Positions 1 through 64,000 of a DNA stretch of 64,000 bases are shown piece by piece (within the stretch, counting starts at the first letter, position 1; every line of letters begins with the position of its first letter). Under the pieces are notes generated by a model. It did not search any database and had not been told where the DNA came from. It saw nothing but the letters and a program-made list of their open reading frames with translations. The stretch comes from Polyangiaceae bacterium. Lineage in GTDB: Bacteria; Myxococcota_A; Polyangia; Polyangiales; Polyangiaceae. The translations under genes were made by a program, and so were the position numbers. The stretch is from positions 816,334 through 880,333 of the forward strand of contig JAXLYR010000002.1 of NCBI GenBank assembly GCA_046351325.1, given 5' to 3'.

Positions 1-2033
1 GACTGCTGCGGCATGTTGAGCCGCGCGAGCAGCGCGAGCGCGCGCTCGTAGTCGACGCGCGCGAGGTCGAGCCGGCCTGCCTCGAGGTGCAGGCCGCCGC
101 GGCGGCACGCGTAGATGGCCTCGTAGGTGCGCTCGTGCGTGCGCTCGAAGCGACCGAGCGCGTCGCTGAGGAGCCGCTCGGCCTCGTCGTAGCGCCGAGC
201 CTCCTGCTCGAGCTGCGCGAGGTTCGCGAGCCCGAGCGCCGCGAGCCACTCGTCACCGATCGAGTCCGAGAGCGCCGTGGCCTTGCGGTTGCGCTCGCGG
301 GCGGTCTCGAACTCCGCGAGGTCGCACGCGAGCCTGCCGAGGCAGGCGGTGTTCATCGCGAGGAGTCGCACGAGACGCTTACCCTCCGGTAAGTCGAGGA
401 CCTCGGCGGCGCGCGCGTGCGCGTCCTCGGCGAGGCTCAGCTGACCCTGCGCGCGCCACTGGATCCCGCTCGTCGCGAGGGCGTAGGCGCGCAGGCCGAG
501 CGGCACGTCGGCGCCGTCGCGCACGGGGCGGCCGATCTCGTCGGCCTCGGCGTGGCGACCCGTCGCGCTCAGCGTCGTCGCCAGCGCGAGCGTCGCGATC
601 GTGGTGAGGCGCGGCCCGAGGGGAGGTCCCTCCGAAGCGGGCGTCTCGAGGCAGCGGCGCAGGTATCGCTCGGCGCGCTCGCTCGGCAGCTCGTAGAGGA
701 GCGCGAGCGCGCACACCGTGACGACCCACGAGGGTGCGACGTGGGGCAGCAGAGCGGCGCGCTCGACGAGCGTTACAAGATTGTCACGCTCGGCGCGGAT
801 CGCCCCGAGGACCTCCGGCCGCGGCTCGGTGGTCTGCAGGAGCCGCGCGTCGACGAGCGCGTCGGCGGTGAGGGAGAAGCGGTCGAGGAGGGCCGCGTCG
901 AGCCGCGCGAGAGTGACGGACTTGTCTGTAAGCGCAACGCCCGTGAAGGCGCGGACGCTCCGAAAGAGCGACAGCCTGCCGCTCGCCGCGTCGGCGCGGA
1001 GCAGCGACTTGTCACGGAGCGCTGCGAAGAGCGCGATGGCCTCGGACTCGTCGCGGGGGCGCTGCGCGGGGTCGAGCTCGCTCGGTGGGAGCTCCGCCGC
1101 GACCGCGACGAGCACGGCTGCTGCGACGTCGACGTCGAAGTCCGTGGCGAAGCGGCTGCACACCGCGAGCGCGAGCCGCTCGGCGGGGGACAGCAGATCC
1201 CACGACCAGCGGATGGCGGCCTCGAGCGTGCGGTGCCTGCCGCGCCGGCTCTCGACGCCGAGGACGAAGGCGTCGTTCGTCGCGAGCCGATCGGCGAGCT
1301 GCCGAGGTGTGAAGAGACGGGTGCGCGCGGCCGCGAGCTCGATCGCGAGCGGGATGCAGTCGAGCCGCGCGACGAGCTCGCCGATCGTGGCGTCGTCGGC
1401 GGCCCGGATGTCGGAGCCCGCGTCGGAGGCGCGCGTGCGAAAGAGCAGCGCGGCGTCCGCGGGCGTGAGCGGCGCGAGCTCGACGACGACCTCACCCTCG
1501 CAAGCGAGCCGCTCGCGCGACGTGACGATGAACGCGAGGCCCTCGTGCTGCGCGAGCAACCTGACGAGGAGGGGCGCGGCGCTCGCGAGCTGCTCGAAGT
1601 TGTCGAGCACGACGCAGGTCGGGCCGCGCGCCGCGAGGAGCTCCGCGGTCGAAGGGCGCGCCGCCCCGAGCGAAGCGCGAGCGCCGTCGGGGCTCGGCGC
1701 GAGGCGCGCGAGCGCTCGGTCGATCGCGCTCTCGAGGAGCGCATCGTCGCGCTCGGCGGCGAGGTCGCAGACCACGAGCGCGCCGCTGAAGCGAGCCTCG
1801 ACCGCGGCCCTCGCTTGCTGCACGAGCTCCGACTTCCCGATGCCTGGCGGCCCGATCACGCTGACGAGGCGCGCGCCCGCGTCGAGCACGTCGAGGAGCC
1901 GCGCGAGCTCCGCCGCTCGCCCGAAGATCGCGCGGCGACGCGTCGCTTCGGGGCGGGCGACGTCGCGCTCGGCGTCTTCGGCGTTCACCACGCGCAGGTG
2001 ACGCGGGGCGAGCGAGAGGTCTTTTGAGGACAT
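1..2033 (-). CDS. STAND/AAA+ P-loop NTPase with TPR-like repeats (MalT/AfsR-like regulator N-terminal region). Partial: the start codon is at 2033 and the 3' end lies beyond the window start.
   Basis: Reverse-strand translation from the ATG at 2033..2031 reads MSSKDLSLAPRHLRVV...AIFGRAAELARLLDVLDAGARLVSVIGPPGIGKSELV, which contains a Walker A motif. The frame stays open for more than 670 codons to position 1, with high GC3 and TPR-like helices downstream. The plus-strand ORFs 417..2027 and 718..2001 are Arg/Ala-rich antisense artefacts. Confidence 0.6.
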   Translation of the reverse strand, partial: MSSKDLSLAPRHLRVVNAEDAERDVARPEATRRRAIFGRAAELARLLDVLDAGARLVSVIGPPGIGKSELVQQARAAVEARFSGALVVCDLAAERDDALLESAIDRALARLAPSPDGARASLGAARPSTAELLAARGPTCVVLDNFEQLASAAPLLVRLLAQHEGLAFIVTSRERLACEGEVVVELAPLTPADAALLFRTRASDAGSDIRAADDATIGELVARLDCIPLAIELAAARTRLFTPRQLADRLATNDAFVLGVESRRGRHRTLEAAIRWSWDLLSPAERLALAVCSRFATDFDVDVAAAVLVAVAAELPPSELDPAQRPRDESEAIALFAALRDKSLLRADAASGRLSLFRSVRAFTGVALTDKSVTLARLDAALLDRFSLTADALVDARLLQTTEPRPEVLGAIRAERDNLVTLVERAALLPHVAPSWVVTVCALALLYELPSERAERYLRRCLETPASEGPPLGPRLTTIATLALATTLSATGRHAEADEIGRPVRDGADVPLGLRAYALATSGIQWRAQGQLSLAEDAHARAAEVLDLPEGKRLVRLLAMNTACLGRLACDLAEFETARERNRKATALSDSIGDEWLAALGLANLAQLEQEARRYDEAERLLSDALGRFERTHERTYEAIYACRRGGLHLEAGRLDLARVDYERALALLARLNMPQQ

Positions 2034-2128
2034 TTCCGTTCGCGCGGACCCGGTTAAAGGGGGAGCGACGAAGAGGTTTAACCGATTTTCATTCGTCGGG
2101 AGCGCTCGACTGGCGCACCGTCCTCGAC

Positions 2129-3328
2129 ATGAAGACGACGCCTCCTTCTCGACGCACGCTCCTCGTTTCGATGCTCTCGGTCGCCGCGATCTCCTTCTCG
2201 TTCGGGTGCGGCGACGACACCGGGACCGGGGCCTCCGGGGGATCCGGCGGAGGCGGCGCGCCTGCTGCGGGTGGCGGCGGTCAAGCGAGCGTCGGCGGTG
2301 ACGGTGGCAGCGGCGGGGCAGGCGGCGCGGTCGATCCCCTCGAGACGGCGGTGCGAGGGCACGACTGGGTGAAGCTCCCGAACGGCCCGACGGTCTCGCA
2401 GGGGAAGCAGGACGACATCTTTTTCTTGAACAAGGATAAAGGATTCCTCGCGAGCGGCCCGAAGGGGGCAATCTTCTCGACCGAGGACGGCGGCGCGTCT
2501 TGGACGCAGGTCTTCACCAGCGCGACGACCTATTTCCGCGCCGTGCTCTTCACCGACGAGCTGCACGGGTTCGCCGGCAACATCGGCGCTGGTCTCGCCC
2601 CGTCGATCAGCGACATCAACCTGATGTACGAGACGACGGACGGCGGCGCGACGTGGAATCCGGTCACGAACATCACCGGCTCCGCTGCGAAGGGGCTCTG
2701 CAATTTCACGGCGGTCGATCAGGACACCATCTTCGGGATAGGGCGCGCGAACGGGCCCGCGCACCTGCTCCAGTCGAGCGACGGCGGCGCCAACTGGGTC
2801 GCGACCGATCTCAGCACGTGGCTCATGATGGCGATCGACGGTCGGTTCACGTCGGCGACCGACGGCCTCGTCGTCGGCATGGCTCCGGGCGCGAAATGCT
2901 CGGTCATTCGCACGACCGACGGCGGCGCGACCTTCAACAGCGTCTTCACATCCGCGACGCCGGGCAGCCTGTGTTGGAAGATCCAGTTCCCGTCGCCGGA
3001 CGTCGGCTACGTGGCCATCCTGGACACCGCGAACGGCTCTGGGACCTTCGCCAAGACGCTCGACGGCGGGCTCACCTGGCAAGAGTTCCCGCTCCCGACC
3101 AACGGCTCGCCCTACACCGGTATTGGCGTCGGCTTCATCAACGAGAACATCGGGTGGATGGCCCCGGAGGAGCCGAACGAGGAGGTCTATCGGACCTTCG
3201 ACGGCGGCATGACCTGGGAGGTCGATCCGGTGCTGAAGGCCCCTATCAACCGGTTCCGCTTCGTCGACGCAAATACGGCTTACGCCGTCGGCGGCGCCGT
3301 GTGGAAGCTCGACCTCAGCGGCAATTGA
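2129..3328 (+). CDS. Lipoprotein with BNR/Asp-box-like repeats (Ycf48/photosystem-II-assembly-factor-like beta-propeller)
   Basis: ATG at 2129 gives MKTTPPSRRTLLVSMLSVAAISFSFGCGDD, a signal peptide with a lipobox Cys. A Gly-rich linker follows, then repeated TxDGGxTW / SxDGGxxW motifs (TEDGGASW, TTDGGATWN, SSDGGANW, TTDGGATF, FDGGMTW). The stop overlaps the next gene's start (TGATATG). Confidence 0.75.
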   Translation: MKTTPPSRRTLLVSMLSVAAISFSFGCGDDTGTGASGGSGGGGAPAAGGGGQASVGGDGGSGGAGGAVDPLETAVRGHDWVKLPNGPTVSQGKQDDIFFLNKDKGFLASGPKGAIFSTEDGGASWTQVFTSATTYFRAVLFTDELHGFAGNIGAGLAPSISDINLMYETTDGGATWNPVTNITGSAAKGLCNFTAVDQDTIFGIGRANGPAHLLQSSDGGANWVATDLSTWLMMAIDGRFTSATDGLVVGMAPGAKCSVIRTTDGGATFNSVFTSATPGSLCWKIQFPSPDVGYVAILDTANGSGTFAKTLDGGLTWQEFPLPTNGSPYTGIGVGFINENIGWMAPEEPNEEVYRTFDGGMTWEVDPVLKAPINRFRFVDANTAYAVGGAVWKLDLSGN

Positions 3329-3329
3329 T

Positions 3330-5099
3330 ATGGGCTTTGTCCGAACAGCTTTGGCCTCGCTCGCGCTCTTCGCTTCGGCGTGCGCGGACGAGTTCATCGA
3401 CCCCGCGGGCGAGCCCGACGATTCGTCCGTAGCGGAGCCCCCGCCGAGCGAAACGACTGGGTTCGCCGTCGGCGACGTGTTGCCTCCGCTCGCGTTCGAC
3501 GGCGTCGACGAGGCCGGCGCTCGCACGCGGGTCGCGCTGTCCCGATATGCCCTCTCCGAGGAGAACTCTCCCGATGCGCCGTCGCGGCTCTTGGTCCTCG
3601 AGGTGAGCGGGGGGCTCTGGTGCGGCACGTGCCGCGCGCTCGCCGAGAACCTCGGTGACCCGAGTTGGTCTTACGCAGCGCGCTTCGACAGGCTGGAGAT
3701 CCTGCTCCGCGGGCGCGATAACGGCATAGCGAACGCCCATGTCGACCCCGCCGCCTGGCAGCGTGAGGTCGCGCCCGGCGTGGCCGCCGTCATCGACCCT
3801 GATTTCGTATTTTCGGCGACCTTCGCGAGCCCCGAACGGCTGCCGCTTTATGTGCTCGTCGACGAGCGGACGCTGCGCGTGGTCGACGCGCTCAGCCAGC
3901 CGGGGCCGCGCGAGCTCCGCTCGGCGATCGCCGCGAACCTCGACGCGCTCGATGGATTGGACGCGTCCTCGAATGAAGAGGAGCGGCTGGTCGATGGACT
4001 CTTCGACGAGGTGGAGTGGGCGATGATCCGCGATATGGGCACAACGCCCGGCGCGCCGCCTCGAGACGACACGAACTCCGTCGCAGACTCACCGCTCGCG
4101 GCGAACCTCGGGCGCTCGCTCTTCTTCGACTCGGGACTCTCTCCCTCGGGTGAGGTCTCCTGTGCGAGCTGCCATGATCCGGCGCTCGCGCTCTCGGACG
4201 GTCGCGCGCGCGCAGTGGGCGCCGGGCTGGGTCCGCGGCGCACGCCGTCGATCGCGCTCGCGGCGCACGCGCGATACCAGGATTGGGACGGTCGCGCGGA
4301 CTCGCTCTGGGCGCAGGCGCTCGGTCCGCTCGAGAATCCCCTCGAGTTCGGTGCGTCACGGGCGTTCGTCGTGCGCCGCGTGCTGACCGCGCACCTCGAC
4401 GAGTACCGCGCAGCCTTCCCCGAGGCCTCGATTCCGAAGCTCGACCTCGTTCCGGAGTCCGGCAAGCCCGGTGACGCGAGCTATGACGCGCTGCCGCTCG
4501 AGACCCGACAAGCCATCACCGAGGTCTTCGTGCGAGCGGGCAAGTCGATCGCGGCGTTCGAACGCACGCTGCGCGTCGCGCCGAGTCCGCTCGATCGCTA
4601 CGCGGCCGGTGACTCGAGCGCGCTCACGGACGAGGAGAAATACGGGCTCCTGCTCTTCTTCGAGAGCGGGTGCGCCCAATGTCATTGGGGGCCGCGGCTC
4701 ACCGACGACGCCTTTCACAATACCGGTGTCGCCGCGAGCGATGGAGATCTCGGCCGCTATGCCGGAGTCGACGCCTGGCGAAATAGCGAGTTCCGCGCTG
4801 ACGGCGCATGGAGCGACGCGCCGAATCGAACCCTCGAGTCTCTCGTCCAGCGATCCGCTCTTCATATTGGGCAATTCAAGACGCCAGCGCTGCGCGGGGT
4901 CGCGGACAGCGCCTTCTTCGGGCACGACGGTTCGCAGTCGACCCTCGCGTCCGTGACCGAGGCCTACGCGCTACGCCCGTCCTCGCACGGGCCTGGCGAC
5001 GCGGACCCGTGGCTCGTCCCGTTCGGTGAGACCGCACAGTGGGGGCTCGTGCCGTTCCTCCGCGTCCTAAGCGCACCGCTCGACGCTCCGTCCTTGTGA
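3330..5099 (+). CDS. Di-haem cytochrome c peroxidase family protein (CCP/MauG-like) with an N-terminal CxxC-containing region
   Basis: Two haem-binding CxxCH motifs (CASCHDP and CAQCHWGP), an N-terminal signal-like hydrophobic stretch, and a WCGTCRA motif near the N-terminus. Single long ORF with high GC3. Confidence 0.8.
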   Translation: MGFVRTALASLALFASACADEFIDPAGEPDDSSVAEPPPSETTGFAVGDVLPPLAFDGVDEAGARTRVALSRYALSEENSPDAPSRLLVLEVSGGLWCGTCRALAENLGDPSWSYAARFDRLEILLRGRDNGIANAHVDPAAWQREVAPGVAAVIDPDFVFSATFASPERLPLYVLVDERTLRVVDALSQPGPRELRSAIAANLDALDGLDASSNEEERLVDGLFDEVEWAMIRDMGTTPGAPPRDDTNSVADSPLAANLGRSLFFDSGLSPSGEVSCASCHDPALALSDGRARAVGAGLGPRRTPSIALAAHARYQDWDGRADSLWAQALGPLENPLEFGASRAFVVRRVLTAHLDEYRAAFPEASIPKLDLVPESGKPGDASYDALPLETRQAITEVFVRAGKSIAAFERTLRVAPSPLDRYAAGDSSALTDEEKYGLLLFFESGCAQCHWGPRLTDDAFHNTGVAASDGDLGRYAGVDAWRNSEFRADGAWSDAPNRTLESLVQRSALHIGQFKTPALRGVADSAFFGHDGSQSTLASVTEAYALRPSSHGPGDADPWLVPFGETAQWGLVPFLRVLSAPLDAPSL

Positions 5100-5134
5100 G
5101 CCTCGTGCGCCGACGCGGTCTGTAGACTGGCCGC

Positions 5135-5875
5135 GTGCTCCGCCCTCGACATGTGCTCGGCCCGCTCTTCAGGGTCCGTGGGCTCGTCGTCTCGAATGTC
5201 TTCGTCCTCGACGGCGGTCCTGGCGATCGCTGGATCATCGACACGGGCCACGTCGCGGAGCGCCCGCTCGTGGTCGCCGGGCTGCGAGCGACAGGGCTCT
5301 TGCCGAGCGCGGTGACAGGCGTGCTCCTCACGCACCGCCACTCGGACCACGCGGGGAACGCGGCGTACCTCCACCGCGAGTTCGGAGTCCCTGTCTTTGC
5401 TCATGCCGACGACGCGGCCGTCCTCGCGGGCGCGCGCGAGAAGCCGCCGCTCCGCCCCGTCACGGGCGACCCGATCGCTTGGGTTTTTGCTCAGCTCGAG
5501 AACCGCACGACGACGCGCGTCACCATCGATCGCGCCCTCGAACACGGGGACATCGTGGGGAGCCTCGAGGTTCATCACGCGCCCGGCCACACCGATGGCT
5601 CTGTGCTTTACCGCCACGGCGAGACCGAGTCGCTCCTCTCGGGGGACGCGCTCCTCGCTGCCGTTCCGCCGCTCACGATCACGCAGCGCATGTGCCTGCC
5701 TCACCCCGACTACGCCACGAGCCTCGAGCAGGCCCTCGCGTCGCTGCGCGCCTTCCACGCGGAGGGCTACGGCTACGAGAACCTGCTCGCGGGGCACGGC
5801 AATCCCATCCTCGGCGGGGCGCACAGGCGCGCGCTGGAGCTCCTCGCCGAGGCGCCCGCTCAGCCTCGATCGTGA
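5135..5875 (+). CDS. MBL-fold metallo-hydrolase
   Basis: Metallo-beta-lactamase signature LTHRHSDHAGN (HxHxDH), then HAPGHTDGS and GHG motifs. Start is GTG at 5135, or alternatively GTG at 5153. Confidence 0.8.
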   Translation: MLRPRHVLGPLFRVRGLVVSNVFVLDGGPGDRWIIDTGHVAERPLVVAGLRATGLLPSAVTGVLLTHRHSDHAGNAAYLHREFGVPVFAHADDAAVLAGAREKPPLRPVTGDPIAWVFAQLENRTTTRVTIDRALEHGDIVGSLEVHHAPGHTDGSVLYRHGETESLLSGDALLAAVPPLTITQRMCLPHPDYATSLEQALASLRAFHAEGYGYENLLAGHGNPILGGAHRRALELLAEAPAQPRS

Positions 5876-5928
5876 CGGTCGTCACCACAAGGTTCGGGGA
5901 GCGGGAGGGCGCGTGCTATCGTGGACGC

Positions 5929-7311
5929 GTGTCCGGGGAGGCCGAAGGCCGCGAAATTATCACGGAGATCCTCTCGCGAGACGCTTCGGGGCTGAAGCTC
6001 CGCTCGCGCAAGCTTCGGCTCGAGATCGTGACGGGGCCCCAGGCGGGGCAGAGCTTCGACTTCGCCGGACCCGAGGTCACGATCGGCTCGGCGCGCGGCT
6101 CGAACCTCATCCTGTTCGACGGCGCCGTGAGCCGCCACCACCTCACGCTGAAGATCGAGCGCGGCGCGGTGCGCGTCGTGGACGCGGGCAGCCGCAACGG
6201 CACCGTGCTCGATGGAGTGCTCGTGCGCGACGCCTACACGCGAGCCGACTCGACGCTCGCGGTCGGGAACACGACGCTCCGCGTGCGTATCTTGAACGAC
6301 GTTATCGAAATACCCCTGTCTTCGCGCGAGTCGTTCGGCGGTCTCATCGGGGTGAGCGTCCCGATGCGCGTCGTCTTCACGCTGCTCGAGCGCGCCGCCG
6401 CTGTGGAGGACACGGTCCTCATCGAGGGCGAGACTGGTACGGGCAAGGAGCTCGCCGCCGAGGCGCTCCACGAGGAGAGCCCGCGCGCGAGCGGGCCGTT
6501 CGTGGTCTTCGACTGCTCGGCTGTCGCGCCGAGCCTCGTCGAGAGCGAGCTCTTCGGGCACGTGCGCGGCGCCTTCTCCGGTGCGGTCGCCGATCGCGAG
6601 GGAGCCATCGAGGCCGCCGACGGGGGCACGCTCTTCCTCGACGAGATCGGTGAGCTCCCGCTCGAGCTCCAGCCGAAGCTCCTGCGGGCCCTCGAGCGCT
6701 TCGAGGTCCGACGCGTCGGCTCGAACACCCCGCGCAAGGTCGACGTCCGCGTCGTCGCGGCCACGAACCGCAACCTCTTCGAGGAGGTCGCGGCCCGCCG
6801 ATTCCGCGAGGACCTCTTCTATCGGCTCGCCGTCGTGCGCGTGACTTTGCCGCCGCTCCGCGAGCGCCCCGACGACATCCCCGTGTTGGTCGCGCACTTC
6901 ACCGCCGAGGCCATCCGTCGCGGTCGCAAGGTTGCGCCTCTCTCGGATCGGGCCGTCGCCAAGCTCGCGAACCAAGCCTGGCCTGGCAACGTGCGCGAGT
7001 TGAGGAACGCGGTCGCGCGCGCGCTCGCGCTAGGCCTGGACCATCACGGCGCGGCCGATGCGGCGGGCGCGGGTGCCGTCGCAGGTGAGGTCTCGCCCGA
7101 GGCCGTCGTGAGGGCGCTCGTCGATCTGAGCGTCCCGCTGAAGGAGTCGCGCGATCGCATGTCGGACGCCTTCGAGGAGGCTTATCTCCGGCAAGCACTG
7201 GCGGAGACGGGGGGCAATGTCACCCGGGCAGCAGCGCTCGCTGGCGTGAACCGCAAGTTCATTCAGCGCGCAGTCCTACGATTTGGGCTGCGCGCTTCGG
7301 ATGACGAGTGA
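5929..7311 (+). CDS. Sigma-54-dependent transcriptional activator with N-terminal FHA domain (FHA-AAA+-HTH)
   Basis: FHA-like segment (VTIGSARGSNLILFDGAVSRHHLTLKIERGAVRVVDAGSRNGTVLDG). AAA+ sigma-54 interaction motifs GETGTGKE, ESELFGH and the GAFSGA loop. C-terminal Fis-type HTH. The in-frame sequence upstream of 5929 belongs to the MBL gene, so the start is moved to GTG 5929. Stop overlaps the kinase start (ATGA). Confidence 0.8.
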   Translation: MSGEAEGREIITEILSRDASGLKLRSRKLRLEIVTGPQAGQSFDFAGPEVTIGSARGSNLILFDGAVSRHHLTLKIERGAVRVVDAGSRNGTVLDGVLVRDAYTRADSTLAVGNTTLRVRILNDVIEIPLSSRESFGGLIGVSVPMRVVFTLLERAAAVEDTVLIEGETGTGKELAAEALHEESPRASGPFVVFDCSAVAPSLVESELFGHVRGAFSGAVADREGAIEAADGGTLFLDEIGELPLELQPKLLRALERFEVRRVGSNTPRKVDVRVVAATNRNLFEEVAARRFREDLFYRLAVVRVTLPPLRERPDDIPVLVAHFTAEAIRRGRKVAPLSDRAVAKLANQAWPGNVRELRNAVARALALGLDHHGAADAAGAGAVAGEVSPEAVVRALVDLSVPLKESRDRMSDAFEEAYLRQALAETGGNVTRAAALAGVNRKFIQRAVLRFGLRASDDE

Positions 7312-9074
7312 GTTCGCGGTATACTCCAGGTGTGCGGGCTCGCTCCGGCTCGGCCAATGCGAATGCAGCCCAAGCCGACGCGCCCGATCAGCGCATCGGC
7401 CGCTACGCCATCTACGGTGACATCGCGACCGGCGGTATGGCGACCGTGCACTTCGGTCGACTGCTCGGGCAGGCCGGGTTTTCCCGTGATGTAGCCATCA
7501 AGCGGCTGCACCCGCAGTACGCCAAGAACCCCGACTTCGTCGCGATGTTCCTCGACGAGGCGCGGCTCGTCTCGCGCATCCTCCATCCCAACGTCGTGCC
7601 CGTCTTGGACGTCGTCGCCGAGTCCGGCGAGCTCTTCCTCGTGATGGAGCTCGTCCCCGGCGAGGCTCTTTCGAAGCTCGTGCGCAACACCCCCGAGGGC
7701 GTGCCCCTGCCGATCGCGGTCGCGATCGCAGTCGGCATGCTCGAGGGCCTGCACGCGGCGCACGAGGCGCGCGGTGAGGACAAACAACCGCTCGACATCG
7801 TGCACCGCGACGTCTCGCCACAGAACGTCCTCGTGGGGACCGACGGCGTCGCGCGCCTCATCGACTTCGGCGTCGCGAAGGCCGTGGGCAACTCGGTGAT
7901 GACGCGCGACGGTCAGATCAAAGGCAAGGTCGCGTACATGGCGCCCGAGCAGATCGCCGCGCTGCCCGTCGATCGGCGAGCCGACATCTACTCCGCCGCC
8001 GTGGTCCTTTGGGAGATGGTCACCGGTCGTCGGTACTTCGGTGAGGGCATCGAGTCCGACGCTGCGCTCGTCATGCGCGCGATGAACCACGAGCCCGCGC
8101 CGCCGAGCTCCGTGCGCAAGGAGATCCCTGCCGAGCTCGACGCCATCATCCTGAAGGGCCTCAGCAAGACCCCGGCGAATCGCTTCGCGACGGCGCGCGA
8201 GATGGCGCAGGCCCTCGAGAAGATCGCCGCGCCAGCGGCCGCGCGTGACGTCGCCCGCTGGATGGAGGCGAAGGCCGGTGAGGCCCTGCGTCGGCGCGCC
8301 CACCAGATGTCCGCGTTCGACCTCTCGATCGCGACCGAGCTGCCCGGCCGGTCCTCGATGCTCGCCGCGGCGAAGATCATCCCGCGCACCGACTCGAAGC
8401 TCGCGTTCCTCGCGCGGCCCGCACCCGAGCAGGACGTCGGATCGGGCGTCGAGACCTCGCCCGCGATCGCGGCCGCTCGCGCGAGCAAACCTCAGGATTT
8501 GGCAGCGATCGCGCAGCCCGCGGCGAGCCCCGCGAGCCCGCCCCAGGGAGCCGCGCTCGAACCTGTGAGCGCCGTCGAGCCTGAGAGCGCAGCTCCACGA
8601 GCGACCGTCGCGCTGGTCGACGAGGCGAGCCGACACGAGTTCGTCCTGCCGCAGGCGGCTGGTTCTCGATCGCGACGGAGCGCCGGTTGGATCGCGCTCG
8701 CGCTCGTCTTGGCCTCGGGCGTCGGCTTCGTGACCGCGCGCATGTTGGATCGAAGCGAGCGACCTCTGGTCGCGGCGCGCCCTTCTTACGGGGAGCGCGG
8801 GCCTGCTGTGGCGACGTCGCTCGCGCCGGGTGCCGCGGCGCCGACTGCGACGACCGCGCAAGGCTCGGGTGGGGCGAGCGCAAGCGCGGCCGCGTCGGCT
8901 AGCGTGTCCGCGCCACGGCCAGCGCTGACCAACACGAGCTCCAACAAGGCACCTCAGCCCGCGCGAACCACCACCGCGACGACCACGGCCGCAGCTCGGC
9001 CGGGCTCGTGCGACCCGCCCTACACGATGACTGCTGACGGCGTGAAGCGCTTCAAGCCGGAATGCCTCCGCTGA
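7308..9074 (+). CDS. Serine/threonine protein kinase (Hanks-type) with C-terminal TM segment and Ala/Thr/Ser-rich tail
   Basis: Kinase motifs VAIKRL, HRDVSPQNVLV, DFGVAK, APE. Predicted TM helix WIALALVLASGVGFV. Translationally coupled to the upstream sigma-54 activator. Confidence 0.85.
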   Translation: MSSRYTPGVRARSGSANANAAQADAPDQRIGRYAIYGDIATGGMATVHFGRLLGQAGFSRDVAIKRLHPQYAKNPDFVAMFLDEARLVSRILHPNVVPVLDVVAESGELFLVMELVPGEALSKLVRNTPEGVPLPIAVAIAVGMLEGLHAAHEARGEDKQPLDIVHRDVSPQNVLVGTDGVARLIDFGVAKAVGNSVMTRDGQIKGKVAYMAPEQIAALPVDRRADIYSAAVVLWEMVTGRRYFGEGIESDAALVMRAMNHEPAPPSSVRKEIPAELDAIILKGLSKTPANRFATAREMAQALEKIAAPAAARDVARWMEAKAGEALRRRAHQMSAFDLSIATELPGRSSMLAAAKIIPRTDSKLAFLARPAPEQDVGSGVETSPAIAAARASKPQDLAAIAQPAASPASPPQGAALEPVSAVEPESAAPRATVALVDEASRHEFVLPQAAGSRSRRSAGWIALALVLASGVGFVTARMLDRSERPLVAARPSYGERGPAVATSLAPGAAAPTATTAQGSGGASASAAASASVSAPRPALTNTSSNKAPQPARTTTATTTAAARPGSCDPPYTMTADGVKRFKPECLR

Positions 9075-9934
9075 GCGATCGAGCCTTCATCGCGAGACGC
9101 TCCGTCGTGGCCCTGCTCGGGGTCGCGAGCTGGATCGTCACGACGCCCGCGCGCGCGGACGTGCAGTCCTGCATCGACGCGCACGTCGAGGCGCAGCGCG
9201 CGCAGCGCGATCACAAGCTGCGCGCGGCGAAGGCTTCGCTCCTCAAGTGCGCCGCCGAAGAGTGCCCGACCGCCGTCGTCAGCGAGTGTTCGCACATGCT
9301 CGAGGACGTCGAGCGCGCGACCCCGACGTTGGTGTTCGAGGTGCGCGACGAGCGCGGAACCGAGGTCGTCGAGGCGAGCGTCTTCGACGGTGAGGAGCTC
9401 CTCACCGAGCGCATCGACGGCAAGGCCGTCGCGATCGATCCCGGCGAGCACACCTTCACCGCGAAGCTCGGGCCCGACAAAGAGATCACGACGGCGCCCG
9501 TCACGCTGGTCGTCCGCGAGGGCGAGCAGGCGCGCCTCGTCGTCCTCGGCAAGAAGGCGGAGGACAAGCCTGCAGCGAGCGGCGGAGGCCCGCACCCCGC
9601 GTTTTGGGCTGTGGGCGCGCTCGGGGTCGTCGGCCTCGGCTTGTTCGCGGGGCTCGGTGGGGCAGGGCTCGCGGCGCGCGCCGACCTCGATGAACAAAAT
9701 TGTAAGCCCAACTGCGACCCCGACGAGGTCGATCGGATCCGCGCGCTGTTCCTCGGGGCGGACATCTCGCTCGGCGTCGGCGCGGCCGCGCTCGTGACCG
9801 CGACGATCCTGTATTTCGCGCTCCCCGCCCCGTCGTCGACCGCGGCGGCCTCGGTGAGGGTGGGCCTCGACGTCGCGACGGCCGCGCTCGCGGGCGACGA
9901 CCGCGGGCTCGTCTTCGTGTCGGGCGCGTTCTGA
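9062..9934 (+). CDS. Secreted/membrane-anchored protein with a PEGA-like beta-sandwich segment (kinase-associated)
   Basis: Signal peptide (VVALLGVASWIVTTPARADV), a Cys-containing N-terminal region, the motif DGKAVAIDPGEHTFTAKLG (PEGA-like), and a C-terminal hydrophobic anchor. Overlaps the kinase 3' end by 13 nt. Confidence 0.6.
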   Translation: MPPLSDRAFIARRSVVALLGVASWIVTTPARADVQSCIDAHVEAQRAQRDHKLRAAKASLLKCAAEECPTAVVSECSHMLEDVERATPTLVFEVRDERGTEVVEASVFDGEELLTERIDGKAVAIDPGEHTFTAKLGPDKEITTAPVTLVVREGEQARLVVLGKKAEDKPAASGGGPHPAFWAVGALGVVGLGLFAGLGGAGLAARADLDEQNCKPNCDPDEVDRIRALFLGADISLGVGAAALVTATILYFALPAPSSTAAASVRVGLDVATAALAGDDRGLVFVSGAF

Positions 9935-9948
9935 CGGTGAAACGTCAG
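9931..9948. terminator. Short hairpin (CTGACG-gtgaaa-CGTCAG) spanning the stop codons of convergent genes
   Basis: Perfect 6-bp inverted repeat with a 6-nt loop. No U-tract follows, so this is a weak bidirectional terminator candidate. Confidence 0.25.
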
Positions 9949-11021
9949 AGATAACGCAGCCGGGGCGCGAGCTCGTCGAGCGGCGCGACCTCTTCGATCG
10001 CGCCCGCGTCGATGGCGGCCTTCGGCATGCCGAAGATCACGCTCGTCGTCTCGTCCTGCGCGAGCGTGCGTCCGTCCGCGCGGCGGATCGCGAGCGCACC
10101 TTGCGCGCCATCGCGGCCCATCCCGGTCATGACGATCGCGCAAGCGCGTCGACCGTAGACCTTGGCCGCGGAGGTCATCGTGAGGTCGGCGGCAGGCCTG
10201 CAGCCGTGCACGAGCGGACCGTCGTGCAGCACGACGAGCCCGCGATCATCGAACTCGAGGTGTCGATCGCCGGGCGCGATGAGCACGAGCCCAGGGCGTG
10301 GGCGATCGCCGGCGCGAGCCTCGCGCACGCGCACGAGCGACTCGGCGTCGAGGCGCTCGGCGAGCGAGCTCGTGAAATGTTCGGGCATGTGCTGGACGAC
10401 GACGACGGCGTGGCGTGTGTCGGCGGGCAAGGCAGGGATGAGCCGCGAGAGCGCAGCGGGACCGCCGGTCGAAACCGCGACGACGCAGAGCTTCGAGAGG
10501 ACGGCGGTGGCTGCGGGCTCCGGAGCGCGTCGGTTCGGTGTGCTGTCGGGCGCCGGCGTCTTCTGCGGGCGCGAGGTGCCCGCGCGCTGCATCGATCGGG
10601 GGCGCGACGACGCGGCCGCGACCAGCTTCTGCGTGAGCTCGTCCTGGACGCGGCTGAGATCGGCGGAGACCTCGCCGGCAGGCTTCGTCACGAAGTCGAC
10701 CGCGCCCGCGCCGAGCGCGTCGAAGGTCTCGCGCGCGCCCTTCTGCGTGTGCGCCGAGAACATCACCACGGGGGTCGGCTTCACGCGCATGATCTCGCGA
10801 ACGGCGTCGGCGCCGGTCTGCCCCGGCATGTTGAAGTCCATCGTCACGACGTCGGGTGTGAGGGCCTGCACCTTCGCGAGCGCGTCGGCGCCGTCGCGCG
10901 CTTGCCCCACGACTTCGAAGCGACCCGTCGCGGTCAGCGTCCTCGCGATCGCGGCGCGCATGAAGCTCGAGTCGTCCACGACGAGGACGCGGATGCGCTG
11001 CGTTTTGTCTCCGACGGTCAT
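9945..11021 (-). CDS. cheB: Chemotaxis response regulator protein-glutamate methylesterase CheB (REC + methylesterase)
   Basis: N-terminal receiver (RVLVVDDSSFMR...TMDFNMPGQTG) and methylesterase domain (AVSTGGPAAL, HMPEHFT, IVMTGMGRDG). The start ATG overlaps the upstream gene's stop (ATGA). Confidence 0.85.
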   Translation of the reverse strand: MTVGDKTQRIRVLVVDDSSFMRAAIARTLTATGRFEVVGQARDGADALAKVQALTPDVVTMDFNMPGQTGADAVREIMRVKPTPVVMFSAHTQKGARETFDALGAGAVDFVTKPAGEVSADLSRVQDELTQKLVAAASSRPRSMQRAGTSRPQKTPAPDSTPNRRAPEPAATAVLSKLCVVAVSTGGPAALSRLIPALPADTRHAVVVVQHMPEHFTSSLAERLDAESLVRVREARAGDRPRPGLVLIAPGDRHLEFDDRGLVVLHDGPLVHGCRPAADLTMTSAAKVYGRRACAIVMTGMGRDGAQGALAIRRADGRTLAQDETTSVIFGMPKAAIDAGAIEEVAPLDELAPRLRYL

Positions 11022-12793
11022 GCGACGTCTCCCTCGTCTCCCTCGCGGCGCGCGGCGATCGATCTCACCACGTAGCCCGTCACGGGCTCGCTCACACCCT
11101 TCAGCTCGAGCCCGACCGCGGCCTCGACCTCGACGAGCTCACCGAGCGCGTCGCGCGTCGATTGGCTCACGAGCACGCCCCCGATGGGGCATTTCGACTC
11201 GTAGCGGTTCGCGCGGTTCACGGTGTCGCCGATCACGGTGAAGTCGCGCCGCACGAACCGCGAGCCGAGGTCGCCGCGCACGAGCGGGCCGGTGTTGATG
11301 CCGATGCGCATGCGCAGCTTGATCTCGCGGCCCTCGTTGAAGGGGGCCATCGCGGACTGCATCGCGAGCGCCGCGCGCACCGCGCGCTCGGGCGGGGGAG
11401 GGGCGCCACGCACCTCGTCGAAGACCGCCATGATCGCGTCGCCGATGAACTTGTCGATGTCGCCGCCGTTGTCCTTCACGATCGGGCACATCGCGTCGAA
11501 GTAGGCGTTCAAGAGCTCGATCACCGCGCGGGGCGCGAGCCGCTCGGACATCGACGTGAAGCCCGCGAGGTCGGAGAAGAGCACGCTCATCGTGCGCTCT
11601 TCGGCGCGCACGGAGTGGAGGGCGCCCGCGGCCGCGCGCTCCTCGGCGGCGCGCCGCGCGCCGTCCGAGATGTAGAGCGAGCTCGCCTCTTTGTAGGAGG
11701 CGAGCCGTCGCTCGGCGAGCGTGCGCTCGACGATCGCCACGCATTTGTCTTGGGCAAACGGCTTGACCAAATACGCCGACGCGCCGGCCGCGCGGAGCTG
11801 CGCCATGTCGCGCTTCGAGTCGCGCGCGGTCAGCATGATGACAGGGATGTTCCTGAGCTCGGGATCACGGCGGAGCGCGTGAACGAGCTCGAAGCCGCTC
11901 ATCACCGGCATCTCGTAGTCGGACACGACCAGCGCGGGCCGGACGATGCGCGCGCGCTCGAGCGCGACCGCGCCGTCCTGCGCCGTCACGACCTCGAAGC
12001 CCTGCCGCGACAAGCAGTCCGCGACGAAGTGTCGCTGCGCCGGCGAGTCGTCGACGACGAGGATGCGCTCGCGCGAGCAAGGCAGCGAGCCCGCGATGAG
12101 GACGTGCACGCGGGTCGAGAGCTCCTCGAGGACGACGGGTTTGACGAGGTAGTCGTCGGCGCCGGCGTCGAAGCCGCGCTCGAGATCCGCGGCCTCGCCG
12201 AGCGTCGAGCAGATGAGCACCGGGACGTGCGCGCTCTCGCTGCGGGCCTTGATGGCGCGGCAGAGCTCGTAGCCATCCATGATGGGCATCTCGACGTCCG
12301 TGATGACGAGATCGACTCGCTGGGACTCGACGACCTTGAGGCCCTCGGCGCCGTCGCGCGCGGAGACGACGGAGAAGCCCTGCTCCTCGAGCATCGGGAC
12401 GGTGTGCCGATGAATCAGCGGCGAGTCATCGACGAGGAGGACGACCTTCTGCGTCGAGGTCGCGACGCCGACTGCATCCACGACCTCGGCGTCGGTGAAC
12501 GGCGCGAGCAGAAAGGAGTCGGCGCCGACCGAGCGCGCGAGCTCTCGGTCGCGGGCCTCGACGCCGAGCAGGACGAGCGACGCCGAGGTCCCGCGAAGCA
12601 TCGCGAAGGCCTGATCGATCGAGGCGTCCGGCAGGCGACGCGGCAGCACGATCGCGCTCGGCGTGAGCTCGCTCAGGCGAGCAGCGACCTCGCTCGCGGT
12701 CTTCACCGCGACCACGTGGTGACCGAGCGGCTCGAGCGGTCGCTTGAAGAACCCGAAGAGGAGCGGGCTCTCGGTGACGACGACGACGTTCAT
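11018..12793 (-). CDS. Multi-receiver response regulator (one degenerate REC plus two canonical REC domains) fused to a class III adenylate/guanylate cyclase domain
   Basis: The protein starts at ATG 12793 (MNVVVVTESPLL). Canonical receivers are VLLVDDSP...DVEMPIMDGYEL and ILVVDDSP...DYEMPVMSGFEL. The cyclase core is VLFSDLAGFTSMSE...GDAIMAVF...IGINTGPLVRGDLGS. The 1084-aa ORF in the track is a read-through: its N-terminal ~490 aa are out-of-frame CheA sequence. Confidence 0.85.
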   Translation of the reverse strand: MNVVVVTESPLLFGFFKRPLEPLGHHVVAVKTASEVAARLSELTPSAIVLPRRLPDASIDQAFAMLRGTSASLVLLGVEARDRELARSVGADSFLLAPFTDAEVVDAVGVATSTQKVVLLVDDSPLIHRHTVPMLEEQGFSVVSARDGAEGLKVVESQRVDLVITDVEMPIMDGYELCRAIKARSESAHVPVLICSTLGEAADLERGFDAGADDYLVKPVVLEELSTRVHVLIAGSLPCSRERILVVDDSPAQRHFVADCLSRQGFEVVTAQDGAVALERARIVRPALVVSDYEMPVMSGFELVHALRRDPELRNIPVIMLTARDSKRDMAQLRAAGASAYLVKPFAQDKCVAIVERTLAERRLASYKEASSLYISDGARRAAEERAAAGALHSVRAEERTMSVLFSDLAGFTSMSERLAPRAVIELLNAYFDAMCPIVKDNGGDIDKFIGDAIMAVFDEVRGAPPPPERAVRAALAMQSAMAPFNEGREIKLRMRIGINTGPLVRGDLGSRFVRRDFTVIGDTVNRANRYESKCPIGGVLVSQSTRDALGELVEVEAAVGLELKGVSEPVTGYVVRSIAARREGDEGDVA

Positions 12794-15058
12794 CGGTCGG
12801 GCTCCTCCTCGGCGTGTGGGCTCGACTGCGGGTGCGCGGGCCCGTGACCGTGATGTCCCGCGAGCAGCCGCTCGACCGCGCGCAGGAGCTCCTGCCGATC
12901 GTGCGGCTTCGTGATGTAGTCGTCGACGCCCGCGTCGAAGCCGCGCACGCGATCGATGCGCTCGCCGCGGCTCGTCACCATCACGATGGGCGTGTCGCGG
13001 TACGAGCTCATCGCGCGGAGGGCGCGCGTCAGCTCGTAGCCGTCCATGTGCGGCATCATCACGTCGGTCGAGACGAGGTCGAACGACTGCTGCTTGCAGA
13101 GCTCGAGTCCGATCGCGCCGTCTTCGGCCGTCGTCACCTCGAAGCCTGCGTCGGTGAACAGCCTGCGCAGGGACTCGCGCACGGTGTCCGAGTCGTCGAC
13201 GACGAGGAGCGAACCTCGCCGCCCTGGCCCGCGCGCGCGCTTCACCGCGCGGGCGCCGACGGGCCGCGAGAGCGCTCGCTGGATCACCGCAGGCACGTCG
13301 AGGATGAGCGCGCAGCGGTCGCCGAGCAGCGTCGCGCCCGACGCGCACGGGACGGCGGAGAGGAGCTGCCCGAGCGACTTGATCACGATCTCGCGCTTGG
13401 CGAGGAGCGCGTCGCAAGAGAGCGCGTAGAGCGCGCCGCTCGACTCCGTGAGGACCACGTGGAGCGCTTCGTCGCTGTCGGTGCCGTCGAGCTCGAGCGC
13501 GCGCGCGAGCCGCACGAGGGGCACGCTGCGCCCCTCGACGACGAGGGCCTCGCGGTCGCCGATCATCGCGACCTCCGAGGGCTGCACGACCAGCGTCCGC
13601 TCGACCGAGTCGAGCGGTATCGCGAAGACCTCGCCGCTCACCCGCGCGAGGATCACCTGGATGATCGCGAGCGTGAGCGGCAGCCTCAGCGTGAAGGTGC
13701 TGCCGCGGCCGGGCGCGCTGTCGATGTCGATCGTCCCCTTCAGCTTCGTCACGATCGTCTGGCGCACGATTGGTCCATTCCGACGCTGCGTCCTGACACG
13801 TCTGTAACCTTGCGGCCGTCGAGAACCCGGGCTTGAAGATGAGGTCGAGCATCGCGCGCGTATCCATCGCGGCGACCTCGCCGAGAGACGAGCCCGCGCG
13901 CTCGATCGCCTTCTCGGCGAGCCGCGCGGCGTCCATCCCGCGCCCATCGTCGGTCACGCGGATGACCACCTGGTTGCCGGCGGGTGCGAGCCTCGAGGCG
14001 CAGGACGGCCTCGGCGGGCTTGCCCGCGCGCTCGCGGCTCTTCGATCTTCGACGCCGTGATCGACGGCGTTGCGGCCGAGGTGCAGGAGCGGCTCGTCGA
14101 GGGCCTCATTGCGAGTCGGTCGAGCTCGGTGTCCTCTCCTCGATCCTCGAGGCGGGCCGATTTGCCGAGCGTCTGGCAGAGATCGCGCACGGTGCGCTGG
14201 TGCTTCCGAAAGATGCCGCCGATCGGGACCATCCGCAGGCGCATCACCTGCTCGCGGAGCTCGCTCGATCACCGAGGTAGCCCGTCGACGCGGCCGAGGT
14301 CGTCCGCGATGGACCCGAGCACGCGCTCGATTCGCCGAGATCTTCGGCGAAGTCGAGCAGGGGTCGAGGGTCGTTGAGGCCGCGCCCGCTCAGGCCCGCG
14401 GCGCGGCCATGCGCTGGAGAGCCTCGCTCGCGGCGAGGCGTCGCGCGAAGCCGCGGGTCGGCCGAGAGCTCGGTCGTGATCGAGGCGAGCACCCGGAAGG
14501 CGCTGCGCAGCCTGTCGCGACCGAGCACGAGCTCCCGACCAGGTTGAGCAGCCGATCGAGCTTGTCGAAGTCGACGCGGATCGTCTCGCCGCGCGGCGTG
14601 GGCCGCGCCGTGTGGGGCGTGCTCTTCGGCGGCCGGCGCGCCGGCGCCGACCTTCACCGGCTGGGCCGCGGGTTGATGAGGAGCGCTCGCGGTGAGCGGG
14701 CGCCGCGCCCGGGTTGCGCAGCGCTTGAGCACGCGCGCCGCGTCGATCGAGGACGCGCGCGACCTGGCTTCGTCGAGCATGGCGCGCAGGGCGTCGAGCG
14801 CGGCGAGCAGCGCGTCGACGACCGAGCTGTCGACGGCGGCGTCCCGTCGCGCAGCTGGCCGACCAAGTCCTCGGCGGCGTGCGCGAGCCGGTTCACCGGC
14901 TCGAGGCCCACCATCGCGGAGCTTCCTTTTACGGTGTGCAAGTCACGGAAGAGGTCGCGCAGGAGCTCCGCGTCGCCGGCCGCGCGCTCGATCGCGAGGA
15001 GCTTCTGTGAGACGCCCTCGACCCGCTCGGTGGCCTCGTCGAAGAAGAGGTCGATCAT
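12790..15058 (-). pseudogene. cheA: CheA-CheY hybrid histidine kinase (FrzE-like: Hpt, dimerisation, HATPase, CheW-like and REC domains). The reading frame is interrupted at least 6 times.
   Basis: The Hpt domain starts at ATG 15058 (MIDLFFDEATERVEGVSQKLLAIERAAGDAELLRDLFRDLHTVKGSSAMVG). P1 continues in another frame after ...GQLRDG, at a GGG run near 14835. The P3 segment GRELVLGRDRL lies in the 14244..14780 frame. MMRLRMVPIGGIFRKHQRTVRDLCQTLGK...GEDTELDR lies in the 13954..14247 frame. LLHLGRNAVDHGVED...NQVVIRVTDDGRGMD...LIFKPGFST lies in the 14272 frame, with a compensating -1/+1 pair near 14030-14090. The C-terminal 385 aa (HATPase end IVTKLKGTIDIDSAPGRGSTFTLRLPLTLAI, CheW-like, REC) are intact in 12790..13947. 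Confidence 0.6.
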
Positions 15059-15899
15059 GTCGTCGTCGACCGTTGGAGCCCAAACGAATCCGGGCTTGGG
15101 CTCGCGCTCCTCGGTGGCGGGCGTCGGCGCTGCGCGATCGGGGGCCGCGCGCGGCGGAGGAGGCGGCGGACGCGTCGACGAGCGCGCCGTGACCGGGCTC
15201 GGTGATGTGGCCCTGTGGCGACCCTCGAGTTCGGCGCGCGCCCTCGAGGTCGAGCTCCTCGACGCGCGCGCCCGAGCGGTCCGGGTTCGCGAGCTGCTCG
15301 ATTGCTGCGACGAGGACCGCGACGCCGTTCTCGAGGTGAGGGGAGCGCTCGCCCTCGACCGTCCGCTCGATCGCGAGCGCGAGCCGGCCCACGTCCTCCG
15401 CGCCGACGAGCAGGCCGAGAGCCCGATCTGGAAACGCGCCGCGCCCGCGAGGTCGCGCGCCGACAAGCCGGCCAGTTGTTCGCGAGCGTCGCTGCGTCGG
15501 CGCGCGCCGCGGCGATGTACTCGGCCCACATCTCGACGCCGCCGCTCACGGTCACGGTGCCTCCGTGGCGAAGCGATGGCGCCGCAGCCATCGCGTCGTG
15601 GCCGGGCCGCGTCGCGACGAGGTGAACGACGACCCCGGCGGCGCGCGCCGTCGTGAGGAGCCGGCGCAGGGCGGTCGCGTCGTCGTCGCTCGCGAAATCG
15701 ACCGCGTCGAGATCGATCGTCAGCTCCTCGAGCGTGCGCTCGCCGAGCGCCCGAGAGATCGTCGCCGCGAAGTCGTTCGACGCGGGGGCGATGCGCAGCG
15801 CGCGCATGTCGCGCTTCGTGGGTGAGCTCCGCTCTGTTCGAGAAGGTGGTGACGGCTCGGCCTTCGCGTCGCTGGTCGTCGGCGGCGCGGCGGTGATCG

Positions 15900-16761
15900 A
15901 GCGCGGCGGCAGCGTCGCGCGCGGCGCCCGCGCGGAGGGCGCGCTGGCGAGGACGGTGTCGAAGCTGAACCGCCAGGCTTTCCCATGTGATCTGCTCGCC
16001 GTGTCGGACCGGCGCAGCCCGTCGATCGTGTCGCGCAGCGTCTCCGAGTAGCCGACGAACAAGGCCGCCGGGCTCGAGCGAGGTGACGAGCTTGTCGAGC
16101 ACGCGCGCGAGCGGGTCGCCGCGTCGAAGTAGATGAGCACGTTGCGGCACCACAAGCACGAGGTGAAAGCCTCGCGGTTGCTCGGTCGTGCTGTGTTCTG
16201 CTGTTCCGGAAGCGCACGAGCGCGCGGAGCTCGGGCGACGCGCACGAGCTTGCCCTCGCGAACGAAGCCGCCTGCGTAGTCCTCGGGCACGTTGCCGAGG
16301 ACGGTCTCGGGGTACGTCGCGCGCTCGGCGAACGCGAGGGGCCTTCGGCGCTCACGTCGGTGCCGAGGATCGAAGGGCTGAACGTGGACGCGGAGCGCGC
16401 GGGCGAGGACGAGCGCGAGCGTGTAGACCCTCAGCCGCCGCGCAGCTTTCCAGGCCCAAATGCGTGGAGCGCGCTCCTGACGCGCACGCCACGCGGGGAT
16501 GACGACGTCGACGAGCGCTTGGACCTGCGGCGCGTGTCGAAAGAAGCGCGTCTCGCCGACGCGGACAGCCTCGACCAGGCCCGCGAGCCGGCTGCGCCGC
16601 GCGGCGGATCCGAGAAGCGCCGCGTAAGCGTCCTGCGAGAGCGAGAGCGCCCGCATGCGCTCCTCGGCGCGAGCCTCGAGCACCCACGCGGGCATCTCGA
16701 GACCCGCGTGCGAGCGGAGCTTGCGCTCGAGCGTGGCGAGCACCGCGGGCGAGAGAGCCAT
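15900..16761 (-). pseudogene. cheR: CheR-like protein-glutamate O-methyltransferase with multiple frame changes. The 3' boundary is approximate.
   Basis: From ATG 16761: MALSPAVLATLERK...GETRFFRHAPQVQALVDVVIPAW...RIW...VYTLALVLA...CRNVLIYFD...LFVGYSE. The CheR-like segments ILGTDVSAE and PELRALVRFRN are only readable in the +1 frame. That implies at least 4 frame switches within ~350 bp. Confidence 0.5.
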
Positions 16762-16767
16762 CGGCGC

Positions 16768-18784
16768 TCAGCCCTGCGTGTCGCCGCCGCTCCGCGGTCG
16801 CAAGAGGGCCTTCGGGCTCGACGTCTTCCTCTCTCGGAGCGATTTCACTGGCGGCTCGTAGGGGTCGGGCCGCTTCTGCCCGTCGAGGTTGAAGCCGCCG
16901 ATCGACTCCTGTTGGAAGGCGAGCTTCCGTGCAGGCGCTCGACTGCGAGACGGACTCCTCCGAGCCTCGAGAGCACCTCGGTCGCGTCCGACGGCGTCCA
17001 TGTTGCGCGCGATCTCGTCCGACACGACGGCTTGCTCTTGGACCGCGCGCGCCGTGTCGCGCACGACGCCGATCAACCTGCCGAGATCGCCGAGCGTGTT
17101 CGAGACGAGCTGCGTCCCCGTGTCGACCTCGGTGGTGCCGCGATCCATCGACGCGACCGCGGCCGTCGTCTGCTCCTTGATGGTCTGGATGAGGCCCTCG
17201 ATGTCTCGCGCTTCCGACCCGTGCGCCTCGCGAGCGACGAGACCTCGTCCGCGACGACCGCGAACCCGCGGCCGTGCTCGCCTATTTGCGCCGCTTGATC
17301 GCAGCGTTCAGCGCGAGGAGCGACGTCTGCTCGCTGATCTGCCGGATGACCTCGACGATGTTGCCGATGCGTCGAGCTCTCGCCGAGATCATGCATCTTC
17401 TCCGCGGCGTCCTCGACCGCGGTGCGGATCTGCCCATGCGCGCGACGGCGTTCGTCACCGAGACGTTCGACTTCTCCGCGACGTCGGTCGCTTGCGCTGC
17501 GTTCTCGGCGACCTGCTGGATGGACGCGCTGAGCTCGGTGATCGCTGCGGTCGAGCTCTCGACCTTGATGGTCTGATCCTTGATGCCCGACAGCATCTGC
17601 TTCGACGCGGCGCTGATCTCGGAGCTCGAGGCGCCGACGTGGAACGCTGCTTCGCGCACGTTCGACGCGAGCGCGAGCAGGCGATCGAAGACGCGGTTGA
17701 TGTTCGCCGCGAGGTCCGCGGTCTCGTCGCGGCTCGTCACGCTGAGCCGCTGCGTGAGATCGGTGTCTCCCTCGAGCAGGCGCTGAGATTGGTCGACGAA
17801 GCGCTTGATCGGGCGCGTGATCCAGAAGGCCATCGCGAGCGCGACGACGACGGAGAGCCCGATCCCCACGAAGATCTCGGTCCAGGGGATCTTGTTGCCC
17901 TCGTCCGCGGCGGTGCGCGCGCGCGTCAGGTAGATCTTGCCGATCGTGGTCTTCTCGAGGCCCTTATAGCCCTCGAGATCCTCCGTGTAGAAATCGAGAT
18001 CGGTCGCGCCCACCTTGAGGGTCTCGCGCGGCTGATCGTTCACGACCACCTTGACGACCTTCTCGGGTTGCAGCGATTTACCGAGCGCGGACCACTCCGA
18101 CTCGGGGAACCCCGAGGCCAGGACGTCGCTCCCTCGCAAGACGGTTGGCCGGATCCTGCGCTCGGCGACGTCGTCGCTCTGCTCGGAGTATTCGGTGTAG
18201 TAGCGCCCGACGCGGACCCCCGCGACGATCCCTCCGAGGACGTCGCCGTCCGCCGAGCTCCGCACCGGCACGCCCGAGACTTGGTAAGGCAGGTTGTCGA
18301 TCAGCGTGACGCGGTGGGCGAACACGCTGCCGTCGCGCACCCGCTCGGCTGCCGCGAGATCGGAGAGATCGTCCTTCTTGATCGGGCACCCTGGTGAGGC
18401 CCACAAGAGCTCGTTCTTCGCGTTGAAGATGAGGAAGAAGTCAGGGCCGACGCCGTTCTTCGACGAGAGCTTCCCGAAGATGCTCTCACCGACTCCGCTC
18501 ATCGACTCGGGGTCCTCTCCCGTTCCGACGGGCGCCGAGCCTCGCCCGAGCAAGCGTCGGAGCCGCGGATCCTCGGCGACGATCTCGAGGACGCCGGTCA
18601 TGCCGCGACCCGCTCGGTCCTCGTAGCCCTGGTAGCGTCGCAGGTGCTTTGCGAGGAAATTGCCTTGCATTTGCACCGCCGAACCTTGCTTCAGCACGAA
18701 CGTGCCGCCCACGATGAGCAGCGCCGCGAGCGTCAGACACCCGAGCAAGAACTTCACGAACATCGGGAAACGCAGCGTCTTCAT
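16768..18784 (-). pseudogene. Methyl-accepting chemotaxis protein (2 TM, HAMP, signalling domain). The signalling domain is split over at least 3 frames.
   Basis: The ORF 17282..18784 encodes a TM helix, a periplasmic domain, a second TM, HAMP and methylation helices, then ends ...TSLLALNAAIKRRK*. The conserved continuation QAAQIGEHGRGFAVVADEVSSLARRT is in another frame (ORF 17073..17396). The distal signalling helices MDRGTTEVDTGTQLV...AVQEQAVVSDEIARNMDAV are in a third frame (16768..17148). The first frame break falls inside the LLALNAAIEAARAGE motif. Confidence 0.6.
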
Positions 18785-18800
18785 CCGGGCGGACCCTTCG

Positions 18801-19334
18801 TCAGGTCGAGGGAGCTGTCGCGAGCGCGCGCAGTCGTTCGGAGCCGAGCAAACCTGCGGGGTCGAGGATACGCACCACGCCCGCTTGCGTCGAAGAGACC
18901 CCGCGCAGCACCGAGAGCTGCTCGGGGGAGAGTGTCGGAGGCGGCGCGGTGATCGCTTCGGGGGCGACGACCCGCAGCTCGGAGAGCGCGTCGGCGAGCA
19001 CGCCGAGGACCTTGCCCTCCCAAGCGAGCACCACGAGGCGACTCTCTGCGGTCACCACGGTCGGACCCATCCCGAGCCACGGCGCGAGATCGATCGCGGG
19101 GACGATCTCGCCGCGCAAGCTGAAGATCCCGACGAGCCACGGCGGCGTGAGGAACACGTGCGTGATGGGCCGCATGCGAATCGTCTCGCGCACCGCGGCG
19201 ATCGGCACGCCGATCTCTTGTTCACGGAGAAAGAAGCACACGAGCCGCAGCGCTTCGCTGTCGTTCGTGCTCAACGCTCTCTCCTCGGGCGCACGCGTCC
19301 GAAGAGGAGACACCGGCCGCTCGCGCCGAAGCAA
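18801..19334 (-). CDS. cheW: CheW-like coupling protein
   Basis: CheW domain ALRLVCFFLREQEIGVPIAAVRETIRMRPITHVFLTPPWLVGIFSLRGEIVPAIDL, intact in a single frame. It lies 17 nt upstream of the MCP gene. Confidence 0.8.
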   Translation of the reverse strand: MLRRERPVSPLRTRAPEERALSTNDSEALRLVCFFLREQEIGVPIAAVRETIRMRPITHVFLTPPWLVGIFSLRGEIVPAIDLAPWLGMGPTVVTAESRLVVLAWEGKVLGVLADALSELRVVAPEAITAPPPTLSPEQLSVLRGVSSTQAGVVRILDPAGLLGSERLRALATAPST

Positions 19335-19349
19335 GCGCGAAGCGACGGA

Positions 19350-20738
19350 TCAGGGCAACGCGACCGGCTCGGGGCTCGCGCGCCCCGCGCCCCAGCGGAG
19401 GAGCCGGCCATCCGCGGTCCGCGCGTACATCGAGTTGTTCGACGCGGCGATCTCGAGGACATCGTCGACGAGGGCCTTCTTCGGCGTCGGATCGAACGCG
19501 CCATTTTCGATCGTGCCGTCGCCTTGCCAGCCGTTGCGGCCCCAACAATAGACGTCGCCGCTCGTGAGCAGCGCGCACGCTGACGCGGTCGTGCCCGTGA
19601 CGTCGACGACCTGCGCGTCGAAGTCCGCGCCGAGCAAACGAGGTGGATAGTAGCGATTGCCATCCATCGGCGTCCCGGGGCCGAGCAGGCCTCGCTCGCT
19701 CCCGCCCCAAGCCCAGACTCGGCCCGCGACGTCGATCGCGAAGTTCGAGTCGTGTGCGGCGCCGATGCGGGCGATCGGCCCGAGCCCCTCGACGGTGAAC
19801 GGCGCGCCCGCGGCGACCGCGTTGTCGAACCAGGCGCCGATCTGCGGGACCCAGCAATCGACCTCGCCGGTCGCGAGGAGCGCGCACGCGCTCGCGATGC
19901 CAGCCTCGATTTGGAGGGCGTGCTGGACCTTGAGGATGGGGGTCTCGGCGCCGTTGCCCCACGCGTAGACGTCGCCGTCGGAGGTGAGCGCGGTGTAGAA
20001 CTCAGCGCGCTCCCAAGCGCCGCCGCCCACGACGTCGATGACGTCCGCGCCCGAGGGTAGGAGGGGCGTCGCGACCTCGGCGACGTAGCAGCACGCGGAC
20101 GCGCCGGCCCCGTCGTCGGGCCCGCCGTCGTTCGGTCCGATCCCGAGCGAGCCGTCTTGGTTGTTCCCGAAGCAGCGAACGGTGTGGTCCGCGCCGATCG
20201 CGCACGTCGATCGGGAGGCCGTCGACGCGAGCAGCACTTGATCGGCAGGCAGGACCGTCATGAGCGCGGGGCCGAGCTCCGCCCAAGAGGCCGCGCCGTT
20301 GCCCGACTCGCCGTAGGGGTCGTTCCCCCAACACGCGAGGCCCGCGTCCGTGCGCATGCACGTCGTGTAAGCGCTCGGTGAGGATCGAAGGCGGCGATCG
20401 CAGACGCCGCCGCTGCAGCTGAGCCCGTCCGCGCAAGTGCGCCCGCAGGCCCCACAGTCTGCGTTCGACGACACGAGGGCCTCGCAGGTCGCATCGCAGG
20501 GCGCGACCACACACGCGGCGCCACCTACACCAATGTCAGCGCCTCCGCCGCCCGCTGGAGCCCCACCCGTTCCGCCACTCGAAGCGCCTCCATTCGAAGC
20601 GCCTCCGTTCGAAGCACCACCGCTGCCGCCGCCGGGTGTGCGCCGCTCTTCGACGCCGAGGATGTCGGCGCACGCGGGCGCGAGCGCGACCACTGCGAAG
20701 ACGAGAGCTCGAACGAGACGCCCCGAGCGCGGCCTCAC
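19350..20738 (-). CDS. RCC1-repeat (beta-propeller) lipoprotein, paralog 1
   Basis: Candidate GTG start at 20738 overlapping the upstream stop (GTGA). Signal/lipobox LVFAVVALAPACAD. A Gly/Ser/Asn-rich linker. A Cys-rich segment CDATCEALVSSNADCGACGRTCADGLSCSGGVCD. RCC1 blades with repeated CWG/AWG motifs (CWGNDPYGESGNG, CFGNNQDGSLG, YAWGNG, WAWGGSERGLLG, YCWGRNGWQGDG). Confidence 0.7.
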   Translation of the reverse strand: MRPRSGRLVRALVFAVVALAPACADILGVEERRTPGGGSGGASNGGASNGGASSGGTGGAPAGGGGADIGVGGAACVVAPCDATCEALVSSNADCGACGRTCADGLSCSGGVCDRRLRSSPSAYTTCMRTDAGLACWGNDPYGESGNGAASWAELGPALMTVLPADQVLLASTASRSTCAIGADHTVRCFGNNQDGSLGIGPNDGGPDDGAGASACCYVAEVATPLLPSGADVIDVVGGGAWERAEFYTALTSDGDVYAWGNGAETPILKVQHALQIEAGIASACALLATGEVDCWVPQIGAWFDNAVAAGAPFTVEGLGPIARIGAAHDSNFAIDVAGRVWAWGGSERGLLGPGTPMDGNRYYPPRLLGADFDAQVVDVTGTTASACALLTSGDVYCWGRNGWQGDGTIENGAFDPTPKKALVDDVLEIAASNNSMYARTADGRLLRWGAGRASPEPVALP

Positions 20739-22132
20739 GGTAGCGCGAGCTCCGTCGGTTCGACCTTGCCCGTGAAGCCGTTCCACTCGCGCAAGAGCCC
20801 GCTCCCGTCGAGCGCAGCGAAGTCGATCGAGCTCGACCCGAGCTCGACGACGTCCGTGATGTGCGCCTTGCGCGGCGTCGGATCGATGGTCCCGTCGAAG
20901 GGTCGGCCGTCGCCTTGATGACCGTTCTCGCCCCAGCAATAGACCTCGCGTGACTCGAGCAGCGCGCACGTCGCGCTGTGCGTGCCCGTCACCGAGAGCA
21001 CAGGGGAGGGGAAGTCGAACTCGACGGGGTGGGCAGGGTAATAGCCCACGCCGATGGTGAAGCCGGGGCCCAGCTGGCCGTAGCGATTGTTGCCCCAGCC
21101 GTAGAGGCGCCCCGCCTGATCGATCGCGAAGCTCGTGATGTTTCCCGTGCCGATCGCGCGGACCTTGGGCAGGCCCTCCACGCGCGCCGGGGTCTGGTTA
21201 CATACATTATTGTTAGCAAGGCCCGTCCCCCACGCGTTGCCCCAGCAGTAGACCGAGCCCGAAGCGTCGAGCGCGCAGCCGAAATTCGCGCCAGCCGCGA
21301 TCTCCACCACGGACTCGAGCATCATCACGGGGCTCGGCGCGCCGCTGCCCCAACAGTAGGCTTTGCCGGCGGCGCTCAGCGCGACGAAGAACCCGTTCGC
21401 CCAGCTGACCCCGCCCGCCGCGATGTCCACGAAAGGCTCGTCGGGCAGCGCGGGCGTGGCCACGCTCGTCACATAGCAGCACGCGCTCTCGCTCGCGCCG
21501 TCCTCGGGCCCACCGCTCGCGCCGAGTCCGAGCGCGCCGTCCTCGTTCGATCCGACGCAGCGGATCTCGCCAGACTCGAGCAGCGCGCACATCGAGCCGG
21601 GCCCGCGCGCGGCGTAGGTCACCGGAGTCCCGTCGAACAACGTCGCGCGCACCGCGGGCATTTCGGGGCTCGCGGCCTCGCCGGACGCGGAGTCGCCGTG
21701 ACTCGTCGCCCCCCAGCACGCGAGCCCGCGCGCGTCTCGCACGCAGAGCCCCGACGCGCCGGTGCTGCTCCGCAGCTTGCGATCGCAGGTCCCCGCGCTG
21801 CAGAGCTCACCGTCAGCGCAAGCTCGATCGCAGCTCCCGCAGCTCGCGACCGAGCTCGTCGGATCGACGCAGACGCCGTCGCACGCGAGGAGCGGGCAGT
21901 CCGCGGAGCCAGCCTCGCCGCCGCTGCCGCCCTGCTCTCGAGCCCCGGCGCCGCCCTGCGCGCCGCTGCCCTGCGCGCCGCTGCCGCCTTGTCCTCCGTC
22001 AGCGTGAAAGGAGCGCTCCTCGACGCCCAGGATCTCCGAACACGACAGCGTGAACACGAGGAGCAACCCTGCTCCTCGCGCACGAGAGCGGCCCTCGAGC
22101 TTCGCGGCGATCGCGTATCGAATAACCAGCAA
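20735..22132 (-). CDS. RCC1-repeat (beta-propeller) lipoprotein, paralog 2
   Basis: Same architecture as paralog 1: signal (GLLLVFTLSCSE), Gly/Ser/Gln-rich linker, Cys-rich module, RCC1 blades (CWGATSHGDSASG, CVGSNEDGALG, YCWGSGAPS, YCWGNAWGTG, YGWGNNRYGQLG, YCWGENGHQGDG). No ATG; the start is a probable TTG near 22132, so it is uncertain. The 5' 430 codons of ORF 20735..23380 are antisense of the kinase gene and are rejected. Confidence 0.6.
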   Translation of the reverse strand: MLVIRYAIAAKLEGRSRARGAGLLLVFTLSCSEILGVEERSFHADGGQGGSGAQGSGAQGGAGAREQGGSGGEAGSADCPLLACDGVCVDPTSSVASCGSCDRACADGELCSAGTCDRKLRSSTGASGLCVRDARGLACWGATSHGDSASGEAASPEMPAVRATLFDGTPVTYAARGPGSMCALLESGEIRCVGSNEDGALGLGASGGPEDGASESACCYVTSVATPALPDEPFVDIAAGGVSWANGFFVALSAAGKAYCWGSGAPSPVMMLESVVEIAAGANFGCALDASGSVYCWGNAWGTGLANNNVCNQTPARVEGLPKVRAIGTGNITSFAIDQAGRLYGWGNNRYGQLGPGFTIGVGYYPAHPVEFDFPSPVLSVTGTHSATCALLESREVYCWGENGHQGDGRPFDGTIDPTPRKAHITDVVELGSSSIDFAALDGSGLLREWNGFTGKVEPTELALP

Positions 22133-22372
22133 CTCTAACGCGTCCTCCAGCCAGAAAAGGCTGATTTCGAGCGTCGCGTGGAGCACGTTGCCACGCTCGC
22201 TACAGAGTTGTCGGCGGCGCAACGAGGGCAGCGATCGACGCCTCTCCCTTCGACGACAAAGCAGCCCTCTTCGGTTGGGAACGCCTTCTGCAAACGCGTT
22301 GGGCGAGCGAACGCGAGCCCAAGTTGAGCCGATGTCGAACAGGATGCCTCGCCTGATATACTCCGCGCGAAC

Positions 22373-23815
22373 ATGGCCTCGGGGGGACCTGATACGGAGT
22401 CCCTGCGTCCTCTCCACGCGGACGCAGCTCCGAGCCTCCCTCTCGGCTCGGTGGCGCTCGGCAAATACCAAGTCGGCCGCTGCATCGGTCGCGGCGGCAT
22501 GGGTGAGGTCTACGAGGCGACGCATACGGCGCTCGGCTCCAGGGTCGCGCTCAAGCTGCCGATCTCGCGCGCTACGACGAGCAGCGCGGCGGCGCGCCTG
22601 CTCCGCGAGGCCCAAGTGGCGGCCTCCCTCGATCCCGATCGTGTGGTGCGCGTGCTCGACGTCGGTGTCCTCTCCGACGGGCGACCCGTGCTCGTCCTCG
22701 AGCGCCTCGAGGGCTGCACGCTCGCCGAGCGCCTCGAGGCCGGGGCTCCCATCCAAGTGGGAGAGGCCGTCGATTTCACCATCGGCGCGTGCCTCGGGCT
22801 CGTCGAGGCTCACGCGCGCGCGGTCGTCCACCGCGACATCAAGCCGTCGAATCTCTTCCTCGCGCAGAAGCGCGACGGGACGACCACCCTCAAGGTCCTC
22901 GACTTCGGCGTCGCCGCGCTCCGCGCCTCCGCGGAGGCTGGCGACGTGCGGCTGACCGACAGCCAAGCGCCCGTCGGCTCGCCGCCGTACATGGCTCCCG
23001 AACAGGTGCGGGGGCGCGACGTCGACGCGCGCACCGATGTGTGGGGCCTCGGGGTCACGCTCTTCGAACTGCTCGCCAAACAGCGACCTTTCGACGGCGC
23101 CACGCCGGCCGCGGTCGCGGCCGCGATCGTCGCCGACCCTCCTGCGGAGCTGCGCGCGCTCCGCTCCGAGGTCCCGGAGAGCCTCGCCGCGATCGTGATG
23201 CGTTGCCTCGCGAAGGATCCGGCCGACAGGCCGCAGCACGCGCTCGCCCTCGCGCTCGAGTTGGCTCCGTTCGGCTCGGCCGCGAGCCGCGCTCAGATCG
23301 AAGCGATCGAGCGCGCCGCGAGCCCCACGCTCGAGTCTTCGGGCGCCCGCCCCGCGAAGGATCCCTCGTCCCCGACCCAAGAGGGCGCGACAGCCGAGCG
23401 ACGACCCTCCTCGAGGTCGAGGCTCGGCCTCTTCGGCGGAGCGACGCTCGCGGTCGTGATCGTGGCCTCGATTTGGACCGCGCGCACGATCGGTCGAGGC
23501 GAACCTACAACAATGTCAGCGGTCGCGCGGCCCGCTTCGACCGAGGCAGAGACCGCGCTCGCGAGCGCACCCGTGTCCGCGATCGCGTCGTCGTCCGCGG
23601 CCCTGTCCGCGGCCCTCCCTGCGCTGATCACGGTCGCGAGCTCCGGGCCAGCGGCGACCCCATCGGCGTCGGCTTCTGCCGCGCTCACTTCGCCTCCGTC
23701 CGCGCGTCGCGTCGAGCGCACGCCCGTCACGATCTCCAGCGCGCCCACGTCGTCTGCGTCGCCCCCGCCCCCCGCGACGACGCCGCGCCCCATCATGGAC
23801 ACGAGGAAATTCTGA
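22373..23815 (+). CDS. Serine/threonine protein kinase with TM segment and Ala/Ser/Pro-rich C-terminal region
   Basis: Kinase motifs GRGGMGEVY, VALK, HRDIKPSNLFL, DFGVAA, PPYMAPE. TM helix ATLAVVIVASIW. Confidence 0.85.
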   Translation: MASGGPDTESLRPLHADAAPSLPLGSVALGKYQVGRCIGRGGMGEVYEATHTALGSRVALKLPISRATTSSAAARLLREAQVAASLDPDRVVRVLDVGVLSDGRPVLVLERLEGCTLAERLEAGAPIQVGEAVDFTIGACLGLVEAHARAVVHRDIKPSNLFLAQKRDGTTTLKVLDFGVAALRASAEAGDVRLTDSQAPVGSPPYMAPEQVRGRDVDARTDVWGLGVTLFELLAKQRPFDGATPAAVAAAIVADPPAELRALRSEVPESLAAIVMRCLAKDPADRPQHALALALELAPFGSAASRAQIEAIERAASPTLESSGARPAKDPSSPTQEGATAERRPSSRSRLGLFGGATLAVVIVASIWTARTIGRGEPTTMSAVARPASTEAETALASAPVSAIASSSAALSAALPALITVASSGPAATPSASASAALTSPPSARRVERTPVTISSAPTSSASPPPPATTPRPIMDTRKF

Positions 23816-23817
23816 GG

Positions 23818-24762
23818 ATGGGACGCGCCACGATCTCCTTCATCGTCGGCTTTTCGCTGCTCCTCAGCGCGCTCGCAACGAACGCGCGCGCCGAGGGTGA
23901 AGAGACCCCCGCTGACATCCTCTTCCGGCAAGGCAAGGCTCTGATGGACGCAGGCAAGCTCGAGGAGGCCTGCCGTGTCCTCGAGGAGAGTCAGCGCATC
24001 GAGCCCGCGGGCGGCACGCTCCTCAACCTCGCGTCGTGCTTCGAGCGCCGCGGCATGTACGCGTCCGCCGAGCGCGCGCTCGAGGCCGCGCGCGATCTCG
24101 CGAAGCAGGTCGGCCGCGACGACGCGATCGCGTTCGTCGAGGATCGCCTCGCGGCGGTGCGCCCGAACGTCTGCGTGCTCACGATCGCGCTCGCCGATCG
24201 CGCGCTCGCCGACACGACCGTCGAGCTCGACGGCCAGCCGATCGCGGCGACCTCGGCCGTCCTCGAGGCCCGCGTCGATCCGGGCGCACACGTCGTGCTC
24301 GTCGAGACCCGCGGCGCCCCGCTCTGGCGCTCGACGGTCGACGTCACGCGCACCACGCCAGCGCGCCTCGATGTCCCCGCGCCTGAGCCTGTCGGTCCAC
24401 GCGTGGACACGGCCGAGCGTGCGCCCGTCGTCGAGTCGAGCGCGCCGTCCTTCCTCTTGCCGACGGGCGCGGCCGTCGTCGCCGTCGGCGGCAGCCTGAT
24501 CGTCGGCGGTATCGTCGCCGGCGTCTTCGCGATGAACGCCTGGTCGGACGCCGAGCGCCGCTGCCCCGAGGTCGACTGCGACGATCTCACCGGCATCGCG
24601 GAGGCCGACGACGCGAAGACCTTCGGCGACACCTCGACGGGGCTCTTCGTCGCGGGCGGCGTGCTCGCGGCGGGGGGCGTCGCCATGATCATCGCCGCGC
24701 GTCTGCTCGGCGCGCCGAGCAAGCCCGTCACGAGCGCGCGCGGCCTCGTCCTCACGTTCTGA
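23818..24762 (+). CDS. Secreted/membrane-anchored protein with TPR-like N-terminus and a PEGA-like segment (kinase-associated)
   Basis: ATG at 23818, 3 nt after the kinase stop. Signal peptide MGRATISFIVGFSLLLSALATNARA. PEGA-like motif VDPGAHVVLVETRG. C-terminal Gly/Ala-rich TM helix. Same architecture as the protein at 9062..9934. Confidence 0.65.
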   Translation: MGRATISFIVGFSLLLSALATNARAEGEETPADILFRQGKALMDAGKLEEACRVLEESQRIEPAGGTLLNLASCFERRGMYASAERALEAARDLAKQVGRDDAIAFVEDRLAAVRPNVCVLTIALADRALADTTVELDGQPIAATSAVLEARVDPGAHVVLVETRGAPLWRSTVDVTRTTPARLDVPAPEPVGPRVDTAERAPVVESSAPSFLLPTGAAVVAVGGSLIVGGIVAGVFAMNAWSDAERRCPEVDCDDLTGIAEADDAKTFGDTSTGLFVAGGVLAAGGVAMIIAARLLGAPSKPVTSARGLVLTF

Positions 24763-24835
24763 GCGCGGCGCTGAGCGGGGCGTCCGTAACTTTTACAGCG
24801 ATATATTAATTGGTGCACCCTCCAGCGCGAGCTCG

Positions 24836-26686
24836 TCAGCCTCGCGCCTTGAGGGCGCGGTAGATCGTGCCGCGCCCGACCCCGAGCTTGCGCGCGGCCT
24901 CGCTCACGTTGCCGTTCGCCTCCTCGAGGGCTCGGTCGATCGCCTCGCGGACGATCTCGCCCCGCGTCCGCGCCTCACCGCGCTCGCTCGACCGAGGCTC
25001 GAACGCAGGCAGGTGCTCGACCTCGACGAGGCCCGGCGTGCGCGGCTCGGCGTTCGCGAGCGCGGCCGCGTACTCGATCGTCGACTTGAGCTCGCGCACG
25101 TTGCCGGGCCAGTCGTGCGCGGCGACGACCTCGCGCGCGGACTCGGAGAGCGCGAGCGCGCCGCCGCTCTCGCGATCGAGCAAACACGCCGCGAGCCACG
25201 TCGCGTCCGAGCGATCGCGGAGCGCGGGGATCGACAGCGTGGCGCCTCGAATCCGATAGTACAAATCCTTGCGGAAGCTGCCGCTCGCGACCATCTGAGG
25301 CAGATCGCGGCACGTCGCGCAGACGAGGCGAAGATCGGCCTTGCGCTCGCGCGGTTCACCTACACGCTGGTAAGTCCCGTCGTCGAGCACGCGCAGGAGC
25401 GCTGCCTGGAGCTCGAGCGAGAGCTCGGCGATCTCGTCGAGGAAGAGCGTGCCGCCGTGCGCGGCCGCGATGCGCCCGTCCGCGCCGGCCCGCAGCGCCC
25501 CCGTGAACGCGCCAGGCGCGTGCCCGAAGAGCTCGCTCGCCACGAGCGACGGCGCGATCGCCCCGCAGTTCACCGCGACGAAAGGCTTCGCGCGGCGCTC
25601 GCTCGCTTGGTGAATCGCCCTCGCGAAGAGCTCCTTGCCGGTGCCCGTCTCGGCGAGCAAGAGGACAGGCAGCCGCGTGCGCGCGAACGTCCGCCCGAGG
25701 TCCTTCACGCGCTCGACCGCGGGGTCCCGCGCGAGGATCACGTCGAACGCGTCGGTCGGCTCGCGATCGAGCGCGCCTCGCCGCGGCGTCGCGCGCGCGA
25801 CGACCTCGAGGTGAACGACCACCGCGAGCGGTCGACCTGCCGCGCCGACGAGCGGATCGATCTCGACGCGGTAGGTTCCAGCCTTCGTCTCGAAGCGCGC
25901 GCCGCGCGCACCCGACGAGGCGAAGAGCTCGCCGAAGCCGATCCCGAAGACCCGCTCGGCCGCGAGGGCCTGCGTGCTCGACAAGCCGAGGTTCGCGAGC
26001 GCGGTCGGGCTCGCCGCGCGGACGACGCCGGTCGCGTCGACGAGGAGCTCGATCCGCGAGGAGGTCCGCACGAGCCGCTCGATCACCGCGAGCGAGCCGT
26101 GCGCGAAGCCCGAGGCAGCGCGCGCCCGCAGCGCGTGCTCGAGCGCGAGGCCCGCGGTGCGCACTGCGACCCCGACCGCCGGATCGTGTGAGCCGAGCGG
26201 CCCGGACACGTCGAGCACGAGCGCGATCTCCCCGAAGGCGTCGCGGATCGGCGTCGCGTAGCAGAAGAGATCGCGGTTCCGGACCTCGAAGTGCGCATCC
26301 CCGACCACCGCGACGGGCCGCGCCTCGACGACGGCGGTGCCGATCGCGTTCGTGCCTCGCGTCTCCTCTCCCCAGCGCGCTCCCTCGACGAGGCGCACGC
26401 GCGTCACCGGATCGAGCGCGCCGCGCTCGATGCGCGACGAGAGGATGACGCCTTCGCGATCGGCGAGGATCGCCGCGCGCGGCCCCGCGGCGAGCTCACC
26501 CATGACGAGCTCGAGCACGTCGAGCTCGTCGGCGAAGGCCTCGCGCAGGCGCTCGCGTCGCTCGATCAGATCGCGGTCCGACGCCGACACCGGGTACGCG
26601 TCGGACTCGCGCTGAAGCCCGAGCCGCTCGACGCGCGCCCAGCGCTCGCGCACGAGCTCCGTCGTCGGTTCGGCGAGGACCAGCAC
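24836..26686 (-). CDS. Sigma-54-dependent Fis-family transcriptional regulator with N-terminal GAF-type sensory region (AcoR-like)
   Basis: AAA+ sigma-54 interaction motifs GETGTGKE, ASELFGH, GAFTGA. C-terminal HTH (GNVSEAARKLGVGRGTIYRALK). A GAF-like region upstream. The start is uncertain: GTG 26686 is proposed and ATG 26899 is the alternative. Divergent from an aldehyde dehydrogenase gene. Confidence 0.8.
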   Translation of the reverse strand: MLVLAEPTTELVRERWARVERLGLQRESDAYPVSASDRDLIERRERLREAFADELDVLELVMGELAAGPRAAILADREGVILSSRIERGALDPVTRVRLVEGARWGEETRGTNAIGTAVVEARPVAVVGDAHFEVRNRDLFCYATPIRDAFGEIALVLDVSGPLGSHDPAVGVAVRTAGLALEHALRARAASGFAHGSLAVIERLVRTSSRIELLVDATGVVRAASPTALANLGLSSTQALAAERVFGIGFGELFASSGARGARFETKAGTYRVEIDPLVGAAGRPLAVVVHLEVVARATPRRGALDREPTDAFDVILARDPAVERVKDLGRTFARTRLPVLLLAETGTGKELFARAIHQASERRAKPFVAVNCGAIAPSLVASELFGHAPGAFTGALRAGADGRIAAAHGGTLFLDEIAELSLELQAALLRVLDDGTYQRVGEPRERKADLRLVCATCRDLPQMVASGSFRKDLYYRIRGATLSIPALRDRSDATWLAACLLDRESGGALALSESAREVVAAHDWPGNVRELKSTIEYAAALANAEPRTPGLVEVEHLPAFEPRSSERGEARTRGEIVREAIDRALEEANGNVSEAARKLGVGRGTIYRALKARG

Positions 26687-26776
26687 GCTTCGAGTCTCGC
26701 ATGTTCGACCTGAGTTGGCCGCCCTCTCCCGTGACCGCTGCGCCGCGTCAGCGCTGATCCATTTCGGAACAACGGG

Positions 26777-26790
26777 CTGTCCGCGGACAG
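26777..26790. promoter_or_regulatory. Perfect 14-bp palindrome CTGTCCGCGGACAG, a candidate upstream activator site for the divergent sigma-54 activator
   Basis: The inverted repeat lies ~70 bp upstream of a -24/-12 element. A second inverted repeat GAACA-n4-TGTTC is at 26795..26808. Confidence 0.35.
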
Positions 26791-26856
26791 CCGCGAACAA
26801 CTCTGTTCGAGTTCGAATCGACCGTCTTTCCCATGGATTCGTGGATGACGCGGACC

Positions 26857-26872
26857 TGGCGCGACCGTTGCG
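26857..26872 (+). promoter_or_regulatory. Sigma-54 (-24/-12) promoter candidate TGGCGC-gaccg-TTGCG for the aldehyde dehydrogenase operon
   Basis: GG at 26858-26859 and GC at 26870-26871 have the canonical 12-nt spacing. It lies ~40 nt upstream of the ATG at 26911, with a GGAGGA ribosome-binding site at 26901. A divergently encoded sigma-54 activator is adjacent. Confidence 0.55.
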
Positions 26873-26910
26873 GAGTGAGCCCTCGCCGAAGGGTCGCAAG
26901 GGAGGAAGCC

Positions 26911-28431
26911 ATGGTCTACACGCCGCCGAATCAAGAGGGTTCCAAGGTCCAGTTCAAGAGCCGCTATCAGAACTTCATCGGCGGCGAGTGGAAGGCGCCC
27001 GTGAAGGGCCAGTACTTCGAGGACATCACGCCGGTCACGGGCCGTGCGTTCTGCGAGGTCCCGCGCTCGAGCGCCGAAGACGTGGAGCTCGCGCTCGACG
27101 CAGCCCACGCGGCGAAGGGCAAATGGGGCAAGACGAGCGCTACGGAGCGCTCGATCCTCCTCAACAAGATCGCCGATCGCATCGAGGCGAACCTCGAGAA
27201 GCTCGCGATCGCGGAGACCTGGGACAACGGCAAGCCCGTGCGCGAGACGCTCGCCGCCGACCTGCCGCTCACGATCGATCACTTCCGCTACTTCGCCGGC
27301 TGCATCCGCGCGCAGGAGGGTCGGACGAGCGAGCTCGACGAGAACACCGTCGCTTACCACTTCCACGAGCCGCTCGGCGTCGTCGCGCAGATCATCCCGT
27401 GGAACTTCCCGCTCCTCATGGCCGCGTGGAAGCTCGCGCCCGCGCTCGCCGCCGGTAACTGCGTCGTCATCAAGCCCGCGGAGCAGACCCCCGCGTCGAT
27501 CCTGATGCTGATGGAGATCATCGGTGATTTGCTGCCTCCCGGGGTCGTCAACGTCGTGAACGGCTTCGGCGTCGAGGCCGGTAAGCCCCTCGCGCGGAGC
27601 AGCCGCGTCTCGAAGGTCGCCTTCACGGGCGAGACGACGACGGGCCGGCTCATCATGCAATACGCCTCCGAGAACCTCATCCCCGTCACGCTCGAGCTCG
27701 GCGGCAAATCGCCGAACATCTTCTTCTCGGACGTGATGCGCGAGCGCGACAGCTTCCTCGAGAAGGCCCTCGAGGGCTTCGGGATGTTCGCGTTGAACCA
27801 GGGCGAGGTCTGCACGTGCCCGTCGCGCGCCCTCATCGACAAGCGCATGTTCGGCGAGTTCCTCGGCGCCGCGATCGATCGTGCGAAGAAGCACCTGCCC
27901 GGTAACCCCCTCGATCCGGCGACGACGGTCGGCGCGCAGGCCTCGAACGATCAGCTCGAGAAGATCCTCAGCTACCTCGACATCGGCAAGAAGGAGGGCG
28001 CGGAGGTCGCGCTCGGCGGCGAGCGCGCGAAGCTCTCGGGCGATCTCGCGGGCGGCTACTACGTGATGCCCACCGTGTTCGTCGGCAAGAACAGCATGCG
28101 CGTCTTCCAGGAGGAGATCTTCGGGCCCGTCGTGAGCGTCACGAGCTTCGACGGCTTCGACGACGCGATCTCGATCGCCAACGACACGCTCTACGGTCTC
28201 GGCGCCGGCGTCTGGACCCGCGACGTGCATCAGGCCTATCGCGCCGGTCGCGCGATCCAAGCGGGGCGCGTCTGGACGAACTGCTACCACCTCTATCCGG
28301 CGCACGCGGCCTTCGGCGGCTACAAGCAATCAGGCATCGGCCGTGAGAACCACCAGATGATGCTCTCGCACTACCAGCAGACGAAGAACCTGCTCGTCAG
28401 CTACGACCAGAAGCCGATGGGTTTCTTCTGA
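26911..28431 (+). CDS. NAD(P)+-dependent aldehyde dehydrogenase (acetaldehyde dehydrogenase AcoD/ExaC-like)
   Basis: 506-aa ALDH family protein. Catalytic Cys region [14 protein letters not shown] and Glu motif LELGGKSP. The start is moved to ATG 26911, preceded by GGAGGA. Confidence 0.9.
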
Positions 28432-28784
28432 TGGAGGTCGCGCGGGTCACGTGCACCCCCGAGGCCGCGGCGCTCGTGCGGCGGCTCGCGGCCGAGCACG
28501 GTCCGCTCATGTTCCATCAGTCGGGCGGCTGCTGCGACGGCAGCGCTCCCATGTGCTACCCGCTCGGCGATCTCATCGTCGGTGAGCAGGACGTGCTCCT
28601 CGGCGAGATCGAGGGCTGCCCGTTCTACGTGGGCAAACAGCAGTGGGAGCGCTGGCAGCACACGCGGCTCGTCATCGACGTCGTAAAGGGCCGTGGCAGC
28701 GGCTTCTCGCTCGAGGCGCCGACGGGCATGCGCTTCCTCACGCGGTCGGAGCTCTGCGAGGTCGACCCGACGCCGCGCCCGTGA
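28431..28784 (+). CDS. DUF779 family protein, a conserved partner of aldehyde dehydrogenase genes
   Basis: The start overlaps the ALDH stop (TGATG). Cys-rich conserved sequence HQSGGCCDGSAPMCYPLGDL...GCPFYV. Confidence 0.8.
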   Translation: MEVARVTCTPEAAALVRRLAAEHGPLMFHQSGGCCDGSAPMCYPLGDLIVGEQDVLLGEIEGCPFYVGKQQWERWQHTRLVIDVVKGRGSGFSLEAPTGMRFLTRSELCEVDPTPRP

Positions 28785-28883
28785 GCGAGCGGCCAGCCTG
28801 TCATTCGCCCGAACACACTATAACGACGTATAAATATCGGCTGGCGCGCGGGCTCACGGACTAGCCTATATCGACGCCGCGTG

Positions 28884-30185
28884 TCAGCTGGGGCGCGACG
28901 ACTGTATGCGCTGGATGAGCTCCACGCGAGAGCGCACGCCGAGCTTGCGACAAGCTCGAGAGAGGCGCATCCCGACAGTCGACTCATTGAGGCCGAGCTC
29001 GTAAGCAATCAGCTTGTTGCTGTGCCCCAAGGCGGCGTACGAGACGACCTCGCTCTCGCGGTCGGTCAGGCTTGCGGCGAGAGTCGACGGCCCTGGACGC
29101 GGCCGCGCGTGGGCAAAGAGGAATCGCTTACCGTCGCGATCGAACTGTTCGACGAGCGCCCAGCGACCCTGCACGAGGCCACGCCAGAGCTCGACCGCGA
29201 GGGGCGGGTTCTCGACGCGGAGGCGGCCGCGAACTTTGCCGAGCGTGCGCGCTCTCTGGGTGAGCGCCTCGCGCGAGCTCTTCTCTTTGGCTTCGTCACT
29301 GGCCGCATGCAGAACCCGTCCAGTGCCGGCGTCCAAGATCGCTGCTGCCAACGACTCGAGCGTCGTGCCCGCGGCCCTCGCGTCGATGAGGTGTCTTCGC
29401 AACCGAAAGCCGGCGCCGATATGCGCCAGGAGTCGCCGGAGCAGGCTCTGATCATAACTGCTGCTGGAGCCAGTACGCATCAAAGGGACATTGAGCACAC
29501 AGCCATATCCGCCCGGAGCCTCGGCTACGAGCCTCAAGAAGTCGCGGATGCCGAGGGCGTGGATGCGGCCAATCGCGCCCGACATTGTCTCGAGGATGGG
29601 CCCGCCCGTGGCCTCGCTGGCGACGCTGATGGGCTGTCGCAGAGCGCGCATGAGCGCTGGAGATACATTGGGAGCGCCGTTGAAGAGCGCGCGAAAGGCC
29701 TCATGCCAGCCATCCATACACGCGACGCCAATGGGATCTCCCATGTGGAGCCCCGTGGTCTCCGAGTGCTCGAAGAGGTAAGCCGTTACACCCATCTGCG
29801 CGCCCAACACACCCGTCGCCGCCGCCGCGACGCCCGACAGCCATAGATCGGTGTCCGCTGTCTGGCGGTATGCGGCCTCAATCAGGCCGACTGGATCGGC
29901 CGCGGGCGGCGCCTGTTGCTCGACTCGTGAATCGACGAGAGGTGAGTTCACTGCGAGCTCGGCGCGAGACTGCACGCCCAGCTTTTGATATGCACTCGCG
30001 AGCTGATGAGCGACTGTTCGCTCCGAAGTGCCACGAGCCTCGGCGATCTGCTTGTTTCGTTGGCCGCGAACGGCTGCGCGGACGACGACAACCTCCGCCT
30101 CGGTGAGCCTTCGTTCGGGTGGAACCTCGAAGAGTGCGATGTCCTCGCCGCCCACCGTAAACCGAGTCGCGCGGACGCCCTGCAT
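28884..30185 (-). CDS. LuxR-family transcriptional regulator with two LuxR-type HTH domains (N-terminal and C-terminal)
   Basis: HTH 1: LTEAEVVVVRAAVRGQRNKQIAEARGTSERTVAHQLASAYQKLGVQSRAELAV. HTH 2: LTDRESEVVSYAALGHSNKLIAYELGLNESTVGMRLSRACRKLGVRSRVELI. Start assumed at ATG 30185 (MQGVRATRF). Confidence 0.7.
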   Translation of the reverse strand: MQGVRATRFTVGGEDIALFEVPPERRLTEAEVVVVRAAVRGQRNKQIAEARGTSERTVAHQLASAYQKLGVQSRAELAVNSPLVDSRVEQQAPPAADPVGLIEAAYRQTADTDLWLSGVAAAATGVLGAQMGVTAYLFEHSETTGLHMGDPIGVACMDGWHEAFRALFNGAPNVSPALMRALRQPISVASEATGGPILETMSGAIGRIHALGIRDFLRLVAEAPGGYGCVLNVPLMRTGSSSSYDQSLLRRLLAHIGAGFRLRRHLIDARAAGTTLESLAAAILDAGTGRVLHAASDEAKEKSSREALTQRARTLGKVRGRLRVENPPLAVELWRGLVQGRWALVEQFDRDGKRFLFAHARPRPGPSTLAASLTDRESEVVSYAALGHSNKLIAYELGLNESTVGMRLSRACRKLGVRSRVELIQRIQSSRPS

Positions 30186-30360
30186 CGGCGGAGCGTAGAC
30201 GTCCAAGCAAACATAAACCAGGGCGCCGCTCGGCGAGGGCGTGCCGCTGGACGGCGGCGCTGTGGGGCAACGCAAAGAGCTTGAAACCGCTCAGATCGCG
30301 CAGGCCGCGGGTGGTGTTGTCATTCAACAGGTTGGTCGCGCTCTTGCTAGTCACCGCTCG

Positions 30361-31581
30361 ATGCGAGTGAGAATAGCGACGACTGCTCTTGCCATTGCGC
30401 TCCAGCTCTGCGCCTGTGGCGGTGGAGACCCTGCCAATCCGGATGGCTCCTCGGATGGTGGGAGCGGCACATCCTCCGGCGGGGCCGGGACCGGAGGCTC
30501 GGACCCCGGGCCGACCACGCCACTCATCGACGGCTTCGACATTGATGCTCGAGAAGGGGGATGGTGGCAGTTTCACTATCAATACGTCTGGGACGGCGCC
30601 TCCCTCGAACAGCACGATACGACGTTCCTCTTGGTGCTCGGCGCGCCGCAACAAGTGAATGGGGATCAATGGTTCCCGGTTCACGTCGAGATCCTCGAGA
30701 GCGACGGCAGCGATGCTTCCAACCCGACGTTCGAGTGGCAAATGCTGTCGTTCAGCGGCTACCGGATACGAGGAATCAATGGAGGCGCCCCCGAGCCGCT
30801 CTTCGACGCGATCACGGGTAAGTGGCCAGGCTCGAATGAGGGACTCTTCGCCGACCTCAACCCTGGCGGTCTGCGACAGGCGAGTCGAGACGGTGCCGAC
30901 TGGCGGGTAGCGAAGGGGTCGCTCGACTCGGGCTGTGAATACGTAGAAGGCTACGGCGAAATCTGCGACGGCAGCGCGTCGTCTTATACTGGCTGGGACC
31001 TATTTCGACCCGAGATTGGGCCCGCTGGCAGCTACCGCCAGGGCTGCTCCGGCGGCTGCCTGACGTATTCGTATGACCTACTCGACGCGTCGCCGGACGG
31101 GAGCAGGCCGGAGCCAGTCGGGTGCCCAGTCGGCGAAGGCCTCTATTGCGGGGGCAATGGCGTCGGAGGCGACCCGAACACGCTCTACAACTGCAGCCAA
31201 GGGGAGCTCACCGTCGCAGAGATCTGCACGACGACCTGCGTGAAGGCGCCAGCGGGTACTCCCGACCATTGCGCGTCCTCGTCGGGCTGTGACACCGGTG
31301 TTCACGGATCACCCAGTGGGACGCCGGCCGAATATGACGTGTGCAACGCCTGCTACCAATGCGCGACGGCCAGCGCTTGCGCCGACGAAGCTGCGTCGTT
31401 CTACGGTGACCCCGTCTATCAAGGTTACCTGGACTGTATTACTCCCTGTACGACGCAGACCTGTTTCGACAACTGCGCTGATCTCTACCCAGTAGCGGCC
31501 GGAGAGTACTCTGCTCTTTGGAGTTGTGCGGTGTGCGCGGAGTGCCCAGTCAATTGCGACGCCGCCTCGAGCTGCTTTTAG
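30361..31581 (+). CDS. Lipoprotein with Cys-rich C-terminal region (hypothetical)
   Basis: ATG 30361 gives MRVRIATTALAIALQLCACGGG (lipobox). A Gly/Ser-rich linker. A C-terminal half with about 30 Cys residues (CNACYQCATASACADE..., CAVCAECPVNCDAASSCF). Confidence 0.65.
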   Translation: MRVRIATTALAIALQLCACGGGDPANPDGSSDGGSGTSSGGAGTGGSDPGPTTPLIDGFDIDAREGGWWQFHYQYVWDGASLEQHDTTFLLVLGAPQQVNGDQWFPVHVEILESDGSDASNPTFEWQMLSFSGYRIRGINGGAPEPLFDAITGKWPGSNEGLFADLNPGGLRQASRDGADWRVAKGSLDSGCEYVEGYGEICDGSASSYTGWDLFRPEIGPAGSYRQGCSGGCLTYSYDLLDASPDGSRPEPVGCPVGEGLYCGGNGVGGDPNTLYNCSQGELTVAEICTTTCVKAPAGTPDHCASSSGCDTGVHGSPSGTPAEYDVCNACYQCATASACADEAASFYGDPVYQGYLDCITPCTTQTCFDNCADLYPVAAGEYSALWSCAVCAECPVNCDAASSCF

Positions 31582-31617
31582 CTGCAGCGTTCAGCGACCT
31601 CCACAAAGGAGCTTACA

Positions 31618-32124
31618 ATGGCGCGCCGAGGAATCACCTATCGACAAGAGGCCACCGAGCGGGTCGACTTTCCGTTTCAGTGCCCCGCTGCTTGCGGTTA
31701 CACGGGGGTCGCGACCATCGAACAACGGGCTACGGCTGTCGTCCGGACCGCGAGTCAACAATACAACGCGAGCAACCAGGTCGCCGCGCAGGCGAAAGCG
31801 AGCGCCGTCGCGCGCGAGATCGGAACCGACATCCTGAGGGTCGCGCGGTGCCCCCAATGCGGGCGACGACCGAGCAGCGGCGTGGTCCGCGTCATCGTCA
31901 AGAATTGGTTCATCGCGAGCGTCTTCTTCGCGATCGCCGGGGTCTTTCTGCAGGTCGCCTTTACCACGGTGCTCTTCGGCAGCCTGCGGCTGAACAGTAC
32001 GTTTCTTCAGCTCGCGGCTGGCGCTTTCGGGCTGCTCATGGCGATCGTCGGGCTCATCTATGCTGGCAGCCCGTGGTCCCATATGAAGCGGGCGGACGCC
32101 GCCGCGACGTTTACGCCCGAATAG
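31618..32124 (+). CDS. Zinc-ribbon-containing membrane protein (hypothetical)
   Basis: CPAACGYTG...CPQCGRRP (CxxC...CxxC), followed by two hydrophobic helices. Moderate confidence. Confidence 0.5.
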   Translation: MARRGITYRQEATERVDFPFQCPAACGYTGVATIEQRATAVVRTASQQYNASNQVAAQAKASAVAREIGTDILRVARCPQCGRRPSSGVVRVIVKNWFIASVFFAIAGVFLQVAFTTVLFGSLRLNSTFLQLAAGAFGLLMAIVGLIYAGSPWSHMKRADAAATFTPE

Positions 32125-32227
32125 TGACAAGAATGTCAGCACCGCGGGTGAGTGTCGCGTCGACGCGTCGGACACGACTGTAAGTCATCGCCCGATGTGA
32201 TTGATCCGCATCGTTGAGCCCCAACCG

Positions 32228-36523
<4,296 letters not shown>

Positions 36524-36650
36524 GTCCGCGCCGAGGTCAGCGCGATACCGCGCGAGGGTCAGCTCCTGAAGTGTCGCGAGTGAGATACAATTCTATGTAA
36601 CAGATACATAATAGGCCCCGCAATTGCGCCATTTTCAGCGGTGCGGATGA

Positions 36651-36666
36651 CGGCACGGACCCTGCG
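36651..36666 (+). promoter_or_regulatory. Sigma-54-like -24/-12 promoter candidate cGGCACggaccCTGCg upstream of the Cys-rich repeat lipoprotein gene
   Basis: GG at 36652-36653 and GC at 36664-36665 (12-nt spacing) lie ~38 nt upstream of ATG 36703. The intergenic region is AT-richer than its surroundings and is shared with the divergent sigma-54 activator fusion gene. Confidence 0.4.
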
Positions 36667-36702
36667 AATGGGAGGGCCGAACCCAACCCGTGAGGTCCTA
36701 AA

Positions 36703-37251
36703 ATGTTCGACTCCTTGAAGCTCGTCGTCCCCGCTGCGCTCGGTCTCCTCTTCGTCGCTTGCAACGCCGAGGTCGACAAGCCCGAGAACGTCGGCTCCGA
36801 CGCGAAGGCGATAGCGTGCAGCCAAGACGGCGAGTGCTTGGCCGGCGCGCTCTGTTCGAACGGGGCCTGCGTCACCGCGTGCGCGACCGACGCCGACTGC
36901 GCTGCGGGGGAGGTCTGTTACGACGGAGGCTGCCTCGTCGTGAGCGCCGACGACTGCGCGACCGACGCCGACTGCGCGGAGGGTGTTTGTCAGGCGGGGC
37001 AGTGCGCGAGCGAGCCGCCCATCCTGACGTGTGCGACCGACGCGGACTGCGGCGAGGGCGCCGCGTGTGTGGACGGTGAGTGCGAGGTGATCGGCTCGAT
37101 CGGCGAGGCCTGCGCGACAGACGCGGACTGCGGCGTGAACCAGGTCTGCATGTCCGGCGAGTGCACCGCGAACTCGACGGGCGTAGCCTGCTCGAGCGAC
37201 GCGGACTGCCCTGAATCTCAAGTTTGCGTGAACGGCACCTGCTCGAACTGA
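36703..37251 (+). CDS. Lipoprotein made of five tandem Myxococcus-type cysteine-rich repeats (C-ATDADC-x-G-x-C-x-G-x-C)
   Basis: Signal/lipobox LLFVACNAE. Repeats CATDADCAAGEVCYDGGC, CATDADCAEGVCQAGQC, CATDADCGEGAACVDGEC, CATDADCGVNQVCMSGEC, CSSDADCPESQVCVNGTC. Confidence 0.75.
   Translation: MFDSLKLVVPAALGLLFVACNAEVDKPENVGSDAKAIACSQDGECLAGALCSNGACVTACATDADCAAGEVCYDGGCLVVSADDCATDADCAEGVCQAGQCASEPPILTCATDADCGEGAACVDGECEVIGSIGEACATDADCGVNQVCMSGECTANSTGVACSSDADCPESQVCVNGTCSN
36880..37215 (+). repeat. Imperfect tandem DNA repeats (~70-80 nt period) with a core tgcgcgaccgacgccgactgcg, encoding the ATDADC Cys-rich protein repeats
   Basis: The core recurs near 36886, 36955, 37024, 37105 and 37193, and once more at 37719 in the next gene. 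Confidence 0.5.
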
Positions 37252-37263
37252 TCTCGAACGGCC

Positions 37264-37779
37264 ATGCGCTCCTTCCTCTCGGCTCTCGTCGCGGCTGCGT
37301 TCACGAGCTGGGTCGCCTCTTGCGCGACGCCGCTCCCGGACCCGCCGGACGTCGACACCGCGCAGATGTCGCTCGTCGCTGCTGACACGAGCGTAACTCT
37401 CGAGGGCCAGAACGGAGCGCTGAACCCGGGCGGCTTCACGCTGCGGGTGACGGACACGGTCTCGCTCACCGCCGTAGAAGTGCCAGTCGACGCTCAGGGC
37501 GCGTTCACCGCGACGGTCTTGGGGAGCATCGACGACCCCCTGTGGCTCGAGTCCGCGGACAGCGACGAGTTCCTGGGCGTGGTCGGGACCGACGGCGGTG
37601 GCGGCGTCGTTCCTCTCGACTCGGGCGCTGACAGCGACAGCGACGGCTCCCCCGACGCTGTCGACTGCGCGCCCAATGACAACCAGGTTGAGGGTAGCGC
37701 CTGCGGCGGCGTCTGCACGACGGACGCCGACTGCGTCGACGCGTTTGTCTGCCAGTCGGGCCGCTGCTCCGCCAACTAG
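37264..37779 (+). CDS. Lipoprotein with a single C-terminal Myxococcus-type Cys-rich repeat
   Basis: Signal/lipobox FTSWVASCATP. Asp/Ser-rich linker. C-terminal CTTDADCVDAFVCQSGRC. Confidence 0.65.
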   Translation: MRSFLSALVAAAFTSWVASCATPLPDPPDVDTAQMSLVAADTSVTLEGQNGALNPGGFTLRVTDTVSLTAVEVPVDAQGAFTATVLGSIDDPLWLESADSDEFLGVVGTDGGGGVVPLDSGADSDSDGSPDAVDCAPNDNQVEGSACGGVCTTDADCVDAFVCQSGRCSAN

Positions 37780-37800
37780 TCCGGACCGGCGCTCCCGCTT

Positions 37801-37820
37801 GGCTTACGGCGATGTAAGCC
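37801..37820 (+). terminator. Intrinsic-terminator-like hairpin GGCTTAC-ggcgat-GTAAGCC followed by ATTTG
   Basis: A 7-bp perfect stem, 22 nt after the stop at 37779, followed by a short T-tract. It lies in a locally AT-richer gap. Confidence 0.3.
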
Positions 37821-37904
37821 ATTTGCTGCGGTTCAGTCCGTCATAGTCCCCGAGGACCGAAATCGGAGGGTGACGAAACGGACTCTATATGCTAACCGCA
37901 TTGG

Positions 37905-38423
37905 ATGGCCGCTACGCGACAGAGAGAGGGGCGCCGCTCGCTCCTCGACCAGCGCTCGTCGCGAGCCTCCTTTGCGGCGTTCTGGGTCACACTCCTTTGC
38001 CTGGGCGCCGCCCTCGTCGGCGTCGCGTGGTTCGGGGTGGGCGCGGGGCGCGTCGCGGCCTTTGATTACAGCTCCGTAAGCAATGGCCCGGCGCTGACGG
38101 TCGACGGCGCCCCCACCCCCGAGGCCCTGGTTCGCACGGGTGCGCTCACGGGGCGCCTCTTCGCTCGCGCCGACGGCGCGGCTGAGGACCGGGGCGCCGA
38201 CGCCCTCGACGGCTCGAACGGCAAGGGCAAAGCGGGCAACGCTCGTGACGCACTTGTAAGCGGAGCGGGTGGCCCGGCGCCCGTCTTGGGCCCAGCCGAG
38301 TTCACCCGCGTCTCGGCCCAGCTCTTCGGGGCTGCGCGGCGCGCTGGCGGCGCAGCCTACGAGCCAGTGCCGGCACGGGCCACCGTGTCCACGCGCGGCT
38401 CGCGCGCCCCACCCGCCGCCTGA
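37905..38423 (+). CDS. Hypothetical protein with one predicted TM helix. Weak call.
   Basis: ORF with acceptable GC3 in a gap free of other genes. Hydrophobic stretch FAAFWVTLLCLGAALVGVAWFGV. No recognisable domain. Confidence 0.3.
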   Translation: MAATRQREGRRSLLDQRSSRASFAAFWVTLLCLGAALVGVAWFGVGAGRVAAFDYSSVSNGPALTVDGAPTPEALVRTGALTGRLFARADGAAEDRGADALDGSNGKGKAGNARDALVSGAGGPAPVLGPAEFTRVSAQLFGAARRAGGAAYEPVPARATVSTRGSRAPPAA

Positions 38424-38600
38424 AGACCGCGCCAGCGCGTTCGCCGGCTACGCGTCGACTGTTCGGTAAAAACACCGAGCGGGCGTAGCCCAGGGCGCGT
38501 CGCGCTTACACGCTAGTCACTGGACGAGACCGTCCAAGAATGGCGTCTGCTCGACGTCGTAGCCACTTCACGCGTAGCTGCCAGTCCTTCGAGGTGCGTC

Positions 38601-40121
38601 GTGCATCATGAGCTGGAATCCATCCTGTTTGCGCTCGCCGTAGGGGCCGGCGTCGTCATCGCGGCCAAGCGCGCGCGCTTGCCGTACAACGTCGCCCTCG
38701 TCGTCGTCGGCCTCCTCGCGGCGTTCGCGGGCGTGCTCCCGCGCCAGCCGCTCTCGCCGGACGTCGTGCTCTACATCTTCTTGCCGGCGCTCGTCTTCGA
38801 GGCTGCGCTCTTCGCGGACGCCGATCAGCTCTCCAGAGCGCGAGGTCCAATCCTGCTCTTGGCGATCCCCGGGGTCGCGATCTCGCTCCTCGCGACGGGC
38901 GCGATCGCGACGTGGGCGCTCGATCTGCCCATCTTCGTGGCGCTCCTCTTGGGTGCGCTCCTCGCGATCACCGACACGGTGAGCGTGCTCGTCGCGTTTC
39001 GGGCCGTGCGCGTGCCGCATCGGCTCGCCGCCATCATGGAGGGCGAGAGCCTCTTCAACGACGGTACGGCGCTGGTCCTCGTCGCGCTGTGCTCGGCCGC
39101 GGTTCAGCGCGGCGAGCTCGATTGGGTGGGTTCGGTGACGGGCCTCGTCCTCGCGATCGTCGGTGGGTCGGTCATCGGCGGGGCGCTCGGCGCGCTCGGC
39201 GCGGCCGTGATGCGCAGGGCCGCGCCCGACCACCTGACGGTGATCCTCTCGAGCGTGGTGCTCGTCTTCGGCACCTCGCTCCTCGCCGAGCGCGCGCACA
39301 CGTCGTTCGTGATCGCGGTCGTCGTCGCCGGCATGGTCATCGGTCGCGCCGCGCGTCGCGATCTCGAGCCCTCAAGGCTGATCGCGCTGCAGGGGTTCTG
39401 GGAGACCGCGGGCTTCGGCATCAACGTCTTCCTCTTTCTCCTCGTCGGCATGCAGATCGATACGTCGCGCCTCTTCGCCGAGGCCTCCAACATCGGGCTC
39501 GCGCTCGTCGCGCTGCACGCGGGGCGCGCGGTCGCGGTGTACGGCTCGTTCGCCGGGGTGCGGCGACTCTTGCGCGAGCGTGTGCCCATGCGCTGGCAAC
39601 ACGTGATGGTCGTCGGCAACGTGAAGGGCGCGCTGTCGATGGCCGCGGTGCTCGCGCTGCCGATCGACCTGCCCTTCAGGGAGCGGCTCGTCACGATCGT
39701 CTTCGGCGTGACCCTCGTGACGCTGCTCACGCAGGGCCTGCCGTTCAAATGGATCGTCGCGCGGCTCGGCATCGCGGAGCCTCAGGCGGACCTCGAGCTC
39801 GAGCGCGCGCGGGCCACGCTCATCTCGGCGAAGCGCGGCCTGAGCGAGCTCGGCGCGCTGCTCGAGGCCGGCCTGCTCTCACGCAAGGAGCACGCGGAGG
39901 AGAGCGCGACCCTGCAGCGAGACGTGATCGCCGCCGAGCATCGCGTGCGTCGAGCCTCGCTCGAGTCGGGCGCCGATCCGCGCATCGCGATGGCGGTGCT
40001 CCTCAGCCGCAAGGCCGCGGTCGCCGACGCCGCGCGCCGGGGAATCCTCGCGCACGAGGTCGCCGAGGTCGAAATCGCAGAGCTCGACGAGCGCTTGGTC
40101 GCGCTCGCCGAGGGGCACTGA
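38601..40121 (+). CDS. Na+/H+ (cation:proton) antiporter, CPA1/NhaP type, with C-terminal cytoplasmic regulatory tail
   Basis: About 10-12 hydrophobic helices. Motifs FLPALVFEAAL, ITDTVSV, ESLFNDGTALVL. Coiled C-terminal region. Confidence 0.85.
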   Translation: MHHELESILFALAVGAGVVIAAKRARLPYNVALVVVGLLAAFAGVLPRQPLSPDVVLYIFLPALVFEAALFADADQLSRARGPILLLAIPGVAISLLATGAIATWALDLPIFVALLLGALLAITDTVSVLVAFRAVRVPHRLAAIMEGESLFNDGTALVLVALCSAAVQRGELDWVGSVTGLVLAIVGGSVIGGALGALGAAVMRRAAPDHLTVILSSVVLVFGTSLLAERAHTSFVIAVVVAGMVIGRAARRDLEPSRLIALQGFWETAGFGINVFLFLLVGMQIDTSRLFAEASNIGLALVALHAGRAVAVYGSFAGVRRLLRERVPMRWQHVMVVGNVKGALSMAAVLALPIDLPFRERLVTIVFGVTLVTLLTQGLPFKWIVARLGIAEPQADLELERARATLISAKRGLSELGALLEAGLLSRKEHAEESATLQRDVIAAEHRVRRASLESGADPRIAMAVLLSRKAAVADAARRGILAHEVAEVEIAELDERLVALAEGH

Positions 40122-40136
40122 AGGACGGAGAGAACC

Positions 40137-40856
40137 ATGCGAATCGTCGTCGCAGGAGGAGGCCGAGTCGGCCTCGCCATGGCTTCCCACCTCGCGAGCG
40201 TGGGCCACGCGGTCACGCTCATCGACCTCGAGCCCGACGTCGCGAAGGTCGCGTTCGAGGCGCACGGGCTCGTCGCGCTCGCGGGCGACGCGACCGATCC
40301 GCGCATGCTCGCCGAGGCGGACGCCGCGCACGCGGACGTCGTCGTCACGATGCTGCCGCGCGACGCGGACAACCTCGGGGTCGCGGCCCTCGCGCGGGGG
40401 ATGGGCGCGCGCCGGATCATGGGTCGCGTCAAGGACGCAGCCTATCGACCGCTGCTTCGCAGCGCGGGCGTCGATCGCATCCTCTCGGAGACCGAGGTCT
40501 TCATCGGCGCGCTCGCGGTCGCGATCGAACACGAGGCCGTCAAGACCTCGATGCTCGTCGGCGCGGGGCGCGCGGTTGCCTTCGAACTCGAGCTGGCCTC
40601 GGAGTCCGCAGTGTCGGGCAAGACCGTGAGCGAAATCGCACGCGATCCGGCCTTCCCGAGCTCGTGTGTCGTCGCCGGGCTCGTTCAAGTCGGCGGTCGC
40701 GTCGACATGCCGCGCGGGGCCTCGGTCCTCGAGCAGGGCGTGACGCTCCTGCTCGTCGCTTCGCGCGAGGACGTGGGCGCTTCCGTGGAGTTTTTCAGCA
40801 AAAAGCAAACAACAAAGGAGAACGGTCGAGATGGAAACGAAGTCGCAGGAAGATAA
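40137..40856 (+). CDS. TrkA-N/TrkA-C (RCK) domain protein
   Basis: Rossmann motif MRIVVAGGGRVGLAMA. A TrkA-C-like C-terminal half. Immediately downstream of the antiporter gene. Confidence 0.8.
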   Translation: MRIVVAGGGRVGLAMASHLASVGHAVTLIDLEPDVAKVAFEAHGLVALAGDATDPRMLAEADAAHADVVVTMLPRDADNLGVAALARGMGARRIMGRVKDAAYRPLLRSAGVDRILSETEVFIGALAVAIEHEAVKTSMLVGAGRAVAFELELASESAVSGKTVSEIARDPAFPSSCVVAGLVQVGGRVDMPRGASVLEQGVTLLLVASREDVGASVEFFSKKQTTKENGRDGNEVAGR

Positions 40857-41010
40857 CAAGAAAGTAAGTTCGAAGTTCCGGCCGCGCGGCACCGAGCCGA
40901 AGGAGCCCGAGGCTCCCCCGAAGGCAGAGCCTCACTCGGCGCTCGTCCCCGTCCTCTGGGTCGTGGTGCCGATCGTGCTGCTCATCGCCTACGCGGCGTG
41001 CTCGGGCTGA
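40831..41010 (+). CDS. Possible 59-aa small protein with a Lys/Glu-rich N-terminus and a C-terminal TM helix. Weak call.
   Basis: ATG 40831 preceded by AAAGGAGAACGG. It encodes METKSQEDNKKVSSKFRPRG...LVPVLWVVVPIVLLIAYAACSG. It overlaps the 3' end of the TrkA-domain gene in another frame and is below the ORF-track size cutoff. Confidence 0.3.
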   Translation: METKSQEDNKKVSSKFRPRGTEPKEPEAPPKAEPHSALVPVLWVVVPIVLLIAYAACSG

Positions 41011-41011
41011 G

Positions 41012-41767
41012 TCAGCGAGCCCCGGCGCAGATCGCAGCGTAAGCGGCGTTGAGTCGACCGAGCTCGAGCTCGAGCTCACGGCGGCGCGCGCCGCTCGCGT
41101 TCGGGTGCAGATCCGGATGGAGCGCGCGAGCCCGCGTGCGGAACGCGTGCTTGATCTCTCGCAGGTCGGGCTCGCCTCGCAGGCCGAAGAGCTCCGTCGG
41201 GGCCTCTCTGTCGTCGCGCGCGCCCGCTCCGCCGAGGCAGTTCGCGAGCCTCGCGAATTTCAGGAAGGCCGCGATCCGATAGCGAGACACGCGGCAGCGC
41301 GGGCCGAGCTCTCGCGCGCTGCACGGCTGGGTGAGGGCTCGCGCGAGGCGCTCGTCGAGCACGTCGAGGAGCGCTTCGCTCGGGAGCGGACGCGTCAGCT
41401 TCAGGGATGCGTCGCGCGACCAGGCCTCGATCTCGAGCGCTTCGTCGTGGCGCAGCGATCGCTCCACGAGGCCGCGCGCCCAACGCGCGAGCTCGACGGA
41501 CGAGCGCGCCCCGAGCGTCGAGGCCTCGCCGTCGACGAAGCGCACGGACGCGTGCTCGGTGAGCGCGTCGAGCTCACGCAGCACGCGTCGCCCGAGAGGA
41601 TCGGGGCCGTCCACCTCGGCGCGCCCTGCGACGACGCGCACGCGGTGGACCGAGGTCGAGGACGGCTGCGATCGTGCGATGAGCCAACCCGTCGCTCGCC
41701 GCTCTGCGACGTCGAGCGCGAGTCGGACGAGCGCGTCGAGGTCTTGCACACAGGTCGCTTCCCTCAT
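41012..41767 (-). CDS. Protein with a C-terminal J (DnaJ) domain
   Basis: ATG at 41767 (MREATCVQDL...). The C-terminal J-domain has the HPD motif: ELFGLRGEPDLREIKHAFRTRARALHPDLHPNASG...LNAAYAAI. The upstream 500 codons of ORF 41012..43270 are antisense of the histidine kinase gene and are rejected. Confidence 0.65.
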   Translation of the reverse strand: MREATCVQDLDALVRLALDVAERRATGWLIARSQPSSTSVHRVRVVAGRAEVDGPDPLGRRVLRELDALTEHASVRFVDGEASTLGARSSVELARWARGLVERSLRHDEALEIEAWSRDASLKLTRPLPSEALLDVLDERLARALTQPCSARELGPRCRVSRYRIAAFLKFARLANCLGGAGARDDREAPTELFGLRGEPDLREIKHAFRTRARALHPDLHPNASGARRRELELELGRLNAAYAAICAGAR

Positions 41768-41869
41768 TTTTCGCTCGAGGGCCAAGATCGCAGCTTGCGC
41801 TACCCGCAGCTTGTTAAGCGAGTGTTTGGCGAGGCGAGTGGCTCGGTGCGTGGTGCTAGCGTCACGCTC

Positions 41870-43351
41870 GTGAGCGACGCGAAGGCTCGACCCAAGAGCC
41901 CGACTCGAGGCCGGAGACGCCTCGTGTTGTCGTTCTTCTTGGTCGCGCTCCTGCAGCTCGTGGTCGTCGGGCTCGGCGTGCTCGCGGTCGTCGAGCTCAC
42001 GCGACGCGGCGCCGAGCGCGCGCTCGTCGAGGAGGATCGCTTCGTCGTGAACGAGCTCGTGCCGCGCCTCGAGCGAGGTGAGGACATCAGCGCGATCGTC
42101 AAGCGTGGAGCGGGCGAGCTCGGCGCGGACATCGTCGTGCTCGACGCCTCGGGGACGGTGCTCGCGAGCACCACCGAGGCTGCGCGTCGTTGCGAACCGG
42201 GCGGCCCGGGAGGACGCAATCCTCCGTGGGTCGAGCCCTTCGGTCCGCGGCCTCCAGGCCCGCCGCCACACCCGCCCGACTTCGATCCCGGTCCTCACAA
42301 GGGCCCACCGCCGGGCGCGCCGAGAGAGCTCAAGCCCCCGACCGAGGCCCTCTGCCGCGTCGTGCCGCTCGCGCTCCCAGGGGGCCGCTACGGCAAGGTC
42401 GAGTTTCGCCGGGAGCGCGCTCCGAACCTCGTCGCCGTCGTCGCCGTCGGCGTGGCGGTGCTCGCGATCATGGCGCTCAGCGCGGCGTGGCTCGCGCGCT
42501 CGATCGTGAGGCCGCTGCGCAAGCTCTCGCGTGCGGCGGCCGAGCTCGGTCGCGGCAACCTCACCGCGCGCGCCGACCTCGGTCGCGCCGACGAGCTCGG
42601 TGAGGTCGGTCGCGCCTTCGACGAGATGGCCACGCAGCTCGCCGAGCTGCTCCGGGCCGAGAAGGAGCTCATCGCCAACGTCTCGCACGAGCTCCGCACG
42701 CCGCTCGCGCGCATCCGCGTCGCGCTGGACATCGCGAGCGAGGGAGACGCGGACGCTGTGCGCGAGTCGCTCGGCGACATCACCGAGGATCTCGCCGAGC
42801 TCGAGCGGCTCGTCTCCGACATCCTCACGGTGGCGAAGCTCGATCTCGCCGAGCCAGGCCGCGACCGAGCCATCCCTCCGCTTCGGCGCGAGGACATCGA
42901 TCTGGCGTCGCTCCTCGAGAAGGCAGGCTCGAGGCTCGCTTCCACGCGACCGAAGCGACGCGTGCTCACCGAGCTCGAGCCGGACCTGCCGGAGGTCGTC
43001 GGCGACGCCGTGCTGCTCCGCCGAGCCTTCGATAACCTCATCGATAACGCCGACAAGTACACCGAGGACGCCGAGGCCCCGATCCGCATCGTGGCTCGTC
43101 GCCGAGGCAAAGAGGTGGAGGTCGAGGTCGTGGATCAAGGCATCGGGATCGCCAGCGCGGATCTGTCCGGCGTGTTTCGTCCCTTCTATCGAGTCGATCG
43201 CAGCCGCACGCGCGCGACGGGTGGCCTCGGGCTCGGCCTCGCGCTGGTGAAGCGGATCATCGTGGCCCACGGCGGAACGATCAGCATCGAGAGCTCCCTC
43301 GGGGGAGGCACGTGCATGCGCGTCCGTTTGCCTGGTAAGGAGCCCTCGTGA
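41870..43351 (+). CDS. Sensor histidine kinase (TM, Pro-rich loop, TM, HAMP, HisKA, HATPase_c)
   Basis: TM helix 1 is LVLSFFLVALLQLVVVGLGVLAVV. A Pro-rich periplasmic segment follows, then TM helix 2. H-box ANVSHELRTPLARI. N, D/G and G boxes (DNLIDNADKYT, DQGIGI, GGLGLGLALV). Candidate GTG starts at 41822, 41846 and 41870. Confidence 0.8.
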   Translation: MSDAKARPKSPTRGRRRLVLSFFLVALLQLVVVGLGVLAVVELTRRGAERALVEEDRFVVNELVPRLERGEDISAIVKRGAGELGADIVVLDASGTVLASTTEAARRCEPGGPGGRNPPWVEPFGPRPPGPPPHPPDFDPGPHKGPPPGAPRELKPPTEALCRVVPLALPGGRYGKVEFRRERAPNLVAVVAVGVAVLAIMALSAAWLARSIVRPLRKLSRAAAELGRGNLTARADLGRADELGEVGRAFDEMATQLAELLRAEKELIANVSHELRTPLARIRVALDIASEGDADAVRESLGDITEDLAELERLVSDILTVAKLDLAEPGRDRAIPPLRREDIDLASLLEKAGSRLASTRPKRRVLTELEPDLPEVVGDAVLLRRAFDNLIDNADKYTEDAEAPIRIVARRRGKEVEVEVVDQGIGIASADLSGVFRPFYRVDRSRTRATGGLGLGLALVKRIIVAHGGTISIESSLGGGTCMRVRLPGKEPS

Positions 43352-44052
43352 ACACGGAGTCGAGCGCGATATCGGTCCTCTACATCGAAGATGACGAGAA
43401 GCTCGGCAGGCTGACCGCCAAGTATTTCGAGTCGCACGGGCTCTTCGTCACGCTCGCGACCGACGCCGTGACGGGCCTCGCCGCCGCGATGCGCGTTCGG
43501 CCCGACGTGATCCTCCTCGACGTGATGCTGCCGGTGATGGATGGCTTCGAGGTCTGCAGGCAGCTCCGCACGCGCCTCGCGACGCCGATCATCATGGTGA
43601 CCGCGCGCGGTGAGGAGGCCGATCGCGTGATGGGTCTCGAGGGCGGCGCTGACGATTATGTAAGTAAACCGTTCTCCTCGCGCGAGCTCCTCGCCCGCGT
43701 GCGCGCCCACGCACGCCGGGCGAAGGGTGTGGTCGGTCCGTCGAACGAGACGCTCGTCGTCGGCGACATCGTCGTCGACTCCGCGTCGCGCACCGTGACC
43801 CGCGCTGGCGTCCCCATCCCGCTCACGACCTACGAGTTCGATCTGCTCCGCGCGCTCGCGGAGCGCGCAGGCCGCGTGCTCACCCGCGAGCAGCTCGTCG
43901 ACCTCGTGAGGGGCAGCGCCGACGAGGCTTTTGACCGCTCGATCGACGTCCACGTCTCGCACCTGCGAAAGAAGCTCGGAGACGATCCGCGTAGCCCCCG
44001 GCTCCTGAAGACGGTCCGCGGCGTGGGCTACCTCTTCGGCGGCTCGGGCTGA
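43348..44052 (+). CDS. OmpR-family two-component response regulator (REC + winged helix)
   Basis: VLYIEDDEKL...LDVMLPVMDGFEV...SKPF, and a C-terminal trans_reg_C domain (VGYLF). The start overlaps the kinase stop (GTGA). Confidence 0.9.
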   Translation: MNTESSAISVLYIEDDEKLGRLTAKYFESHGLFVTLATDAVTGLAAAMRVRPDVILLDVMLPVMDGFEVCRQLRTRLATPIIMVTARGEEADRVMGLEGGADDYVSKPFSSRELLARVRAHARRAKGVVGPSNETLVVGDIVVDSASRTVTRAGVPIPLTTYEFDLLRALAERAGRVLTREQLVDLVRGSADEAFDRSIDVHVSHLRKKLGDDPRSPRLLKTVRGVGYLFGGSG

Positions 44053-44243
44053 CTGCCCACTACGTGCGCCGTTGTGGTGTGGTTCGCGCACATCGGCTGA
44101 TGGGAGCTTTGCCAGGTGGTGCGCTCGATCCTCGACCTCCCGTCGAGCGCCCGCTGGAGAGACGCTCGCGCGGATTTTTCTAGGTTTGCGGTTGGCTCGG
44201 CCCGTGCACAGGCGACGGCGGCTCTTTCTGCGAGGTCCGTCCC

Positions 44244-45359
44244 ATGGCCCTGAAGCGCTGGTCACGAGCACTCCCCATCACCGCCGCAGTCCTCCTCGTT
44301 GGAGCTGCCGGCTGCGCGCCCTCTTCGGATCCGACGATCGACGAGGACGCCGAAGAGACCGACGACGCCCTCCGCGTCTGCGCGGACGGGCCCACCGTCC
44401 AAGGCATCGACGTCTCCTATTGGCAGGGAAACATCGATTGGTCGAAGGTCGGCGCGAGCGGCGTCGACTTCGCGATCGTGCGCGTGAGCGACGGCGCTGT
44501 CTTCAAAGACCCCAAGTTCGACGCGAACTGGCAGGGAGCGAAGAGCGCGGGCCTCGTCCGCGGCGTCTATCAGTTCTTCCGCCCCGACCAGGACCCGACG
44601 GAGCAAGCTGACTTGATGCTCGAGGCGCTCGCGTCGGACCCGATCGTCGACGGCGATCTCGCGCCCGTGCTCGACATCGAGACCACAGGCGGCCTGTCGA
44701 AGGCGAAGATCCGAGCGCGAATGCAGGTCTGGCTCGATCGGGTCGAGGCCGCCACTGGACGCACGCCTATCGTCTATACCGCAGCCTTCATGCAGGACGT
44801 CGTGGGGACGGGCTTCTCGCACTATCCACTTTGGGTCGCCAACTACACGACGAGCTGCCCGCTCGTGCCCACAGGTTGGGAGGACTGGTCGATGTGGCAA
44901 TACTCCGAGAGCGGCAAAGTCGCCGGCATCAAGGGGAGCGTCGATCGCAATGTCTTCAACGGTACGCGCGACGATTTGCTCGCGTTTGCGACCGCGACGG
45001 GCATTCCTGTCGATCCCCCGAAGGACCCGAACGACCCGCCCTCGGACCCGCCCGCGAACCCCGATTCGCCTACAGGCTTGTCACCGGCGGACGGGGCCAG
45101 CATGCCCTCGGGCTCGGTGAAGCTCTCTTGTGACGGCTATCAGGGCGCGGACAGCTACGCGTTCGAGATTCAGCTCTATAGCGACAGCCAGAAGGCTTGG
45201 ACGCCGTATTACACATACACGACGTCGACGAGCCAGAAGACGTTCTGGCCGGCGGTGACGGGGGCCTATCGCTTCCGCGTCCGAGCGACGACGGCGGAGG
45301 GCACGACCCCGAGCTCGCCCTACAATGCTTTTTCGTACAATGGAGCGCCGCTGCCCTGA
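44244..45359 (+). CDS. Glycoside hydrolase family 25 lysozyme (lipoprotein) with a C-terminal beta-sandwich (FN3-like) domain
   Basis: Signal/lipobox LLVGAAGCAPS. GH25 signature GIDVSYWQGNIDWSKV...DFAIVRVSDG...LPLWVANY. Confidence 0.8.
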   Translation: MALKRWSRALPITAAVLLVGAAGCAPSSDPTIDEDAEETDDALRVCADGPTVQGIDVSYWQGNIDWSKVGASGVDFAIVRVSDGAVFKDPKFDANWQGAKSAGLVRGVYQFFRPDQDPTEQADLMLEALASDPIVDGDLAPVLDIETTGGLSKAKIRARMQVWLDRVEAATGRTPIVYTAAFMQDVVGTGFSHYPLWVANYTTSCPLVPTGWEDWSMWQYSESGKVAGIKGSVDRNVFNGTRDDLLAFATATGIPVDPPKDPNDPPSDPPANPDSPTGLSPADGASMPSGSVKLSCDGYQGADSYAFEIQLYSDSQKAWTPYYTYTTSTSQKTFWPAVTGAYRFRVRATTAEGTTPSSPYNAFSYNGAPLP

Positions 45360-45379
45360 GCCGCGGCGCTAGCAGCCAA

Positions 45380-46300
45380 TCAGGAGGAGACGGCGCTCGC
45401 GCTCGCCTTCTCCTTGCGGTCCGCGCCCTTGGCCCAGAACGACGGGCTGAGGAGCACCGAATAGTCGGGGTGCTCGACCTTCGCCCAGGCCTCCTCGGAG
45501 CGCTCGCCGCGTGAGCGGCAGCAAGCGCTGCAGAGGCATTTCTCGGGGTTGCCCTCGTCGGGGTAGGTGCTGCCGAACATCTGGTCCCAGAGCTTGAAGA
45601 AGAAGCCCGTGTGGATGGGCTTCAACAAGGTCGACTTGGCGTGATGCAGATAGTGCTGGAACGAGCCGTTGATCCAGCGATTGTGCGCGCTGAGGAACGA
45701 GAGCTCGTGGCCCCAGTGGAGGAACGCGCCATAGCCGTAGAAGAAGACGGCGAACGTCAGGAACAAGAGGTCCATGTTGATGGGCATGACGAGCGGGATC
45801 AGCAGGAGCGGCGCGGAGCGCACGAGCTGATCGATGAGATCGTCGGCGATGACTGCGAACGGGCTCGGATTGGCGAAGACATGGTGAGCCTTGTGCTCCT
45901 TCCACCCCCAGCGGGTCGTGTGCCCCAGTCGGTGATAGAAGAACTCGAAGAAGTCGCTCGTGATCCAAGCCACGAAGAACGTGAATACGAGATAGCCGAC
46001 GCCGTAGCCGCCGAGGCCGCCATAAGCCTTGGACCAGCCGCGATCGACCAAGTGGAGCGACAGCGCCGGGCAGAACGATGCTGTGACGATACCCTTCAGC
46101 ATCTGCAAGACCTCGCGCCGCACCAGCGACGGCGTGGGGTAGGTCGGGTTGAGCTTGTATTGCCAACGCGAATACGTCGGCTTCGCGTAGTAGAAGTAGA
46201 AGACGACCGCCGACATGGCCATGGCCATGACGAACGCCAGCACGGTCATCACCGCCCAGGTGAGGAAGAAGTTCCCGTTCTTCGCGAGCTCGTACAGCAT
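45380..46300 (-). CDS. Fatty-acid hydroxylase superfamily protein, C-5 sterol desaturase (ERG3/SC5D)-like
   Basis: Three His boxes (HRLGH, HKAHH with downstream NPSPFA, HYLHH) and a WDQMFGST motif. Four N-terminal TM helices. GC content is visibly lower (~60%) than flanking genes. Confidence 0.8.
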   Translation of the reverse strand: MLYELAKNGNFFLTWAVMTVLAFVMAMAMSAVVFYFYYAKPTYSRWQYKLNPTYPTPSLVRREVLQMLKGIVTASFCPALSLHLVDRGWSKAYGGLGGYGVGYLVFTFFVAWITSDFFEFFYHRLGHTTRWGWKEHKAHHVFANPSPFAVIADDLIDQLVRSAPLLLIPLVMPINMDLLFLTFAVFFYGYGAFLHWGHELSFLSAHNRWINGSFQHYLHHAKSTLLKPIHTGFFFKLWDQMFGSTYPDEGNPEKCLCSACCRSRGERSEEAWAKVEHPDYSVLLSPSFWAKGADRKEKASASAVSS

Positions 46301-46371
46301 GTTGAGGCCACTCTACACGGTGGCGTCGGGCCCTGTCACACGACGAGCAAACGCGCTCTGACGAGCAGCGC

Positions 46372-47700
46372 TCAAAGGCCCATCGGTACCGAAACGCGAG
46401 CTTCGTTCTGACGAACGACGCGACTCAGCGCCGTGAGCAATCGCTCGATATCCGCGCGCGTCGCAGCGTCCTCCGCGGGAGTTACATGACCGTAATAAAG
46501 GTCGTATCTGGCAGTGCTCTTCGGCGGCAGCGCGGGTCGCGTGCCGTGCTGCATGACCTCGAGTTCGAAGCTCACGCCCTCTCGTGCGAGCTTCACTTTG
46601 AAGCTGCGCTCGCGCACGGGCTCGATGCGCTCGATGGTGTAGCCCTCGAGGGTCCCGCCTTCGACGAGGGGTGCGACCAGCGCGAGGACGTCGGCGGGGG
46701 CCGGCTCGACGGGGGTCTCTGGGGCGGTCGACGCGACGCTCGGCGGGGTCCTGTGATGATGTAATTGGGTATAACGACGTATTGGTAATAGGACGGCCGC
46801 GGCGGCGAGCGCGAACCACACCGCGCCCGCGATCGCGAGCCGTCGGCGGGCGTCGCCAACGTCGGCGTCGTCGATTGGAGCGCGCTCGCTCGCGACGCGC
46901 AGGCGCGCGACGAGCCGTGGCCACGGATAGGAGAAGAGAGCGAGCAGCGCCATCGCCTGCGGAAACACGATGGGCGTCAGCGCCCAAACATTGAGGTGAA
47001 ATCCAATGAGGAGCGTGCCCCACACAGCGCGCGTGAGCGGGGTCCACGGATAGAAGAGGGCCGTCGCTTGGATGATCAACGTCGCCGCGGCGAGCGTGTA
47101 CGCGAGGTTCGGGTGTTCGACGACGGCCCTCGCGTAGAACGAGAGCGGCGAGCCCTCGCCGAGGCCGCGCTGGGTGAGCACGATGGCGCGGAGCGTGTTC
47201 GCGTCGGCCCACGAGATCCCCGACGCGAGCAGCTTGCTCGTGGCGGCGTTCGCGTACGTCGCCGCGAGCGCGCCGACGGCGCCGGCCTCGGCGAAGCGAT
47301 CGCGCTCGGCCACCGGAGCGCGACCAGCGATCGCGGTCCCGAGGAGCCACCCGAGCAGCACGGCCCCGCTCGTGAAGAAGACCCGCATCGGCCCGTCGAG
47401 GAGCGCGGCCTGCGCTTCGGCGAGCGCGGCGAGGAGCACGAGCGCGCCGACGCCTGCTGCGAAGCTGCGCTTTCGAGCGAAGACGAAGAGCGCGCCCAGC
47501 GTCGCGAGCGCGAGCGGCGCGACCCAGAGGGGCCGCCCACCGAGCGCGAGCAACGCGCGGGGCGCCATCGGATGCGAGACCGCGCTCGCCGGCGTCTCGG
47601 CGATCGAGATCGCGAGCCCGATCACGTCGACGCCGAGGACACACGCGAGGGCGACGCGCACGACGCTGCGGTTCGCTCCATCCCAAGGGCTGCGGATCAA
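46372..47700 (-). CDS. Polytopic integral membrane protein with C-terminal soluble domain (hypothetical)
   Basis: 442-aa ORF with about 8 hydrophobic helices. The C-terminal ~130 aa are hydrophilic. No confident family assignment. Confidence 0.6.
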   Translation of the reverse strand: MIRSPWDGANRSVVRVALACVLGVDVIGLAISIAETPASAVSHPMAPRALLALGGRPLWVAPLALATLGALFVFARKRSFAAGVGALVLLAALAEAQAALLDGPMRVFFTSGAVLLGWLLGTAIAGRAPVAERDRFAEAGAVGALAATYANAATSKLLASGISWADANTLRAIVLTQRGLGEGSPLSFYARAVVEHPNLAYTLAAATLIIQATALFYPWTPLTRAVWGTLLIGFHLNVWALTPIVFPQAMALLALFSYPWPRLVARLRVASERAPIDDADVGDARRRLAIAGAVWFALAAAAVLLPIRRYTQLHHHRTPPSVASTAPETPVEPAPADVLALVAPLVEGGTLEGYTIERIEPVRERSFKVKLAREGVSFELEVMQHGTRPALPPKSTARYDLYYGHVTPAEDAATRADIERLLTALSRVVRQNEARVSVPMGL

Positions 47701-47833
47701 CGGCGCACCGCCGAGCAGCGAGCGAGCTCGCAGTCACGGGTCGCGGGCGCGCCCGCGGCGCGGCTGAACCCATAGACGCGGCGGACCACGGTGATATCGA
47801 CCGACGCGGCGCTCGAGTTGGCGTCGGTCTGCT

Positions 47834-48163
47834 TCATCCCTTGGACGATCGCGCGGTCGACGTAGGGATCGTGTAGTAAGGCCCGAGGTCGCCGCAGACC
47901 ACGTGCTCGGTCGAGAGATCGACAGGCGGATCGCAGCGAAAGCTCGCGTAGCGATCGAGCTCGTGGACGGTGCCGTCGGCCTCGCGCGCGAGCAGGCGGC
48001 TCGCCGTGTCCATGTGCTCGCCCGCGTACATCGAGAACGTCGAGAGCGGGTAGAGGTTCTCGACGATCCGCGCGAGCCCGACATAACCAGCGAAGACGAA
48101 CAACGTCGTCGCGAGGACTGCGCGTGTCGTACGCGCTCGGGGAGGGACGGCCTCGTTCGACAT
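47834..48163 (-). CDS. Small membrane protein (hypothetical)
   Basis: 109 aa, one TM helix (AVLATTLFVFAGYVGLA), good GC3. Co-directional with the two upstream membrane-protein genes. Confidence 0.45.
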   Translation of the reverse strand: MSNEAVPPRARTTRAVLATTLFVFAGYVGLARIVENLYPLSTFSMYAGEHMDTASRLLAREADGTVHELDRYASFRCDPPVDLSTEHVVCGDLGPYYTIPTSTARSSKG

Positions 48164-48263
48164 GGGCCTCGGGGTCGAAGCCTAGTGCTTCCGGTCCTGA
48201 GTTCGTAGCGGGTCCGACCTGGCCCAGCGACAAGTCGAGAGGGGTGCGTCATCATCGACCCCC

Positions 48264-49676
48264 ATGACCGAAGCGCCTCTCGTCGAGCACGCCGAGTCCG
48301 ACGTCGACTGCCGCTTACGCGGCGTTCGGCTGCTCAAACCCAACCGAGTCGGCGCGGCCCTGTCGGTCGCGTTCTCGGCGCTTTGCCTGTCGGCCATCGT
48401 GTTCGCGCTCGCGAAGTACGGTGCGCCGCACGGTCGGCACAGCGACTTCGGCAGCTTCCTCCGGGTCATGACGTTCGGGACCTTCGGTGGTCTCTTCGGG
48501 GGTTGGTATTTCACGAAGCTGTCGCGCAAGCCCTCGGACGTCGTCGGCGAGCTCGTCGCGTCCCGCGAGGGGATCCGCGTCGGCGGCAAGCTCCTCGTGC
48601 GACGCGAGGAGATCCGTCGGGCCTTCGTTTGGCCGGGCGAAGGCTCAGCGTTCGTGCGCATCGAGCGCACGGGGCTTTTGGGTGGCAGCTTCGATCTGCA
48701 GATCGCGAGCATCGAGGACGGTCGCGCGCTCCTCAAGGCGTTGAAGCTCGACGCCTCGCAGGACGCCGCGAGCTTCTTCGTCACGGCCGTCTCACCCGAG
48801 CATTACCGCAAGCGCCGCATACGCGCGACGTTCGGAATGACCGGCGCGATCGTCACGGCCTTCGCCACTGGCGTCGCGTCCGCGAAGCTCCACCTGGGCG
48901 CGGCGCCGATGGTGATCGCCGTGATCCTCTGCGGCCTCATGTACCTGTCGCTCCTCGCGCAGATGATCCGCCCGGCGAAGGTCATCGTCGGCGCGGATGG
49001 TGTCTTGCTCACGTGGTTCTGGCAGAAGCGCTTCATCCCCATCCAAGACATCCGCAGCGCGGAGCTCATCACCAACGCTGATTTGAACCTGCGGAGCTCG
49101 GTCTCGCCGCTCGTCGTGCGCCTCCACATGGTGGACGGCTCGCGCGTCGACATCTTGGGCAGCGTGGGCTCGGTTCGAACCACGCTGCGGAGTGGCTTCA
49201 ACCGGTTCGGACAGATGCGCTGTGACATGCTCGTCGAGCGCATCAACGAGGCGGTCGCCGCGAAGGGGCAGGGGTCGTCCTCCGCGAGGGCCGCGTGGGA
49301 TCGCGACCTGCTGCGACGCGGCGCGCTCGCGACCGAGGCGTGGGTCGCGAAGCTGCGCGGTCTGAGCAAGGTCACCGAGAGCTTTCGTGAGCCGGCCCGC
49401 GCCCTCGACGAGCTCTGGGAGATCCTCGAGGATCGGCTCGCGCCACCTGCCCGACGAGGCGCTGCGGCCGTCGCGCTCGCGACGGAGCTCGACGAAGACG
49501 GTCGCAAGCGCATCCGCGCCGCGGCGAAGGCTACCGTCGCTCCACAGCTGCGCATGGTCCTCGACGCCGTGGCGTCGAACGACGAGCCGAAGATGGTCGC
49601 GGCGCTCGACGAGCTCGCTGAAGAAGAGGCCTCCGAGGTCGAGCGCGCGGGCGTCGAGTCGCAGGCCTCACGCTAA
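48264..49676 (+). CDS. Membrane protein, paralog of the protein at 58807..59664 (hypothetical)
   Basis: Two or three TM helices near the N-terminus and in the middle. Its C-terminal segments align with the 58807..59664 product: WVAKLRGL.../WVTRLRVI... and RIRAAAKATVAPQLRMVLD/RLRVAASETVSPALRVVLE. Confidence 0.6.
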   Translation: MTEAPLVEHAESDVDCRLRGVRLLKPNRVGAALSVAFSALCLSAIVFALAKYGAPHGRHSDFGSFLRVMTFGTFGGLFGGWYFTKLSRKPSDVVGELVASREGIRVGGKLLVRREEIRRAFVWPGEGSAFVRIERTGLLGGSFDLQIASIEDGRALLKALKLDASQDAASFFVTAVSPEHYRKRRIRATFGMTGAIVTAFATGVASAKLHLGAAPMVIAVILCGLMYLSLLAQMIRPAKVIVGADGVLLTWFWQKRFIPIQDIRSAELITNADLNLRSSVSPLVVRLHMVDGSRVDILGSVGSVRTTLRSGFNRFGQMRCDMLVERINEAVAAKGQGSSSARAAWDRDLLRRGALATEAWVAKLRGLSKVTESFREPARALDELWEILEDRLAPPARRGAAAVALATELDEDGRKRIRAAAKATVAPQLRMVLDAVASNDEPKMVAALDELAEEEASEVERAGVESQASR

Positions 49677-50135
49677 CCGATCGGCCTCGAACGCCACGAC
49701 GGCGAGCGGGCTCACGCGACCGCCGCGCGCGACGTACTCGAAGAGCTCTCTCACGTCGGGCCCACGCAGCGGATAGCGATCGAGCTCCGCGAGCGTGGTC
49801 CAGACCGCGCCGAGCGACTCGCTGTTCGGCTCCGAGCGCGGCGGTCGATCATCCACCGGCTGCGCGGTGAAGATCACCCGGACGCGCATCGTGCCGCCCG
49901 CGCCCGGCGTGTGCTCCACGCGGATGACGCCGTCGAGCTTCACGACGAGGCCCGTCTCCTCCTCGGTCTCGCGGAGCGCCGCCTGGTAGAAGTTCTCCCC
50001 GGGCTCGACGCGTCCCGCTGGCAAATACCAGAGCTGACCGTGCTTGAGCTCGTGCACGAGCGCGAAGCGATCCCCCTTCCTGACGACCACGACGACGAAG
50101 AACCAGGTGGGGACGGGCGAGCGAGCGCTGGACAT
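49668..50135 (-). CDS. NUDIX hydrolase
   Basis: Nudix box GRVEPGENFYQAALRETEEETG. Start placed at ATG 50135 (MSSARSP). Confidence 0.75.
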   Translation of the reverse strand: MSSARSPVPTWFFVVVVVRKGDRFALVHELKHGQLWYLPAGRVEPGENFYQAALRETEEETGLVVKLDGVIRVEHTPGAGGTMRVRVIFTAQPVDDRPPRSEPNSESLGAVWTTLAELDRYPLRGPDVRELFEYVARGGRVSPLAVVAFEADRLA

Positions 50136-50143
50136 GGTCGACC

Positions 50144-51109
50144 TCAGCCGTGGCCGCGCGAGACGACCCACAAAAGGACCCCGAGCAACGTCATCGCGAG
50201 CGCGATCGCCGACGCGATCTTCGCGATCGACAGCGGCGCGTCGCCGAGGACGAGCTCGGCGTCCTGACCGTGCACCACGGCGCGATAGCGTTTGCCGTCG
50301 TAGGCGTAGGTCATGATGTACGCGGGCAGCCCGCGCCGCCGCGACGAGAGCCGTCGCACGAGCACGCTGACCCGACAGTTCCGGATGCGCGAGCCCGGTA
50401 CGCAGCTCTTCGCGACGTGCTTCTCGGCGCGCGACTCGACGGCGCGCGCGATGATCTCGCGCGCCGCGGAGCGCTGGGCGAGGAAGGGCTCGATCGCAGC
50501 GTCTTCAGCAGGGTCGCACGCGACGACGTCCTCCCAGTCGAACCCTCGCGAGAGCTTCTCGACCTCGGCGTCGGAGAGACCGCGCGACGCGTTGACGACC
50601 ACGTTTTCGAAGCGCATCGGGAGCTCGCCAGCGTGCGGCGCCCACGCGCTCCGCTTGTGATCCGCGTCGCTGTCGGCGGCCCACGTCACGTGCGCATCGG
50701 CGTCGAAGAGCCACGCGGCGAAATGCACCGCGTGCACGCGATCGACCGTCGCGCGGCGCGACACATCACGCGGTCGAAAGAACCCGAGGCGGCTCTGCCA
50801 GCGACGGAGCGCGCGCACCGCAGACTCGGGATCGACCAGGAACGGCAGCACAGCATCGGCTTGGTCGACCGGATCGAAGACGTCCTCGAGCTTCGTCACG
50901 GCGCCGCAGAAGCGACACGCCGTCCCCTGTTTCTCGGCCGAGAACACCACCGCGGCGCCGCACTCGGTGCAGCGGAGGAGGCGCGCCCGAGGCTCGCGCG
51001 CATCGTCGGTGGGCTCGACGCGCGCGGGCCGAGGCGCCGGCAGACGCGCAGACGGCGCATCGAAGATCGGCGGCCTCGAGCGGGATTCGCAGCGGGCGCA
51101 CGCGCTCAC
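50144..51109 (-). CDS. Zinc-ribbon protein with C-terminal TM helix (hypothetical), intact paralog
   Basis: GTG start 51109. Motifs LRCTECGAAVVFSAEKQGTACRFCGA (Cx2C...Cx2C), LPFLVDPESAVRALRRW, VVVNASRGL. C-terminal helix IAKIASAIALAMTLLGVLLWVV. Confidence 0.6.
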   Translation of the reverse strand: MSACARCESRSRPPIFDAPSARLPAPRPARVEPTDDAREPRARLLRCTECGAAVVFSAEKQGTACRFCGAVTKLEDVFDPVDQADAVLPFLVDPESAVRALRRWQSRLGFFRPRDVSRRATVDRVHAVHFAAWLFDADAHVTWAADSDADHKRSAWAPHAGELPMRFENVVVNASRGLSDAEVEKLSRGFDWEDVVACDPAEDAAIEPFLAQRSAAREIIARAVESRAEKHVAKSCVPGSRIRNCRVSVLVRRLSSRRRGLPAYIMTYAYDGKRYRAVVHGQDAELVLGDAPLSIAKIASAIALAMTLLGVLLWVVSRGHG

Positions 51110-52033
51110 GAGCCACCCCGATGCGAGAGCAAGAGCACCGTGACGAGGAGCGCGAGGCCCAGCGCGACCGCGATCGCGATGCGCACCGGCGAGAGCGGGG
51201 CCTTGCCGTGGACCGCGCCCGTCTGCCCGTTGATGACGAGCCGCACGGGCGGCGCGACCCTCGACCATCGGACAGCGAGGACCCAGATCGGCACGAGCGC
51301 GAGCGAGGTGTGCTCTTCGGTCAAGGTGGGCCGCTCGCGGACCTCGCGCTGGGTGTCACCGGGCATCATGCGACGAACGCGCTTGCCGACGTCGGCGGCC
51401 GCGGAGCTCCGCGCTGCGCGGGTCCCCGCCGCCGCGTCGATCCCGGGCTCCTCGGTGGGCCAGCCGACGACGTGGCTCGGCTCTACAGCGACGCAGCGCG
51501 CGAAGGTCGAAGGGCTCGATCCCGGAGAGCTCCGCTGGCGCGAGCCCGCGCGAGGCGCTCACGAGGACGTCGCGCACGACGCCCGCCCACGGCCCCGCGA
51601 GCCGTCGCCACTCCGTGCGCGTCACCGTCCGCTTCTCGAGCGAAGTTCGCCCGTTTTCTTTAACGGTGTATGTCTCTTCTTCTTGGTAGTTCTCGCCGAT
51701 CTCCGCCGCGTACGTGGCCCGCGCGACGGCCGTGTAGAGCCAGACGGGCAGGTACAATCCTGTCAGCGCTTCGAGCGGCGCGCCGCGGATCGCCGCCCGC
51801 GCGAAGGGCCCGCGTGACTCGGTCCAGCGCCGCGCGAGGTCGCGCGCCCGCGGGTCGGTGACCGTGAACGGCACGACGAACTCGGGCTCGAGCTCGGTCG
51901 AGGCGGCCGGGCGAACGAGCACGTGAGGGCTCGCGCAGTAAGGACAGCGGGCCGTCCGCGAGCCTCGAAAGTGCAGCGTCGCGCCACACTCTTCGCAGCC
52001 GAAAGACTCGGCGGGAGCGGTTCGACCAGCCAC
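51106..52033 (-). pseudogene. Frameshifted paralog of the zinc-ribbon protein gene at 50144..51109
   Basis: The N-terminal part (ORF 51356..52033) matches the paralog: FGCEECGATLHF...CPYCAS, VPFTVTDPRARDLARRW, VLVSASRGL. The C-terminal part matches the paralog's C-terminus but is in the +1 frame (ORF 51106..51369: ...VRLVINGQTGAVHGKAPLSPVRIAIAVALGLALLVTVLL). The frames switch at about 51365-51375. Confidence 0.5.
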
Positions 52034-52097
52034 GAAGGAAACGGTAGCGCGCCCTTCCGAAAAATAAACGCGCCGGCTCGAACTCTGCGGCGTTTGT

Positions 52098-52967
52098 TTA
52101 GCGGAGCCACGTCGACAGGCTGAGGTCGAGCCGGCTCTCTACCAGCCCGAGGAGCTCGCTCACCCCGTGTTCGTCCGTCTTCAAGCGATCCTTCAGCGCG
52201 GTCGTCGTCGCGCGGAGCACGCGCTCTCTCGCGCGCGCCAGGTGCCGCACGACGGTGGCTCGGTGCTGGCCGTACATGCGCGCGAGCTCCTCGAGCGTGA
52301 GCCCATCGACGAGGTGCAAGCGCAGGAGGTTGCGTTCGTGCGGGTCGAGCGCTTCGACCGCCGCGCGGAAGGCCACCTTGAACGCCGCCCTGTACTCCTC
52401 TTTGACGAGCGCGAGCTCGGGATCGAGCGCCGCGGGTTGGACGTCGTTCGAGGCCTGCTCGCGCGCGGCTCGTCGCTCTTCGCCGCGGAGGAGCTCGAGC
52501 GCGACGCGGTTCGCTGTGACCGACACGAGCCCGCGGAGCGCGCCGCGCGAGGCATAGCGAGCGACGCGCGGGACGCCGTCTTCCCCAGGCGACAGCAGCC
52601 GATCGAGCGTGCGCTGCGCGGCGTCCTCGGTGGTCGCAGCGTCGAGCTTCATGTGCGCGATCGCTCCGCGCGCGCCGTCGAGGACCAGCTTCGCGAACAC
52701 GACGCGCGCGGCCTCCACGCCGCGGCCGCACGCGAGCGCCAGCGCGACGTCGCGCGCAGCGTCCGCTTCGAGCGTGAACGGGGAGGTCGCGTCGGGGTGC
52801 TCGGCGAGGGCGCGCGCGAGCTCCTCACGGCTCAGCCCTCCGGAGCCGATCCACGAGGGATCCGCCGCGGCGACGAGCTCTTCGAGGTGCACCTCGAGCT
52901 CCTCGCGCGAGCTCGCTTGGGCGCTCGGCCGAACCTCGAGGAACACGTCGGCGAGCGGCGTAGCCAT
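52098..52967 (-). CDS. RNA polymerase sigma-70 family factor (ECF-like) with extended N-terminal region
   Basis: Region 4 HTH LDPHERNLLRLHLVDGLTLEELARMYGQHRATVVRHLARARERV and a region-2-like segment. Divergent from a zinc-finger-anti-sigma-like kinase gene. Confidence 0.7.
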   Translation of the reverse strand: MATPLADVFLEVRPSAQASSREELEVHLEELVAAADPSWIGSGGLSREELARALAEHPDATSPFTLEADAARDVALALACGRGVEAARVVFAKLVLDGARGAIAHMKLDAATTEDAAQRTLDRLLSPGEDGVPRVARYASRGALRGLVSVTANRVALELLRGEERRAAREQASNDVQPAALDPELALVKEEYRAAFKVAFRAAVEALDPHERNLLRLHLVDGLTLEELARMYGQHRATVVRHLARARERVLRATTTALKDRLKTDEHGVSELLGLVESRLDLSLSTWLR

Positions 52968-53002
52968 GCGGCCCGATTCTATGGGATAGGAGGAGCACCG
53001 CG

Positions 53003-55539
53003 ATGAAGAACCCCGCGTCGTCGAGCTGCCTCGACGACCTGACGATCCTCGATCTGCTCGCGGGAGTGCTCGCCGCCGAGGACGTGCGCGCCGCCGACGC
53101 GCACCTCGATTCGTGCGAGCGATGCAGGGCGATCGTGTCGGGTGCAGCGCGCGGCCAAAGGGACGCTGCGACAGCCGCGTCGGGGCCCGAGCGCACCGAC
53201 CCGCAGCTCGAGCCGTTCGCGGTCGGCGACCGCGTCGGTCGCTTCGTGGTGCTCGGCCCCGCGGGCCGCGGTGCGATGGGCATCGTCTACGCCGCGCACG
53301 ATCCCGAGCTCGATCGGCGCGTCGCGCTCAAGGTCGTCGCGGCCCCGACCGACGACGGCGCCTCGAACGACAGGCTCCTCGCCGAGGCTCGCGCGATGGC
53401 GAAGCTCGCGCACCCGAACGTCGTCACCGTCTTCGATGTCGTCGCGCTCGAGGGTGAGGTCGTCCTCGCGATGGAGCTCGTCGAGGGCGAGACGCTGCGC
53501 GAGCACGCGGCGCGCCTGCGCGGCGGCGACGAGCGCCGCATCCTGCGCGCCTTCATCGAGGCAGGTCGCGGGCTCGCGGCGCTCCACGACGCGGGCATCG
53601 TGCACCGTGACTTCAAGCCCGAGAACGTCCTCGTCGGTCGGGACGAGCGCGTGCGCATCGCGGACTTCGGCTTCGCCCTCGCGGACGGGCTCTCGGCAGG
53701 GGCCACGCGCGCCGGCACCCCGGCATACATGGCCCCCGAGGTTCTCGATGGCGCCACGGCCGATGCGCGCTCCGACCAGTTCTCGTTCGCGGTCGCGCTC
53801 TACGAGGCGGTCACCGGCGAGCGGCCCTTCGCAGGGGACACTGTCGCGGCGCTCTCGCGCGCGATCACCTCGGGCGACGGCCCCGCGCGCACGCGGCTGC
53901 CGGGGCTCACCGCGCGCGTGTCCGCCGCCGTCCTGCGCGCGCTCTCTCCCAAGCCTGCGCGCCGGCACGCGAGCATGCACGCCCTCGTCGCGGAGCTCGA
54001 TCACGAGGCGCGCGATCGCGCGCGGGGCTTCAGCATGGGCGTCGCCATCGCGAGCTTGCTCGCGCTCCTCGCGGGCGCGGTCATCGTCTCGATGCGCGTG
54101 CGGCGCGCGCCGACCGACCCCGCAGCGGCGAGCTGCGACGGCGGTCGCCGCGCGGCCGACGGCGTGTGGAGCGACGCGCAGAAGGGCGCGCTTCGCGACG
54201 GGCTCGCCGCCGCTCTGCCTGCCGGTGCGGCTGCAGCCGACGTCGTCGTCGCTGCGTTCGACGCCTGGTCTCGAGCGTGGATCGACGCGCGCGACGGCGC
54301 GTGTCAGGGCCGGCGCGCAGGCGAGCGAAGTCAAGAAGAACTGGACGCGACGCTCTCGTGCCTCGATCGCGAGCTGCGCGAGGTCGACGGCCTCGTCACG
54401 CGGATCTCGAGGTCGGATTCGATCGGCGCGGCGCGCGCGCCCGAGCTCGTGCGCGCGGCGCTGCCCGACGTCGATCGCTGCGTCGATCCGAGCGCGCTCG
54501 TGATCCCACCCGCGGGCAGCTTGGATCGCGCGCTCTACGACAAGGCCTACGCCTCGATGGCGGACGCGCGCGCGGCGCTCGTGGTTGCCGACATGGAGAG
54601 CGCAGCGTCGGCGGCGCGCGTCGCGATCTCTCGCGCGGCCGAGCTCGGTGATCTCGTCGTCCTCTCCGAAGCGCTGACCCTCGCCGCGCGCGTCGAGCGC
54701 GACGCGGGCGCCCTCGATCTCGCCGAGGAGCACGCGTCACGCGCGGTCTTCGTCGCCGAGCGCGCGCACGACGACGAGCGCGCGGCGCGCGCGTGGGTCG
54801 CGCTCGTCACGGTGTACGGCGCGCGGGCCGAGTGGGCGCGCGCCAGAGAGACCGCGCGCTTCGCCGAGGCCGCGCTCGATCGCGCGGCCCTCTTCGGCGA
54901 GGTTCGCGCCGATTTCTACGAGGCGCTCGGCACCGTCGAGGTCGGCGGCGGCGACCCGCTCCTCGCCGAGGACGCCCTCTACGAGGCGCTCGCGAGCGCG
55001 CCCGACGCCGATCCGCTTCGACGCGCCCGCGTGCTCTCGGGCCTCGGCGGCGCGGCTCGCCTCGCGGGTGCTCTCGACGACGCGCTCGCGCTGCTCGACG
55101 ACGCGCTGGAGCTCGATCGCGCGAGCCTCGGCGCCGAACACCCTGCCGTGGGCCGCGATCTCCACAACAGGGCAGGGGTGCTCAAGCTGCTCGGGCGCCG
55201 CCGCGAGGCCCTCGACGACTACCGGCAGGCCCTCCGCATCAAGTCCGCTGCGCTCGGAGCGGAGCACCCCGACGTCGCGCTCACTTACAACAGTGTAGGT
55301 CTGTTCTACGCCGAACAGGGTGACCTCCCGAGGCGCGCGCGGCGTACGAGCGCGCGCTCGCGATCTTCACGCGGAGCTCGAGCGCGAACGCCGAGCTCGT
55401 GCGCGCGAACCTCGCGGCCCTCGAAACGAAGGGCAGCGAAGCCTCGGGCCAAACGCGGCCGCGCGTGCCCACCTCCACGCCGCCGCGCGCCGAGCGCCCC
55501 GTCTCGAACCCTTACGCCCCCACTCCTGCATGGCCCTGA
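53003..55539 (+). CDS. Ser/Thr protein kinase with N-terminal anti-sigma-type zinc finger (HC2-like), TM helix and C-terminal TPR repeats. A probable single-base frame change near 55327.
   Basis: Zinc finger CLDD...HLDSCERCRA. Kinase motifs ALKVV, HRDFKPENVLV, DFGFA, APE. TM helix VAIASLLALLAGAVIV. After ...GLFYAEQGDLP the ORF-track frame becomes Arg/Ser-rich nonsense, whereas the +1 frame continues the TPR sequence (EARAAYERALAIFTRSSSANAELVRANLAALETKG...PAWP*) to a stop at 55537..55539. The shift falls at a CCC run (ctcccgagg). Confidence 0.7.
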
Positions 55540-56630
55540 GCGACGTCCCGCAGGCCGCCGACGCGCTCGTCCGCGCGAGCCGCGCAGTCGCCTTGCTCAC
55601 GCACTTTGCGCCGGCGAACTTCGAGGCCGAGGTCGAGCGCCTCACGGAGCTCTTCGCGGCCGGTGGCGCGGACGCGCCCGCGTTCGTCTACAACGAGCCT
55701 CCTCGCGATCTCGGTGAGCTCCGCGGCGAGCTCGAGCACCTCGCGCGCGCGCTCGATCGCATGGGCGTCCTCGGTCGGCTCTACGCGGAGCGCGCGAACG
55801 AGATCGCGCTCGAAGCTGCGGTCGCCGAGGCGCGCGAGACCCCGGCGCTCTGCGCGCTGGCCATCGCTCGGTTCGGCGCGCGCGAGGCCGACCTCCCGAG
55901 CGCCGACGCGCTCGCGCGTGCGTGGCTCTCGACCGCGTCGCTCGATGATCGCGAGCCCGACGCCGGCGAGGCGCGCGTCCTCAGCGACGACCTCGACGAT
56001 CCACGCAGTCTCCTCCGCCGGCTGCGCGGTGAGCTCGAGGCCCGCGGCGTCGAGGTCCGCGTCCAGGTCGCGCGCTCGCTCGTGCCGCTCGCGGCCGTGG
56101 GCGAGGGCATGATCTTCGTCGCGCCCGCTCGGTCGATGACCATCGAAGACGTCGAGCGCACCGTCCTGCACGAGGTCGAAGGCCACGTTCTGCCGTCGGT
56201 CCGCGCGCGCATGGAGCCCGTCGGGCTCGGCCGCGCCGGCAGCGCGCGCGGCGCCGACACCCAGGAGGGGCTCGCGCTCCTCTTCGAAGAACGGCACGGC
56301 TTCCTGCGTGGCCGTCGGCGCGTCGAGCTCGCGGCGCGGCACCTCGCCTCACGCGGCGTCCACGAGGGGCGCGACTTCATCGAGCTCGTGCGCGAGCTCG
56401 TCGCGACCGGCGTGAGCGTGGCCCTCGCGGTGCGCTCGACCGCGCGCGCCTTTCGCGGCGGCGGCCTCGGTCGGGAGGCCACCTACTTGCCCGCGTTCAT
56501 CACCGTCGAGCGCGTGCTCGCGGCCTCGTCACGCGCCGACGCGCTGGAGGCCGCGCTCGCCCGGGGTCGGTTGTCGCTCGAGGCCGTGCGCGTCCTCGAG
56601 GACCTCGCCGCAGGCGAGCCGGCCGGCTGA
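55530..56630 (+). CDS. DUF1704 / flavohaemoglobin-expression-modulating QEGLA-motif family protein
   Basis: Start relocated to ATG 55530 (MALSDVPQAAD). Conserved motifs HEVEGHV and the QEGLA signature (ADTQEGLALLFEE). Confidence 0.75.
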   Translation: MALSDVPQAADALVRASRAVALLTHFAPANFEAEVERLTELFAAGGADAPAFVYNEPPRDLGELRGELEHLARALDRMGVLGRLYAERANEIALEAAVAEARETPALCALAIARFGAREADLPSADALARAWLSTASLDDREPDAGEARVLSDDLDDPRSLLRRLRGELEARGVEVRVQVARSLVPLAAVGEGMIFVAPARSMTIEDVERTVLHEVEGHVLPSVRARMEPVGLGRAGSARGADTQEGLALLFEERHGFLRGRRRVELAARHLASRGVHEGRDFIELVRELVATGVSVALAVRSTARAFRGGGLGREATYLPAFITVERVLAASSRADALEAALARGRLSLEAVRVLEDLAAGEPAG

Positions 56631-58694
56631 TCAACAACCCTTGAGGCAGATGAATCGCTTGGTGAACGAGCTCGACGAAGCGTCGTAGGTCGACTGGAGC
56701 TTGCCGCCGGGCGCCTTGCTCAAATAGCGGAAGAAGGCCTCGATCTGCTTGTACTCGGTGTTGTCGCCGCGCGGCAGGATCGCGTCGACCAAGGCGAGCG
56801 GGTCACCGGCGGCGTCCTTGATGGTTACACCCGCGTCCGTCGCGAACTGGCCAATATAGCTCGACGTTACAAAGCTGTAAGACCTCGTCGGGTCGCCGAT
56901 CCCGGCCTCGCGGTCGAAGATGACCTCGTCGAATTGCTCGTATCCATCCGTGTGGTCGGTGTCGAGCGACATGCGCATGACCTTGCCTTTGTCGGGGTTC
57001 ACGAGATCGGCGAGCGACGTCGCGGGTGGCCGCGTCGCGTCGTATTCGACCTTCACCCCGGCGAAGCCGATGTCGTAGTCGCTGTTGTTCGGGTCGCGCG
57101 CCAGCGCGAACTCCGCGACGCCGCGGAGCTCGATCTCGAGCACGTAGCCGCGGATCAGCGGGTAGCCGATCGAGCCGTCGACGGGGCTCGACCCGAGCGG
57201 CACCACGTTGAACGCGTCGGCCGCGCTGATCGTCCCCGTCTTGCCCTTCTTGAGGACCGACCGGATCACGCCGGCCGACTCGACGGCCAGGTCGGTCTGA
57301 GGACCTGCCGTGATGACCGCGTAGTCGTCGGCCTGCGAGAGCATCGCGTCGGCCGACAGCCAGACGAGGGCGTGCGTGTCTTCGACGTCGAAGTCCGTCG
57401 CGCCGACGGGGTGGAAATACAGATCGCCAGCGTCTTGCGGGTCGTTCGAGATCGATTGCTCCAAGCTGCTCGACAGGAGGTGCGCGAGCTCCGAGCCGCC
57501 CGGGCCCGAGCTCGCCTCTTCGATGCCCTCGACGTAGCCGCCGATGGTCGCGCCGACCTCGGGGTCGGGGATCGTCGTGTCGTCGACCGGGACGAGCGCC
57601 TGCGTGGTCGTGTCCCACGTGACATTCTTGTCAGCGTCGATGGTGAGCTCGACACGCCCGACCTCGATGCCGAACGCTCCGGCGTTGAGCACGAGGCACG
57701 GCGCATTCGTCGACTTGTTCGTGCGCTGGATGGGCTTCGGATCGTGGTTGTGAGCGTGCCCGCTGATGATGAGGTCGATGCCCGAGACGTTGTCGCAGAT
57801 CTGCGTGTCCTCGCCGGCCTCGAGCCCGGCCTCGGTGGCGCTGTCGTTGATCCCGCCGTGCGCCATCGCGATGACGACGTCGACCTTCTCCGTGTCGCGG
57901 AGCTCGTCCACGATCGGCTGCAGATCGGCGTAGAGCGACGGCAGCCCTGCCTGGACGTCGCCGTCCGTCTCGAAGTTCGCGGGCCGCACCGAGAACTCGA
58001 CCGAGCCCTTGTTCGGCGCGACGTGCGCCGCGTTGATCCCCACGTAGCCGACGAGCCCGACCTTGATGCCGCCCTCCGTCGTGATCACGCGGTAGGGGTG
58101 GATGGGTTTGTCGTCGGTGACGTCTTCGCTGAAGTAGCCGGCGAGCGCGTCGTCGTCGCTCGCGTCGGCCGAGAAGTGGATGTTCGAGGCGACGATCGGC
58201 GGCAGGCCCGAGCCCGCGAGCGCGGCCTCGATCGAGTTCGAAAGCGGGCCGGGACCGAAGTCGAACTCGTGGTTGCCGAAGGTCGTCGCGTCGTAGCCGA
58301 GGGCCTTCATCGTGCCGTAGTCGATCGACGCCGACTGGAACGCGAGGTGCGGCAGGCAGCCCATTTGGTTGTCGCCCGCCGAGAGCAGGATGCTGTCCTT
58401 CTTCGCGTCCTTCGCGGCCTGCCGCTCCTTCGCCAGCACAGCCGCGCGGCGCGCGACGCCACCGACGAGGTCGCCGCTCCCCGCGGTCGTGGCCTCGGGG
58501 TCGTCGTCGAGCTCGGGGCTGAACGCGAAGAGGTGCGAGTGCTCGTCCGAGGTGAACAGCACGACCAGGTGTTTGTCGGTCGAGGGAGCCCCGCCCTCAC
58601 CCGTGTCGTCGCCGCACGCGGGTAGGACGGTGAGGCTCGGCGCGGCGAGCAGCAACAGCAACGAAGCGGTGAGGATCGGTTTTCGGTGAAGCAT
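56631..58694 (-). CDS. Bifunctional metallophosphatase/5'-nucleotidase (UshA-like) lipoprotein
   Basis: Signal/lipobox LLLLLAAPSLTVLPACGDD from ATG 58694. Calcineurin-like phosphoesterase motifs (FTSDEHSH, GDN, GNHEFD, GHAH) and a C-terminal 5'-nucleotidase domain. Confidence 0.8.
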   Translation of the reverse strand: MLHRKPILTASLLLLLAAPSLTVLPACGDDTGEGGAPSTDKHLVVLFTSDEHSHLFAFSPELDDDPEATTAGSGDLVGGVARRAAVLAKERQAAKDAKKDSILLSAGDNQMGCLPHLAFQSASIDYGTMKALGYDATTFGNHEFDFGPGPLSNSIEAALAGSGLPPIVASNIHFSADASDDDALAGYFSEDVTDDKPIHPYRVITTEGGIKVGLVGYVGINAAHVAPNKGSVEFSVRPANFETDGDVQAGLPSLYADLQPIVDELRDTEKVDVVIAMAHGGINDSATEAGLEAGEDTQICDNVSGIDLIISGHAHNHDPKPIQRTNKSTNAPCLVLNAGAFGIEVGRVELTIDADKNVTWDTTTQALVPVDDTTIPDPEVGATIGGYVEGIEEASSGPGGSELAHLLSSSLEQSISNDPQDAGDLYFHPVGATDFDVEDTHALVWLSADAMLSQADDYAVITAGPQTDLAVESAGVIRSVLKKGKTGTISAADAFNVVPLGSSPVDGSIGYPLIRGYVLEIELRGVAEFALARDPNNSDYDIGFAGVKVEYDATRPPATSLADLVNPDKGKVMRMSLDTDHTDGYEQFDEVIFDREAGIGDPTRSYSFVTSSYIGQFATDAGVTIKDAAGDPLALVDAILPRGDNTEYKQIEAFFRYLSKAPGGKLQSTYDASSSSFTKRFICLKGC

Positions 58695-58806
58695 CGCGGT
58701 CAGTCTAGCTTTCCTCGGGCGCTCCGCGCCTGGAGAGAACTCGGCTCGACGCTTCATTTACAGGATTGTAGGCGACTCGATCGCGAGGACGGCTCACGAG
58801 GGCGCC

Positions 58807-59664
58807 TCACGAGGACGGCTCTCGCTCCTCGCGATCCTTCGTCGCCACGCTCGCGAGCGCCTCGGCGAGCGCCGCGTCGTCTTCATCGGCCGCGGCGCGC
58901 TCGAGCACCACGCGCAGCGCGGGTGAGACGGTCTCGCTCGCGGCGACGCGCAGCCGCGCGCGGCCTGCTTCATCGAGGGTCTTCGCGAGCGCGACTGCGG
59001 CGGCGGCACGCGTCGCACCCAGCGCGGCCGGGTCCTCGACGGTGCTCCACAGTTGATCGAGCGGCACGGCCTGCGTCCGCGCGTCGTCGCTCGCGCCCGA
59101 GCCGATCACGCGGAGCCTCGTGACCCACGCGTCGGCGGACTCACCCGCGCAGTCGAGCGCGCGCGCGTCGCTCGCGTGCTCGCTCTGCCGGTACTCGGCG
59201 AGCGCAGCGGTGAGGTCCGCGACGAGGGCCGCGACCCGATCGCCCGCGCCGAGGTGGTCTTGCCCGAAGGGGATGTCGACGACCTCGCCCGAGGTCAAGG
59301 TGACGTTGATCCCGACGTAGACCTTGGTGGCGCGCGCTTGGGTGTAGCGGCGTAGCTTCTCGACGTCGGCGAACCGCACGAAGCGGCGCTCGTCACGCCA
59401 GTCGATGAAGAGCCCGTCTTTGCCGATGCGGACCGAGCCTCTCAGGCTGAAGTAGGTGACCGCAAAGGCCACCATCGCGACGACGCTCGCAGGGAATATC
59501 CAGCTCGCCAGCTGACGCTTGAGGAGGATGGGAAGCAGCACCACCGCGACAAAGAACCACACGAAGAATGCGCCGATGAAGTAGCGCTGCGCGTTCGACC
59601 GCTCGCGAAGGGCGCCTCGCCCGATCGAGTGGCGGCGCATCCTCACGGTGGCCTTGGCGATCAC
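58807..59664 (-). CDS. Membrane protein, paralog of the protein at 48264..49676 (hypothetical)
   Basis: Two TM helices (FIGAFFVWFFVAVVLLPILL and VVAMVAFAVTYF). Its C-terminal half aligns with the 48264..49676 product. Confidence 0.55.
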   Translation of the reverse strand: MIAKATVRMRRHSIGRGALRERSNAQRYFIGAFFVWFFVAVVLLPILLKRQLASWIFPASVVAMVAFAVTYFSLRGSVRIGKDGLFIDWRDERRFVRFADVEKLRRYTQARATKVYVGINVTLTSGEVVDIPFGQDHLGAGDRVAALVADLTAALAEYRQSEHASDARALDCAGESADAWVTRLRVIGSGASDDARTQAVPLDQLWSTVEDPAALGATRAAAAVALAKTLDEAGRARLRVAASETVSPALRVVLERAAADEDDAALAEALASVATKDREEREPSS

Positions 59665-60122
59665 GCGTCGCCGTCGCTCGTCGCTCGATCGGCGAGCTCG
59701 TTGCCCGCGGTGTCTTTGCCCGGCGCCGCCAGGCTCAAGATGGGTTGGAGGAGCCCCAAGGCCTCGACGACCCCGCCCAGGACGTCACCTTGCTTCGCGC
59801 GCTCTGCGACGGCGTCCGTGACGGATTGCCAGAACGTCGGCTCGCCCGCGCCATAGACGCCAGCGCCCGCGTATACGCTTACCTTCTTGTCACTGGACGC
59901 TACGTAGAGCACGACTGTCGTGTCGTCCTTCGTCCTTGGCAGCTTGCTCGCGTAGTCACGCGCGGCGGCCACGGGGTCGCCCGCGCAGCGTCGCGCGAAG
60001 TGGACGACGATCTCGGCGCGGTGTCCCTCTTCGGCACGACGAATGGCGGAGACGAGACGTGCCTCTTCTTCTTGCGACAGCATCGATCCGTGGAGCGTAC
60101 GCCACGCTCGAGGCGATAGCAT
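59661..60122 (-). CDS. TPM (TLP18.3/Psb32/MOLO-1)-domain protein, small soluble form
   Basis: LSQEEEARLVSAIRRAEEGHRAEIVVHFARR...TTVVLYVASSDKKVSVYAGAGVY. The true start may be ATG 60083. Confidence 0.6.
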   Translation of the reverse strand: MLSPRAWRTLHGSMLSQEEEARLVSAIRRAEEGHRAEIVVHFARRCAGDPVAAARDYASKLPRTKDDTTVVLYVASSDKKVSVYAGAGVYGAGEPTFWQSVTDAVAERAKQGDVLGGVVEALGLLQPILSLAAPGKDTAGNELADRATSDGDA

Positions 60123-60128
60123 CGACGC

Positions 60129-61436
60129 GTGCAGCCAACAGCCGCCCGCCTCGCGGGTCGTGTCTTCGTATTTGTTGTGACAATGCTGTCAGTGATTTGC
60201 GGGGCCTCGCTCTCCTCGAGCGTCGCGTGGGCCGCACCACTCGAGATCAAGGAGCCCGTCACCGACCAAGCAGGGGTCCTCGATGGACAGCAGCGTAAGG
60301 AGATCGAGAACGCGATCTCCAACCTGAAGGCCAAGACCAAGGTCGTGCTCGCGGTCGTCTTCGTGAAGACGACTGGCAAGGTGCCGATCGAGAAGTTCAC
60401 GCTCGAGCTCGCGCGCGCTTGGGGCGGCGGCTCGGCCGAGCGCGACGACGGCGCGGTCCTGCTCTTCGCCGTCGACGACAGGCACGTTCGCCTCGAGGTC
60501 GGCACTGGCATCGAGGCCTGGCTCCCCGACGCCGAGGCGAAGCGCATCCTCGACGAGTGCGCGCCCAGCCTGCGCGACAGCAAATACGACAAGGCCGTCA
60601 TCCACGTCGGCTTCGGCTTGGAGACGCGCTACGCCGAGTATTTCCGGCCAGCCCCAGCGACCAGGTCACCTCCGCGCACGACCCGAGAGAACGCGCCACG
60701 CACGCAGGAGAAGCCCGCGTGGCCCGTCCAGAGCCCCACGTACGACCACGATGAAGCCGCGCCCGCGCCGCTCGAGATCACGGTGCTCGCCTCGAGTGTG
60801 CTGACGTTCGCCGGCCTCGTCAGCGGGCTCCTCATCGGGCTCGCCTACCGCAACGCCCAGCGGCGCGCGATGACCCTCGACGGCGCGACCGAAGAGGCGA
60901 TCCTCGAGAAGATCCGCTCGAATCCTCTGCGCGATCCCGTCGTCCTCGTGGCCTTCGTCGGCGGTGCTCTCTTGCTCAGCGGCGGCGTCGTCGTGACGAC
61001 GGGGCAATTCGGTTTGTCGAACGCGACCATGGTCGGAGCGATCGGCGCAGGTGTCGCCGCGATGATGGTCGCCCTCATGATCATCCGTGAGTTCTCCAAC
61101 GCTCGGTTGGTCGTGGCGAGCGTGGTCTTGCTCGGTGCAGCGACGCTCCTGGCGGCGCTCAGCGCGTCCTCCGCGTTTCCGTTTGCAGCGTTTTTCATCC
61201 TGATGCTCGTCAGCGTGATTGCGTTCGGGGGCATTGCCGACAAATCGGGTCATGGTCGTAGCTACGGGTCGAGCTGGGCGAGTCACTCGAGCGGTTTCCA
61301 CTCCCATCACAGCCACCACTCGCACAGCTCGAGCTTCAGCCACTCGAGCTCATCGTCGTCGTCTTCGAGCAGCAGCTCTTGGTCGAGCGGCGGTGGTGGC
61401 AGCTTCGGCGGCGGCGGCGCGAGCTCCTCCTGGTGA
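60129..61436 (+). CDS. TPM-domain membrane protein (YgcG-like) with C-terminal Ser/His/Gly low-complexity tail
   Basis: Signal peptide. TPM domain (VTDQAGVLDGQQRKEIENAISNLKAKTKVVLAVVFVKTT...GAVLLFAVDDRHVRLEVGTG). Several TM helices. Tail HSHHSHHSHSSSFSHSSSSSSSSSSSSWSSGGGGSFGGGGASSSW. Confidence 0.7.
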   Translation: MQPTAARLAGRVFVFVVTMLSVICGASLSSSVAWAAPLEIKEPVTDQAGVLDGQQRKEIENAISNLKAKTKVVLAVVFVKTTGKVPIEKFTLELARAWGGGSAERDDGAVLLFAVDDRHVRLEVGTGIEAWLPDAEAKRILDECAPSLRDSKYDKAVIHVGFGLETRYAEYFRPAPATRSPPRTTRENAPRTQEKPAWPVQSPTYDHDEAAPAPLEITVLASSVLTFAGLVSGLLIGLAYRNAQRRAMTLDGATEEAILEKIRSNPLRDPVVLVAFVGGALLLSGGVVVTTGQFGLSNATMVGAIGAGVAAMMVALMIIREFSNARLVVASVVLLGAATLLAALSASSAFPFAAFFILMLVSVIAFGGIADKSGHGRSYGSSWASHSSGFHSHHSHHSHSSSFSHSSSSSSSSSSSSWSSGGGGSFGGGGASSSW

Positions 61437-61654
61437 AGCCCGCAACGCGCTCCGTGCCCCCCGATTCGCATCGACCATTGTTGGTTACACCCTCACTCGC
61501 TCGACTCGACGGCTCGTGCGCTCCGCGCTCGATCGGTGCTCGCTGTCTGCGGGCTGCGTTTCGCTGACGTAACTGTCAGCGGTTTCGCGCTCGGCTCCCC
61601 GCGCTGCGCGCGGCAAATCCCCGCGCGGCGCGCGCCTCCCAACTTCCCCGAGAA

Positions 61655-63175
61655 ATGTCCCGACGAGGGGACTACATTGGGCACGTGAAAGTCTGCCCCG
61701 ATTGCAAGCAGCTCTACCCCGACGAAGCCAGCTTCTGTTACGCGGAGGGCTCGAGCCTCGAGGCCCCCGCCGAGCCTCGGCTCGGCACGATCCTCGTCGG
61801 TCGCTACATCGTCGGAGATCTCCTCGGCCAGGGTCGCTTCGCCAAGGTCTACCGCGCCCAGGACGAGCTCTCGGGTCGCTTTTACGCTGCTAAAGTATTC
61901 CACGGGCCGCCTGGTGATCCACGCCTCAAGGAGATCCCGCGCCGCGCCTCGATGCAGGTCCGCCGCGTGCCGCACCCGAACCTCGTCGACATGGTCGACG
62001 ACGGCGAGACCGAAGACGGCGCGATGTTCGTCCTCATGGAGCTCTGCGACGGGCAGAAGCTCTCGGACGTGCTGAAGATCGGCAAGCTCTCGGTCAACAA
62101 GGCTCTTCGCCTCGCCGCGGACATCCTGCGCGGCCTCTCCCGAACGCACGACTTCGCCGTCGTTCATTGGGATCTCAAGCCTTCGAACGTCTTCATCCTC
62201 AAGTCCGGGATGGCCAAGCTCCGCAACTTCGGGCTCGTGCGCGCACTCGAGGGCACGTTCGGTCAGACCGCCAAGGACTACCCCTGGCTGACCACGCAGG
62301 CCTACCTCGCGCCCGAGCGCGCGGGCCCCTTCGGTGATCTCTACTCGGTCGGCGTCATCCTCTTCGAGGCCCTCACCGGCAAGCTGCCTTATCAAGCGGA
62401 CGACGCGGCCACGATGATCGCGAAGCACCGCGGCGACCCCGTCCCGTCGATCGCCGAGCGCGGCGTGAACGTCCCTCCGGCGTTCGACGCGCTCGTGCAA
62501 TCTCTGATGGCGAAGTCTCCGGCCGGCAGGCCCGTCAACGCGAACGCAGCCCTCGCGCAGGTCATGGAGATCGCCCGCTCGCTCTCGGTCGAGCTCCCCG
62601 AGCCTCCGATGAGCCCCGCCCCGATGAGCGCGACGCCCGTCTTCTCGGCCTCGCAGAAGGCCTGGGATCGGCGCATCGGGATCTTCGACGAGATGGTCAA
62701 GCGAGCTTTCCCATCGGGGCCGCCGCCGCACGTCAGCCGCTCGCTCGAGGACATGCGCGCCAAGATCAAAGAGATCAGCGAGCTCCGCGCGCGGCTCGCC
62801 GAGCACCAGCAGACCCTCGACACGATCGAGGCGAGCGGTCGTGAGTCCCTGCTCCGCATCGGCGAGGCCATGACCACCATCATGACGGAGGCCACCGGCA
62901 CGCTCTCTGAGGCGCGCGCCGCGCAAGGCGCGGTGTCCGAGGACCTCTCGGGGCGGCTCACGGATCTCGACTACCAGGTCAAAGACCTGCGCACAGCGCT
63001 CAACAACGAGATCACCGATCTCGACGAGCGGCGCGCAGAGTGGCGCACGAACATCAACAACGACGGCAAGAAGGTCGCGGAGTTGATGAGCGACGTCATG
63101 ACGACCGCGCCGCGGTTCTGCGCACCCCTTCGCGCGAACCCCGAGCTCGTGCCCCTCTTCGGCAAGCTGCTTTGA
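61655..63175 (+). CDS. Ser/Thr protein kinase with N-terminal zinc-ribbon and C-terminal coiled-coil region
   Basis: Zinc ribbon CPDCKQ...FCYAEG. Kinase motifs GQGRFAKVY, AAKVF, HWDLKPSNVFI, NFGLV, APE. Coiled C-terminus (ELRARLAEHQQTLDTIEASG...). Confidence 0.8.
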   Translation: MSRRGDYIGHVKVCPDCKQLYPDEASFCYAEGSSLEAPAEPRLGTILVGRYIVGDLLGQGRFAKVYRAQDELSGRFYAAKVFHGPPGDPRLKEIPRRASMQVRRVPHPNLVDMVDDGETEDGAMFVLMELCDGQKLSDVLKIGKLSVNKALRLAADILRGLSRTHDFAVVHWDLKPSNVFILKSGMAKLRNFGLVRALEGTFGQTAKDYPWLTTQAYLAPERAGPFGDLYSVGVILFEALTGKLPYQADDAATMIAKHRGDPVPSIAERGVNVPPAFDALVQSLMAKSPAGRPVNANAALAQVMEIARSLSVELPEPPMSPAPMSATPVFSASQKAWDRRIGIFDEMVKRAFPSGPPPHVSRSLEDMRAKIKEISELRARLAEHQQTLDTIEASGRESLLRIGEAMTTIMTEATGTLSEARAAQGAVSEDLSGRLTDLDYQVKDLRTALNNEITDLDERRAEWRTNINNDGKKVAELMSDVMTTAPRFCAPLRANPELVPLFGKLL

Positions 63176-63219
63176 TCCGCTGACCCAAGGCTCGAGGCCG
63201 GCGCTGTGTCGTAGGCCTC

Positions 63220-64000
63220 GTGCGACGACTCCAGCCCGTCCTCGCGCTCGCGGCCGCGCTCGTCGCGTGCGCGGGGCGCGCGCCCGCCGTCGTGGGTGAA
63301 AGCGCGGCGTCGCCCGCGAGAGCGGAGCGCGCAGCGCGGCCCACGCCGATCGCGCTGCGCGTCCCGTTCCGCGTCGCCGACGTCCCGGAGCTCTCGGCGA
63401 TGGCTGCCGGCGCACGCGAGGCCATCCGCGTCCAAGAGGTCGTGCCGGGCGCGCGCGAGGCGACAGCTCCTCTCGCGCTCGTCGAACGCATCGACATGGG
63501 GACGGGCTGCGCGCAGGCCTACTTCGCGCTGCTCGGTGATGACGCTCGCGTCCAGCCGATCGCGGACTCCGCGGGGCGCGCGCCCGCAGCGAAGGTCGCC
63601 GTCGCGCAGTTCCTCTCCGCCAGCACGTGGAGCGCCGAGCACCTCGACTTCTTCGAGGCGAGCGGCCCGCGCGAACCGCTGTCGTGCAGCGCGAGGGTCG
63701 AGCCGCGCCTCGAGGGCACGGCGACCGCGCTCGTGCCTGGCCTCGTGTACGCGTTTCGTCGACCGAGCGCGGACGCTCGCGTCGTTCGCCTCGCGGTCGT
63801 CGCGCCGCCGACGGTTTGGGCCACGACCACCGCCGAGCCACGCGCCGCGCGGAGCGGGCGCTTCACCGTGCTCGAGGCCGAGCTCCAGCGTGGCGCCGCG
63901 GCCTCCATGGCGCTCTCGATGACGAGCCTCGCGGCGGATCTCTGGCTCGGCAAATCGAGCCCACACTCCGCGGCCTGCGATCGGCTCGACTACGGCGACG
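63220..64000 (+). CDS. Probable lipoprotein (hypothetical). GTG start, 3' end beyond the window. It is missing from the ORF track.
   Basis: The frame from GTG 63220 (VRRLQPVLALAAALVACAGRAP..., lipobox LVAC) stays open with high GC3 to the window edge. The overlapping ORFs 63296..63922(+) and 62971..63966(-) are Arg/Ser-rich artefacts. Confidence 0.4.
   Translation, partial: MRRLQPVLALAAALVACAGRAPAVVGESAASPARAERAARPTPIALRVPFRVADVPELSAMAAGAREAIRVQEVVPGAREATAPLALVERIDMGTGCAQAYFALLGDDARVQPIADSAGRAPAAKVAVAQFLSASTWSAEHLDFFEASGPREPLSCSARVEPRLEGTATALVPGLVYAFRRPSADARVVRLAVVAPPTVWATTTAEPRAARSGRFTVLEAELQRGAAASMALSMTSLAADLWLGKSSPHSAACDRLDYGD

Follow-up and report, generated by a model that had tools for sequence, protein, structure and literature searches.

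A conserved chemotaxis-like operon of uncultured Polyangia with a predicted adenylate cyclase output

We describe here a chemotaxis-like gene cluster from a Polyangiaceae bacterium, contained within a 64,000-nucleotide window of a 1.14 Mb contig in an NCBI MAG. The genes all lie on the minus strand, to which all gene coordinates below refer, in the order RCC1, RCC1, CheW, MCP, CheR, CheA-REC, REC-cyclase and CheB, as the first-pass annotation had them, and Pfam searches bear out the domain assignments. The tight spacing it described holds in part: there are four 4-nt overlaps and not three (GTGA at RCC1_a/RCC1_b and CheR/CheA, ATGA at CheA/cyclase and cyclase/CheB), and 16 nt separate CheW from MCP, but the gap between RCC1_b and cheW is 75 nt rather than 15, because CheW starts at the TTG at 19274, in agreement with the public record. 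No single-domain CheY is encoded in the cluster.

The two leading genes encode lipoprotein-like RCC1 beta-propellers. RCC1_a (20735..22132) is a 465-aa product with a TTG start (RCC1_2 79 bits, RCC1 50 bits, Stig1 23.8 bits), in which a signal peptide ending GAGLLLVFTLSC is followed by a Gly-rich linker, a Cys-rich Stig1-like module and the RCC1 repeats; the public entry MFO0548811.1 matches this product exactly. RCC1_b (19350..20738) is its 462-aa tandem paralog with a GTG start (Pfam RCC1_2 76 bits), a signal peptide MRPRSGRLVRALVFAVVALAPAC and the public record MFO0548810.1. CheW (18801..19274; exact product MFO0548809.1) is 157 residues long, initiates at a TTG following GAGGAGAGAG, 75 nt past the RCC1_b stop, matches Pfam CheW with 104 bits and is 51–69% identical to its orthologs. 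At the other end of the cluster, the intact 358-aa CheB (9945..11021; MFO0548800.1) carries an N-terminal REC (CheB_methylest 211 bits, REC 81 bits) and its ATGA start overlaps the cyclase stop.

The putative output regulator (11018..12793) is an intact 591-aa protein whose exact product is recorded as MFO0548801.1. The first-pass annotation had made its reading depend on a cyclase domain at these coordinates, and the domain is found there with a Guanylate_cyc score of 92 bits against a Pfam cutoff of 21.9, together with two Response_reg matches (202 bits). The protein is laid out as a pseudo-REC (residues 1–110), REC2 (117–230), REC3 (243–355), a helical linker (348–388) and a class IIIb cyclase domain (397–577). 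Its earlier description as a triple receiver is correct for the folds, since REC1 adopts the (beta-alpha)5 fold in an AlphaFold2 model (pLDDT 74–91), but not for phosphorylation: REC1 has LPRRLPD where the acceptor Asp would be, and only REC2 (D166) and REC3 (D292) have the acceptor. Both of these have a complete D-D-D-(S/T)-K set, with invariant phosphorylation residues. Within the cyclase domain, the metal-binding D408 and D452, K448, T519 and N526/R530, assigned by PDB alignments to Cya2 (2W01) and CyaB (3R5G), are invariant in 36–38 sequences. K448 corresponds to the adenine-specifying Lys, where the guanylate cyclase Cya2 has Glu, and T519 is as in Pseudomonas aeruginosa CyaB. Of the two products initially suggested, cAMP or cGMP, a mononucleotide cyclase is upheld but cGMP is disfavoured, as Lys448 and Thr519 point to cAMP. 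More than 120 homologs of ~590 aa with at least 66% identity all contain PF00072 and PF00211.

The genes between CheW and the cyclase were initially annotated as an MCP, a CheR and a FrzE-like CheA-CheY hybrid; the domains are present in that order, but none of these genes is an intact ORF here. The MCP (16768..18784) has two TM segments, a sensor region of ~270 aa that has no Pfam match, a HAMP domain and a signalling domain, with HAMP and MCPsignal fragments distributed over three frames. It is intact only over codons 1 to ~450, its longest ORF (500 aa) stops at 17282, midway through the hairpin-tip motif, and frameshift-aware alignment locates six frameshifts (17434, 17372, 17299, 17213, 16968 and 16924) at the same sites with three ortholog guides; the orthologs are intact at 671–705 aa. 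CheR with a C-terminal STAS-like domain (15552..16761) gives 55 bits to Pfam CheR and a weak STAS match on a broken ORF, with 3–11 frameshifts depending on which of three orthologs is the guide; the orthologs score 154–166 bits for CheR, with STAS and STAS_2 just below cutoffs. A separate small STAS-like ORF at 15460–15807, proposed previously, is rejected as a gene: the segment ~15603–15780 is the CheR C-terminal domain, and the CheR stop (15552) lies at the CheA GTG start (15555). The CheA-REC hybrid kinase (12790..15555) comprises Hpt, dimerisation, HATPase_c, CheW-like and REC domains, with Hpt (56 bits) in one frame and the HATPase_c tail, CheW (79 bits) and REC (107 bits) in another. It has 12–14 frameshifts and an in-frame stop at 14271, all within 15483–13769, and is intact from 13769 to its stop; the orthologs (879–994 aa) have all five domains. 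Because receptor, methyltransferase and kinase are all frame-broken, no working pathway could be made from the sequence as it stands in the window, a point that the first-pass annotation missed.

The damage is confined to a block of ~3.66 kb (13769..17434), in which a four-way DNA alignment reveals ~42 private indels of lengths that are not multiples of three, spread from 13772 to 17433; the same alignment contains no frame-breaking indels in the remaining 5.7 kb of the cluster. Both edges of the block fall inside genes (MCP codon ~452 and CheA codon ~655). The likeliest cause, which we favor over gene decay with good confidence, is a patch of a long-read MAG that was left unpolished. The in-patch indel rate is ~1 per 87 nt, and the computed probability of encountering none in the 2.3 kb of the MCP N-terminal and CheA C-terminal segments is ~2e-12. 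The alternative is that the frameshifts are real, such that mcp, cheR and cheA would be pseudogenes, the local Che pathway dead, and cyclase-cheB (perhaps with cheW) used with a kinase encoded elsewhere. We regard this as rather unlikely, as neutral decay should strike all dead DNA equally, yet MCP codons 1–450 and CheA codons ~655–920 have no indels where ~27 are expected at the in-patch rate, and the sharp mid-gene edges have the look of local consensus failure. Moreover, the undamaged MCP start differs from that of a 90%-identical relative (L087) by 17 synonymous and 3 non-synonymous codons (32 and 12 respectively for CheW), which points to strong purifying selection on it, and the MCP signalling domain between the frameshifts is 70–76% identical to orthologs, compared with 64–68% in the undamaged part. 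Elsewhere in the window, long reading frames of up to 1431 aa are unbroken.

Real decay does have evidence on its side, including the deposited sequence itself, with its indels, an in-frame stop and extra substitutions at otherwise conserved sites of the block. The block also has no repeats, unusual GC or homopolymer content that would predict sequencing trouble, and so no visible reason for a polishing failure there. In addition, the distant relatives L006 and L008–L011 have cyclase-cheB alone among unrelated genes, such that the pair can persist without adjoining che genes, and loss of the upstream mcp and cheA is a path already taken in the family. We also note that private substitutions within the block run roughly 4–6 points above the flanks, and that raised substitutions alongside indels fit decay as well. 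With an uncorrected long-read consensus as the most likely explanation, the operon is probably intact in the organism itself.

The chemotaxis-like genes of the window form one instance of a six-gene operon that is conserved among uncultured Polyangia (myxobacteria). The same six genes occur in the same order in ten loci, with cyclases 68–77% identical; the order was taken from gene calls in L081–L086, where the genes are intact with 4-nt overlaps at cheR/cheA, cheA/cyclase and cyclase/cheB, and from tblastn in L001, L002, L004 and L012. The proposal of a Che-like pathway with a dedicated class III nucleotidyl cyclase response regulator is supported, and at least 10 related genomes retain the architecture as an operon. 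In more distant relatives only cyclase-CheB remains, and cheB adjoins the cyclase in every locus that reaches past the cyclase stop, distant loci included.

The RCC1 genes have a different distribution. A tblastn search of 15 loci turned up no nearby RCC1 gene, and the ten complete orthologous operons have none either; the first-pass suggestion of RCC1 lipoproteins as extracytoplasmic MCP partners is not borne out as a conserved arrangement. An RCC1-like C-terminus lies upstream of cheW in only one very close relative (L087, a Logan contig with 90% nucleotide identity), where the upstream ORF ends GASRPTPEPVTLP before its stop, with RCC1_b in the window ending GAGRASPEPVALP; the adjacency is therefore shallow and lineage-specific. 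Upstream of cheW the gene varies by genome, being DnaJ-like, Lnb_N, C92-like or divergent, with L086 having an opposite-strand gene there. Several relatives have a DnaJ-like gene ahead of cheW; its counterpart in the window is 22 kb away, which indicates rearrangement. The RCC1 genes are local neighbours and do not belong to the conserved che operon. They could nonetheless act as extracytoplasmic MCP partners in the window's lineage, for example by presenting ligand to the periplasmic domain: they run in the same direction as the che genes and end just upstream of cheW with no terminator-like site found between RCC1_b and cheW, the relative shares an RCC1-like ORF at this position, and lipoprotein-type signal peptides on both proteins would place them in the right compartment. 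We consider this very improbable, given their absence from all of the orthologous operons and tblastn loci, the changing gene upstream of cheW, the rearrangement signalled by the DnaJ-like gene, and an MCP sensor domain that is 53–66% identical in genomes without RCC1 genes. The two genes were probably placed upstream of cheW recently in the window's lineage, outside of the conserved system.

The best reading of the locus is a Che pathway of the 'alternative cellular functions' (ACF) type, Wsp-like in its working, with a class IIIb adenylate cyclase as output. For the whole of this interpretation (a conserved six-gene ACF-type operon, a cAMP cyclase output, frameshifts from assembly error, and RCC1 genes as recent neighbours) we estimate a probability of about 0.6. 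The core operon would comprise cheW, mcp, cheR-STAS, cheA-REC, REC-cyclase and cheB. The parts of an array are encoded together, namely a transmembrane MCP (a periplasmic sensor of ~270 aa followed by HAMP), CheW and the CheA-REC hybrid kinase. Operon linkage suggests that phosphorylated CheA could donate phosphate to D166, D292 or both in the tandem receivers, and receiver phosphorylation may then act through the helical linker to alter dimerisation or activity of the cyclase domain, whose product, from the catalytic residues, would be cAMP. CheR and CheB would reset the receptor through methylation, CheA's own REC could serve as a phosphate sink, and the N-terminal pseudo-receiver of the cyclase is probably involved in dimerisation or docking. 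A point against this reading is that the window has no cAMP receptor or phosphodiesterase gene near the cluster.

It is also conceivable that the REC-cyclase is an independent regulator merely sharing the operon, with the Che output passing through CheA's REC or an unlinked CheY. CheA indeed ends in a REC of its own, in which the acceptor set is complete, the cyclase occurs in distant genomes without an adjacent CheA or MCP, and no experiment linking CheA to a class III cyclase was found in the literature searched. We think this arrangement quite unlikely, however, as in all 10 close loci the cyclase start shares a 4-nt overlap with the cheA stop and the cyclase stop overlaps the cheB start, which is the place of a CheY/WspR-type output, the operon encodes no further response regulator, and both receivers are invariant at every phosphorylation residue.

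The closest parallel to the adenylate cyclase pathway that we favor is the Wsp system of Pseudomonas, in which WspR (REC-GGDEF) is the cited model (PMC3447774). Both have a receptor, CheW, CheR, a CheA-REC hybrid and CheB, a response regulator with a nucleotide cyclase output that must dimerise, and no motor-binding CheY, and both fall in the ACF class. The window system differs in its class III (CHD) adenylate cyclase output in place of GGDEF, and the predicted messenger is therefore cAMP and not c-di-GMP; it also differs in having a pseudo-REC plus two receivers rather than one, a STAS-like tail on CheR, and a Polyangia host. The Che-like Pil-Chp system of Pseudomonas aeruginosa has an output that includes cAMP synthesis by the class IIIb cyclase CyaB (PMC3019171, PMC12129077; see also Fulcher 2010 on Pil-Chp and cAMP, as cited in PMC12654446). 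Among solved structures, the CyaB catalytic domain (3R5G) is one of the nearest to the window cyclase (E = 2e-26). The two have the Lys/Thr specificity pair in common, but the solved domain contains no receiver. Full-length CyaB is likewise not known to carry a receiver; its gene lies apart from the che genes, and its coupling to the pathway is indirect. In the window, receivers fused to the cyclase and a gene position between cheA and cheB imply direct phosphotransfer.

Receiver-carrying proteins with class III adenylate cyclase domains are also seen in Dictyostelium ACR and cyanobacterial CyaC, although these have their own histidine kinase domain and lie outside any chemoreceptor-CheA-CheR-CheB adaptation system; CyaC is reportedly activated by phosphotransfer to its receiver. 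The STAS-like module has a counterpart within che operons in CheS, a STAS-only protein of alphaproteobacterial che clusters that in S. meliloti binds to CheA and modulates phosphate transfer to the CheY proteins (PMC12654446), but in the window it is fused to the CheR C-terminus and not a separate ORF, with Pfam scores just below cutoffs. REC-cyclase regulators within che clusters are already catalogued bioinformatically: mononucleotidyl cyclase is named among the ACF output domains (PMC3447774), and a REC-CHD regulator occurs in a che cluster of the delta proteobacterium NaphS2 with CheR-TPR D8FCI6 (Munoz-Martinez et al. 2012, PMC3447774). The latter is a catalogue-level entry in a different organism, with a single REC-CHD and CheR-TPR. 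The family described here, with its three REC folds and CheR-STAS, is a distinct and widely conserved Polyangia operon known from sequence, and its predicted output is cAMP synthesis and not motor steering.

The chemosensory cluster is a run of minus-strand genes in which every domain named by the first-pass annotation is matched by Pfam, in the order claimed. Two RCC1 genes, RCC1_a (20735-22132) and RCC1_b (19350-20738), are joined by a GTGA overlap and separated by a 75 nt gap from cheW (18801-19274). A 16 nt gap precedes mcp (16768-18784) and a 6 nt gap precedes cheR-STAS (15552-16761), which overlaps cheA-REC (12790-15555) through GTGA, and successive ATGA overlaps connect cheA-REC to the REC-cyclase gene (11018-12793) and the latter to cheB (9945-11021), the last gene of the cluster. 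The two RCC1 genes, cheW, the REC-cyclase gene and cheB (211 bits in Pfam) are intact. CheW, MCP and CheA are all recognisable, with MCP and CheA frame-broken in the window but unbroken in the ten orthologous loci, and CheR is likewise discernible though broken, and unbroken in the orthologs. The REC-cyclase product is 100% identical to NCBI MFO0548801.1, a 'MAG: response regulator [Polyangiaceae bacterium]' from a 1,141,454-bp contig, and the CheB product is MFO0548800.1 in the public record. CheA-REC, REC-cyclase and CheB are the only regulators in the cluster, and single-domain CheY, flagellar and pilus genes are absent.

The window has a G+C content of about 70%, and its closest relatives are uncultured Polyangiaceae, Kofleriaceae and Haliangium genomes. 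The cluster is flanked upstream by a divergent plus-strand Ser/Thr kinase gene starting at 22373 and downstream by a convergent ORF ending at 9934, and the genes around it encode Ser/Thr kinases and sigma-54 activators. Among those of the window are a 1431-residue protein at 32228-36523 (minus strand), which combines protein kinase, TPR, GAF, sigma-54 activator AAA+ and HTH_8 domains, and three other Ser/Thr kinase or sigma-54 activator genes close to the cluster (5479-7311, 7308-9074 and 24836-26899). A promoter and terminator scan gave no useful result, and the sigma-70 consensus suits this group poorly; a scan of the neighbourhood found no genes for cNMP-binding proteins or phosphodiesterases. 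On the plus strand at 22373-24762 the kinase ORF (22373-23815) overlaps a TPR ORF in a different frame (coding signal at about 23640-24762), with a GC3 frame switch near 23,650-23,800, and these could be two separate genes or a single kinase-TPR gene interrupted by one frameshift. In the segment at about 28,400-32,200 codon periodicity is weak and G+C is lower (0.64-0.66 versus about 0.70). This segment holds a LuxR-type regulator ORF (28884-30275) along with others that match no family, and may be acquired or non-coding DNA.

The nucleotidyl cyclase domain expected within 11018-12793 is found by profile search at residues 400-576 (Guanylate_cyc, PF00211), scoring 92.2 bits where the cutoff is 21.9. 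On the basis of a structure model (mean pLDDT 78.5) and an alignment of 36-38 family members, the protein can be divided into a (beta-alpha)5 receiver fold (residues 1-108), a canonical REC2 (117-230; D122, D123, D166, S196 and K218), a canonical REC3 (243-355; D248, D249, D292, T322 and K344), a low-confidence helical linker without key residues (348-388), and the cyclase domain (397-577; D408, D452, K448, T519, N526 and R530), all of the listed residues being invariant. REC2 and REC3 are thus complete, with the acidic pair, phospho-acceptor Asp, Thr/Ser and Lys, but the N-terminal module (1-110) lacks the acceptor at the end of beta3, where the family has a conserved LPRRLPD, and is a pseudo-receiver; Pfam finds only two REC stretches in the protein. 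The earlier description of a triple receiver is therefore correct as to the three folds, although only two of them carry a phospho-acceptor Asp.

The catalytic residues narrow the likely product. The top PDB relatives of the cyclase domain are 2W01 (Synechocystis Cya2, E = 4e-28) and 3R5G (P. aeruginosa CyaB, E = 2e-26), and the metal-binding D408 and D452 and transition-state N526 and R530 are invariant in the 36-38 family members. K448 aligns with a Glu in the guanylate cyclase Cya2 but with a Lys in both CyaB and the phytochrome-cyclase fusion 6FHT, and T519 aligns with the CyaB Thr; both are invariant. In class III cyclases, Lys with Asp or Thr specifies ATP, and Glu with Cys, Ser or Gly specifies GTP. 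By these rules K448 and T519 predict cAMP, so that of the two products first suggested, cAMP or cGMP, the former is retained, and REC-cyclase is predicted to be a homodimeric class IIIb adenylate cyclase.

A separate small STAS-like ORF had been called at 15460-15807, but no such gene exists because the STAS-like segment (about 15603-15780) lies within cheR, whose stop at 15552 falls in the GTGA overlap with cheA, and forms the C-terminal part of CheR. The ortholog CheR proteins have a SAM-binding domain (154-166 bits) and a C-terminal segment that matches STAS or STAS_2 below the cutoffs, most closely in L081 (5707-7116), with STAS_2 at 28.7 bits (cutoff 29.2) and STAS at 20.7 (cutoff 22.6). 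STAS scores are 17.6-18.1 bits for L082 (6076-7215) and L001 (6447-7631) and 16.6 for the window (15552-16761, minus strand), consistent across orthologs and all below cutoff. No account of CheR fused to STAS came to our notice, and the nearest precedent is CheS, a STAS module in a che operon that binds CheA (PMC12654446). CheS is a stand-alone STAS protein, however, whereas the STAS-like module in this family is fused to CheR.

The order cheW, mcp, cheR, cheA-REC, cyclase, cheB is conserved in ten loci with cyclases 68-77% identical to that of the window, as determined from gene calls for L081-L086 and by tblastn for L001, L002, L004 and L012. In L081-L086 the mcp products are 671-705 aa (HAMP and MCPsignal), cheR products 371-469 aa, cheA-REC products 879-994 aa (Hpt, H-kinase_dim, HATPase_c, CheW and REC) and cyclases 585-597 aa, and the 4-nt overlaps of the window recur. 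We considered whether L004 might be a frameshift-ridden assembly, but its contiguous full-length tblastn matches rule this out. In five loci from more distant Polyangia (L006 and L008-L011, cyclase 51-57% identical and at about 10001-11750 in most) only cyclase and cheB are kept together, and mcp, cheA, cheW and cheR were undetected within 10 kb of the pair, which has unrelated ECF sigma/anti-sigma, N-acetyltransferase and MutS-like protein genes as neighbours. No other part of the system is as stable as cyclase-cheB.

The window copy departs from these orthologs in that no single ORF covers MCP, CheR or CheA. The MCP ORF terminates in '...LLALNAAIKRRK', and the remaining hairpin-tip motif 'GEHGRGFAVVADEV' is in a different frame. 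Frameshift-aware protein-to-DNA alignment guided by proteins of three intact orthologs places six frameshifts in MCP, at the same sites with all three guides (17434, 17372, 17299, 17213, 16968 and 16924), 3-11 in CheR, and 12-14 in CheA together with an in-frame stop at 14271. DNA alignment shows that codons invariant in the orthologs are hit by 1-, 2- and 5-nt deletions and one 2-nt insertion. When the whole cluster is aligned four ways, about 42 indels private to the window, with lengths not a multiple of three, all fall within 17433-13772; alignment noise at the start of cheW aside, cheW, MCP codons 1-450, the last ~320 cheA codons, the cyclase gene and cheB are free of them. Substitutions private to the window, counted where the three other sequences are in agreement, are likewise raised in this block, by about 4-6 points relative to its flanks. 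The public MAG record splits the broken region into at least seven proteins, with a 500-aa MCP fragment (MFO0548808) and six accessions (MFO0548802-807) between it and the cyclase, inside the frame-broken stretch; a further 178-aa fragment, P0154, is annotated 'methyl-accepting chemotaxis protein'. Given this fragmented annotation, domain-based surveys would miscount the locus.

No other damaged patches were identified among the candidates, the ORFs at 49.6-53 kb and 28.4-32.3 kb being ordinary genes without split domains in Pfam. A homology-free test for such patches (strong GC3 periodicity with short stop-free stretches) is insensitive at 70% G+C and did not clearly flag even the known one, and a whole-ORF GC3 filter was too crude for gene calling where spurious ORFs overlap, so a frame plot was used instead.

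There are two accounts of this block, namely that it is an assembly artefact, or that mcp, cheR and cheA are real pseudogenes and the operon is dead in this lineage. We favour the artefact with good confidence, in part because the damage forms a block with edges inside genes. In a dead operon, decay would reach the MCP N-terminus and the CheA C-terminus as fast as everything else, but both are free of indels; at 1 per 87 nt, the probability of none in these 2.3 kb is ~2e-12, and of none across all 5.7 kb of flank ~e^-65. The undamaged start of MCP is also under selection. L087, an independent assembly (Logan, SRR1027651) compared with window positions 18570-19480, shares 90% DNA identity with it across cheW and the MCP start (71 codons), and the codon differences (32 synonymous and 12 non-synonymous in cheW, 17 and 3 in the MCP start) reflect purifying selection rather than drift. 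The artefact is further favoured because the stretches of the MCP signalling domain between frameshifts retain 70-76% identity to orthologs, because other long genes in the window, reaching 1431 aa, are unbroken, and because the 1.14-Mb MAG contig suggests a long-read assembly. On the side of decay, the excess substitutions fit it as well as they fit error, and the block has no feature that predicts trouble, with a GC of 0.72 versus 0.69-0.71 in the flanks, few homopolymers and no repeat elsewhere in the window; this composition leaves repeat-driven misassembly, GC extremes and homopolymers unsupported as causes. A search for an independent, near-identical sequence across the patch found none: L087, the sole close relative, is 907 nt long and ends short of the patch; among proteins, the corrected MCP C-terminus has no match above 78% identity besides the source's own fragment, and scanning metagenomes for the MCP sensor gave a single locus at 51% identity. 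Assembly error is the most likely reason that the window copy is frame-broken.

The two RCC1-repeat proteins are as first described, with RCC1_2 scores of 76 and 79 bits (cutoff 22). As tandem paralogs, both carry a lipoprotein-like signal peptide, a Gly-rich linker and a Cys-rich module in addition to the RCC1 repeats; the signal peptides end in ...LAPAC and ...FTLSC, and with a non-canonical lipobox their lipoprotein status is putative. The suggestion that they are partners of the MCP is unsupported by conservation, as RCC1 genes adjoin the che operon in none of ten orthologous operons and in none of 15 loci examined by tblastn. The gene upstream of cheW varies (DnaJ-like, Lnb_N, C92-like, or on the opposite strand in L086) and is never RCC1. 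Only in L087 does the upstream ORF end, in GASRPTPEPVTLP before its stop, in a way that resembles the end of RCC1_b, GAGRASPEPVALP, and cheW is preceded by a spacer of 158 nt there versus 75 nt in the window. With an RCC1-like ORF end beside cheW only in this 90%-identical relative, the RCC1 pair is a shallow, lineage-specific neighbour of the che operon. The DnaJ-like gene that several relatives have immediately before cheW is represented in the window by a homolog (35% identity) located 22 kb away at 41048-41731 (minus strand), so this lineage has been rearranged. We also note that this homolog lies inside the plus-strand 827-aa histidine-kinase ORF (40868-43351), in a part with a minus-strand GC3 signal, and that this ORF is probably over-extended at its 5' end. 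The earlier observation thus holds in part, as does its interpretation, which is supported for the Che-to-adenylate-cyclase operon, conserved in ten loci, and not for the link to RCC1.

As read from sequence and synteny, the operon shows a full set of receptor, CheW and CheA-REC, adaptation enzymes, and one dedicated enzyme-type regulator encoded between cheA and cheB. In the pathway that we propose the MCP would control CheA, and CheA~P would phosphorylate REC2, REC3 or both on REC-cyclase; phosphorylation could then alter the cyclase dimer geometry through the helical linker and so change cAMP synthesis. CheB~P and CheR-STAS would adapt the receptor, and the REC of CheA itself may serve as a phosphate sink. 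We put at somewhat better than even, roughly 0.55, the probability that this is a Polyangia chemoreceptor array wired directly to cAMP, in which CheA phosphorylates a tandem-receiver class IIIb cyclase to give an adapting, methylation-tuned signal.

Although many Che-like pathways serve purposes other than motility, to our knowledge few have a defined output, and the best understood is Wsp, which makes c-di-GMP; the one Che-cAMP link that we know of, that of Pil-Chp to CyaB, is indirect. The operon described here is similar to Wsp in its predicted manner of working, in which CheA-REC would act on an enzyme-type regulator, but the Wsp output is the REC-GGDEF protein WspR. REC-cyclase has no GGDEF match, its output domain being PF00211, and because GGDEF is the defining feature of Wsp we do not regard the system as a member. 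With Pil-Chp it shares cAMP as the predicted output and a CyaB-like catalytic domain, and differs in having its receivers fused to the cyclase. The idea of such a pathway is already catalogued, since a survey of cheR-TPR clusters lists one che cluster with a REC-CHD regulator (receiver with class III cyclase domain) and counts mononucleotidyl cyclases among the outputs of 'alternative cellular function' (ACF) pathways (PMC3447774); full-text searches turned up no experimental work on a Che pathway with a REC-cyclase output.

Only 2-5 MCPs per genome are reported for Sorangiineae and Nannocystineae (PMC6194562), so the Che-cyclase system would be one of very few in its host, and with so few chemoreceptors each chemosensory system in this group probably controls something important. 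If the proposed wiring is true, it would make this the first case of a Che pathway whose direct output is a cyclic mononucleotide, and an operon with the receivers on the cyclase itself would offer a simple, testable case of signalling from receptor to CheA to cAMP with adaptation built in.
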